24,000 bases of DNA from Peterkaempfera bronchialis (GTDB lineage: Bacteria > Actinomycetota > Actinomycetes > Streptomycetales > Streptomycetaceae). Positions within the stretch are counted from its first letter, which is position 1, and every line of letters begins with the position of its first letter. The DNA lies in contig NZ_CP031264.1 in NCBI RefSeq assembly GCF_003258605.2, positions 5,858,232-5,882,231 of the forward strand, read 5' to 3'. The notes under the pieces were generated by a model. It worked only from the letters and a program-made list of their open reading frames with translations, was not told the origin of the DNA and did not search any database. A program made the translations under genes and the position numbers. Positions 1 to 24,000 of the stretch are shown here, one piece after another.

Positions 1-1
1 C

Positions 2-106
2 GGCGCCGAGCTCAGACTGATCACCTGCGGCGGCACCGTCGGGGCGGACGGTCACTGGACCGACAACATCATCGTCTTCGCCGACCTCCTTCCGCCCCGG
101 CCGTAG
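2..106 (+). CDS. Sortase-family transpeptidase, C-terminal fragment (gene begins upstream of window)
   Basis: Frame 2 reads GAELRLITCGGTVGADGHWTDNIIVFADLLPPRP*, with stop TAG at 104-106. LRLITCGG resembles the TLxTC catalytic-Cys motif and the short tail of actinobacterial class E/F sortases. Only 34 codons are visible. Confidence 0.4.
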   Translation, partial: GAELRLITCGGTVGADGHWTDNIIVFADLLPPRP

Positions 107-126
107 GCTGCGAGGGGTTCCCCGCT

Positions 127-175
127 CGGCGACCCGCCCGGCGACCCGTCCGGCGAACCCGCCCGGCGACCGGCC
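127..175. repeat. Intergenic tandem repeat, ~12-bp unit CGGCGACCCGYC x4
   Basis: The units are cggcgacccgcc / cggcgacccgtc / cggcgaacccgcc / cggcgaccggcc, read directly from the sequence. They lie between the sortase stop and the lipoprotein start. Confidence 0.7.
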
Positions 176-192
176 CGCGCTCGTGGGCCGGA

Positions 193-226
193 CCCGCAGC
201 GTCCCGCGAGCGCCGGACGCTGCGGG
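193..226 (+). terminator. Strong hairpin (12-bp perfect stem) downstream of the sortase-like gene; terminator or attenuator
   Basis: cccgcagcgtcc (193-204) pairs perfectly with ggacgctgcggg (215-226) across a 10-nt loop. There is no U-tract, which is common for GC-rich actinobacterial terminators. Confidence 0.5.
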
Positions 227-280
227 CCGGTGAGGGCGTACACAAGCGCAGGACACAAGCGCGAGAGAGGCGACAGCACG

Positions 281-1135
281 GTGAGGACAGACGGCCGCAC
301 AGCCTGGCGGCGGATCACGGGCGCGGTGGCCCTCGCGATGGCGGGCGCGGTACTCGCGGTCGGCTGCGGTGCCCCGGGCCAACTGCACGACGGGGGCCGT
401 ACCCGGCCCGTGGCCGTGCGCCCGACCCCGCAGCCGCTCTGGCCGGCGGCCAAGGTCGCGGCCACGCCCACACCCCGGGCCCGGGGCGGGCTGTCGGCCC
501 CCTCGCCCATACCGGGCATCACGGTGGCCTCGGCCGACATCCGCACCGTGTCCGTCACCAAGCTGCTCGCCGGGGACCCGGCCCTGGAACGGGACGAGCG
601 GGCCGTGCTGCCGACCTGCCCCAACTGCGACCTGCTGCCGCCGCAGTACCGGGACCTGACGGGCGACGGCCGACCCGAACTCATCACCGCCCTGGTCACC
701 CCGGGCGACCGCGCGGTGCTGCATGTCTACACCCTGAAGGGGACGCAGATCGTACCCATCCTCAACCTCCCGGTGTCGCCAGGCTTCACCGCCGACACCG
801 TCGGCCGCGACCTGGTCGTCCAGGAGCCGACCACCGCGTCCATCGAGACCAGCAGCCGCTACCAGTGGGACGGCAGCCGACTCGCCTTCGCCGCCCGCCA
901 GATCAAGGCCACCGGGCCCGGCTCCGCAGTGGACGCCCTGGCCTGCATCCCCGGCGTCGCCGACGGCACGGGGGCCGACGCCGAGCCCAGCGCCGTGCCC
1001 AGCCCGGCGCCGGTCCGGATGCCGCCCCCGACGGCGGCACCGGAACTGCACCCGGCCTCGCCCGTGCAGCGCGGCCGGGCGGCGCAGCCCGTGCCGTCGG
1101 CCGCTCCGGGCCGGGACGGCGGGGTGGCACGATGA
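281..1135 (+). CDS. Secreted lipoprotein with Pro/Ala-rich C-terminus; first gene of the two-component operon (CseA-like position)
   Basis: GTG at 281 is preceded by gagagagg. The N-terminus VRTDGRTAWRRITGAVALAMAGAVLAVGCG is a signal peptide with lipobox LAVGC. The stop overlaps the response-regulator ATG (ATGA at 1132-1135). The start could instead be GTG 230. Confidence 0.6.
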   Translation: MRTDGRTAWRRITGAVALAMAGAVLAVGCGAPGQLHDGGRTRPVAVRPTPQPLWPAAKVAATPTPRARGGLSAPSPIPGITVASADIRTVSVTKLLAGDPALERDERAVLPTCPNCDLLPPQYRDLTGDGRPELITALVTPGDRAVLHVYTLKGTQIVPILNLPVSPGFTADTVGRDLVVQEPTTASIETSSRYQWDGSRLAFAARQIKATGPGSAVDALACIPGVADGTGADAEPSAVPSPAPVRMPPPTAAPELHPASPVQRGRAAQPVPSAAPGRDGGVAR

Positions 1136-1959
1136 CCGGCGCCCGACCCGACCCGCCGCGCATCCTGCTGGTGGAGGACGACGAGGTGATCCGCGAGGCC
1201 ACCCGCATGGCCCTGGAACGCTATGGATTCCCCGTCACCACGGCGGGCGACGGCCTGGAGGGGCTGGAGCGCTTCCGGGCCGACCGGCCCGATGTGCTGC
1301 TGCTGGACGTGATGCTGCCGCTGCTGGACGGCGTGGGCCTGTGCCGCCGCATCCGGGAGGAGAGCCAACTGCCCATCCTGATGATGTCGGCCCGCACCGA
1401 ATCGGTCGACGTGGTCTCCGGGCTGGAGGCCGGGGCGGACGACTACATCGTCAAGCCCTTCGAGAGCGCCGTCCTGGTGGCGCGGATCCGCACCGTGCTG
1501 CGCCGCACCCGCGCCGTCGCCGCGCCCCCGCCCGGCGCGGTGGACCCGGCCGGGATATCCGGGACACCCGAGTCGCCCGGGTCACCCGCGTCCCCGGGTA
1601 CGGCCGTCGAACCGGCGGCGGCTGCGGAACCGGCGGCGGCCGCCGAACCGGCGGGCGGACCGCCGGGCAGGGTGCGGCTCATCGCCGGGCTGGAGGTCGA
1701 CACCGAGGGCATGGAGGTCAAGGCCGACGGCCGCCGGGTGCCCCTCACCCCCACCGAGTTCCGGCTGCTGCTGGAGTTCACCGCCGCCCCCGGCGTGGTG
1801 CTGGAGCGCCAGACCCTGCTGGAGCGGGTCTGGGACTACGCCTGGGGCGCCGACAGCCGGGTCGTGGACGTCCATGTGCAGCGGCTGCGGGCGAAGATCG
1901 GCGCCGACCGGATCGAGACCATCCGGGGCTTCGGCTACAAGCTGCGGCGCCCCCGATGA
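1132..1959 (+). CDS. OmpR/PhoB-family response regulator (CseB-like) with an unusually long Pro/Ala/Gly/Ser linker
   Basis: The receiver domain reads RILLVEDDEVIREA...DVLLLDVMLP...KPF. The winged-helix domain reads LTPTEFRLLLEF...RVWDYAWGADSRVVDVHVQRLRAKIG..IETIRGFGYKL, which from memory is very close to S. coelicolor CseB. The part of track ORF 865..1959 upstream of 1132 is Arg/Gly-rich junk. ATG 1132 forms ATGA with the upstream stop. Confidence 0.9.
   Translation: MTGARPDPPRILLVEDDEVIREATRMALERYGFPVTTAGDGLEGLERFRADRPDVLLLDVMLPLLDGVGLCRRIREESQLPILMMSARTESVDVVSGLEAGADDYIVKPFESAVLVARIRTVLRRTRAVAAPPPGAVDPAGISGTPESPGSPASPGTAVEPAAAAEPAAAAEPAGGPPGRVRLIAGLEVDTEGMEVKADGRRVPLTPTEFRLLLEFTAAPGVVLERQTLLERVWDYAWGADSRVVDVHVQRLRAKIGADRIETIRGFGYKLRRPR
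1609..1662 (+). repeat. In-frame 18-bp tandem repeat x3 (EPAAAA-EPAAAA-EPAGGP) in the response-regulator linker
   Basis: The units are gaaccggcggcggctgcg / gaaccggcggcggccgcc / gaaccggcgggcggaccg, read directly from the sequence. Confidence 0.8.
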
Positions 1960-3191
1960 CGCTGCGCCGCCAGATCGCCGCCACCGTCGCCGTGGTCTCC
2001 TGCCTGGTCGCGCTCACCGTCGGCCTGCTGGTCCACCGGGCCTCCGTCCGCCAGCACACCGACCAGGCGCGCAAGGCAGCGGAGACCGCCCTGACCGCGA
2101 TGCTCGACCTGTACGACCGCACCGGCGACCTGGCCGGCTGGAACAGCGCCCAGGACTCCGCCGACCTGCCGGACCCGCTGCGCCGACTGGCGCAGCGCGG
2201 CCACCGGGGATCGATGCTCGGCCCGGGCCCGAACGGCACCGCGATGTGGGCCGCCGCCGGGACCGGGGGCAAGGTGCTCTCGGTCCGCGTGGACTACGCC
2301 GACGACGAACGGGCCATCGCCGACCTGGACCGGGCCATCCTGGTCGCCGTCGCGGCCTCCGTCTTCGTCACCGTGCTCGCCGGAATCCTCGTCGCCGACC
2401 GGATCAGCAGCCGGCTGCGCACCGCCGCCCGCAGCGCCCGCACCATCGCCGGCGGCGACTTCACCGCCCGCATCGGACCGCTGGGGCGCACCCGCGACGA
2501 GGTCACCGAACTCGCGGCCGCCGTCGACTCCATGTCGGCCGCGCTGCACCGCAGACTGCGGAACGAGCAGCGCTTCACCGCCGATGTCGCCCATGAACTG
2601 CGCACCCCGCTCACCGGGCTGGTGACCGCAGCCGAACTGCTGCCCCCGGGACGGCCCACCCAGCTGGTGCGCGACCGGGTACGCGCCCTGCACCGCCTCG
2701 TCGAGGACCTGCTGGAGGTCTCCCGGCTGGACGCCCACGCGGTGGCGCCCGACCTGGCGGACGTACGGCTGGGCGAGACGGTGCGGCGGATCGTCGGCGC
2801 CACCGGCCTGGACGTCGAGCTGCGGATCGTCTCCGACACCGTCGTCACCACCGATCCACGCCGGCTCGACCGGGTGGTCTCCAACCTGGTGGTCAATGCG
2901 CACCGGCATGGCGCACCGCCCGTAGAGGTGGTCGTGGAGGCCGCCGCCGCAGGCCCGGTGATCACCGTGCGCGACCACGGGCCGGGCTATCCGGAACCGC
3001 TGCTGCGCGACGGACCGCAGCGGTTCCGCACCGGCGCCGAGGCACGTGGTCGCGGCCACGGGCTGGGCCTGACGATCGCCGAGGGCCACGCCGCTGCACT
3101 GGGAGTGGGGATGGAGTACGCCAATGCACCGGGCGGCGGCGCCCGTACGGTGCTGCGACTTCCTCGGCAGCCGGGCCCATCGGCGCCCTGA
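1956..3191 (+). CDS. Sensor histidine kinase (TM-sensor-TM, HAMP, HisKA, HATPase_c; CseC-like)
   Basis: ATG 1956 overlaps the regulator stop (ATGA). The N-terminal TM segment is IAATVAVVSCLVALTVGLLV and a second TM segment is ILVAVAASVFVTVLAGILVA. The H-box is FTADVAHELRTPLTGL, the N-box is NLVVNAHRHG, G1 is VRDHGPGY and G2 is GHGLGLTIA. Confidence 0.9.
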   Translation: MTLRRQIAATVAVVSCLVALTVGLLVHRASVRQHTDQARKAAETALTAMLDLYDRTGDLAGWNSAQDSADLPDPLRRLAQRGHRGSMLGPGPNGTAMWAAAGTGGKVLSVRVDYADDERAIADLDRAILVAVAASVFVTVLAGILVADRISSRLRTAARSARTIAGGDFTARIGPLGRTRDEVTELAAAVDSMSAALHRRLRNEQRFTADVAHELRTPLTGLVTAAELLPPGRPTQLVRDRVRALHRLVEDLLEVSRLDAHAVAPDLADVRLGETVRRIVGATGLDVELRIVSDTVVTTDPRRLDRVVSNLVVNAHRHGAPPVEVVVEAAAAGPVITVRDHGPGYPEPLLRDGPQRFRTGAEARGRGHGLGLTIAEGHAAALGVGMEYANAPGGGARTVLRLPRQPGPSAP

Positions 3192-3739
3192 GCGGACCTC
3201 TCTCCTCCGATGGCGTGAATCTGCTTCGGCGACAGTAGACATGCGGGCTCCCCCTGGCTAAGGTTTCTCGTGTAGCCAAGCAAGTCAGCGATACGCGGCA
3301 GACACGAACTGGCGCGTGCGGTGTGCGGTACGGCAGTGGAACCCCGGGGCCGGGAAGTAGTCGAAGGCGCCGGAGTTGGCTGCCGGACCGGGCGGCCCTC
3401 GGGGTCGCCATCCAGCACCGCAGGAGTTCAGCAGTGCCCGTCCACAGCAGTGACAAGTAAGGAGAGGAGAGCACGCCATCAGGATCGCCCGCCCCGCGGC
3501 GACAGCCCGGGCGGGTACCGCAGGCCCCGGATTGGAAGGTGGTCCCCGGTCACGCATCCGCGATCCCCGCATCCCCGCCCCAAGAGGCGGCCGTGCGGAC
3601 AGAAGGCCGACGGTCTCCGTCGGTAGATGGTGTTGAACCCCTCGGGGCCCCGGTGCTGTACGGCATCGGGGCCCCCTCGACGCGTCCGCATCCCCACGTC
3701 CAGATCCCCATCGTCCAGATCCCGACCCCAAGAGGTTGA

Positions 3740-4075
3740 ATGACCCCCGATACCCGCCCCAACCCGGCCGACCGACTCGATGACGACGACTACCCCGCCT
3801 ACACCATGGGCCGCGCCGCAGAGATCACCGGCACCACCCCGGCCTTCCTGAGGAGCCTCGGCGAAGCCCGCCTGATCACCCCGCTGCGCTCGGACGGCGG
3901 CCACCGCCGCTACTCCCGCTACCAGCTGCGCATCGCCGCCCGTGCCCGCGAACTGGTCGACCAGGGCACCCCCGTCGAGGCCGCCTGCCGGATCATCATC
4001 CTGGAAGACCAACTCGAAGAGGCCCTGCGGCTCAACGAGGAACTACGCCGCCGCCCTGCCGACGACCCTCACTAG
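3740..4075 (+). CDS. Small MerR-family (HspR-like) transcriptional regulator
   Basis: The HTH is YTMGRAAEITGTTPAFLRSLGEARLITPLRSDGGHRRYSRYQL, followed by a coiled-coil tail ILEDQLEEALRLNEELRR. AAGAGG lies 4 nt upstream of the ATG. GC3 is high from codon 1. Confidence 0.8.
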   Translation: MTPDTRPNPADRLDDDDYPAYTMGRAAEITGTTPAFLRSLGEARLITPLRSDGGHRRYSRYQLRIAARARELVDQGTPVEAACRIIILEDQLEEALRLNEELRRRPADDPH

Positions 4076-5022
4076 CCGATCTTCTTGGGAGGGCCCATTC
4101 GCCCCACCCGGACCGCCCCCGGCGTCGTGGCTCCCGAGCGGGCGGCAGTGAGGATCAGGCGGGTGACGGCCTCGGGGCGGGCGATCATCGCGAGGTGCGG
4201 GGAGTCGACCTCGATGGTGTGCGAGTGGGCCCGCCGGGCCTCGAAGCGCTCAAGGGCCGGGGCGATGGTCCTGTCCCGGGTGGCGACCAGGGTCCAGGAG
4301 GGGATGGTCTTCCAGGCGGCGGGACCGGCCTTGTCGGCGAACGCCGAGGCGCTGATCGGGCGTTGAGTGGCCGCCAGTACGGCCGTGGTGACCGCCGGAA
4401 TACCGGCGGCGAACACTGCTCGGAACCTGTCGGGCCTGATGGAGAGTTGGGTGGCGGTGGTTCCGTCGGGCTTGGTGAACGGTGTCGAGGTGAGGGCCGC
4501 GTTGAGTTGGCTGCCGGGGAACTTGGCGGACAGGACCGAGAGCACCTCACCCTCGTCGGGGACCAGGGCGGCGATGTAGACCAGCGCTTTGACCTGGGTG
4601 TTGCCGAACGCGGCGTTGCTGATCACCGCGCCGCCGTAGGAGTGGCCGACCAGGACGATCGGGCCTCGGATGGTCCGCAGGACGCTGGCGATGTACGCCG
4701 AGTCCCCGGGCAGGCCCCGCAGCGGGTTGGCGGGGGCGATGACGTGATAGCCGTCCCGCTGGAGGCGCCGGATGACCGCGTCCCAGCTGGACCCGTCGGC
4801 GAAGGCGCCGTGCACCAGCACCACCGTGGGCTTGGCGGCTGCGGCTGCGGCTGCGGTTCCGGTTCGGGCTGCGGTTCGGGCTGCGGCTCCGGCTGCGGCG
4901 GGGGAGGCGGTGGCGGCGGCGCCGGCGGTGGTGGCGGCCAACGCGGTTGCCGTGAGCACGGCGGCGAGCACAGAGGCGCGACGAGGACGCGGACGTATGT
5001 CAGCGGTGGTCGGCATGGCCAT
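4072..5022 (-). CDS. Secreted alpha/beta-fold hydrolase (possible Tat signal)
   Basis: ATG 5022 is preceded by gaaggagag. The N-terminus is MAMPTTADIRPRPRRASVLAAVLTATALA. The core reads VVLVHGAF...LVGHSYGG (GxSxG nucleophile elbow). The longer track ORF upstream of 5022 is junk. Confidence 0.8.
   Translation of the reverse strand: MAMPTTADIRPRPRRASVLAAVLTATALAATTAGAAATASPAAAGAAARTAARTGTAAAAAAAKPTVVLVHGAFADGSSWDAVIRRLQRDGYHVIAPANPLRGLPGDSAYIASVLRTIRGPIVLVGHSYGGAVISNAAFGNTQVKALVYIAALVPDEGEVLSVLSAKFPGSQLNAALTSTPFTKPDGTTATQLSIRPDRFRAVFAAGIPAVTTAVLAATQRPISASAFADKAGPAAWKTIPSWTLVATRDRTIAPALERFEARRAHSHTIEVDSPHLAMIARPEAVTRLILTAARSGATTPGAVRVGRMGPPKKIG
4837..4896. repeat. GGYTSC hexamer run (~10 units) encoding an Ala/Thr/Arg/Gly low-complexity spacer after the hydrolase signal peptide
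   Basis: The run ggctgc ggctgc ggctgc ggttcc ggttcg ggctgc ggttcg ggctgc ggctcc ggctgc is read directly. On the minus strand it encodes AAAGAAARTAARTGTAAAAAAA. Confidence 0.7.
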
Positions 5023-5137
5023 GTGGTCTCTCCTTCGAACGCCTGGTCGACCGTACGACCAGCGTTGCGGACGCCCGCCGACCGGGCGCGCGCAGCGGAC
5101 CACGCGGGTGAACCGGGTCCGCCGCCCGACCAGGAGT

Positions 5138-6022
5138 TCAGCGCGGCCCGCCCCCGTCGGTACGGGCCTCGATGGCGTGCAGCACCGCCACCATGTCGGA
5201 CCCGCCGTACCCCAACGCCACGGTCTCGCCGAAGAGGGCGTGGCAGACATCCAGCAGCGGCGATGCCAGGTCGGACGCCCTGGCGGCCTCGGCGATCAGC
5301 CGGTTGTTCTTGAGGACGTCCAGGGCGGCGGCCTGGACGGCGAAGTCGCGGGTCAGCAGCTTGGGGGCCTTCATTCGGGACACGCTGCTCGCCATCGGGC
5401 CGGCGTCGAGCACCGCCAGGAACTGCTGCCGGTCCAGGCCGTGCCGATCGGCGAAGTGGAACGCCTCGGTGAGGCCGGTGACCATGGTGATCAGAAACAG
5501 GTTCACCGAGAGCTTCATCAGCAGCGCGCTCGGGACCGGTCCGCAGCCGAACGCCTCCCGGCACATCGGCCGGAGCAGCGGGCGGACCGCCTCCACCGCC
5601 GTCTGCGCTCCGGCCAGCATCGCCACCAGCTGTCCGGCCTCCGCGGGCTTGCGCGAGCCGGAGACGGGAGCCTCGACATAGCTGCCGCCGGCCGCGTGGA
5701 TGTCGGCTTCGAGCCCGCGTGAGTAGTCGGGCGAGGTCGTCCCCATGTGGACGATCGTGTGCTGTGCGACCAGGGCGGCGAAGTCCGGTGTGCCACGGCC
5801 CAGGGCGGAGTCGATCGCGGCGCCGTCGGCCAGCATGAGGATCACGACGCGGGCCTGCTTGAAGACCTCGGCGGGAGTCGCCGCCACCGTGGCACCGGCC
5901 GCACGCAGCGGCTCGCACTTGGCGGCGGTGCGGTTCCAGACGACCAGCGCAGTCCCGGACCGGGCCAGATTGAGGGCCATGGGCTGCCCCATGACGCCAA
6001 GGCCCAGGAAACCCACATCCAC
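5138..6022 (-). CDS. NAD(P)-dependent beta-hydroxyacid dehydrogenase (3-hydroxyisobutyrate / 6-phosphogluconate dehydrogenase-like family)
   Basis: The N-terminal Rossmann motif is [19 protein letters not shown], and the family motif VEAPVSGS is present further in. The GTG 6022 start has agaggg upstream. ATG 6061 is an alternative start but lies inside the predicted operator. Confidence 0.8.
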
Positions 6023-6046
6023 TGCGCACCGCCCTCTGCTCTGGTC

Positions 6047-6062
6047 TATGACGCTCGTCATA
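6047..6062. promoter_or_regulatory. Palindromic operator candidate 1 (TATGACG-CT-CGTCATA)
   Basis: This is a perfect 7+7 inverted repeat in the AT-richer divergent region between the dehydrogenase and the TetR gene. Confidence 0.5.
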
Positions 6063-6073
6063 ATAGTGATCCC

Positions 6074-6089
6074 CATGACGGCCGTCATA
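6074..6089. promoter_or_regulatory. Palindromic operator candidate 2 (cATGACG-GC-CGTCATa)
   Basis: The core ATGACGGCCGTCAT is a perfect 14-bp palindrome with the same half-site as candidate 1. The two centres are 27 bp apart. Confidence 0.5.
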
Positions 6090-6176
6090 GTGGGTCTGTG
6101 TGCGTCGTCTATAAGCTGGCCCGGCCTGCGGGGGAGACGACCGTTCCCCCGCCCGTCAGTCGGTTGGAGGTCGGCG

Positions 6177-6818
6177 ATGGCGGTTTCCGAGCGGGGGCCG
6201 CGCGAGCGGATGGTGTTCAGCGCGGCGCAGCTCATCCGGCGCGACGGGGTCGCCGCGACGGGCATGCGTGATGTCGTCGCCCATGCGCAGGCGCCGCGCG
6301 GATCGCTCCAGCACTACTTCCCCGGCGGCAAGGAGCAGCTTGTCAACGAGGCCGTGGACTGGGCCGGCCGCTATGCCGCCAAGCGCGTCGGCCGCTTCCT
6401 CGCCGAGCTGTCCGAGCCGTCCGAGCTGTCCGAGCTGTCCGAGCTGTCCGAGCCGTCCGAGCCGTCGCCGAGCGGGCTCTTCGCCGCGATGGTGCGGCAG
6501 TGGACCGATGAGTTCGAGGCGGTCGGGTTCGCGTCGGGTTGCCCTGTTGCGGCGGCGACGGTGGATTGCGCGGAGTCCACCGCCTCCACCAGAGCCGCTG
6601 CCGCAGCCGCGTTCGCCCGCTGGAACCGGCCGGTGGCCGAGGCGCTGAGGGAGATGGGCGTCCCGGCCCAGCGGGCCGACGCGCTCGCGACGCTGATGAT
6701 CAGCGCATTGGAGGGAGCGATCCTGATCGCCAGATCCGAGCAGGACGTCCGCGCCCTCACCACCGTGGCACGGGAACTCGGGCCCCTCCTGGACGGCGCT
6801 GTCACCCGAGGGGACTGA
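6177..6818 (+). CDS. TetR-family transcriptional regulator
   Basis: ATG 6177 is preceded by ggagg 6 nt upstream. The N-terminal HTH is [45 protein letters not shown]. It is divergent from the dehydrogenase. Confidence 0.85.
6402..6473 (+). repeat. In-frame 9-bp tandem repeat (TCCGAGCYG, 6 clean units plus degenerate flanks) inside the TetR gene
   Basis: It encodes [24 protein letters not shown], read directly from the sequence. Confidence 0.85.
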
Positions 6819-6859
6819 CGCGGCAGGCGGGGCCCGCCGTGCGGCGGAGGCGTACGGCC

Positions 6860-9172
6860 TCAGCCGCTGATCCGCAGGGCTGCCACCCCGTCCGGCGTGC
6901 CCGCCACCAGCTGCGCGTCCCCGGACAGGACCAGTGCCGTGACGGGGCAGCCGAGCCGCAGGTCCAGCTCGGTACCGACGTCGTCCAGCCGACGCACCCG
7001 CAGCAGCCCGTCCGCCCAGGCGGCGGCCACCACCAACCCCCGGTCGATAGCGACGGCGGCCACGGCGGTCACCGGGCAGGGGCGGGCGTCCCACGGTTCG
7101 GGCATCGGGTCGGCGCCGGGTCCCCAGAGCCGTACGCAGCCGTCCAGGCCACCGCTGACCAGCAGCGGCACACCCTGGCCGACCGGCGCGTCGGCCGGCA
7201 GGGCGACGCCCGAGAGTGCGGTGACCGGTCCCCGGTGGAGCCGGTGCCGCTCCTCCCGCCAGTGCACCCGACCCTCCACGTCGCCCACTGCGGGCGGCTC
7301 GCTCGGCAGCCCGGCGAGACAGGCCACCGCGCTCAGCTCGGCGGCGGCCCGCTGCCGCAGCAGATCCAGGGCCGCTGTCAGGTGGTACGGCTCCAGACCG
7401 GCCGGTACACCCGAGCCGGCGGCGGCGGCGGGGGCGGCGGTGGCGGTGGCGGGGGCGGCGGCGTCGAAGGCGGCCTGGATACGCGCCCCCACCTGGGCAC
7501 CCTGGTCGGCGGGGGCCAGCACCTCGGGCACGCCCCAGACGTCCAGCAGGACGACGCTGCCGCCCGGAGCGCAGGCCAGCGACCGCAGCGGCCTGGGCTC
7601 GGGGACGGCGATCCGTCCGGTCGGGTGACCGTCGGCCGCCGACAGGATGCGGACGGCGCCCGTCGGGTCGGCCAGCAGCAGCTGCCCGGCGTACGGGCCG
7701 GTGCCCGCCGCTGCGGCGGCCACCGGGCCCGGCCAGCGACCGGCCGAGCCCGCAGCGGGACGCCACTGCGCCCATTGCGCCTGCCACCCCGCGCCGGCGG
7801 CCGTCGGGGCCAGTCGCTCGGCGGCCGTGTCGTCGCGGCCCAGCAGCCGGGTCCGCAGTACGGCGGCTCGTACGGCCGGGTCGTCCTGCTCGACCAGCGC
7901 GGGCCCGGCGGCGTGCCAGGCGGCGGCGAGGGCGGCGTTCGGGGTACCGGCCTCCAGGGCGGCGGTCACCGCCACCGGGTGGGCGTGCACCAGGAAGGCC
8001 GGGTCGGAGAGCAGTTCGCCGGAGTTGCCCGCGAGCAGGGTGTGGGTGAGCAGCAGGGACAGCCGGTCGGGGTCGGCCGAGGGCAGGTCGGGGCCTCCGC
8101 CGTCGGCCCGGGGCACCGTCCGGGCCAGGGACCGCACCGCTGCGGTGTGGTCCGGTTCGGTGGCCGCGACCACGGAGGGCAGCGGCAGCGGACGCAGCCA
8201 CCAGCCATCGGCGGCGGGGGTGGCCGCCGGGAGCCATCGGGCGGCCTCCCGGACCGCTTCGGCCTCGCCGTACAGGGCGGTCCAGGCGTCCAGGCCGATG
8301 GGGCGGTCCACTGCCGCCAGCGCCGCGACGGCGGCCCTGGCGTTCTCCGGCACCGCCGCCCACCACGCCCGGCAGACGGCCTCCGCCTCCGCGCCGCCCG
8401 CCGCCGTGCCCGCAGTCTCTGCGCCGACCGCCCCCGCCGCTGCCTCCGCGTCAACCGCCTTCGCGCTCGCCGCTGCCTCTGCGCCGACCGCCCCCGCCGC
8501 CGCGTCGCCCGCACTGGACGGGGCCTGCGGGGTGCGGGCGGCGAGCAGGGCCAGGCCGGGGTTGGGGTACACCTGGTCCGCCGTGAAGGCGGAGTGGCCC
8601 CGGGTCGACGCGGCGTACCAGGCGGCGAACCGCTCGCGGTCCGTCCACTGCGGATCGTCCAGGTCCAGCACCGCCGGGTCGGCGACGGCGGTGAAGGCGT
8701 CGGCCAGGGCGGAGCCGGTCGCGGCGTCGACGACCATGCGCAGGTGGGGGAGGGCGAGCAGCGGGTCCAGCAGTTCGGAGACCAGGCGCTGCGGCTCGTC
8801 GGGCAGCCCGGGGCCGCCCGCCAGGTGCAGGTCGGCGACGCAGACCACGGTGGTGCGGGCGTCCTGCTCCAGCGCGGCGACCAGATCGCCGGGCGTACGG
8901 GCGGGGACGTTCAGCTGGGCGGCCATCAGCCAGGTGGCGCTCCGCACCGTGAGACCGGCGGCGGGCAGCAGCGAGTGGACGCGCTGCGTGTGCGGCGTGG
9001 CCGGGTCGGTGCAGGCGGCGGCCAGCCATGCCAGCAGGTGGGTGCGGCCGCTGCCCGGCGAACCCGTGACCCGGCAGAGCCGAGGCGCCCGGTCGTCCTG
9101 CCGCCAGCCCAGCAGTGCCCGTCCGGCGGGCCGCCGTCCTGCCCGTAGCGGTGGTATCCGGCGCTCTTCCAC
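6860..9172 (-). CDS. P-loop NTPase (STAND/NACHT-like) with C-terminal WD40-type repeats; Walker A Lys replaced by Arg
   Basis: GTG 9172 has gggaggagag 6 nt upstream and lies 23 nt after the upstream stop. Walker A is GSPGSGRT and Walker B-like is TTVVCVADL. The C-terminal WD-like blades are LLVSGGLDGCVRLWGP, AAAWADGLLRVRRL, LVAGTPDGVAALRI and LLADPTGAVRIL. The track ORF N-terminus (9173-9556) overlaps the upstream gene and was discarded. Confidence 0.75.
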   Translation of the reverse strand: MEERRIPPLRAGRRPAGRALLGWRQDDRAPRLCRVTGSPGSGRTHLLAWLAAACTDPATPHTQRVHSLLPAAGLTVRSATWLMAAQLNVPARTPGDLVAALEQDARTTVVCVADLHLAGGPGLPDEPQRLVSELLDPLLALPHLRMVVDAATGSALADAFTAVADPAVLDLDDPQWTDRERFAAWYAASTRGHSAFTADQVYPNPGLALLAARTPQAPSSAGDAAAGAVGAEAAASAKAVDAEAAAGAVGAETAGTAAGGAEAEAVCRAWWAAVPENARAAVAALAAVDRPIGLDAWTALYGEAEAVREAARWLPAATPAADGWWLRPLPLPSVVAATEPDHTAAVRSLARTVPRADGGGPDLPSADPDRLSLLLTHTLLAGNSGELLSDPAFLVHAHPVAVTAALEAGTPNAALAAAWHAAGPALVEQDDPAVRAAVLRTRLLGRDDTAAERLAPTAAGAGWQAQWAQWRPAAGSAGRWPGPVAAAAAGTGPYAGQLLLADPTGAVRILSAADGHPTGRIAVPEPRPLRSLACAPGGSVVLLDVWGVPEVLAPADQGAQVGARIQAAFDAAAPATATAAPAAAAGSGVPAGLEPYHLTAALDLLRQRAAAELSAVACLAGLPSEPPAVGDVEGRVHWREERHRLHRGPVTALSGVALPADAPVGQGVPLLVSGGLDGCVRLWGPGADPMPEPWDARPCPVTAVAAVAIDRGLVVAAAWADGLLRVRRLDDVGTELDLRLGCPVTALVLSGDAQLVAGTPDGVAALRISG
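8417..8500. repeat. 60-bp-period in-frame tandem duplication inside the NTPase-WD40 gene
   Basis: The identical 24-mer ctctgcgccgaccgcccccgccgc occurs at 8417-8440 and 8477-8500. It encodes a duplicated AAGAVGAE... Ala-rich segment. Confidence 0.75.
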
Positions 9173-9195
9173 GGTGCTCTCCTCCCGTGCGCCGG

Positions 9196-9975
9196 CTACT
9201 GCTGCTCGGCCACGTGCATCATCAGGTCCTTGATGCCCTGCTCCCGGGAGTCCGCGGTCTCCCCGTAGTCGAAACTGTGGGTGAACTCGGCCTCCGGGAA
9301 GGTACGAGCCATCCACAGCGCACAGTAGTGACCGGGCATCAGACAGGGCTCCAACTCGCAGTAGACCCTGGTGACCGCCTCCGGCTGGACGCCCGCAGCC
9401 GAGAGCCGGTGCCACACCAGCTCCTCGGGGTGCGGCAGGCCGGGCGCGGTGGAGTCGGTGACGATCTGGCGTTCGCCGCGCGCGCCGACGTACTCGAAGG
9501 CCGCCGAGAAGTGGACGTTCAGCGGGTGGCGGATGTCGTCCAGCACCCGGGGCCACCAGCCCTCGCGGTCCGCGAACGCCGCCTCGTCGATGTCGCGCAG
9601 CTCCGCGCGCAGCCGGCGGTAGGTCGCCAGCGCGGCGTCCATGCCATGGGCGTCGTCGATACCGGGCAGCAGCCGGTCCAGGGTCAGCAGCGAGGCGGCG
9701 AATGCCTCCGTGGTGCTGTTGACCGGCATCGGTTCGTTCAGCAGCAGCGCCCGTACGCTGCCGTCGTCGGCCAGTCGGAGCTCCGCGCCCCGGTCGCTGC
9801 CGAGCCGCAGCCCGCCGTCCTCGGCCTCGTCCCGCACCTCCGGCGCCGCGAAGTACGGCCCCACCTGCACCGGCAGCCCCACGGACCCCAGCAGCCCGGG
9901 GCCACCGGCGTACCGGTGCAGTCCACCGGGCCCGAAGTGGGTGGTGAGGGCGGTCTCAAGGTCGCTGCTGCTCAT
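9196..9975 (-). CDS. SUKH-4 immunity-like domain fused to a C-terminal SCP1.201/DddA-family deaminase domain
   Basis: The N-terminal ~150 aa parallel the neighbouring SUKH-4 protein (GLPVQVGPYF, LRLGSDRGAELRLADDGSV, PVNSTTEAFAASLLTL, AAFADREGWWPRVLDD). The C-terminus carries HPEE...VYCELEPCLMPGHYC, that is HxE plus PCx6C zinc ligands. The spacing is the same as in the toxin at 10596..11711. Confidence 0.75.
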   Translation of the reverse strand: MSSSDLETALTTHFGPGGLHRYAGGPGLLGSVGLPVQVGPYFAAPEVRDEAEDGGLRLGSDRGAELRLADDGSVRALLLNEPMPVNSTTEAFAASLLTLDRLLPGIDDAHGMDAALATYRRLRAELRDIDEAAFADREGWWPRVLDDIRHPLNVHFSAAFEYVGARGERQIVTDSTAPGLPHPEELVWHRLSAAGVQPEAVTRVYCELEPCLMPGHYCALWMARTFPEAEFTHSFDYGETADSREQGIKDLMMHVAEQQ

Positions 9976-10038
9976 ATGCTGAGCCCTTCACTGTCGTCGG
10001 CGGCAGGAGCCGACAATACCGGACCGTATGCGGGCGGT

Positions 10039-10578
10039 TCAGTACAGGAACGAATCGAAGTACTCGCTCCACAGTCCGTCCGGCTGGGCAAACGCGATGG
10101 AATCCCTGGTGCCGACCTCATTGCGGACGGATTCCTCGGCCCGGGAGAGATCCTCCTGGTCCGGGTCCTCGCCCGGAATCTCGCGGGCGATGAGGAGAAG
10201 GGTGTAGGCAAAGGCGGAGACATCCGCGTTCACCGGCTCGTACAACTCCTCGGCACCCGGCGAGACATAGACGACCCCGGTGTCCCGGTCGATGTAGACG
10301 CCGGCGTCGCGGACCGAGATATAGCCGATTTTCAGGAGATCCCGGTCCTCCCAGGCGTCGAGCTCCACCTCGTCCTCGGGCTCGATCGCGCCCCCCGGTG
10401 CCCCGGGGTTCGCGGCGGCGACCGCCGAGGTCATCAGGAAGAGACCGGAGCAGTGGGGGATGCCCGTCTCCCAGAGGAAGCGCGCCGTCTCCTGGTGGTG
10501 GACCAGGTCGGCGATCTTCTGCTCGTCAGCCCTCAGCAGGTCCCCGGTGGAGGACGCCGGGTCGATGTCGAAGAGCAC
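10039..10578 (-). CDS. SUKH-4 (SMI1/KNR4 superfamily) immunity protein, cognate to the upstream deaminase toxin
   Basis: GTG 10578 lies 17 nt after the toxin stop, with gggcgggag upstream. Motifs are ETARFLWETGIP, LLKIGYISVRDAGVYIDRDTGVVYV, EPVNADVSAFAYTLLLI and IAFAQPDGLWSEYF. The remainder of track ORF 10039..11733 is a junk extension. Confidence 0.7.
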   Translation of the reverse strand: MLFDIDPASSTGDLLRADEQKIADLVHHQETARFLWETGIPHCSGLFLMTSAVAAANPGAPGGAIEPEDEVELDAWEDRDLLKIGYISVRDAGVYIDRDTGVVYVSPGAEELYEPVNADVSAFAYTLLLIAREIPGEDPDQEDLSRAEESVRNEVGTRDSIAFAQPDGLWSEYFDSFLY

Positions 10579-10595
10579 GTGGGGACTCCCGCCCG

Positions 10596-11711
10596 CTAGT
10601 CGAAGTTCGTGGTGCCCGCGGTGCCGCGGTGGTTTCCGCCCGCATGGTCGGAAACCAGCTGGTCCATATACCTCTGGAACGGCGCATTGCGCAGACCCTT
10701 GTCTTTGACCGAGCTGTCGTACTGTACACCATGGGTGACGTCGAGATTGGGGTTGTGATCGGGGTCCTGCACGTACATGTAAAGCCACCGTTCGCATGTT
10801 GAACCGCTTTGGCACGGCCTTCGCTCGGTATACAGACCATCGATCCCGTGCTCCTGGCCACCCTTTACGAGCGGGTATCCGATCGAGCGCTCCGAGTGGT
10901 TTCTCTTGTTGCTGCTGCGGCCTACCAGTATGTAATCCTTGCCGTCCTCGCCGACATATCGGAGCGACGCGTAGTTGTTGCCCTTGCTGTAGTCCTGCTT
11001 GGCCCTTCTGACGTTCTCCACCGCGAGCGAGAGGTCCGACGGCTCGGTGAGGCGCCGGGACTGCACCACATCGGGATCGTCGTTGCCGACGCGCTTCCGG
11101 GTCCGCTGGTTGGTGGAGTAGGCCTGCTTCTCCTTCGCGGTCGGGTCGTTGACCTTGCCGTTCGAGGTCACCGAGTCGAGGTGGGTGCCCGTCGTACCGG
11201 TCACCTGCGAGAGCTTTCCGTTCTTCAGCTGGTGCACCTGGCCGTCGTCGTCCACGAAGAAGGTCGGGGTGTGCCCGCCGCCCCCTCCCTGCCCGCCGCC
11301 GTTGCCGGACCCGCCGTTCCCGGACCCGCCGTTCCCGGACCCGCCGCTTCCGGAGCCCTCGCCGCCGCCGTGTCCGATCCCGCGCGTGTCGTGCTGCCGG
11401 TCGAGGCTGTCGAGCTCGGTCCGGTGGTGCTGGTCGGTCTGCTTGGTGTTGCGGTGGTGCTGCTTGACCCGGTCGGCGATGCTGTCGAGGTGGCCGGTGA
11501 CCTTCCCCAGGCCGTCGTCGAGGACGTCCTCGACCCGCTCGATGGCGCCGACCAGGTGGCCGAAGGCACCTCCCTTGCCACCGCTTCGGCGGCGGCGGGC
11601 CGAGCCGGTCCGGAAGTGCGTGTGGCGGTCCCTGGCCTTCTGGCTGGTGGCCTTGAACCCCGAGTGCGCGTTCTCGAAGTCGGCGTCGTCCAGCTCCATC
11701 ATGTCGCTCAT
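10596..11711 (-). CDS. Polymorphic-toxin effector: helical N-region, Gly/Ser/Asn linker, C-terminal SCP1.201/DddA-family nucleic-acid deaminase domain
   Basis: The C-terminus reads NHSERSIGYPL...GLYTERRPCQSGSTCERW, that is HxE then PCx5C about 25 residues later, the signature of zinc deaminases. The ATG overlaps the upstream stop (ATGA), with GGGAGGGA 9 nt upstream. Confidence 0.8.
   Translation of the reverse strand: MSDMMELDDADFENAHSGFKATSQKARDRHTHFRTGSARRRRSGGKGGAFGHLVGAIERVEDVLDDGLGKVTGHLDSIADRVKQHHRNTKQTDQHHRTELDSLDRQHDTRGIGHGGGEGSGSGGSGNGGSGNGGSGNGGGQGGGGGHTPTFFVDDDGQVHQLKNGKLSQVTGTTGTHLDSVTSNGKVNDPTAKEKQAYSTNQRTRKRVGNDDPDVVQSRRLTEPSDLSLAVENVRRAKQDYSKGNNYASLRYVGEDGKDYILVGRSSNKRNHSERSIGYPLVKGGQEHGIDGLYTERRPCQSGSTCERWLYMYVQDPDHNPNLDVTHGVQYDSSVKDKGLRNAPFQRYMDQLVSDHAGGNHRGTAGTTNFD
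11296..11355. repeat. 15-bp in-frame tandem repeat x4 encoding (GSGNG)n linker in the toxin
   Basis: The units are ccgccgttgccggac / ccgccgttcccggac / ccgccgttcccggac / ccgccgcttccggag, read directly from the sequence. Confidence 0.85.
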
Positions 11712-12373
11712 ATGCCGAGTCCCTCCCGCACACCGGTCGTACCGGCGTTCAGACCGCTGTCGAGTGCCTTGCCCAGGTCCGGGACGTCGCCGTCACCCAG
11801 GTAGCTGTTGAGTCCGTCGGTGGCGAGCTGCACCACGATGCCCTCGATCACCGAGACCACCGCGTCCTCGACCATGCCGGTGGCGTAGTCGATCAGCTGC
11901 TGCTCCAGCTCGCGCAGCAGCCGGCGGCAGATCTCCCGGCAGACCGTGGTCTCGGCCAGCGCCGCCGCCTCCGAGAGCCCGAAGGTGAAGGCCGCGGCCG
12001 CCGTCGCGGCGGCGATCGAGGCGGCCAGGATGCCCAGCTGGACGACGACCGCGCCCTTGGCTATCTCCACGGCCACCGCCGCCCCGTCCAGCACCGTGCC
12101 CATCACCCGCAGGGCGTCGGCGAAGTCCTGGAGGTGCCCCTTGGAGGTCTTCTCCCAGGCGGCGGCGAACGCCTCGATCGCCTCACCTTTGCTGGACCCC
12201 GCAGTGAGGTGGTACGACGCCTGCGTCCCCGCCACCCGCAGGTCCTCCAGGTGGTCCGCCATCGCCCGGTAGTCGTCGGCCGAGGCCCGCAGCTCGTCCT
12301 CGTCCACATCGGGCCAGTCGATGCCGATCACGTCCAGGAGCCACACCAGCTCGCTCGGCAGCATCACGGACAT
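11708..12373 (-). CDS. WXG100-like / T7SS-associated N-terminal trafficking-domain protein encoded as a stand-alone gene
   Basis: The N-terminus MSVMLPSELVWLLDVIGIDWPDVDEDELRASADDYRAMA matches the LPxxL..lG..WPxxDED opening that I recall from N-termini of actinobacterial polymorphic toxins. It is followed by helices and a hydrophobic stretch AVVVQLGILAASIAAATAAAAFTF. No enzymatic domain is present. Confidence 0.6.
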   Translation of the reverse strand: MSVMLPSELVWLLDVIGIDWPDVDEDELRASADDYRAMADHLEDLRVAGTQASYHLTAGSSKGEAIEAFAAAWEKTSKGHLQDFADALRVMGTVLDGAAVAVEIAKGAVVVQLGILAASIAAATAAAAFTFGLSEAAALAETTVCREICRRLLRELEQQLIDYATGMVEDAVVSVIEGIVVQLATDGLNSYLGDGDVPDLGKALDSGLNAGTTGVREGLGI

Positions 12374-12832
12374 GCGCTCCCACCCCCGTACTCGCCCACC
12401 TGATGTCCAGTCAAACTATCGCGTATCCCACCCGCTTTCACGTGCACATGCCGGATCCGGTTTCCCCCGGGCCCTGTCCTGCCCGCCCATGCCGGGAAGG
12501 GAGTGGCGTCGGTGCCGGGGCTGGTGGGGTTGTGCTGTTCGACGGGGGCGTGAATTCGGGCTTTTCGGGGGCGGATGTGACGTGGGTTATATGGCGTGGG
12601 TCACATATGGGGCGGTTTGGCATGGTCTGCGGTGTGATCTGGGCAATATGACCTGCCTCACTATGGGCTCGCGTAGTGGATATTTGGGGCGTTCCGGTGC
12701 TGTTCGGGGCGGGTGCGGGGTGCTGGAGCCTGCTGGGTGTACGAGGCGCCTTAGTAAGAAGTGGTGATTGACCTGAGGTTTGAGCGCCGTCAACACTCGC
12801 TGATATCCCCCGACGGAAGAGGTAATTCCCGT
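12374..12832. promoter_or_regulatory. 459-bp divergent intergenic region (toxin operon <-> SLT gene), lower GC and G-tract-rich
   Basis: No ORF here has coding-like composition. It contains the inverted repeat atgtgac-N18-gtcacat (12575-12606), the direct repeat gtgctgttcg (12532 and 12697) and several GGGG tracts. Confidence 0.4.
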
Positions 12833-13312
12833 ATGCAGTTCTCCGCGATGTCCAAGTTCGGTCACCTGGTCAAGGCCAAGAGGATTTCCGTGGGCGTCGG
12901 CGCAGCCGGCGTCGCCGTTCTGGCCGGTGTTGTCGGCGCTTCGCCGGCCTCCGCTGCCACCGCCTCCAGCGCCTCCGCCGCCTCCGCCCGCAGCGGCAGT
13001 GTCGACGGCTGGATCAAGCAGTCGCTGTCCGTCATGCACAAGCACGGCATACCCGGCAGCTACAACGGCATCTACCGCAACCTGATGCGCGAATCCAGCG
13101 GAAACCCGATGGCCATCAACAACTGGGACTCGAACGCGAGGGCCGGCATCCCGTCGAAGGGGCTGCTCCAGGTCATCGAGCCGACCTTCAAGGCGTACCA
13201 CGTCAAGGGCACGTCCTGGGACATCTACAACCCGGTCGCGAACATCACCGCCGCCTGCAACTACGCGGCCCATGTCTACGGCTCGATCGACAATGTGAAC
13301 TCGGCTTACTGA
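12833..13312 (+). CDS. Secreted lytic transglycosylase (SLT/GEWL-like domain)
   Basis: The signal peptide is MQFSAMSKFGHLVKAKRISVGVGAAGVAVLAGVVGASPASA. The core is LMRESSGNPMAINNWDSNARAGIPSKGLLQVIEPTF, containing the ES..N catalytic Glu motif and the GLMQ-like GLLQV. ATG 12848 is an alternative start. Confidence 0.8.
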   Translation: MQFSAMSKFGHLVKAKRISVGVGAAGVAVLAGVVGASPASAATASSASAASARSGSVDGWIKQSLSVMHKHGIPGSYNGIYRNLMRESSGNPMAINNWDSNARAGIPSKGLLQVIEPTFKAYHVKGTSWDIYNPVANITAACNYAAHVYGSIDNVNSAY

Positions 13313-13330
13313 GTGTGAGCGACGGGCCTG

Positions 13331-13371
13331 CTGCGGACGCGGCCGATCCACCGGATCGGCCGCGTCCGCAG
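13331..13371 (+). terminator. Rho-independent-type terminator hairpin after the SLT gene
   Basis: ctgcggacgcggccgatcc (13331-13349) pairs perfectly with ggatcggccgcgtccgcag (13353-13371), giving a 19-bp stem followed by ttgctt. Confidence 0.75.
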
Positions 13372-13451
13372 TTGCTTCGCATGCGCGCGGTGCCTGCGAT
13401 TCGGGAATACTGGTCCCTATCAGCAAGCCGCGCACAAGGAGATGGTCACTG

Positions 13452-13556
13452 ATGACCTCCCATCCTCACTCCGCTTCGGCGGTCACGGGCGCCATCGTGC
13501 TGACCCTGACGGTGGCCGCGATGCTGGCCCTGGTGGCGATCCTGCTCTCGACCTGA
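13452..13556 (+). CDS. Small hydrophobic peptide, 34 aa (MTSHPHSASAVTGAIVLTLTVAAMLALVAILLST); below the ORF-track length cutoff
   Basis: AAGGAG (13436-13441) lies 10 nt upstream of ATG 13452. By hand count about 29 of the 32 codons between Met1 and the stop, leaving out the internal ATG, end in G or C. The peptide has one predicted TM helix. The stop is TGA 13554-13556. Confidence 0.5.
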   Translation: MTSHPHSASAVTGAIVLTLTVAAMLALVAILLST

Positions 13557-13834
13557 CGCCGACCCGTCCCGACCTGCGCGGACGCGGTCGGCGGAGCCCG
13601 CTCGGCGGTGGTCCGATTGGCGTAGCGGGACCGCCAGGGTGAGACTGGGATGCGTGAGGCATGTTCGAAGCATGCGTGCACCCGTCCCCGGTCGAACCGG
13701 AACCAGTACAGTCCGAAACCCAGCACAGCACGGACGGGTGTGACCGGCCCCAGCTACGCAAAGGCCGCCGTGCGGCCGATCCGACCGGGTCCTCCCCGAG
13801 TGCCCGGCAGCGCATCCCACCGGGACCGGTGCAA

Positions 13835-13848
13835 CTTCCCATGGGAAG
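13835..13848. promoter_or_regulatory. Perfect 14-bp palindrome CTTCCCATGGGAAG overlapping the rppA ribosome-binding site
   Basis: Read directly from the sequence. It ends 12 nt before the rppA ATG, and GGAAGGG at 13844-13850 is the likely SD. Confidence 0.35.
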
Positions 13849-13860
13849 GGCTCCAGTCAG

Positions 13861-14907
13861 ATGCCGACCCTTTGCCGTCCTGCCGTAGCGGTTCCCGAAC
13901 ACACCATCTCCATGGCGGAGACGCTTGCCCTGGCCCGCCGGCTGCACGCCGCGCACCCGCAACTCGGCCTGGTCCTGAGGCTCATCGAGAACACGGGTGT
14001 GCGTGAGCGCCATCTCGTACGCCCCATCGCCGAGACGCTGATCCACCCGGGCTTTGAAGCGCGCAACGCGGTCTATGAAGAGGAGGCCAAGGCGCGCGTC
14101 CCCGAGGTGGTCCGGACGGCGCTGGGCAGTGCCGACATCGGCAGCCGGGACATCGACGCGATCTTCTTTGTCTCCTGCACCGGGTTTCTGATGCCCTCGT
14201 TGACCGCGTGGATGATCAACAATCTCGGGTTCCGCAATGACACACGGCAGATCCCCATCGCCCAGCTGGGCTGTGCGGCGGGCGGCGCCGCGATCAACCG
14301 GGCGTGCGACTTCTGCCTCGCGTATCCGGAAGCCAACGCCCTGATCGTCGCCTGCGAGTTCTGCTCGCTCTGCTATCAACCCACCGACACCGGTGTGGGA
14401 TCGCTGCTGTCGAACGGGCTCTTCGGCGACGCGGTGGCTGCCGCAGTGGTCAGAGGCGACGGCGGCGTCGGAGTCCGGCTGGAGCGGAACAGCTCCTACC
14501 TGGTGCCCGACACCGAGGAGTGGATCTGCTACGCGGTCAAGGCGACCGGTTTTCACTTCCAGCTGGACAAGCGGGTGCCCACCACGATGGCGATGCTCGC
14601 TCCGGCCCTGCACACCCTGGCGGCCAGCCACGGCTGGGATGCCTCGGCGCTCGACTTCTACATCATCCATGCGGGCGGCCCCCGGATCCTCGAAGACCTC
14701 CGCCAGATCCTGGGCGTCGAGGCATCGGCCTTCCGGCACAGCAGGGGGACGCTCACCGACTACGGGAACATCGCCAGCGCCGTGGTGCTGGACTCGCTGC
14801 GCCGCATGTTCGACGAGGATTCCCTCCCCGACCGGGCCCAGGGGGTGATCGCCGGGTTCGGCCCCGGGATCACCGCCGAGACCTGCGTGGGGACATGGTC
14901 GGCGTGA
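13861..14907 (+). CDS. rppA: Type III polyketide synthase, 1,3,6,8-tetrahydroxynaphthalene synthase
   Basis: MPTLCRPAVAVPEH...FVSCTGFLMPSL (catalytic Cys)...IIHAGGPRIL (His)...YGNIASAVV (Asn)...GFGPGITAE. From memory this is near-colinear with S. griseus and S. coelicolor RppA. Confidence 0.95.
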   Translation: MPTLCRPAVAVPEHTISMAETLALARRLHAAHPQLGLVLRLIENTGVRERHLVRPIAETLIHPGFEARNAVYEEEAKARVPEVVRTALGSADIGSRDIDAIFFVSCTGFLMPSLTAWMINNLGFRNDTRQIPIAQLGCAAGGAAINRACDFCLAYPEANALIVACEFCSLCYQPTDTGVGSLLSNGLFGDAVAAAVVRGDGGVGVRLERNSSYLVPDTEEWICYAVKATGFHFQLDKRVPTTMAMLAPALHTLAASHGWDASALDFYIIHAGGPRILEDLRQILGVEASAFRHSRGTLTDYGNIASAVVLDSLRRMFDEDSLPDRAQGVIAGFGPGITAETCVGTWSA

Positions 14908-14958
14908 CCGAAGACCAGACGACAACCCCCGTGCTGGGGCTGGGAAGAGGAGCACACA

Positions 14959-16161
14959 GTGGCGACCGAGACCCGCGTATGGGACTGCCCCTTCAACCAC
15001 AACCAGGCGCTTGAATTCGACCCGCTGCTCAAGCAGTTGCTCACCGAGGCGCCCATCGCCCGCATCAGCATGCCCCATGGCGACGGCCACGCCTGGCTGG
15101 TGACCCGGTACGAGGACGTCTCCACCGTGGTCACGGACCAGAGGTTCAGCCGCGCCGCCGGTATCGGGCGAGACCTGCCGAGGATGACGCCCGAGCCGAT
15201 CGCCCAGAGCGAGGCGATCAACCTGATGGACCCGCCGGCGCACACCCGGCTCCGCAAGCTGGTGGCCAAGGGGTTCACCCCCGCCCAGGTCGAGCAGATG
15301 GAGCCCAAGGTGCACGCCATCGTGGACCGTCTGCTGGACGAGATGGCCGCGCAGCCGGCTCCGGTCGACTTCACCCGGCACTTCGCGTCACGGCTGCCGA
15401 TCACCACCATCTGCGAGGTCCTGGCCATACCCGAGGCCGACCAGCCGCGCATCCGGCAACTCGCGATGGCGATGATGTCCACCTCCTCGGGGCGGCAGGC
15501 GACGCGCGAGGCCAAGGCCGAGCTGCGGGCGTACTTCCTGGACCTGTCGGCCCGCCGCAGGGAGCAGCCCGGTGAGGACCTGATCAGCGCGCTGGCCATG
15601 GCCCGGGACGGGGACGAACTGCTCGACCCGACGGAGCTGGCCGTTATGGCCATGGTGCTCACGGTCACCGGGCATGACACCAGCACCTACCAGCTCAGCA
15701 ACATCCTCTACACCCTGCTCACCCACCCCGAGCAGCTGGCACTGCTGCGCTCCCGTCCCGAGCTGCTGAACCAGGCGGTCGAGGAGCTGCTGCGGTTCAT
15801 CCCGTTCCGCCATGGAGTCGGCATCGCCCGGGTCGCCACGGAGGACGTGGAACTCGGCGGGGTGACGATCCGGGCAGGCGAGGTCGTGCATGTCTCCTAC
15901 CTCACCGCCAACCACGACCCCGAGGTGTTCGAGCGGCCGGACGAGCTGGACATCGAGCGTCCCCCCGCGATGCATATGACGTTCGGTCACGGCACGCACT
16001 ACTGCATCGGCGCCAACCTGGCCCGCGCGGAGCTGCGCATCGCCTTCGCATCGCTGCTCCAGCGCTTCCCCGAGCTGCACCTCGCCGTCCCCGCCGAACA
16101 GGTCCCGTGGCACATCGGCTCCATCTGGCGCTACCCCGAGGAGCTGCCCATCGCGTGGTAG
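14959..16161 (+). CDS. Cytochrome P450, CYP158A/P450mel-like (flaviolin/THN biaryl-coupling type by context)
   Basis: GTG 14959 has ggaagaggag upstream. The I-helix is AMVLTVTGHDTS, the ExxR motif is EELLRF and the heme loop is FGHGTHYCIGANLAR. It lies immediately downstream of rppA, as in known rppA loci. Confidence 0.9.
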   Translation: MATETRVWDCPFNHNQALEFDPLLKQLLTEAPIARISMPHGDGHAWLVTRYEDVSTVVTDQRFSRAAGIGRDLPRMTPEPIAQSEAINLMDPPAHTRLRKLVAKGFTPAQVEQMEPKVHAIVDRLLDEMAAQPAPVDFTRHFASRLPITTICEVLAIPEADQPRIRQLAMAMMSTSSGRQATREAKAELRAYFLDLSARRREQPGEDLISALAMARDGDELLDPTELAVMAMVLTVTGHDTSTYQLSNILYTLLTHPEQLALLRSRPELLNQAVEELLRFIPFRHGVGIARVATEDVELGGVTIRAGEVVHVSYLTANHDPEVFERPDELDIERPPAMHMTFGHGTHYCIGANLARAELRIAFASLLQRFPELHLAVPAEQVPWHIGSIWRYPEELPIAW

Positions 16162-16216
16162 CCCCGCAGCCCTCCCGTCGGTATCCCGTCACCGGTCCAG
16201 CAGGGGTTCGCTCAGC

Positions 16217-17803
16217 ATGGAAGACCTTCATCGTGATGCATCCGGCCTCCCGGCCGACACCCGGGGGCGGCTGGCGGAACTCAATGACACCAAGCGGCGG
16301 GCGCGTTGCGGCCCGAGCGGTCGGGCGACCGAGGTGCAGCATGCCAAGGGGAAGCTGACGGCTCGGGAGCGGATCGCGCTGCTGCTGGACGAGGGTTCGT
16401 TCAGCGAGGTGGAGCCGCTGCGGCGGCATCGGGCGTCCGGTTTCGGGCTGGAGGCCAACAAGCCCTACACCGATGGTGTGGTGACCGGGTGGGGGACGGT
16501 GTACGGGCGGACGGTGGTGGTCTATGCCCATGACTTCCGGATCTTCGGTGGTGCGCTGGGTGAGGCCCATGCGCAGAAGATCCACAAGATCATGGACATG
16601 GCCATCTCGGTGGGGGCGCCGCTGGTCTCGCTGAACGACGGCGCGGGTGCCCGGATCCAGGAGGGCGTGACCGCCCTCGCCGGTTACGGCGGCATCTTCC
16701 AGCGCAACAGCCGGGCGTCGGGGGTGATCCCGCAGATCTCGGTGATGCTCGGCCCGTGCGCGGGCGGTGCGGCGTACTCGCCGGCGCTGACCGACTTCGT
16801 CTTCATGGTCCGCGAGACCTCGCAGATGTTCATCACCGGCCCGGATGTGGTCAAGGCGGTCACCGGCGAGGACACCTCCCATGACGGGCTGGGTGGCGCG
16901 GATGTGCACGCGGAGCTGTCCGGGGTGGCGCACTTCGCCTACGACGACGAGCAGACCTGCCTGGAGGAGGTCCGCTATCTGCTCTCGCTCCTCCCGCAGA
17001 ACAACCGCGAGACACCCCCGGCGGTGCCGGCCGACGACCCGGCCGACCGGCGCTGCGAGGCGCTGCTGGACCTGGTCCCCGCCGACCCGGGCCGCTCCTA
17101 TGACATGCGCAAGGTGATCGAGGAACTGGTCGACGACGGCCAGTACATGGAGGTCCACGAGCGCTGGGCCACCAACGTCATCGTCGCGCTGGCCCGCCTG
17201 GACGGGCGGGTCGTCGGCCTGGTCGCCAACCAGCCGCAGTCCCTCGCCGGGGTGCTGGACATCGAGGCATCCGAGAAGGCCGCCCGCTTTGTGCAGCTGT
17301 GCGACGCCTTTGACATCCCGCTGCTCACCCTGCTGGACGTGCCCGGCTTCCTGCCCGGCGTCGACCAGGAGCACGGCGGCATCATCCGGCACGGCGCCAA
17401 GCTGCTCTACGCGTACTGCAACGCCACCGTGCCGCGCATCCAGCTGATCCTGCGCAAGGCGTACGGCGGCGCCTATATCGTGATGGACTCCCGCTCCGTC
17501 GGTGCCGACCTCTCCTACGCCTGGCCCACCAATGAGATCGCCGTGATGGGCGCCGAGGGCGCCGCCAACGTCATCTTCCGCCGGGAACTCGCCGCCGCCG
17601 ACGACCCCGAGGCCATGCGGATCCGCATGGTCAAGGAGTACAAGTCCGAGCTGATGCACCCCTACTACGCCGCCGAACGCGGCCTGGTGGACGACGTCAT
17701 CGACCCCGCCGACACCCGGGCGGTCCTCATCCGCGCCCTCGCCATGCTGCGCACCAAGGACGCGGCCCTGCCGCACCGCAAGCACGGCAACCCGCCGCAG
17801 TGA
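16217..17803 (+). CDS. Acyl-CoA carboxylase carboxyltransferase (beta) subunit, AccB-like
   Basis: QHAKGKLTARERIALLLDEGSF, NDGAGARIQEG, GPCAGGAAYSPALTDF and VPGFLPGVDQEHGGIIRHGAKLLYA are colinear with Streptomyces PccB/AccB. Ile at codon 421 (KAYGGAYIVMDS) is AccB-type. Confidence 0.9.
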   Translation: MEDLHRDASGLPADTRGRLAELNDTKRRARCGPSGRATEVQHAKGKLTARERIALLLDEGSFSEVEPLRRHRASGFGLEANKPYTDGVVTGWGTVYGRTVVVYAHDFRIFGGALGEAHAQKIHKIMDMAISVGAPLVSLNDGAGARIQEGVTALAGYGGIFQRNSRASGVIPQISVMLGPCAGGAAYSPALTDFVFMVRETSQMFITGPDVVKAVTGEDTSHDGLGGADVHAELSGVAHFAYDDEQTCLEEVRYLLSLLPQNNRETPPAVPADDPADRRCEALLDLVPADPGRSYDMRKVIEELVDDGQYMEVHERWATNVIVALARLDGRVVGLVANQPQSLAGVLDIEASEKAARFVQLCDAFDIPLLTLLDVPGFLPGVDQEHGGIIRHGAKLLYAYCNATVPRIQLILRKAYGGAYIVMDSRSVGADLSYAWPTNEIAVMGAEGAANVIFRRELAAADDPEAMRIRMVKEYKSELMHPYYAAERGLVDDVIDPADTRAVLIRALAMLRTKDAALPHRKHGNPPQ

Positions 17804-17832
17804 GGACGCGGGTCGAGTCCTCACTGCGGCGG
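17792..17832. terminator. Bidirectional terminator hairpin between convergent carboxyltransferase and udh genes
   Basis: ccgccgcagtgagga (17792-17806) pairs perfectly with tcctcactgcggcgg (17818-17832), giving a 15-bp stem and an 11-nt loop. The left arm includes the carboxyltransferase stop codon. Confidence 0.7.
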
Positions 17833-17839
17833 GTGAGGC

Positions 17840-18646
17840 TCAGCTGCCCGGCTCCGCCTCGGTGAAGAAGCCGCCGAGCAGGCGGGCGTCGACATGGTCC
17901 GGGGCCAGCTCGCCGTGCTCGGCGATGACGGCCTCCGCATGGACCTCGGCGTTGTCCTGCGGCTCATAGCCCAGGGCGCGGGCGGTGGAGAGGTCCCACC
18001 AGGCGCGGGTGTTGGCGCTGATGCCATTGACCACGGTGTGGCCCACCTCGGGCGCGGTGAGTGCGGCATGCACCAGCCGGCCGCAGTCGTCCGGGCTGAG
18101 CCAGGTGGAGAGCATCCGGGTGGAGCGGGGCTTGGGGAAGCAGGAGCCGATCCGGATGGAGACCGTCTGCACGCCGTACTTGTCGGCGTAGAGCGAGGCC
18201 AGACCCTCGCCGAACACCTTGGAGAGGCCGTAGTAGGTGTCGGGCCGGGTGGGGACGGAACTGCCGATCAGCTCGCCGCTGCCGGGGGCGGGCAGCGGCA
18301 CGAAGCCCACCGCGTGGTTGCTGCTGGCGAAGACGATGCGCGGGACGCGCTCCTGCCTGGCCGCCTCATAGAGGTGGTAGGTGCCCTCGATATTGGCGTG
18401 CAGGATCGCCGAGAAGCGGTCCTCCAGCGAGATGCCGCCGAGGTGCACGATCGCATCGACGCCGCGTACGGCCCGGCGCACCGCGTCCGCGTCCGCGAGG
18501 TCGAAGGTGAGCGCGTCCGGTGCGTCCTCGATGGGCTTGATGTCGGCCAGGCGCAGCTGGTAGCCGTACCCGGGCAGTCGCTCGCGCAGCAGGGTGCCGA
18601 CGCCGCCGGCGGCACCGGTGAGCAGGACGGTTCGGGGCTGGGACAT
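17840..18646 (-). CDS. udh: NAD-dependent uronate dehydrogenase (SDR/epimerase fold)
   Basis: VLLTGAAGGVG...RLADI...DLADADAV...AIVHLGGISLE...RIVFASSNH...YYGLSKVFGE...RIGSC...MLSTWLSPDD is colinear with my recollection of Agrobacterium/Pseudomonas Udh. Confidence 0.8.
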   Translation of the reverse strand: MSQPRTVLLTGAAGGVGTLLRERLPGYGYQLRLADIKPIEDAPDALTFDLADADAVRRAVRGVDAIVHLGGISLEDRFSAILHANIEGTYHLYEAARQERVPRIVFASSNHAVGFVPLPAPGSGELIGSSVPTRPDTYYGLSKVFGEGLASLYADKYGVQTVSIRIGSCFPKPRSTRMLSTWLSPDDCGRLVHAALTAPEVGHTVVNGISANTRAWWDLSTARALGYEPQDNAEVHAEAVIAEHGELAPDHVDARLLGGFFTEAEPGS

Positions 18647-18661
18647 GACGGGTGGTGCTCC

Positions 18662-19822
18662 TTACCAGCTGGTGACGGTGTGCGCGCTGATGTGGTCGAG
18701 GTCGAAGTCGTCGCCGAGGCCGGGGCGTTGCGGCAGCAGGACCGTGCCGTCCTTGTCCATGGCGTCGACCTGGGAGTGCAGGTGCGGCGGGACCTCGTCG
18801 AAGTCGACCTGCGGGTGCAGCAGTCCGCGCTCGTACCAGCGTCCATTGAGGGTGGCGCCGAGCAGCGAGAGGTTGCCGGAGCCGTTGCCGTGCACCTCGC
18901 AGTCCATGTTGAACGCCTCGGCGAGGTGCAGGGTGCGGACGGCGGGGGTGATGCCGCCGACGTCGGTGACCCCGGTGCGCAGGATGTCGCAGGCTCCGGC
19001 GGTGACCCACTCGGCGCGGGTGAAGTTCTTGCCCCAGCTGGTCTCCGGGCCGATGACCGCGATGTCGAGCTGGTCGGCGAGCCAGCGGTAGGAGGAGACG
19101 GACGCCTCCTCCATGGGCTCCTCGAACCAGTAGTAGTCCAGCTCCTGGAGGGCTCGGCCCAGCTTGAGGGCCTCGGTGCGCGAGTACCAGTGGTTGGCGT
19201 CCAGCATCAGCTCGATGCCGGGGCCGACGGCTTCGCGGACGGCGGTGCAGGCGGCGATGTCCAGCTCGACGGAAGGGGCACCCGCCACCGGGGGCATCCA
19301 GGTGTGCAGCTTGATGGCCCGGTAGCCGCGCTCGACCAGCTGCTCGGCGAAGGCGGCGTAGTCGGCGGGGGTGGCCAGACCGCCGGGGATCTCGTCGCCG
19401 CACATGGTGGAGGCATAGGCGGGGACCCGGTCGCGTGCGCCGCCGAGCAGCTTCCACACCGGCAGGGCGGTGCGCTGCCCGGCGAGGTCCCAGAGGGCGA
19501 GGTCGACAGAGCCCAGGGCGCGGTCGGTGAGCCTGCCGTGGCCGCCGCGCTGCTTGCGGGCGAGGGAGGTCCAGAGCCGCTCGCGGTCCAGCGGGTCCTG
19601 GCCGAGCAGGGCGGGGCGGATGTAGCCGTCCAGTACGGCGGGGCGCAGATGGTCGGGGTGGACGAGGACCCGGCCGCTGACCCCGTCGCTGTCGGTGACG
19701 GTGAGCAGCGCCTCCTTGACCTCGTGGGCGGCGGAGGGGTGGCGGTGGCCGTGGGTGTCGACGGCGGTCCTGGCGACGGTGGTGAAGACCGACACCTCGA
19801 TGCGGGCGATGGTCGCGGACAC
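18662..19822 (-). CDS. Enolase-superfamily (mandelate racemase/muconate lactonizing) enzyme; by context a probable galactarolactone cycloisomerase or aldarate dehydratase
   Basis: GTG 19822 has AGGAGG 7 nt upstream. Motifs are KLH, LMLDANHWY, YYWFEEPMEE and VIGPETS. At 386 aa it is shorter than GudD-type glucarate dehydratases. It is flanked by udh and lies near kdgD. Confidence 0.75.
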   Translation of the reverse strand: MSATIARIEVSVFTTVARTAVDTHGHRHPSAAHEVKEALLTVTDSDGVSGRVLVHPDHLRPAVLDGYIRPALLGQDPLDRERLWTSLARKQRGGHGRLTDRALGSVDLALWDLAGQRTALPVWKLLGGARDRVPAYASTMCGDEIPGGLATPADYAAFAEQLVERGYRAIKLHTWMPPVAGAPSVELDIAACTAVREAVGPGIELMLDANHWYSRTEALKLGRALQELDYYWFEEPMEEASVSSYRWLADQLDIAVIGPETSWGKNFTRAEWVTAGACDILRTGVTDVGGITPAVRTLHLAEAFNMDCEVHGNGSGNLSLLGATLNGRWYERGLLHPQVDFDEVPPHLHSQVDAMDKDGTVLLPQRPGLGDDFDLDHISAHTVTSW

Positions 19823-19917
19823 GGTCGGCTGCCTCCTGGGCGGTGCGGTGGGGGTGGGGGGGAGCCGGGCCGTCCGCAGTCCTCCGGCTGCGGACGGCCC
19901 GGCGGGCGGGGCACCGG

Positions 19918-21231
19918 TCAGTGCTGGGCGTCCCACTTCTTCTTGGCGTCGGTGAACGCGTCCGCGACGGTCTTGGCGAAGTCGGCCGCGCTGAGCCGGC
20001 CGAGCAGCACCTTCTGGAACTCCGGCTCGCTGTCGGCCTTGGTGATCTTCGAGTACTGGGGAAGGTACACCGGGGGCTGGACCAGCGTGGTGGTGGTGCC
20101 GTTCAGCAGGTCGCCGGCCTGCTTGGTGATGCCGGAGGAGGTGTACCAGCCGTCCTGGTAGGCGTCGGTGTTGGCGGGGATCTGGCCGACCTGCTCGTTC
20201 CAGTAGCTGTTGGCGGTGTGCGAGTCCAGGAACTCCATGAACTTCCAAGCCTCGGCCTGGTGCTTGCTGCTCTTGAAGATGCCGAAGCCGTCCACCGGGT
20301 TGGCCAGGGTGCTGGTGCCGGCCGGTCCGGCGGGCAGCAGCAGACCGGCCACCTTGTCGCCGAACGCCTTCCTGACGTCGGAGGTGGAGCCCAGGTTGTG
20401 GTGCACCATCGAGACCTGGCCGGCGGTGAACTGGGCGATCATCTCCGGGTAGGCGTTGTTGACGTCGGCCTCCGGGGTGGTGGCCTTGTACTGCTCGGCG
20501 ATCCTCTTGATGAACTCCACGTTCTTGGGGTCGTCCACGGTGGACTTGCCGGAGGAGTCGAACATCTCGGTGACGCCGGAGTAGGCGTATGCCTCGGAGA
20601 GGACCTGGAAGACCGAGCCGGCGCCGCCGCGGATGGTCCAGCCGTACTCGTTCCTGCCCTTGTCGGTGAGCTTGGCCGCGTCGGCGAAGAGTTCGTCCCA
20701 GGTGGTGGGGGCGGTGAGCCCGGCGGCCTTGAAGCGGTCGGCGCGGTACCAGATGACATCGGTGTTCCCCGAGGACGGCAGGGTGTAGAGCTTGCCGTCG
20801 CCGCCCGCGCTCCTGACCGTGGTGAGGAAGGACTCGGAGATCTTTCCGTCGAGGCTGCTCTTGGCGAGCAGGTCGTCCAGCGGGATCAGCGCCTTCTGCG
20901 CGGTGAGGGTGCCCAGCAGCGAGGTGGTCGCGCCGCCGATGTCGGGGGTGCCGCCGCCGGCGATGGCGGTGTTGTACTTCTCGCCGATCTCGGAGCTGGT
21001 GACGCCGACGTACTTGACGGTGATGTCCGGGTTGGCCGTCTCGAAGTCCTTGATCAGCTTCTTGTAGAGCGGGGTCCGTGCGGGACCGGCGTTGTTGTCC
21101 CAGAAGGTGATGGTGACCTTGCCGCCGGATTCCGCGCCGGAGTCGCCGGACGAGCCGCAGGCGGCGAGGGGGAGGAGGACGGCGGCCGTGGCCGCAGCGG
21201 CAACCGTGCGCAGCAGGCGCGAACGGGACAT
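19918..21231 (-). CDS. Carbohydrate ABC transporter substrate-binding lipoprotein
   Basis: The signal and lipobox are MSRSRLLRTVAAAATAAVLLPLAACGSS, followed by VTITFWDNN. The length and composition are typical of family-1 solute-binding proteins. Confidence 0.85.
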   Translation of the reverse strand: MSRSRLLRTVAAAATAAVLLPLAACGSSGDSGAESGGKVTITFWDNNAGPARTPLYKKLIKDFETANPDITVKYVGVTSSEIGEKYNTAIAGGGTPDIGGATTSLLGTLTAQKALIPLDDLLAKSSLDGKISESFLTTVRSAGGDGKLYTLPSSGNTDVIWYRADRFKAAGLTAPTTWDELFADAAKLTDKGRNEYGWTIRGGAGSVFQVLSEAYAYSGVTEMFDSSGKSTVDDPKNVEFIKRIAEQYKATTPEADVNNAYPEMIAQFTAGQVSMVHHNLGSTSDVRKAFGDKVAGLLLPAGPAGTSTLANPVDGFGIFKSSKHQAEAWKFMEFLDSHTANSYWNEQVGQIPANTDAYQDGWYTSSGITKQAGDLLNGTTTTLVQPPVYLPQYSKITKADSEPEFQKVLLGRLSAADFAKTVADAFTDAKKKWDAQH

Positions 21232-21316
21232 GGGTGGGGTCCTTTCGGGGGCGGCTCTGTCAAAGATGCGGGGCGGGGCCTGGGAGTGCGTCGTGGTGCG
21301 CGGGGTTGTGGTGCCG

Positions 21317-22264
21317 TCAGCCCTTTACGGCGCCGGCGCTCAGGCCCTGGACGAGGTAGCGCTGGACCACGGCGAAGACCAGCACCACCGGGACGGCGGC
21401 GACCACGCCGCCGGCGGCCAGCGCGCCGAAGTCGACCGTGTTCTCGCCCATGGTGGTGGAGAGGCCGACGGGGACGGTCTGCTTCTCCGGGTCGTTGAGG
21501 AACATCAGGGCGAAGAGGAAGTTGTTCCAGCTGCCGATGAAGGCGAAGGAGCCGACGGCCACGATGCCGGGCCGGAGCAGTGGCAGCACCACGGCCAGGA
21601 AGGCGCGGATCCGGCCGCAGCCGTCGACCATCGCCGACTCCTCCAGCTCGACCGGCACATTCCTGACGAAGCCGCTCATCAGGATCATCGCCAGCGGCAG
21701 TTGGAAGGTGGTCTCGGCGATGACCAGGCTCCAGCGGGAGTCGATCAGGTCGAGGGTGCGGAAGATGTTGAAGAGCGGGATCAGCATCATCGCGCCCGGG
21801 ACGAACTGGGTGCAGAGCAGCGCCAGCATGAAGGCCCGGCGGCCGCGGAACCGGAACCGGGCCAGCGCATAACCGCCCATCAGGGCGAAGACGGTGACCA
21901 CGGCGAGCGTCGCCACGGCGACGGCGACGCTGTTGCGGAAGAAGACCGCGAAGCCCATGGTGTCCCACACCGTGTGGAAGTGCTCCGTGGTGAGCGGCCA
22001 GGGCAGCAGGCTGGTCGAGCCGACCGGGCGCAGCGCGAAGAGCAGCATCCAGTAGAAGGGGACGACGGTGAAGACGGTGTAGACGGCGAGCGGGAGGAAG
22101 AGCCGCAGGGCGCGTCCGTCGCGGCCCCGCCGCCGGGCCGGCGTCGCCGTGGGAGCCGGTGCTGCCTCGGCGGTGCCGCTGGTGCCGCTGGTCGCGCTGC
22201 TCGCGGTGGTCATGGCGGGGGTCTCCGGGGAGGCGGTGGTGGTCATGGCGGTCCGCTGGCTCAC
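21317..22264 (-). CDS. Carbohydrate ABC transporter permease (MalG/BPD_transp_1 type)
   Basis: It has multiple TM segments and the EAA-loop region VPVELEESAMVDGCGRIRAFLAVVLPLLRPG. The GTG start overlaps the upstream permease stop (GTGA). Internal ATGs at codons 7 or 18 are alternative starts. Confidence 0.8.
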   Translation of the reverse strand: MSQRTAMTTTASPETPAMTTASSATSGTSGTAEAAPAPTATPARRRGRDGRALRLFLPLAVYTVFTVVPFYWMLLFALRPVGSTSLLPWPLTTEHFHTVWDTMGFAVFFRNSVAVAVATLAVVTVFALMGGYALARFRFRGRRAFMLALLCTQFVPGAMMLIPLFNIFRTLDLIDSRWSLVIAETTFQLPLAMILMSGFVRNVPVELEESAMVDGCGRIRAFLAVVLPLLRPGIVAVGSFAFIGSWNNFLFALMFLNDPEKQTVPVGLSTTMGENTVDFGALAAGGVVAAVPVVLVFAVVQRYLVQGLSAGAVKG

Positions 22265-23214
22265 TTGTCCTCACCGAACTTGCTCAGCCGCAGATAGAGG
22301 ATCGAGCAGAAGAGCAGGATCACAAAGGCGGCCGTGGTCAGTGCCGAGCCGTAGCCGAAGTCGTAGGACTTGCGGGCGGTCTGGGCCACATAGAGCGGCA
22401 GGGTGGTGGTGGCGCCGGCCGGGCCGCCGCCGGTGAGGGTGTAGAGGAGGTCGACGTTGTTGAACTCCCAGACCCCGCGCAGCAGGGTGGCGAGCACGAT
22501 GGCGTCCCGCAGGTGCGGCAGCGTCACATGGCGGAAGCGGCGGATCCGTCCGGCGCCGTCCACCGAGGCCGCCTCGTACAGCTCCTTGGGGACGGATTGC
22601 AGGTCGGCGAGGATGAGGATGGCGAAGAAGGGGACGCCGCGCCAGAGTTCGGCGACGACCGCGGCGGAGAAGACCGTGTCGGGATCGCTGAGTACCGAGG
22701 TCCCCTGGCTGCCGAGGCCGGCGTCGGCGAGGTAGTGGAAGACGCCGGTGGCGGGGTTGTAGAGCAGCATCCAGATGCTGGTGGTCAGCACGCCGGAGAC
22801 GGCCCAGGGGGAGAAGACCAGGGCGCGGGCGACGGCCCGGCCGATGAAGGTCTCATTGACGATCAGGGCGAGTGCCAGGCCCAGCAGCAGTTGCAGGCCC
22901 ACCTCGGCGACCACCCACTTGGCGGTGAAGCCGAGGCTGTGCCAGAAGAGTTCGTCGTGCAGCAGCCTGCGGAAGTTGCCGAGGCCGGCGAAGCCGTCGT
23001 CCCAGGGCTCGGTGAGGTTGCGGTGCTGGAGGCTGTAGTAGACGACGCTGCCGATCGGGAGCAGCAGGAAGGTCGCCAGCAGCAGCAGCGTCGGGGAGAT
23101 CAGCGCATAGGGGGTCAGCGCCCGCCGCAGCCTGGGCGCCGAGGTGCGTGGGCGCGGTGCCGGCGGGGCGGGTTTCGGCCCGGTGCTTTCGATCCCGGTG
23201 TCGGCGAGAGCCAT
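22261..23214 (-). CDS. Carbohydrate ABC transporter permease (MalF type)
   Basis: ATG 23214 has aaggagg upstream. The EAA loop is VPKELYEAASVDGAGRIRRFRHVTLPHLR. The track ORF extension 23215-23571 has low GC3 and was discarded. Confidence 0.85.
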   Translation of the reverse strand: MALADTGIESTGPKPAPPAPRPRTSAPRLRRALTPYALISPTLLLLATFLLLPIGSVVYYSLQHRNLTEPWDDGFAGLGNFRRLLHDELFWHSLGFTAKWVVAEVGLQLLLGLALALIVNETFIGRAVARALVFSPWAVSGVLTTSIWMLLYNPATGVFHYLADAGLGSQGTSVLSDPDTVFSAAVVAELWRGVPFFAILILADLQSVPKELYEAASVDGAGRIRRFRHVTLPHLRDAIVLATLLRGVWEFNNVDLLYTLTGGGPAGATTTLPLYVAQTARKSYDFGYGSALTTAAFVILLFCSILYLRLSKFGEDK

Positions 23215-23576
23215 GGCTGTGCTCGCCTCCTTTCTTCCCAGGGCCGACGGTGGTCCGGCGGCGGTTGACGACAGTTCAGGATTGCCGTGACGCCGGTCAT
23301 CCTCGCCCGTCGCCAGCGCAACATCACCTTGGACGGCGTTCACATGCGTGGACACATTAGGCAGGTGCTGTAGCCGCGTCAAGACCCTTCTTCCGGAGAG
23401 AAGTATCAGGTTGTGCGAGGTGTTGGAGATCCCGTCGGCTCTGTGAGGCAGGGCTTTGCTGCTCATCCAGCGTTCAAGGATGTGTACAGCGGTCACAATG
23501 GTGTATAACGCTGTTGCGGTGGCCGCCCTTCGGGCCGCGTTCCCACCGAACCGACACCTAGGGAGAACCAACCCCC
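23215..23576. promoter_or_regulatory. Divergent promoter region between the ABC/uronate operon and kdgD (GC falls to ~52-57%)
   Basis: GC was hand-counted for 23401-23520. The region contains direct GTGTACA / GTGTATA elements 23 bp apart (start to start) and acagcg-N17-cgctgt. No regulator gene is visible in the window. Confidence 0.4.
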
Positions 23577-24000
23577 ATGTCCGAAAGCACCCAGCCCCTC
23601 GCCGACCGTCTCGACGGACTGCTGTTCTTCCCCGTCACCGCCTTCGGACCGGACGGGACGGTGGACCTTGCGGCGTTCCGGGCGCATGTGCGGGCCCGCG
23701 TGGACGCCGGTGCCGCCGCCGTCTTCGCCGCCTGCGGCACCGGCGAGTACCACGCGCTGGACCTGGACGAGTACGAGGCCGTGATCGCCGCCGCCGTCGC
23801 CGAGGTCGACGGCGCCGTCCCCGTGCTGGCCGGTGTCGGCCATGGCACCGCGCTGGCGCTGAAGTTCCTGGAGCGCGCCGAGCGGGCCGGTGCGGACGGG
23901 GTGCTCGCCATGCCGCCCTACCTGGTCAAGCCCGACCAGGCCGGTCTGCTGCGCCACTACACCGCGCTCGCCGACGCCACCGGCCTCGACATCATCGTCT
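23577..24000 (+). CDS. kdgD: 5-dehydro-4-deoxyglucarate dehydratase (DapA/NAL family), N-terminal part; runs off the window
   Basis: ATG 23577 has gggaga upstream. MSESTQPLADRLDGLLFFPVTAFGPDG...AVFAACGTGEYHALDLDEY...VPVLAGVG...AERAGADGVLAMPPYL matches the KdgD N-terminal pattern (LLSFPVT.F...GGTGEF). It is absent from the ORF track because no stop falls in the window. Confidence 0.8.
   Translation, partial: MSESTQPLADRLDGLLFFPVTAFGPDGTVDLAAFRAHVRARVDAGAAAVFAACGTGEYHALDLDEYEAVIAAAVAEVDGAVPVLAGVGHGTALALKFLERAERAGADGVLAMPPYLVKPDQAGLLRHYTALADATGLDIIV

Follow-up and report, generated by a model that had tools for sequence, protein, structure and literature searches.

The window, a stretch of 24,000 nucleotides, contains a five-gene operon on the minus strand that encodes a WXG100_2 protein, an XOO_2897 toxin, a SUKH-4 protein, a SUKH-4::XOO_2897 fusion protein and, in last position, a STAND NTPase with a helical arm and a WD40 propeller (hereafter STAND-WD40). 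The features are listed in Table 1. The genes are co-directional, with a 4-nt overlap between the WXG100_2 and toxin genes and 17 nt between the toxin and SUKH-4 genes, and none of the toxin, immunity and fusion genes is disrupted. The toxin consists of a helical N-terminus, a Gly-rich linker and the XOO_2897 deaminase domain. Thus, a WXG100-type partner, a C-terminal toxin domain and an adjacent immunity gene, by which a type VII polymorphic toxin cassette is recognised, are all present. Promoter and terminator scans of both ends of the operon returned no sites, the sigma-70 consensus being ill-suited to this GC-rich host.

Table 1 Features of the STAND-WD40 operon, in coordinates of the window.
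Feature	Position	Strand	Evidence or remark
STAND NTPase-helical-WD40 gene	6860..9172	minus	frame, motifs, 100% database match, model, Foldseek
WD40-type beta-propeller, residues 463-770	6863..7786	minus	model, profile, Foldseek
Helical arm, residues ca. 266-462	7787..8377	minus	winged-helix-like segment and helical domain
27-nt tandem repeat, 4 copies	8385..8500	minus	encodes Ala-rich linker
NTPase domain, residues 1-215	8528..9172	minus	alpha/beta fold in model, Walker motifs
Walker B VVCVAD	8848-8831	minus	in NTPase domain
Walker A GSPGSGRT	9064-9041	minus	Lys to Arg; glycines and Thr retained
Shine-Dalgarno GGGAGGAG	9179..9186	minus	6 nt ahead of GTG start
SUKH-4::XOO_2897-deaminase fusion gene, 259 aa	9196..9975	minus	Pfam SUKH-4 1.8e-13, XOO_2897-deam 2.5e-26
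Stand-alone SUKH-4 immunity gene, 179 aa	10039..10578	minus	GTG 10578; Pfam 2.4e-15
Toxin gene, 371 aa	10596..11711	minus	Pfam XOO_2897 deaminase 1.4e-10
WXG100_2 type VII secretion-type partner gene	11708..12373	minus	Pfam WXG100_2 3.4e-15, NCBIfam WXG100_ESAT6 6.5e-6

The STAND-WD40 gene runs from a GTG start codon (9172-9170) to a stop codon at 6862-6860 and encodes a product of 770 aa. The initial annotation had placed its start 23 nt past the fusion gene behind a strong Shine-Dalgarno sequence; the gap, measured from the TAG of the fusion gene (9198-9196) to the GTG, is indeed 23 nt, and GGGAGGAG lies at the expected place. The three peptides quoted in that annotation, GSPGSGRT, VVCVADL (8848-8828) and LLVSGGLDGCVRLWGP (7165-7118), were all found in this single frame. 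The annotation did not state the strand, which is the minus strand. The codon-position GC contents over 6860-9172 on the minus strand were ca. 0.85 (GC1), ca. 0.6 (GC2) and ca. 0.9 (GC3), indicating that a minus-strand gene, and not the overlapping plus-strand ORFs, occupies this region. A plus-strand reading of 6539-9148 was rejected, as it yields Arg/Gly-rich nonsense with the wrong codon-position composition. An identical 770-aa entry (100% identity and coverage) is present in public databases as a 'hypothetical protein' of Peterkaempfera bronchialis, and the nearest relative shares 62% identity over the full length.

An AF2 model of the STAND-WD40 protein (pLDDT 89.5, pTM 0.89) consists of the NTPase domain, a linker, the arm and the propeller. 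The linker, residues ca. 215-265, was modelled with low confidence (pLDDT 55-69) and corresponds to the Ala-rich region noted earlier; Ala makes up 23% of the whole protein. The arm helices at residues 266-462 were modelled with high confidence, and orthologues of ca. 590 aa lack query residues ca. 226-347. At least four WD-like blades had been counted from the sequence, and the model agrees with this, giving one propeller of ca. 6-7 blades with a disordered insert at residues 557-610. The family profile matched PDB sequences of Ika8 (E 2e-26), PkwA (E 1.3e-15) and RACK1 (E ca. 1e-10), and the Foldseek matches included G-beta, COPI and PkwA (E ca. 1e-8). Pfam WD40 scored above or near the cut-off in relatives (27.5 bits in P0002). 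In comparison with Kitasatospora, the WD40 part showed 44-50% identity versus 52-62% for the NTPase part, the propeller thus being modestly more divergent.

When the full-length model was compared with known structures using Foldseek, full-length Apaf-1 and apoptosome chains occupied ranks 1-5 (E 4.6e-14). With residues 1-465, the matches were modest (E 1e-4 to 1e-5, TM-scores 0.46-0.49) and comprised the STAND-TPR structure 6mfv (E 3.7e-5, TM 0.46) and Apaf-1 (E 2.8e-4, TM 0.49), besides NRC, NLRP and NAIP alongside AAA+ proteins; the alignment with the arms of Apaf-1 and 6mfv extends over ca. 520 columns and is evidence at the level of the fold. No domain was called by Pfam on the single STAND-WD40 protein, in which WD40 (17.6 bits, cut-off 27) and AAA_22 (13.6 bits) scored below the cut-off, and no NCBIfam model, including NF033532, scored above its cut-off. 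Pfam NB-ARC had no match in any scan, and a profile of residues 1-465 gave uninformative P-loop-level matches to PDB sequences (E ca. 0.4). In close family members, NACHT, NPHP3_N and AAA_16 mostly scored just below the cut-off, with one NPHP3_N (P0012) exceeding it. An exhaustive profile search collected 1232 representatives at E <= 1e-3; beyond the immediate family, the inspected matches at E 1e-20 to 1e-28 were largely proteins combining Peptidase_C14, AAA_16/NACHT/nSTAND1 and WD40, and the recognised STAND domains among matches in this range were Pfam AAA_16, NACHT, nSTAND1 or NPHP3_N. Judging from the model and these homologies, the product is predicted to be cytoplasmic and to belong to the STAND class of NTPases (Apaf-1/NLR-like), its NTPase domain being followed by a helical/winged-helix arm and a single WD40 propeller. 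It carries no effector domain of its own. The STAND/NLR-like assignment of the initial annotation is therefore borne out by the predicted fold and by homology with caspase-NACHT/nSTAND1-WD40 proteins, and its proposed check of the NTPase fold by structure comparison returned STAND-TPR, Apaf-1, AAA+ and NLR structures.

The Walker motifs were examined in a family alignment (n=115). G37, G40 and G42 are invariant, while at position 43, where Walker A requires Lys, 65 sequences have K, 49 have R and one has S. The acidic site of Walker B is D or E in 94 of the 115 members, and the position two residues past the Walker B Asp is D in 75, where the present protein has His (D116 to H). The Arg codon in the window, CGC, lies two or more substitutions from AAG, and Arg is therefore not a one-base slip; this and its recurrence in the family rule out a sequencing or point error. 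Lys appears to be ancestral at this site and to have changed to Arg ca. 10 times across the wider family, and Arg is stably retained in a clade of ca. 40 clusters. Arg does not characterise the system, since ca. 37 of 42 fusion-linked orthologues retain Lys and the change is recurrent; the Kitasatospora cystarginea locus L011, for instance, encodes a Lys-type orthologue. For the present copy, Arg in Walker A together with His in place of Asp past Walker B suggests that the protein probably binds nucleotide and hydrolyses it poorly or not at all, acting as a binding switch or scaffold.

The deaminase of the adjacent fusion protein appears to be catalytically competent. Its motif H[PA]EE ... [PA]C..PGH[YW]C, which supplies His, Glu and two Cys, is invariant in 36 fusion sequences, so the deaminase partner named in the initial annotation retains all of its zinc-binding and catalytic residues. 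The deaminase domain spans residues ca. 150-259 of the fusion protein, with the H-P-E motif near residue 183. Invariance of the H-x-E and PC...C residues also led us to discard the idea that the fusion deaminase is an inactive decoy. The fusion protein occurs in at least 282 clusters, and among the matches listed, 120 of 120 have the SUKH-4::deaminase architecture. It is the slowest-evolving member of the cassette, with a mean pairwise distance of 0.50 versus 0.66 for the toxin.

The conservation of this arrangement was evaluated by comparing 73 homologue loci collected with a profile from a 12-sequence alignment. A fusion homologue was present in 42 of the 73 STAND-WD40 loci, in 33 of which it lies directly upstream on the same strand; toxin and WXG100_2 homologues were present in 41 and 40 of the 73, respectively. 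In the reverse search from the fusion, the STAND-WD40 gene was the next gene in all six loci, in six different flanking contexts. The two genes overlap by 4 nt in three loci (L075, L078 and L079), and they stay adjacent in Streptomyces and Embleya, where their position relative to the toxin genes is flipped. Adjacency to the SUKH-4::deaminase gene, which the initial annotation had proposed to check, is thus strongly conserved in both search directions. That annotation had named as grounds for dropping its proposal a pairing confined to this genome and an N-terminal domain lacking an NTPase fold; with the neighbourhood conserved and the fold found, neither ground applies.

Among the 42 fusion-bearing loci, 40-41 also contain the WXG100_2 and XOO_2897 toxin genes, in several gene orders. 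As the pair is nearly always found together with a WXG100_2 protein, a deaminase toxin and SUKH-4 immunity, it belongs to a type VII-style toxin cassette, and the STAND-WD40 gene is an unlisted extra member of this XOO_2897/SUKH-4 cassette. The pair had been described as placed directly downstream of a secreted-toxin cassette; the adjacency is correct, and the implied separateness is not. In L001, the closest relative, only decayed fragments remain of the toxin and immunity genes, whereas the pair is intact. The fusion is absent from 31 of the 73 family loci, indicating that the family is not dedicated to the fusion partner; such copies lie after purS-purQ-purL and a DinB/MDMPI gene in Kitasatospora and after a GntR gene in Streptomyces. 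The neighbours of Arg-type long paralogues were likewise mixed (LuxR-AAA_16, AraC, one WXG100_2, weak SUKH-1, DinB/MDMPI), with no common partner gene across the neighbourhoods compared. In a mirror-tree analysis of 12 loci, all parts of the cassette co-varied alike (r 0.80-0.87), hence the analysis cannot single out the fusion-STAND pair, and co-inheritance alone could explain part of the linkage.

Based on these results, we tentatively propose, as a reading that falls somewhat short of an even chance, that STAND-WD40 is a switch triggered by a WD40 ligand, which engages a fusion protein whose deaminase is held in check by SUKH-4. The propeller would bind a protein ligand, and ligand and nucleotide binding would switch or oligomerise the NTPase module, as in Apaf-1 and the bacterial caspase-STAND-WD40 proteins. 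The assembled switch would then engage the fusion protein, whose deaminase is assumed to be otherwise restrained in cis by its own SUKH-4 immunity-type domain. The upstream fusion gene would thereby take the place of the effector that is built into the N-terminus of related STAND proteins. Given that a type VII-style deaminase toxin and its immunity gene accompany the pair in almost every case, the signal would most likely come from toxin traffic, be it the entry of a related toxin or the status of toxin and immunity protein within the cell itself; a phage signal is less likely. The joining of the NTPase module to SUKH-4 in some relatives (P0299 and P0305, see below) and the type VII-associated motif of 26 of 39 long paralogues speak for this proposal, and the lack of any STAND-deaminase fusion among the matches, the 31 loci devoid of the fusion gene and the failure of PADLOC and NCBIfam models to recognise the protein speak against it.

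A further elaboration, which we regard as rather improbable, is that the five genes together form an effector-triggered response, in which SUKH-4 serves as bait for rival XOO_2897 toxins, STAND-WD40 reads the bait and the cell's own deaminase answers. The bait could be the SUKH-4 domain of the fusion, or a STAND-borne SUKH-4 in proteins of the P0299 and P0305 type, which share the same NTPase module (E 3e-50 and 2e-43) and have a C-terminal SUKH-4 domain (Pfam 1.3e-19 and 6.4e-26) replacing WD40. The family, fusion and profile-search matches included no fusion of a STAND protein to a deaminase; STAND-SUKH-4 fusions occur there instead. The response could consist, for example, in mutagenesis, in signalling of damage or in giving up a hyphal compartment, and, if true, this would constitute an NLR-like guard wired to toxin warfare instead of phage.

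STAND-WD40 may alternatively help to export the WXG100_2/deaminase toxin; for example, it could recognise the two substrate proteins, strip off SUKH-4 immunity ahead of export or act as a gate for secretion, and the fusion would then serve as a second cytoplasmic antidote or buffer. The co-occurrence with WXG100_2 and toxin genes in nearly all fusion-bearing loci fits such a role, as do an NF033532 'type VII secretion system-associated' motif in 26 of 39 long paralogues (a full C-terminal domain in three) and the start of P0299, P0305 and P0340, which carry a short LPxEL...G..WPD motif like that of the WXG100_2 protein N-terminus (pairwise E 6e-4 and 3e-3). However, the pair has outlasted the toxin and immunity genes in L001, many family members reside in loci devoid of toxin genes, the relatives next in line are caspase-STAND-WD40 proteins and not secretion components, and no type VII core genes lie in the 24-kb window. 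The recurrent change of the Walker A Lys to Arg also fits poorly with an energy-consuming unfoldase or chaperone, and we consider this secretion role unlikely while still giving it appreciable weight. The same recurrence bears on the possibility that the P. bronchialis copy is decaying or has lost catalysis, and that what remains is a pseudo-NTPase serving only as a scaffold or nearing loss. The two substitutions in the Walker motifs agree with decay, Ser occupies the Lys position in the closest relative, whose toxin and immunity genes have also decayed, and the S. dangxiongensis copy is split (430 + 122 aa). Nevertheless, the ca. 10 origins of Arg and its retention in a clade of ca. 40 clusters argue for a tolerated or functional change over decay, and the reading frame is intact with GC3 of ca. 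0.9 throughout, the fold is predicted with confidence, the nearest relative is 62% identical along its full length and the upstream genes of the cassette are undamaged; to a remnant we therefore assign the least credence.

An independent Avs-like antiphage module, in which STAND-WD40 would detect a phage protein and set the deaminase free to attack nucleic acid of the phage or the host while merely sharing a mobile island with the toxin cassette, is improbable. The STAND architecture with a repeat sensor, the conserved two-gene core with stop and start codons overlapping in three cases, and the varied genomic contexts of the cassette, sometimes near transposase or DUF2637 genes, are what such a module would be expected to show. 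On the other hand, PADLOC gave no meaningful match for STAND-WD40 or the other four operon proteins, no phage genes lie nearby in the window, and the association is with one toxin/immunity family in several gene orders rather than with assorted defence genes. Moreover, the WD40 part has diverged only modestly further than the NTPase part.

STAND/NLR switches in bacteria are known mainly as single-protein antiphage or cell-death devices, and polymorphic toxin cassettes are viewed as toxin, immunity and spare modules. The four-to-five-gene unit described here, which is widespread in Streptomycetaceae, joins the two, combining an effector-less NLR-like switch, a catalytically intact immunity-fused deaminase and a secreted toxin belonging to the enzyme family of that deaminase. 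The literature search agreed with the XOO_2897/SUKH-4/type VII link, and the Aravind-group papers examined mention no WD40 or STAND partner of this toxin system; the initial claim that the sensor-deaminase pairing is undescribed is consistent with the literature searched. If the pair works as proposed, immunity domains would be reusable as regulators or baits, and the locus would offer a genetically tractable STAND protein acting on a separate effector. The natural Lys/Arg variants of Walker A would, in that case, provide a handle on how much switches of this kind depend on hydrolysis. For base editing, deaminases that act in the cytoplasm under regulation are also of practical interest.

Among known systems, Apaf-1 has the same module order of P-loop NTPase, helical/winged-helix arm and WD40 propeller and matches the model as a whole better than any other structure (931 aligned columns in Foldseek). 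Unlike Apaf-1, STAND-WD40 lacks a CARD or other N-terminal adaptor, has one propeller instead of two and Arg in Walker A, and shares only ca. 10% sequence identity with it, and its presumed effector is encoded by a separate upstream gene. Avs proteins likewise combine a STAND NTPase, a C-terminal sensor and an effector attacking nucleic acid; in Avs, the effector is an N-terminal fusion and the sensor recognises the terminase or portal protein of a phage, whereas here the effector is separate, PADLOC finds no match and the context is a toxin cassette. CapRel-type fused toxin-antitoxin sensors hold a neutralising and a toxic domain in one polypeptide and need no NTPase partner. The fusion protein also joins a neutralising-type and a toxic domain, which suggests release after ligand binding, but its folds are unrelated to those of CapRel and it has an NTPase partner gene. 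Bacterial Peptidase_C14-NACHT/nSTAND1-WD40 proteins, which occur in multicellular actinobacteria (Kaur et al. 2020, PMC7159879), are found in the same taxa and resemble STAND-WD40 in their homologous NTPase and arm and in their WD40 sensors. They differ in being 1300-1700 aa long, with long double propellers and an effector in the same polypeptide, while STAND-WD40 lacks an effector domain and the corresponding 5' position is taken by the gene for the immunity::deaminase fusion. Finally, XOO_2897 deaminase toxins with SUKH-4 immunity are type VII-delivered (Iyer et al. 2011, PMC3239186; Zhang et al. 2012, PMC3482391), and the first three genes of the operon fit the described layout exactly. 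Of SUKH fusions to toxins, the latter study notes only that they occur 'on occasions'. In contrast to PMC3239186 and PMC3482391, in which we found no mention of WD40, no STAND protein partnering this toxin and no conserved gene for such a fusion, the present cassette contains both a STAND-WD40 partner and a conserved SUKH-4::deaminase fusion.

Since the window is GC-rich (0.64-0.80), long ORFs occur in every frame, and composition by codon position identified the minus strand as the coding strand of the STAND-WD40 gene. A plus-strand ORF (6539-9148) was rejected, its translation being Arg/Gly-rich nonsense. The GSPGSGRT and VVCVADL motifs and the WD-like peptide reported in the initial annotation were all found in one minus-strand frame, and the 23-nt gap between the SUKH-4::XOO_2897-deaminase gene (hereafter, the fusion) and the STAND-WD40 gene was borne out, with a ribosome-binding sequence lying between the stop and start codons. 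The earlier observation is confirmed, and the strand is now explicit. In a database comparison, the 770-aa product showed 100% identity to an entry labelled 'hypothetical protein' from Peterkaempfera bronchialis. GC content peaks in this gene (0.78-0.80 over 7000-9000, the highest of the window) and drops to 0.64-0.70 across the toxin, immunity, and SLT genes (10000-14000); the cassette is compositionally mixed.

The STAND-WD40 gene belongs to an operon of five co-directional genes, in which the toxin gene overlaps the WXG100_2 gene by 4 nt; the same overlap was seen at loci L076 and L079. The flanks were unrelated to the operon: on one side, a TetR gene in convergent orientation stands together with genes for a dehydrogenase and a hydrolase, and the other side carries a gene for an SLT lytic transglycosylase, a type III polyketide synthase-P450-carboxyltransferase group, and an ABC transporter. 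No type VII secretion core genes were found within the window. In the toxin, a tandem repeat encodes a GSGNG-type glycine-rich linker joining the helical N-terminus to the deaminase domain, and the WXG100_2 protein has a hydrophobic stretch (19 residues, Kyte-Doolittle 2.0) that may form a membrane-associated helix. The repeat in the TetR gene (94% matches) encodes a 16-aa stretch between the DNA-binding and ligand-binding domains; the TetR ORF listed from 5745 is over-extended. The polyketide synthase, cytochrome P450, and carboxyltransferase genes lie in a row and form a small biosynthetic group with no relation to the present finding.

Features of the operon, the STAND-WD40 protein, and the flanks (window coordinates unless residues are stated)
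Feature	Position	Strand	Support
Five-gene operon	12373-6860	minus	
WXG100_2 protein	12373-11708	minus	Pfam 3.4e-15
Hydrophobic stretch VVVQLGILAASIAAATAAA of WXG100_2 protein, residues 109-127	11999-12055		
Toxin, 371 aa, C-terminal XOO_2897 deaminase domain	11711-10596	minus	Pfam 1.4e-10
15-nt tandem repeat in toxin gene	11296-11354		
SUKH-4 immunity protein	10578-10039	minus	Pfam 2.4e-15
SUKH-4::XOO_2897-deaminase fusion, 259 aa	9975-9196	minus	Pfam 1.8e-13 and 2.5e-26
Fusion stop codon TAG	9198-9196	minus	
Ribosome-binding sequence GGGAGGAG	9186-9179		
STAND-WD40 start codon GTG	9172-9170	minus	
STAND-WD40 protein	9172-6860	minus	Pfam: none above cut-off
GSPGSGRT	9064-9041	minus	
VVCVADL	8848-8828	minus	
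27-nt tandem repeat, 4 copies	8385-8500	minus-strand gene	
WD-like peptide LLVSGGLDGCVRLWGP	7165-7118	minus	
Alpha/beta NTPase domain	residues 1 to ~215		AlphaFold2 model
Ala-rich low-confidence linker	residues ~215-265		AlphaFold2 model
Helical arm	residues ~266-462		AlphaFold2 model
Propeller	residues 463-770		AlphaFold2 model
TetR gene	~6180-6818	plus	
9-nt tandem repeat in TetR gene, 7 copies	6403-6466		
Type III polyketide synthase, cytochrome P450, carboxyltransferase	13861-17800		

The nature of the STAND-WD40 protein was settled by family matches, a WD40 profile, a structure model, and wider homology. The protein alone passed no Pfam, NCBIfam, or PADLOC threshold, its single-sequence Pfam scores for WD40 (17.6 bits) and AAA_22 (13.6 bits) being sub-threshold. 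Its family comprises at least 125 clusters from Kitasatospora, Streptomyces, Streptacidiphilus, Embleya, Peterkaempfera, and Phaeacidiphilus, whose members showed recurrent weak, mostly sub-threshold matches to NACHT, NPHP3_N, and AAA_16 together with WD40 matches, and the family profile matched WD40 structures strongly (Ika8, E 2e-26; PkwA, E 1.3e-15). Modelling with AlphaFold2 from 37 sequences gave a confident structure (pLDDT 89.5, pTM 0.89). The linker (AAAGAVGAE...), encoded by the 27-nt repeat, is variable or absent in orthologues. In a Foldseek search with the whole model, full-length Apaf-1 and apoptosome chains occupied ranks 1-5 (E 4.6e-14, 931 columns), and WD40 propellers came next. 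Residues 1-465 were also modelled separately (pLDDT 90.1); the best matches of this model were 6mfv, a STAND-TPR protein (E 3.7e-5), and Apaf-1 (E 2.8e-4), and lower ranks included structures of NRC, NLRP, and NAIP as well as Dark and generic AAA+ proteins. A profile search run exhaustively over 1.8 billion representatives gave 1232 relatives at E <= 1e-3; several of those scanned at E 1e-20 to 1e-28 were proteins of 1300-1700 aa combining Peptidase_C14 (caspase) with AAA_16/NACHT/nSTAND1 and WD40. The initial annotation would have been refuted by the absence of an NTPase fold; this check came out in favour of such a fold, and the protein is placed in the STAND class, at the level of class and not of clade. 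Neither it nor the fusion contains a strongly hydrophobic segment.

We searched 73 loci encoding relatives of the STAND-WD40 protein, one genome per species, with the proteins of the window. The proposed pairing with the SUKH-4::deaminase gene proved to be conserved: 42 loci had a fusion homologue, and in 33 of these it shared the strand of the STAND-WD40 gene and ended 28-167 nt upstream of it. In eight Kitasatospora loci it lay 2.6-3.5 kb off on the opposite strand, and there the WXG100_2 and STAND-WD40 genes are divergent; one locus (L064) had only a partial copy nearby on the same strand. WXG100_2 and toxin homologues (40/73 and 41/73 loci) nearly all coincided with fusion-bearing loci. 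The cassette opens with the toxin genes in Streptacidiphilus, in most Kitasatospora loci, and in the window, and the order in Streptomyces and Embleya is fusion, STAND-WD40, WXG100_2, toxin, SUKH-4; the fusion-STAND pair remains adjacent across these rearrangements. In the reverse look-up from the fusion, all six genomes had a gene for a 483-694-aa protein with faint AAA_16/WD40 matches immediately downstream, with a 4-nt stop/start overlap in three, and an XOO_2897 toxin and SUKH-4 nearby, in six different flanking contexts. WXG100_2 and the toxin are two genes in the window, Kitasatospora, and Streptacidiphilus, and a single 508-600-aa polypeptide in three Streptomyces loci (L075, L077, and L078). 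In S. dangxiongensis (L074, 7918-9604), two ORFs of 430 and 122 aa follow the fusion in place of one STAND-WD40 gene, which is probably frameshifted or a pseudogene. In the closest relative, Peterkaempfera sp. SMS 1(5)a (L001), both genes of the fusion-STAND pair are intact, the toxin and SUKH-4 genes are decayed to fragments (5960-7190), and WXG100_2 is absent.

The fusion family comprises at least 282 clusters, and the two-domain architecture was identical in 120/120 clusters among the matches listed. All 36 fusion sequences keep the motif H-[PA]-E-E ... E-L-[EQ]-[PA]-C-x-x-P-G-H-[YW]-C, indicating that the zinc ligands and catalytic Glu are under selection; judged by these residues, the deaminase looks active. 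Over 12 loci and the window, the fusion was the slowest-evolving cassette member (mean pairwise distance 0.50), followed by STAND-WD40 (0.56), WXG100_2 (0.58), and the toxin (0.66). Since its deaminase shares only 23% identity with that of the neighbouring toxin and its SUKH-4 domain 37% with the stand-alone immunity protein (over 63 residues), the fusion is not a recent duplicate of the neighbouring genes.

The absence of the fusion from 31/73 loci shows that the STAND-WD40 family is not dedicated to this partner. Kitasatospora copies of ca. 590 aa (L012, L016, L018, L020, L027, L037, L039, L050, and others) lack residues ~226-347; these Lys-type orthologues are found without toxin genes at a constant position in the chromosome, behind purS-purQ-purL and a DinB/MDMPI-type gene. 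Four Streptomyces copies (L056, L059, L066, and L068) follow a GntR gene, a position that in L077 precedes the full fusion-STAND-toxin cassette, and the Arg-type long paralogues have mixed neighbours. Two paralogues stand in tandem in L038 (8001-11730), and the two copies of K. atroaurantiaca (P0004 and P0258) lie two locus tags apart.

The Walker A Arg noted in the initial annotation is real (codon CGC). Among 115 alignable members, 65 have Lys at position 43, 49 have Arg, and 1 has Ser; the three Walker A glycines are invariant, and D or E fills the Walker B position in 94. A neighbour-joining tree points to Lys as the ancestral residue, with ca. 10 independent changes, and one clade of ca. 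40 clusters stably retains GSSGSGRT. The protein of the window also has His two residues past the Walker B Asp, where most members show a second Asp, and its nearest relative carries Ser in place of the Walker A Lys (GPSGTGST). Altered or absent hydrolysis, as had been proposed, is a fair reading of the sequence for this copy and the large paralogous clade, but it is not a property of the whole system, since Lys is retained in ca. 37/42 fusion-bearing loci; the Arg copies among these are the window and four divergently arranged Kitasatospora loci.

Related STAND proteins carry an N-terminal effector, whereas the STAND-WD40 protein has none and its 5' gene encodes a deaminase with an immunity-type domain; the fusion, often translationally coupled, thus occupies the position equivalent to the missing effector. 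We tentatively propose, at somewhat under an even chance, that the two form a split sensor-effector unit responding to interbacterial toxin traffic rather than phage. The WD40 propeller would bind a protein signal, nucleotide binding would drive a conformational or oligomeric switch, and the switch would act on the fusion so that the deaminase is freed or positioned. Three observations suggest that the signal concerns toxin traffic: the near-obligate presence of a type VII-style toxin of the same enzyme family, a swap of SUKH-4 for WD40, and a motif in paralogues. The swap occurs in P0299 and P0305 (locus L080:7001-9277), stand-alone genes with no toxin nearby whose products match the NTPase-arm profile (E 3e-50 and 2e-43) and end in SUKH-4 (Pfam 1.3e-19 and 6.4e-26); P0340 is a truncated relative. 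At their N-termini, LPxEL..G..WPD is shared with the WXG100_2 protein over ca. 20 residues (pairwise E 6e-4 and 3e-3), a possible but weak link, and Pfam calls no domain for this motif. The paralogue motif is NCBIfam NF033532 'type VII secretion system-associated protein', matched by 26/39 long paralogues, mostly as an N-terminal motif of ca. 47 residues and in three as a full C-terminal domain; P0047, P0053, P0065, and P0073 (alignment A4) are among them. The STAND-WD40 protein of the window gave no match to NF033532.

The main rival is a role of the STAND-WD40 protein in toxin export or immunity handling, which we consider doubtful. An unrelated antiphage module merely sharing an island with the toxin cassette is improbable, and a decaying copy in the P. 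bronchialis genome is slightly less probable still. All cassette parts co-vary equally (r 0.80-0.87), so this test cannot separate co-inheritance from co-function, and no STAND-deaminase fusion protein was found.

XOO_2897 deaminases have been listed with type VII, type VI, and type II secretion and SUKH4 immunity (Iyer et al. 2011, PMC3239186), and SUKH families with occasional SUKH-toxin fusions have been described (Zhang et al. 2011, 2012, PMC3113570, PMC3482391). The term WD40 is absent from these three papers, which bring up STAND NTPases only in a different connection. Kaur et al. (2020, PMC7159879) treated conflict systems built on STAND proteins in multicellular bacteria; the deaminase and WD40 passages of that paper contain nothing on the fusion-STAND pairing, and targeted full-text searches gave nothing closer. 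Against this literature, the finding unites two known kinds of system, the STAND conflict switch and the polymorphic toxin cassette, and it is readily testable.

Follow-up and report, generated by a model that had tools for sequence, protein, structure and literature searches.

A linker-free SUKH-4–deaminase fusion in a conserved actinobacterial toxin, immunity and STAND NTPase module: a possible deaminase restrained in cis

A single gene in the 24,000-nucleotide stretch of Peterkaempfera bronchialis DNA analysed here (the window) encodes a SUKH-4 domain fused to an XOO_2897-type deaminase. The reading that we tentatively favour is that its product is a cytoplasmic deaminase restrained in cis by SUKH-4, within a conserved module that contains a STAND NTPase. 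We infer that the deaminase would be catalytically competent and held in check by the covalently attached SUKH-4 domain, and that the fusion would serve as a conditional effector within the cell that makes it. Once unleashed, the deaminase would deaminate cytosine in nucleic acid, and the adjacent effector-less STAND NTPase would be the candidate sensor and switch, relieving or directing it in response to a putative biological trigger. Published work identifies SUKH-4 as the immunity family that belongs to XOO_2897 toxins (Iyer 2011, PMC3239186).

The open reading frame runs from an ATG at 9975 to a TAG at 9196-9198, with a ribosome-binding-like motif (GAAGGG) 5′ of the start codon and a GC3 of 0.93, and its product is 100% identical to a Peterkaempfera bronchialis protein (P0001). 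The initial annotation had read the gene as a genuine in-frame fusion with SUKH-4 first and the deaminase second, and a Pfam domain search places both domains in that order (Table 1). PF14435 (SUKH-4) matches residues 29-147 (E = 1.8e-13, 51.4 bits against a cutoff of 25.5) and spans profile positions 36-179 of 179, while PF14440 (XOO_2897-deam) matches residues 156-253 (E = 2.5e-26, 92.2 bits against a cutoff of 27) and spans profile positions 4-100 of 101, both above the gathering score. The fusion is not covered by any NCBIfam model. The zinc and catalytic residues H182, E184, C211 and C218 are all intact: the histidine of H182-P-E184 stands 29 residues before C211, and a six-residue spacer (LMPGHY) leads from there to C218. 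An export domain had been reported missing. Indeed, Pfam and hydropathy revealed no trafficking domain, WXG, LXG, signal peptide or transmembrane segment (the peak Kyte-Doolittle 19-residue window is 0.97), and the protein is therefore probably cytoplasmic.

Table 1. Features of the fusion gene and of the surrounding module (positions in the window)
Feature	Position	Strand	Basis
Apaf-1-like STAND NTPase with WD40 repeats	6860..9172	-	AlphaFold2, Apaf-1 PDB matches, weak Pfam
SUKH-4::XOO_2897-deaminase single-chain fusion gene, 259 aa	9196..9975	-	ORF and Pfam hits, both domains
SUKH-4 domain proper, residues 1-139, more variable half	9559..9975	-	Pfam PF14435
Junction helix, residues 140-153, WWPRVLDDIRHPLN	9517..9558	-	Single DSSP helix H140-153 in model
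XOO_2897-type deaminase core, residues 154-259	9199..9516	-	Pfam PF14440 and model secondary structure
Codons H182-P183-E184, zinc ligand and catalytic glutamate	9424..9432	-	Sequence
Codons C211 to C218, PC-x6-C zinc-binding motif	9322..9345	-	Sequence
Stand-alone SUKH-4 immunity-type gene, 179 aa, GTG start	10039..10578	-	Pfam PF14435 E 3.1e-23
XOO_2897-deaminase toxin gene, 371 aa	10596..11711	-	Pfam PF14440 E 1.4e-10 and motifs
WXG100-like (T7SS-substrate-type) N-terminal module gene, 221 aa	11708..12373	-	Pfam WXG100_2 E 3.4e-15, WXG100 E 6.4e-06

Each half of the fusion had been described as paralogous to a neighbouring protein, and BLASTP bears this out. The N-terminal half aligns with the stand-alone SUKH-4 protein (E = 8e-07, 37% identity over 63 aa), in an alignment that holds the blocks quoted originally, PVNSTTEAFAASLL / PVNADVSAFAYTLL and AAFADREGWW / IAFAQPDGLW. 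The C-terminal half aligns with the deaminase core of the toxin (E = 2e-06, 23% identity over 99 aa). At the level of sequence, the paralogy to both neighbours is real but distant. The motif geometry is also as first described, with 29 residues from His to Cys and an x6 spacer in the fusion, and 28 residues and x5 in the toxin, where H272-S-E is followed by a first Cys at 300 and the spacer QSGST.

AlphaFold2 modelled the fusion with a pLDDT of 92.8 and a pTM of 0.88. The model has no low-confidence linker, and the final SUKH-4 helix continues directly into helix 1 of the deaminase. Because of this pTM, of the missing linker and of the continuous, invariant junction helix, the two domains are predicted to form one rigid compact unit. 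With no flexible linker, SUKH-4 would dock less freely than a separate immunity protein, and the fused domain may bind differently from one acting in trans. The topology of the deaminase in the model is α1-β1-β2-α2(HxE)-β3-α3(PCxnC)-β4-α4 (β1 157-163, β2 169-175, α2 183-193, β3 201-208, α3 218-225, β4 230-235, α4 241-258), and a fifth strand is absent. In a Foldseek search of the PDB the best match was APOBEC3H (E = 0.012, probability 0.99), and AID, APOBEC1, APOBEC2, APOBEC3F, blasticidin-S deaminase, cytidine deaminase and DddA (6u08) were matched as well; E-values for the deaminase fold are weak and the list is consistent, with AID/APOBEC (helix-4 division) nearest. This topology and the APOBEC-type matches exclude that the C-terminal domain lacks a deaminase fold or zinc ligands, a concern voiced when the gene was first described. 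CapRel structures were also named among the PDB matches of the fusion.

Two signatures set the XOO_2897 clade apart, an acidic residue between strand 3 and helix 3 and a truncation after helix 4 that leaves strand 5 missing (Iyer 2011, PMC3239186, Table 1). The fusion family carries both, since the position of E207 is E in 153 sequences and D in 11, and the model ends with β4 and α4. By sequence and model, the C-terminal domain is a zinc deaminase of the XOO_2897 clade, APOBEC-like and of the helix-4 division. Other members of the clade deaminate cytidine in ssDNA in base-editor assays (preprint 10.1101/2023.05.21.541555). Inter-domain contacts were sought by mean-field DCA on 164 sequences (Meff about 71), which gave no reliable contacts to the zinc site, the clade signal being dominant; the top pairs formed a clique (A9, R121, E125, R127, S157, Q258) typical of subfamily signal. 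A search of PDB chain sequences with the family profile returned nothing meaningful.

Database searches yielded 282 matches to the fusion, and both domains are present in all of the top 120. Orthologues of 250-296 aa number in the hundreds and are found in Streptomyces, Kitasatospora, Streptacidiphilus, Embleya and Actinomadura, while the 36 genome loci with the fusion belong to at least two actinobacterial families. A strain-specific scar, which the initial annotation had kept in view, is excluded by this spread over many genera. Conservation and identity by region were computed on 164 family members: H182, C211 and C218 are invariant (164/164), as are W140 and W141 of the junction helix (164/164), and E184 is kept in 162 of the 164. 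Mean pairwise identity is 45% for the SUKH-4 domain versus 59% for the deaminase, and is highest of all in the junction segment (76%). The N-terminal half is rich in indels in the family alignment, and the deaminase has well-conserved surface loops (PGHYC, FTHSFDYG and SRE). The fusion is an old, vertically maintained family member and no orphan cassette.

The distribution of the fusion is patchy, with multiple copies in some genomes (L001/L024; L020). A few genomes (L022, L029) carry intact copies without toxin or NTPase, some copies adjoin the core genes pyrE and fbaA, and four are found on Streptomyces plasmids. The one plasmid record inspected (359 kb, linear) has the fusion beside a hypothetical protein, a deaminase-domain protein and a SUKH-4 gene; the module can be plasmid-borne. 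No homologue was found in the phage genomes searched. The architecture is already present in databases. As had been stated at the outset, no experimental characterisation turned up, the searchable literature yielding only computational papers from the Aravind group and one base-editor screen, none of them on the fusion itself.

The fusion belongs to a conserved module of five parts in about 31 of the 34 genomic loci: a WXG100-like T7SS-type deaminase toxin, one or more free SUKH-4 genes, the fusion itself and an Apaf-1-like STAND NTPase with WD40 repeats. In the window, the genes are co-oriented and tightly spaced (gaps of 17, 63 and 23 nt). The WXG100-like gene overlaps the toxin start by ATGA, the free SUKH-4 gene begins 17 nt past the toxin stop codon, and the NTPase gene lies 23 nt downstream of the fusion. 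The toxin has a helical N-terminus, a Gly-rich linker and a C-terminal deaminase with HSE and PC-x5-C. Among related loci, the WXG-like domain and the toxin form a single ORF in 8, the WXG-like protein co-occurs with the toxin in 29, and most have one or two free SUKH-4 genes between toxin and fusion. Measured against the window proteins, median identity is highest for the fusion (47%), followed by the NTPase (39%), the WXG-like protein (35%), the toxin (33%) and the free SUKH-4 protein (30%), which makes the fusion the best-conserved member of the module. The closest relative, L001, has kept the fusion and the NTPase (78% and 62% identity), its toxin has decayed to fragments and its WXG gene is gone. 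A scan of the operon for promoters and terminators found nothing, and PADLOC defence models gave no meaningful match for any of the five module proteins. This module, uniting the fusion with the neighbouring toxin, the free immunity gene and the NTPase, had been missed by the initial annotation.

The NTPase was modelled by AlphaFold2 with a pLDDT of 90.0 and a pTM of 0.89. Its best PDB matches are full-length Apaf-1 (3shf, E = 1.1e-13; 3sfz), its Pfam matches (NACHT, AAA_16, WD40) are weak, and a search of PDB chain sequences gave nothing meaningful. Model and Apaf-1 match agree on an architecture of NOD, helical domain and repeat sensor. There is no N-terminal effector or adaptor domain, the P-loop starting from residue 37 after one short helix, and Pfam found no domain shared between NTPase and fusion. 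Arg takes the place of the Walker A lysine in 14 of 40 homologues, and it does so in the window as well. The NTPase is present in 31 of the 34 informative loci and lies directly 3′ of the fusion in 24, where its start is 28-154 nt away; in several loci the two are not adjacent. Paralogues of the NTPase bear the NCBIfam type VII secretion system-associated domain (NF033532), and one adjoins an unrelated T7SS_signal and ADP-ribosyltransferase toxin locus, in which no equivalent immunity-toxin fusion was found. Because of these paralogues, the NTPase may serve toxin loci generally rather than the fusion.

The same two families are also covalently paired in the reverse order. In a sister family (22 two-stretch representatives, 9 of them checked with Pfam; examples are P0272, P0273 and P0274), the order is X-deaminase-Pro-rich linker-SUKH-4. 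As in the fusion, HxE and C...C are intact and the genomes are of actinomycete type. On the other hand, the linker of the sister family is flexible, proline-rich and 30-40 residues long, its N-terminal extensions vary (Mrr_cat/NA-iREase1, collagen-like), and its neighbours differ from those of the fusion, namely a WHH-nuclease::SUKH-1 protein, itself a single-chain fusion, and a YwqJ-deaminase/SUKH-3 pair. Covalent pairing of cognate domains has probably been selected, to judge from the two orders in separate families, from the WHH-nuclease::SUKH-1 fusion next to the sister family and from the published immunity role of SUKH-4. Together with the near-constant STAND partner, these fusions in both orders lend indirect support to a self-inhibited conditional effector.

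Such an arrangement recalls CapRel(SJ46), which Zhang et al. reportedly described in Nature in 2022 as a fused toxin-antitoxin defence protein with demonstrated autoinhibition and trigger. Like CapRel(SJ46), the fusion unites a toxic enzyme and a neutralising-type domain in one polypeptide, a likeness at the level of architecture alone, and by analogy it may follow the logic of a self-restrained effector released by a trigger. Its folds and chemistry are nevertheless unrelated to those of CapRel, and it has no PADLOC match. The fusion shares both families (PF14440 and PF14435) with published XOO_2897 toxin/SUKH-4 systems (Iyer 2011; Zhang 2011, 2012), and its deaminase has the HxE, the PCxnC, the acidic residue before PC and the missing strand 5 of these toxins. 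The canonical case, a WXG-type toxin and a free SUKH-4 gene, lies immediately upstream in the same operon. Unlike in canonical systems, the two domains are joined directly, without a linker, in a single chain that starts with the immunity domain. Secreted polymorphic toxins differ from it too: the fusion protein has no trafficking module, whereas the upstream toxin has a WXG100-like partner or domain, and instead of rapid divergence at the tip the fusion shows the highest conservation (median 47% versus 33% for the toxin). Furthermore, the gene that follows the fusion is not an immunity gene but a STAND NTPase, the immunity-type domain being upstream in the chain.

Apaf-1/STAND conflict systems (Kaur 2020, PMC7159879) resemble the module in the NOD, helical and WD40 parts of the neighbouring protein, in their filamentous actinobacterial hosts and in having an enzymatic effector alongside. 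In contrast to them, the NTPase has no N-terminal effector or adaptor and no adaptor in common with the fusion, and Arg often stands in place of its Walker A Lys; that work describes no SUKH or deaminase partner. DddA-DddI is similar in pairing a zinc cytidine deaminase toxin fold, matched by the fusion as noted above, with a dedicated neutralising protein. However, DddA belongs to the SCP1.201 clade (C-terminal hairpin division), is secreted by a T6SS and has a separate, unrelated immunity protein, whereas the clade of the fusion is APOBEC-like and its inhibitor-type domain is fused.

The fusion stands right after one or two free SUKH-4 genes, in an immunity position, and it might instead be chiefly an immunity protein in a poly-immunity array, a reading to which we give a modest chance. 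SUKH-4 would then bind one or more toxins in trans, and the deaminase would be a scaffold, dimerisation partner or decoy; the targets would be the neighbouring toxin or incoming XOO_2897 toxins. The greater variability of the SUKH-4 half (45% versus 59%, with indels) is expected of a diversifying binding surface, the intact copies without toxin or NTPase (L022, L029) are like orphan immunity genes, and immunity genes are often kept as arrays (Zhang 2012, PMC3482391). Yet the zinc ligands and the catalytic Glu, which one would expect to disappear from a domain that is purely a scaffold or decoy, are near-invariant here and lie in the better-conserved half of the protein, and the toxin already has an adjoining free SUKH-4 gene. 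If the fusion were merely an extra immunity protein, it would be an ordinary matter. The invariant catalytic residues are also consistent with a conserved enzyme that edits or modifies a specific DNA, RNA or nucleotide in the cell and that was recruited from a toxin-immunity pair. SUKH-4 would then bind proteins for targeting or regulation instead of inhibiting the deaminase. For a domain derived from a toxin, conservation is unusually high, the surface loops included, some copies lie beside pyrE and fbaA, and SUKH domains are general protein-binding adaptors in eukaryotes (PMC3113570). We nevertheless consider such an enzyme unlikely, given the patchy distribution with several copies in some genomes (L001/L024, L020), the copies on large linear plasmids, and the toxin, immunity and STAND context that almost always surrounds the gene.

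An accessory role, shared with the NTPase, in the production, holding or export of the WXG/T7SS deaminase toxin, such as that of a chaperone-like partner for its deaminase domain, seems to us quite unlikely. The co-orientation and tight gaps of the module argue for it, as do the type VII secretion system-associated domain on NTPase paralogues and the paralogue beside the T7SS_signal and ADP-ribosyltransferase toxin locus. But a chaperone has no need of invariant catalytic residues, L001 keeps fusion and NTPase despite its decayed toxin and lost WXG gene, and the ADP-ribosyltransferase locus lacks an equivalent fusion. Finally, the place of the fusion 3′ of a full toxin-immunity pair is usual for orphan cassettes, and its domain order is the one expected if an immunity gene had lost its stop codon and run on into an orphan toxin cassette behind it. 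An accidental joining of this kind, that is, a recombination scar or decaying pseudogene, is nonetheless extremely improbable. Across many genera the orthologues are intact and equally long, and each has a start codon and a ribosome-binding site of its own. The junction helix is invariant, AlphaFold2 confidently models one compact unit, and the deaminase shares only 23% identity with that of the toxin. We rejected this origin on the conservation data and on the lack of any DNA-level repeat common with the toxin gene.

Returning to the deaminase restrained in cis, we also entertain, as an improbable extension of it, a device for innate immunity or self-destruction that arose from a toxin-immunity pair and consists of two proteins, the fusion and the effector-less NTPase. 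In such a device an invader would unleash the SUKH-4-restrained deaminase. An incoming XOO_2897 toxin or a phage factor would compete for SUKH-4 or be sensed by the WD40 propeller, and the output would be intracellular cytosine deamination, in the style of an integrated decoy or guard. If this were true, the fusion would be a natural protein-caged DNA/RNA deaminase.

The fusion family is large and conserved. If SUKH-4 gates the deaminase, the fusion would amount to an APOBEC-like enzyme that is caged by nature and brings its own protein switch. For base-editor engineering, it would then offer a deaminase that is compact and already fused to a cognate inhibitor domain. For bacterial conflict and immunity, it would represent a case in which multicellular bacteria have redirected a toxin-immunity pair inward and linked it to an Apaf-1-like sensor.

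The initial annotation had described a SUKH-4 domain joined to a deaminase in a single chain, and profile searches, BLASTP and motif spacing bore out this architecture together with the motifs and blocks it had listed. Pfam places SUKH-4 at residues 29-147 of the fusion (51.4 bits, cutoff 25.5) and XOO_2897-deam at residues 156-253 (92.2 bits, cutoff 27). The protein is 100% identical to a Peterkaempfera bronchialis database entry, and database annotations of fusion proteins already name both domains. As had been proposed, the N-terminal part is paralogous to the free SUKH-4 protein encoded nearby (E 8e-07) and the C-terminal part to the deaminase core of the neighbouring toxin (E 2e-06), with the quoted blocks aligning in both cases; H182 and C211 are separated by 29 residues, with PC-x6-C, and the corresponding toxin residues by 28, with PC-x5-C. 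The fusion was also said to lack a secretion or trafficking domain, and examination for a signal peptide, a transmembrane segment and a WXG domain found none of the three.

The AlphaFold2 model of the fusion, built from a 48-sequence family alignment, is confident (pLDDT 92.8, pTM 0.88) and has no low-confidence linker. In this model residues 140-153 form one continuous helix that closes the SUKH-4 profile as its final helix and serves as helix 1 of the deaminase, followed by b1, b2, a2 (HPE), b3, a3 (C211 to C218), b4 and a4. There is no fifth strand, an absence that is a hallmark of the XOO_2897 clade (Iyer et al. 2011, PMC3239186). The best Foldseek PDB matches are APOBEC3H, AID, APOBEC1, APOBEC2 and APOBEC3F, followed by blasticidin-S deaminase, cytidine deaminase and DddA; their E-values (0.012 to 0.3) are weak, but the list of deaminases is nonetheless coherent. 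Covariation signal was swamped by subfamily structure. SUKH-4 is listed as the immunity partner of XOO_2897 toxins (Iyer et al. 2011, PMC3239186), and in the model the deaminase is predicted to form one rigid unit with a member of the domain family that neutralizes its own clade.

A search of 5.8 billion proteins yielded 282 matches to the fusion, the best 120 of which are all 214-296 aa long, carry both domains and come from Peterkaempfera, Kitasatospora, Streptomyces, Embleya and Streptacidiphilus. Scanning one genome per species gave 36 fusion loci, Actinomadura and Spirillospora among them. H182, P183, E184, C211 and C218 are invariant in the 48-sequence alignment; among 164 non-identical members, H182, C211 and C218 are present in all and E184 in 162. 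Averaged over sequence pairs, identity is highest in the junction helix (WWPRVLDDxRHPLN), at 76%, against 59% in the deaminase part and 45% in the SUKH-4 part. Judged from its sequence, the fusion is an APOBEC-like deaminase with an intact catalytic motif, strongly constrained and predicted to be cytoplasmic. A DNA repeat common to the fusion and toxin genes was sought and none was found, which, with the conserved family and its 36 loci, rules out a strain-specific scar and makes a scar a vanishingly improbable account of the gene. Streptomyces plasmids carry copies as well; on the one examined (359 kb, linear) the fusion has as neighbours a hypothetical protein, a deaminase-domain protein and a SUKH-4 gene.

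In the window the fusion is one of five co-oriented, tightly spaced genes (6860-12373, minus strand). The toxin ATG overlaps the stop codon of the WXG100-like gene as ATGA, placing the two in different reading frames, as in about 17 related loci, and GGGAGGAG precedes the NTPase gene. The 15-nt repeat unit within the toxin gene, in three and a half tandem copies, encodes a Gly-rich GSGNG linker between the helical N-terminus and the deaminase domain. Beyond the WXG end of the module, the genes probably form a small biosynthetic cluster with no relation to the fusion.

Genes and other features of the fusion locus and its flanks (window coordinates)
Feature	Position	Strand	Remarks
WXG100-like protein, 221 aa	11708-12373	-	Pfam WXG100_2, E 3.4e-15
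XOO_2897-type deaminase toxin, 371 aa	10596-11711	-	deaminase at C-terminal end, E 1.4e-10
Tandem repeat in toxin gene	11296-11355	-	
Stand-alone SUKH-4 protein, 179 aa	10039-10578	-	E 3.1e-23; 17 nt past toxin gene
SUKH-4::deaminase fusion	9196-9975	-	63 nt past free SUKH-4 gene
P-loop NTPase with WD40 repeats, 770 aa	6860-9172	-	23 nt past fusion
Alanine-rich insert of NTPase	about 8000-8520	-	residues about 220-390
TetR-like ORF with short SEPSEL-type peptide repeat	about 6300-6818	+	past NTPase stop-codon end
SLT-domain secreted protein, type III polyketide synthase, cytochrome P450, acyl-CoA carboxyltransferase	12761-17803	+	upstream of WXG100-like gene

We then compared the five window proteins by tblastn with the 36 fusion loci, 34 of them informative. 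The NTPase was found in 31 of these 34, the WXG-like module in 29 loci and the toxin in 31, usually with one or two free SUKH-4 genes between toxin and fusion. In 24 loci the NTPase gene follows the fusion on the same strand after 28-154 nt; other orders exist (fusion-NTPase-toxin-SUKH-4, or the NTPase divergent from the other module genes). It is the gene set that is conserved, not any one arrangement, and the fusion belongs to a conserved module of toxin, immunity and STAND genes. Compared with the window proteins, the fusion has a median identity of 47%, the NTPase 39%, the WXG-like protein 35%, the toxin 33% and the free SUKH-4 protein 30%; in a few genomes only the fusion is retained. In L001, the closest relative, the toxin has decayed to fragments, whereas the fusion (78% identity) and NTPase (62%) are intact. 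In the window, G+C is lower in the toxin and free SUKH-4 genes (0.66-0.67 over 10039-11711) than in the fusion (0.72) and NTPase (0.79; 6860-9975). Both observations suggest quicker turnover of the toxin-immunity cassette than of the fusion-NTPase pair. The WXG-like module and toxin, which jointly resemble a canonical WXG/T7SS-type polymorphic toxin, are fused into one ORF of about 580 aa in eight loci (L005, L007, L015, L017, L019, L021, L026 and L035) and are split elsewhere, so that the toxin exists in both forms.

For the AlphaFold2 model of the NTPase (pLDDT 90.0, pTM 0.89) the best structural match is full-length Apaf-1 (3shf, E 1.1e-13), and the many further matches are WD40 propellers. 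The protein carries neither an effector nor an adaptor domain at its N-terminus, its P-loop starting at residue 37. In the P-loop (residues 37-44, GSPGSGRT) the Walker A lysine is replaced by arginine; 40 homologues have K (25), R (14) or S (one) at this position. The Walker B region is non-canonical, and the protein may bind nucleotide without hydrolysing it. The alanine-rich insert (about 170 aa, partly of low model confidence) contains imperfect DNA repeats, such as 8410-8446 and 8470-8506, and is missing from the 590-600-aa orthologues adjoining other fusions. In longer paralogues there is an NCBIfam 'type VII secretion system-associated' domain. An 875-aa paralogue of this kind, with the domain (NF033532) at its C-terminus, adjoins a T7SS_signal plus ADP-ribosyltransferase toxin, an ADP-ribosylglycohydrolase and small unknown genes (paralogue locus L037, 8001-14119), so that the NTPase family has a general link to T7SS toxin loci.

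When 1.84 billion cluster representatives were searched with a profile, 703 matched, and about 20 clusters have the order seen in the fusion. In 22 representatives the match falls in two stretches, and all nine checked were X-deaminase-SUKH-4 proteins with a proline-rich linker of 30-40 residues and varied N-termini (Mrr_cat/NA-iREase1, collagen-like). By these profile matches, the XOO_2897 deaminase and SUKH-4 are fused in both orders. One such protein adjoins a WHH-nuclease::SUKH-1 single chain and a YwqJ-deaminase/SUKH-3 pair; in the sister-family loci L041/L042 (7003-7998 and 5553-6657) that chain has 331 aa, with WHH/Colicin-DNase and SMI1_KNR4 (SUKH-1), and the pair is separate. Single-chain toxin-immunity proteins seem to cluster, and the joining of toxins to their cognate immunity families is recurrent in these bacteria. 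In a further sister-family locus (L043, 8001-10751), a 339-aa deaminase-SUKH-4 protein directly follows a 907-aa SUKH-4-containing protein, with a uracil-DNA glycosylase family gene two genes downstream; this proximity would fit DNA cytosine deamination but may be chance.

How the fusion works can be read in several ways. We tentatively favour, at somewhat less than even confidence, a reading in which SUKH-4 would hold the deaminase of its own chain in check and the protein would act as a conditional effector inside the cell, with the Apaf-1-like NTPase as a candidate switch. The recurrent joining of cognate partners, in either order, invariant catalytic residues and a near-constant STAND neighbour devoid of an effector argue for this restraint in cis; the zero-length linker, the wider association of the NTPase family with T7SS toxins and the occurrence of some fusions without the NTPase weaken it. 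That the fusion is an extra immunity protein is unlikely. Somewhat less probable again is a recruited cellular editing enzyme, and an accessory factor for toxin export is slightly more doubtful still.

SUKH domains are known to be fused to toxins 'on occasions' (Zhang et al. 2012, PMC3482391), and ssDNA cytidine deamination is known for the XOO_2897 clade from a base-editor screen (preprint 10.1101/2023.05.21.541555). In the literature searched we found no experimental work on members of this fusion family, nor any account of the family as such, its conservation, its STAND neighbour or its reverse-order sister family. The fusion is of moderate interest as it stands, and would be of far greater interest if restraint of the deaminase by its own SUKH-4 domain proved true.

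What the first reader, a model, noticed from the sequence alone, without database searches (positions are those of the whole stretch)
10596..12373. Polymorphic deaminase toxin split into a stand-alone WXG100-like carrier gene and a translationally coupled SCP1.201/DddA-family deaminase gene
Seen in sequence: the 221-aa protein opens with MSVMLPSELVWLLDVIGIDWPDVDEDELRASADDYRAMA and has a hydrophobic helix but no enzymatic domain. Its stop overlaps the next ATG (ATATGAGC), and that ATG has its own SD (GGGAGGGA, 9 nt upstream). The second, 371-aa protein has no recognisable export domain. It ends in a deaminase core, HSE...(25 aa)...PCQSGSTC. Established knowledge: in actinobacterial polymorphic toxins this N-terminal domain and the C-terminal toxin are normally parts of one polypeptide. 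SCP1.201-like deaminases are the family that contains the dsDNA cytidine deaminase DddA used for base editing. Inference: a two-polypeptide carrier-plus-cargo arrangement could be an undescribed delivery mode analogous to LXG-Lap partner systems. The deaminase is also a candidate new DNA/RNA editing enzyme.
Basis: partly seen in the sequence, partly recalled or inferred. Interest (0 to 1): 0.8.

Follow-up and report, generated by a model that had tools for sequence, protein, structure and literature searches.

The report
Split type VII deaminase toxin operon
Two overlapping genes in a Streptomyces relative encode an export "handle" and a DNA-mutating deaminase toxin that are one fused protein in related bacteria; the split is real and conserved, but it is a variant of a known toxin–partner scheme and the enzyme is not a DddA relative.

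Summary
The sequence facts hold, on the minus strand. A 221-aa WXG100_2 protein (11708-12373) overlaps by ATGA a 371-aa protein (10596-11711) that ends in an HSE...PCx5C deaminase. A SUKH-4 immunity gene follows 5 nt later.

The family label is wrong. Pfam places the deaminase in XOO_2897-like (41.7 bits). SCP1.201/DddA gives no hit.

The split is not an error:
- 28 loci in Kitasatospora, Streptacidiphilus and Peterkaempfera keep two genes with an RTGA overlap.
- All surveyed Streptomyces orthologues, and one metagenome contig, are single fused proteins.
- There are two different cut sites. The commoner one falls in the turn of a roughly 100-aa helical hairpin.
- The same stand-alone carrier plus hairpin precedes HNH-nuclease cargo elsewhere.

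Most likely the two proteins assemble without a covalent link into one type VII substrate. Known parallels are EsxA/B, PE/PPE versus fused EspB, LXG-Lap and EatA-TapA1/A2. The complex itself is inferred, not shown.

The cassette always carries two more genes, which remain unexplained: a cytoplasmic SUKH-4-deaminase fusion and a NACHT/WD40-like NTPase.

Verdict: a new variant of a known kind, of moderate interest.

The parts
11708..12373 (-). Gene A: stand-alone 221-aa WXG100_2 (CpnT-N-terminal-like) trafficking protein, the 'carrier'.
   Evidence: Pfam PF25547 scores 56.8 bits (cut-off 27); PF06013 WXG100 scores 26.8 (cut-off 27.3). It is 100% identical to the NCBI protein 'WXG100 family type VII secretion target [Peterkaempfera bronchialis]'.
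12065..12301 (-). WXG100-like helix-turn-helix of A (residues ~25-103). The turn reads GSSKGEA, so the W of WxG is absent.
   Evidence: AF2 pLDDT is 79-91. Foldseek matches EsxA 3zbh with TM(target) 0.85, rmsd 1.9 A and probability 1.00.
11975..12076 (-). Hydrophobic segment of A (residues ~100-133). It is modelled as the tip of a long helical hairpin that turns at FTFG132L.
   Evidence: Kyte-Doolittle maximum is 2.01. K106, A117, T130 and G132 are invariant in 28 sequences. Helices 64-130 and 133-189 are modelled.
11708..11727 (-). Coupling junction: SD-like GGGAGGGA (11720-11727), 8-nt spacer, and B's ATG (11709-11711) overlapping A's TGA (11708-11710).
   Evidence: Sequence read. An RTGA overlap is present in all 28 split loci.
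10596..11711 (-). Gene B: 371-aa toxin, the 'cargo', made of helical hairpin, Gly-rich linker, pre-toxin region and XOO_2897-like deaminase.
   Evidence: It is 100% identical to the NCBI 'nucleic acid/nucleotide deaminase domain-containing protein'.
11382..11711 (-). Nt domain of B (residues 1-~110): a two-helix hairpin that forms the second half of the trafficking module in fused toxins.
   Evidence: An iterated HMM finds it at residues ~205-360 of fused toxins and at the N-terminus of HNH cargo. AF2 helices B9-43 and B51-108 have pLDDT 76-90. There is a weak end-to-end match to EsxB 3fav/1wa8 (E~0.09) and to the EspC and WXG100 Pfam families.
11274..11375 (-). Gly/Ser/Asn-rich flexible linker. 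It includes a 15-nt x3.9 tandem repeat at 11296-11354.
   Evidence: pLDDT is below 50.
10992..11273 (-). Conserved pre-toxin region (TFFVDDDGQVHQLKNGKL... to ...EPSDLSLAVENVRRA).
   Evidence: D155, G157, V159 and G165, and the block P224...R236 A237, are invariant. AF2 pLDDT is 90-96 for the small beta-sheet. There is no Pfam hit.
10599..10985 (-). XOO_2897-like deaminase domain. The catalytic HSE is at 10890-10898 and the zinc motif PCQSGSTC at 10794-10817.
   Evidence: PF14440 scores 41.7 bits over residues 243-331. H272, E274, E296, P299, C300 and C306 are invariant. The best fold matches are AID and APOBEC, both weak.
10039..10590 (-). SUKH-4 immunity gene (183 aa), starting 5 nt after B's stop.
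   Evidence: PF14435 scores 83.5 bits. One to three copies are present in the related loci.
9196..9975 (-). Conserved cytoplasmic fusion protein 'SD': SUKH-4 domain (N-terminal) plus a second XOO_2897 deaminase (C-terminal).
   Evidence: PF14435 scores 51.4 and PF14440 scores 92.2 bits. HPE and C-x6-C are conserved in 45 sequences. The family has 282 clusters.
6860..9172 (-). Conserved ~770-aa protein 'BIG': NACHT/AAA_16-like P-loop domain plus a WD40-like C-terminus. It starts at a GTG preceded by GGGAGGAG.
   Evidence: It lies next to the toxin genes in 45 of 49 genome loci.

Best explanation
The finding is the first two genes of a five-gene, minus-strand polymorphic-toxin operon of Peterkaempfera bronchialis: A | B | SUKH-4 | SUKH4-deaminase fusion | NACHT/WD40-like NTPase.

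B is a secreted XOO_2897-like cytidine-deaminase toxin. The downstream SUKH-4 protein neutralises it in the producer.

In the fused relatives the N-terminal trafficking module has three parts in order. First comes a WXG100_2 hairpin, then a hydrophobic helical hairpin, and then a second ~100-aa helical hairpin, called Nt here. In this lineage the gene has been cut just before the Nt hairpin. A therefore carries the WXG100_2 part, and B keeps Nt, a linker and the toxin.

The ATGA overlap couples their translation. The two chains are then proposed to re-associate through their helices into one composite type VII (ESX) substrate. This would work as EsxA/EsxB, PE/PPE, LXG-Lap and EatA-TapA1/A2 do.

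Shown here: domain identities, fused orthologues, conservation of the split, two distinct cut sites, and the shared Nt domain on different cargo.

Inferred: A-B binding, export by the T7SS, deamination of target-cell DNA, and neutralisation by SUKH-4.
For: Domain identities:
- WXG100_2, 56.8 bits.
- XOO_2897-deam, 41.7 bits.
- SUKH-4, 83.5 bits.

Fused orthologues:
- P0013, 594 aa, carries PF25547 and PF14440 in a locus with the same gene order.
- All 21 Streptomyces loci surveyed are fused.
- So is S. megasporus L062.

Conservation of the split:
- 28 loci are split with an RTGA overlap, 12 ATGA and 16 GTGA.
- In the toxin-domain tree the fused L002 nests inside the split clade.

Two conserved cut sites:
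- Type 1 lies before helix 1 of Nt. It is found in the window, L060 and the HNH loci L055, L056 and L059.
- Type 2 lies in the turn between Nt helices 1 and 2, in 22 loci. There a single hairpin is divided between the two polypeptides, which makes sense only if they reassemble.

Shared module on different cargo:
- Stand-alone WXG100_2 genes with a 4-nt overlap precede cargo with the same Nt domain but an HNH-like C-terminus (20.7 bits against a cut-off of 21.4), followed by SUKH-4.
- 20 of 149 A-homologue representatives carry Nt directly after WXG100_2.
- About one third of the 150 closest representatives are stand-alone sized.

Structure:
- A's hairpin superposes on EsxA (TM 0.85).
- The Nt hairpin reaches pLDDT 76-90 in the concatenated model.
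- Nt matches EsxB end to end, but weakly.

Literature:
- The XOO_2897 clade is linked to T7SS export and SUKH4 immunity (PMC3239186).
- The clade has ssDNA C-deaminase activity (bioRxiv 10.1101/2023.05.21.541555).
- WXG100-like partners bind the helical trafficking domains of toxins (bioRxiv 10.64898/2026.08.24.746431).
- The CpnT N-terminus is EspB-like and CpnT needs EsxEF (PMC8092274).
Against: - No T7SS machinery gene (EccC and the like) lies in the 24-kb window. Only the window was available, so the rest of the genome could not be checked.
- Neither A nor the Nt domain has a YxxxD/E export motif. The semi-conserved HxxxD of Nt reads TxxxD in this protein.
- The WxG tryptophan is absent, and WXG100 (PF06013) scores just below its cut-off.
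- The A-B interface was not demonstrated. AF2 gave no contact or PAE output. A's residues 121-140 and 191-225 have low confidence, and pTM is only 0.48.
- The similarity of Nt to EsxB, EspC and WXG100 is sub-threshold (E 0.0004-0.09). Nt does not match A's own profile (hhalign probability 2%).
- In K. phosalacinea and Embleya the carrier gene is not adjacent to the cargo gene, so coupling is not obligatory.
Confidence: 0.68

Rival explanations
1. A does not carry B. It is an independent T7SS substrate or membrane-active accessory protein. For example, it could form a pore or translocator through its hydrophobic hairpin, as EsxE/EsxF do for CpnT. B would then be exported through its own Nt hairpin with other partners.
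For: - A has a TM-grade hydrophobic stretch (KD 2.01).
- The Nt domain is itself weakly EsxB/EspC-like, so B might pair with a different WXG100 protein.
- The carrier gene is unlinked from the cargo gene in K. phosalacinea and Embleya.
- Long-helix alignments to the alpha-pore-forming toxins AhlB and SmhB appear in Foldseek, but they are not significant.
Against: - In fused orthologues A's domain and Nt are one chain.
- Type-2 splits divide the Nt hairpin itself between A and B, which requires physical reassembly.
- The RTGA coupling is conserved in 28 loci.
Confidence: 0.15
2. The cassette is an intracellular conflict or defence island, not a secreted-toxin system. On this reading the deaminases would be regulated cytoplasmic effectors. 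The NACHT/WD40 NTPase would control them and the SUKH-4 domains would hold them in check. The WXG100_2 domain would have a non-secretory role.
For: - A second, cytoplasmic SUKH4-deaminase fusion and a STAND-like NTPase are conserved in 45 of 49 loci.
- No secretion machinery lies in the window.
Against: - A's hairpin matches secreted EsxA proteins.
- The N-terminal module sits in front of varied toxin C-termini, and homologues reach lengths of 1300-1950 aa. Orphan toxin fragments with SUKH-4 also occur. These are hallmarks of polymorphic secreted toxins (PMC3482391).
- No protein of the cassette hits PADLOC.
Confidence: 0.1
3. A single fused A-B protein is still made, by ribosomal frameshifting (-1) at the overlap. 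The two-gene appearance would then be only apparent.
For: B's frame is -1 relative to A at a 4-nt overlap, and fused proteins are the norm in Streptomyces.
Against: - No slippery heptamer is present at either junction type (GGCATATGAGC; AGCTTCGARTGAGC).
- B always begins with its own ATG or GTG, and a G-rich SD-like stretch is common upstream.
- In two lineages the genes are unlinked or on opposite strands.
Confidence: 0.03
4. The split is a sequencing or assembly error, or a recent pseudogenising frameshift of a conventional fused toxin.
For: A single-base indel would suffice to fuse or split the frames.
Against: - The same architecture occurs in 28 independent assemblies from several genera, at precisely conserved junctions.
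- Both ORFs have a coding GC3 of 0.86-0.92.
- The orthologous pair in Kitasatospora sp. NPDC057223 is 75% identical in A and has the same ATGA.
Confidence: 0.01

Closest known systems
XOO_2897-like deaminase toxins with WXG N-termini and SUKH-4 immunity (Iyer, Zhang, Rogozin & Aravind 2011, PMC3239186; Pfam PF14440)
   Same: It has the same deaminase clade by HMM and the same HxE / PC...C zinc site. It also has the conserved Glu before the PC motif, the predicted T7SS association and the SUKH-4 immunity partner.
   Different: Here the trafficking domain is a separate polypeptide. The zinc motif is PCx5C rather than PCxxC. The clade description did not cover the split or the linked SUKH4-deaminase and NTPase genes, as far as the searchable text shows.
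CpnT (Rv3903c) of M. tuberculosis with EsxE/EsxF (PMC8092274)
   Same: Sources name A's Pfam family (WXG100_2) 'CpnT-like N-terminal domain'. CpnT likewise has a helical ESX-substrate-like N-terminus, a C-terminal toxin, a downstream immunity gene and co-encoded small Esx partners that are needed for secretion.
   Different: CpnT is one polypeptide with a YxxxE motif and an NAD+ glycohydrolase toxin, in a diderm mycobacterium. The window protein is split, lacks YxxxD/E and carries a deaminase.
T7SS toxins with separately encoded WXG100-like partners: LXG-Lap1/Lap2 (PMC9600955, PMC10801868), EsaD-EsxB/C/D (PMC10653861), EatA-TapA1/TapA2 (bioRxiv 10.64898/2026.08.24.746431)
   Same: A toxin with an N-terminal helical trafficking domain is co-encoded with small helical partner(s). 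The partners bind that domain to make a composite secretion signal.
   Different: In those systems the main targeting domain (LXG and similar) stays on the toxin, and the partners are ~100-aa accessory proteins. Here the partner is 221 aa and is the orthologue of the toxin's own N-terminal domain in sister genera. It also carries a hydrophobic hairpin. No binding data exist for it.
PE/PPE heterodimers versus single-chain EspB (discussed in PMC8092274)
   Same: This is a precedent that the same T7SS helical bundle can be built from two chains or from one fused chain.
   Different: It is a different family with no toxin cargo. In the present family fused and split forms are orthologous, and there are two alternative cut sites.
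DddA / SCP1.201-like deaminases (Pfam PF14428; PDB 6U08)
   Same: Both are bacterial interbacterial deaminase toxins of the same superfamily with an adjacent immunity protein.
   Different: It is a different clade (C-terminal-hairpin division) and is delivered by the T6SS. There is no Pfam hit and no sequence hit. DddA ranks below AID/APOBEC, with only 67 aligned columns, in the first fold search and is absent from the top 50 in the second.
T6SS 'specialised' (fused to VgrG/PAAR) versus 'cargo' (non-covalent) effectors (own knowledge)
   Same: The logic is the same: a toxin may be fused to the secreted structural or targeting component, or ride on it non-covalently.
   Different: The machinery and folds are unrelated, so this is an analogy only.

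Membership tests
XOO_2897-like deaminase (PF14440) | HMM score at or above the curated cut-off | tested here: met
   41.7 bits against 27, E 1.4e-10, residues 243-331. All 13 homologues carry PF14440.
XOO_2897-like deaminase (PF14440) | Zinc/catalytic motifs HxE and PCx(n)C, and the conserved Glu in the insert before the PC motif (Iyer 2011, Table 1) | tested here: met
   H272, E274, E296 (in YTER), P299, C300 and C306 are invariant in 13 sequences. The Cys spacing is x5, not x2.
XOO_2897-like deaminase (PF14440) | Helix-4 division fold with truncation after helix 4 and affinity to AID/APOBEC | tested here: inconclusive
XOO_2897-like deaminase (PF14440) | Cytidine deaminase activity on nucleic acid | not testable with these tools
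   Activity is known only for other clade members in a base-editor reporter (bioRxiv 10.1101/2023.05.21.541555).
SCP1.201 / DddA-like deaminase (PF14428) | HMM or sequence similarity to the family or to DddA | tested here: not met
   No PF14428 hit at E<=0.1. The B-family profile finds no DddA chain in the PDB at E<=1.
WXG100_2 / CpnT-N-like (PF25547) | HMM score at or above the cut-off, at the N-terminus | tested here: met
   56.8 bits against 27, residues 11-143. All homologue matches start at residue ~1.
WXG100 superfamily (PF06013 / TIGR03930) | HMM score at or above the cut-off | tested here: not met
   PF06013 scores 26.8 against 27.3. TIGR03930 scores 26.3 against 44.85.
WXG100 superfamily (PF06013 / TIGR03930) | Helix-turn-helix fold of ~100 residues | tested here: met
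   Foldseek matches EsxA 3zbh, 2vs0 and 3o9o with TM(target) 0.82-0.85, rmsd ~1.9 A and probability 1.00.
WXG100 superfamily (PF06013 / TIGR03930) | W-x-G motif in the hairpin turn | tested here: not met
   The turn reads GSSKGEA. The Gly (G63) is nearly invariant but there is no Trp.
Type VII secretion substrate | YxxxD/E (or HxxxD/ExxhxxxH) export motif after the helix-turn-helix | tested here: not met
   No Tyr lies in the relevant part of A. In Nt the nearly invariant D90 is preceded by H in most members but by T in the window.
Type VII secretion substrate | Presence of the T7SS machinery and T7SS-dependent export | not testable with these tools
   No machinery gene lies in the 24-kb window. 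The rest of the genome was not available.
Polymorphic toxin system (Zhang et al. 2012) | Conserved N-terminal trafficking module with variable C-terminal toxins, an adjacent immunity gene and orphan cassettes | tested here: met
   The same carrier plus Nt module precedes deaminase or HNH-like cargo. SUKH-4 is adjacent. An orphan deaminase fragment with SUKH-4 occurs in L062.
Toxin plus WXG100-like partner complex (LXG-Lap / EatA-Tap type) | Physical binding of the partner to the toxin's helical trafficking domain | not testable with these tools
   Support is indirect only: fused orthologues, a split hairpin and coupling. AF2 output gives no contacts.
SUKH-4 immunity protein (PF14435) | HMM score at or above the cut-off, encoded directly downstream of the toxin | tested here: met
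   83.5 bits against 25.5, with a 5-nt gap after B.

The most novel reading that the evidence does not exclude
The five genes form one functional system. In it, the secreted deaminase toxin is permanently coupled to a cytoplasmic 'self-immunised' deaminase (the SUKH-4 + XOO_2897 fusion) and to a NACHT/WD40 STAND-like NTPase.

One reading is a surveillance or retaliation module. The SUKH-4 domain of the fusion would sense incoming non-self toxin. Together with the NTPase, it would then unleash the fused deaminase or control export of the cell's own toxin.

Together with the recurrent gene fission of the carrier, this would be a toxin-immunity-sensor architecture that has not been described for type VII systems.
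Probability: 0.12. Interest if true: 0.8.

Novelty: new variant of a known kind. Interest (0 to 1): 0.45.

Why it matters
No type VII-secreted toxin has, to my knowledge, been characterised experimentally in Streptomycetaceae. What their ESX system exports is largely open.

This family offers a natural experiment. The same toxin exists in three forms:
- as one chain;
- as two chains cut before a hairpin;
- as two chains cut inside that hairpin.

That is a direct handle on how T7SSa recognises composite helical signals. It also lets one test whether a carrier can be shared among cargos, since deaminase and HNH cargo use the same module.

The deaminase is a further, divergent member (PCx5C) of a clade already mined for base editors. 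It is a modest rather than unique editing candidate, and it is not expected to share DddA's double-strand activity.

The invariably linked SUKH4-deaminase fusion and NACHT/WD40 NTPase are unexplained and may be the more novel part.

Tried and rejected
- **SCP1.201/DddA assignment.** Rejected by Pfam and by the PDB profile search.
- **Sequencing error or pseudogene.** Rejected by the 28-locus survey.
- **Programmed frameshift.** No slippery site is present.
- **Nt as a duplicate of A's WXG100_2 domain.** hhalign gives probability 2%, so no such relationship is claimed.
- **AF2 of concatenated A+B.** The first run, with 32 rows, was poor outside the hairpin and the deaminase. A second run, with 57 rows that included fused homologues, raised Nt to pLDDT 76-90. 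No PAE or contacts are returned, so the interface stays unverified.
- **Foldseek hits to helical bundles and to AhlB/SmhB.** These have rmsd 25-33 A and were ignored.
- **Defence-system models (PADLOC).** No hit for any of the five proteins.
- **Promoter and terminator scan of 6500-13000.** Nothing found, which is uninformative in a 71% GC genome.
- **The divergent SLT transglycosylase as a dedicated wall hydrolase for export.** It is absent from every related locus.
- **Recombination between the carrier and toxin trees.** The NJ trees are compatible with a basal position of the window lineage, so no recombination claim is made.
- **Literature searches.** They found no description of the split, or of the SUKH4-deaminase/NTPase linkage. 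The library excludes most subscription papers.
Full report
**1. Observation**

Both ORFs are real and lie on the minus strand.
- A is 11708..12373 and encodes 221 aa.
- B is 10596..11711 and encodes 371 aa.
- A's TGA (11708-11710) overlaps B's ATG (11709-11711).
- GGGAGGGA sits 8 nt upstream of that ATG, at 11720-11727.

Third-position GC of 0.86-0.92 marks both ORFs as coding in this 71% GC window. Both proteins are 100% identical to annotated Peterkaempfera bronchialis proteins. One is named 'WXG100 family type VII secretion target' and the other 'nucleic acid/nucleotide deaminase domain-containing protein'.

B contains HSE (272-274), then 24 residues, then PCQSGSTC (299-306). These residues are invariant in 13 homologues. 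A contains a hydrophobic stretch with a Kyte-Doolittle maximum of 2.01 at residues 108-127.

**2. Domain identities**

Pfam gives these assignments:

| Protein | Family | Score (bits) | Cut-off (bits) |
|---|---|---|---|
| A | WXG100_2, PF25547 | 56.8 | 27 |
| A | classical WXG100, PF06013 | 26.8 | 27.3 |
| B | XOO_2897-deam, PF14440 | 41.7 | 27 |
| next gene, 10039..10590 | SUKH-4 | 83.5 | 25.5 |

The SUKH-4 gene starts 5 nt after B's stop.

B matches no other deaminase family at E<=0.1. A profile of the B family finds no solved structure at E<=1, so DddA is not recovered.

Iyer et al. 2011 (PMC3239186) define the XOO_2897 clade. They place it in the Helix-4 division beside AID/APOBEC. They also list T7SS export and SUKH4 immunity for it.

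Fold searches with the AF2 models agree in ranking but not in significance. AID and APOBEC come first (E 0.035-0.6). DddA comes lower, with 67 aligned columns, or is absent from the top 50.

A preprint reports ssDNA cytidine-deaminase activity for XOO_2897-clade members in a base-editor reporter (10.1101/2023.05.21.541555).

**3. The split is conserved, and fused orthologues exist**

Among B's homologues, P0013 (594 aa, from a metagenome) carries both PF25547 and PF14440. Its locus has the order fused toxin | SUKH-4 | SUKH4-deaminase | large protein.

A scan of one genome per species returned 49 loci. I classified them with phmmer on six-frame ORFs.
- Every Kitasatospora and Streptacidiphilus locus is split, as are 'Saccharothrix ST-888', 'Streptomyces sp. 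NRRL F-6131' and one MAG. Their gene order is A | B | SUKH-4 (1-3 copies) | SUKH4-deaminase | large protein. The two K. phosalacinea loci (L001, L026) are the exception, with the carrier on the opposite strand.
- All 21 other Streptomyces loci with both domains encode one fused ORF. Their order is SUKH4-deaminase | large protein | fused toxin | SUKH-4.

Adding the window, L060 and the non-deaminase loci gives 28 split junctions. All 28 have an RTGA overlap, 12 ATGA and 16 GTGA.

In a neighbour-joining tree of the toxin domain, Streptomyces (fused) and the other genera (split) form two clades. The fused metagenome gene nests inside the split clade. Fission and fusion have therefore both happened. 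A sequencing error is excluded.

**4. Two cut sites and a second helical domain**

B's first ~110 residues form a conserved two-helix domain, called Nt here. An iterated profile started from it gave the following.
- It finds Nt at residues ~205-360 of the fused Streptomyces toxins.
- It finds Nt at the very N-terminus of cargo proteins encoded after other stand-alone WXG100_2 genes. L055 was first detected at iteration 4 (E 7.7e-4, against 8,740 ORFs), before it was included in the profile.

Those cargo proteins end in an HNH-like domain (20.7 bits against a cut-off of 21.4) and are followed by SUKH-4.

Twenty of 149 representatives of A's family carry Nt directly after the WXG100_2 region.

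An alignment of concatenated or fused N-terminal modules shows two sharply conserved boundaries.
- **Type 1** lies just before Nt helix 1. It occurs in the window, L060 and the HNH loci L055, L056 and L059.
- **Type 2** lies in the turn between Nt helices 1 and 2. It occurs in 22 Kitasatospora and Streptacidiphilus loci, where A ends ...VSFE and B begins MSD... or MTN...

In type 2 a single hairpin is shared between the two polypeptides. This is the strongest indirect evidence that A and B must reassemble.

**5. Structure**

The first AF2 run of the A+B concatenation used 32 rows. It was confident only for A's hairpin and for the deaminase.

The second run used 57 rows, including fused homologues.

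| Region (numbering of the concatenated model) | pLDDT |
|---|---|
| A 1-120 | 79-91 |
| A 141-190 | 73-81 |
| Nt helices, model residues 230-330 | 76-90 |
| pre-toxin and deaminase | 83-97 over most of it |

- The A tail and the Gly-rich linker stay disordered, and pTM is 0.48.
- The modelled helices are A 25-58, 64-130 and 133-189, with the hydrophobic tip turning at the invariant G132. In B they are 9-43 and 51-108.
- A's hairpin superposes on EsxA crystal structures (TM 0.82-0.85).
- Nt matches M. tuberculosis EsxB end to end, but only at E~0.09. Some members touch the EspC, WXG100 or DUF6317 Pfam families at E 1e-4 to 1e-2.
- The tools return no contacts, so the A-Nt interface is inferred and not shown.

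**6. Mechanism proposed**

The N-terminal trafficking module of this toxin family is a multi-helix, ESX-substrate-like bundle. CpnT's N-terminus is modelled on the single-chain four-helix EspB (PMC8092274).

In Peterkaempfera the module is encoded in two pieces whose translation is coupled. The pieces assemble into the composite substrate, and the T7SS exports it. The Gly-rich linker, which includes a 15-nt x3.9 repeat, tethers the pre-toxin and deaminase domains. SUKH-4 protects the producer.

This matches the established rule that T7SS toxins are targeted through a helical domain bound by co-encoded WXG100-like partners (10.64898/2026.08.24.746431; PMC10730906 abstract). The difference is that the 'partner' here is the orthologue of the toxin's own N-terminal domain in sister genera, and it carries a TM-grade hydrophobic hairpin.

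Weak points:
- There is no YxxxD/E motif.
- There is no WxG tryptophan.
- There are no T7SS genes in the window.
- The carrier and cargo genes are unlinked in K. phosalacinea and Embleya.

**7. How general the arrangement is**

A's family has 1031 clusters at 50% identity with E<=1e-3. Lengths among the 150 closest are as follows.

| Length | Number of representatives |
|---|---|
| under 300 aa | 52 |
| 300-450 aa | 46 |
| 450-900 aa | 27 |
| over 900 aa | 25 |

Stand-alone carriers are therefore common rather than a curiosity. Some short entries may be fragments.

**8. The rest of the cassette**

Two further genes travel with the toxin in 45 of 49 genome loci. They also appear in both loci reached from the other side.

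*The SUKH4-deaminase fusion (9196..9975).*
- It is a 259-aa cytoplasmic protein with SUKH-4 at the N-terminus and a second XOO_2897 deaminase (92 bits) at the C-terminus.
- HPE and C-x6-C are conserved in 45 sequences.
- The family has 282 clusters and 49-60% identity across genera. That is more conserved than B.
- Its domains are distant paralogues of B's deaminase and of the stand-alone SUKH-4.

*The large protein (6860..9172).*
- It is ~770 aa and starts at a GTG behind GGGAGGAG.
- It has a NACHT/AAA_16-like P-loop that scores below the Pfam cut-offs, and a WD40-like C-terminus.
- The Walker A lysine is replaced by arginine in the window and in L060.

Neither protein hits PADLOC. I found no description of this linkage. 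Zhang et al. 2012 note only that SUKH is occasionally fused to toxins. Their role is unexplained.

**9. Verdict**

The carrier-plus-cargo interpretation is the best-supported reading. It is strengthened by the fused orthologues and by the two independent cut sites.

It is nevertheless a variant of a known T7SS theme rather than a new delivery mode. The deaminase belongs to a clade already known and already screened for editing.

Overall interest is moderate (0.45). The linked SUKH4-deaminase and NTPase pair is the most open question.

Noticed in passing
window 9196-9975 (-): This is a conserved cytoplasmic protein that fuses a SUKH-4 immunity domain to a second XOO_2897 deaminase with an apparently intact active site. 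It has 282 clusters across Streptomycetaceae and always lies next to the toxin genes.
   Followed up: partly
window 6860-9172 (-): This is a ~770-aa NACHT/AAA_16-like P-loop plus WD40-like protein, conserved in the cassette. Its Walker A reads GSGRT here and GSGRS in L060, but GxGKS in the other homologues.
   Followed up: partly
window 11296-11354: A 15-nt tandem repeat (x3.9, 93% matches) encodes the (GSGNG)n linker of the toxin. It is a likely site of length variation.
   Followed up: no
window 12761-13312 (+): A secreted SLT-domain lytic transglycosylase is transcribed divergently from the toxin operon. It is not present beside the cassette in any related locus, so it is probably unrelated.
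   Followed up: yes
window 13861-17803 (+): This is a small biosynthetic cluster: a type III polyketide synthase (chalcone/stilbene synthase domains), a cytochrome P450 and an acyl-CoA carboxyl transferase (662 bits).
   Followed up: no
L062:11444-12859: In S. megasporus a DDE transposase is followed by an orphan 98-aa XOO_2897 fragment and another SUKH-4 gene. This is a classic orphan toxin/immunity cassette.
   Followed up: no
L046:1043-2630 and 5352-6915: One Streptomyces locus carries two fused WXG100_2-deaminase toxin genes about 2.7 kb apart on the same strand, and lacks the SUKH4-deaminase and NTPase genes nearby.
   Followed up: no
L061:3973-10004 (Embleya hyalina): The cargo deaminase (460 aa, with a Pro/Gly-rich N-terminus and no long Nt domain detected) and the stand-alone WXG100_2 gene are separated by SUKH-4, the fusion protein and the NTPase gene. 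The carrier and cargo are therefore not translationally coupled here.
   Followed up: partly
L004:495-1343: About 4 kb upstream of the cassette in K. purpeofusca lies a separate small toxin pair: a 112-aa T7SS_signal + CdiA_C-like protein with a SitI3 immunity protein.
   Followed up: no
L058:4001-6319 (S. dysideae): The longer 340-390 aa Streptomyces WXG100_2 proteins, annotated 'PE-PGRS family', have no toxin domain. In this locus the WXG100_2 gene is followed two genes downstream by a 199-aa protein with a sub-threshold WXG100 match (23.7 bits).
   Followed up: no
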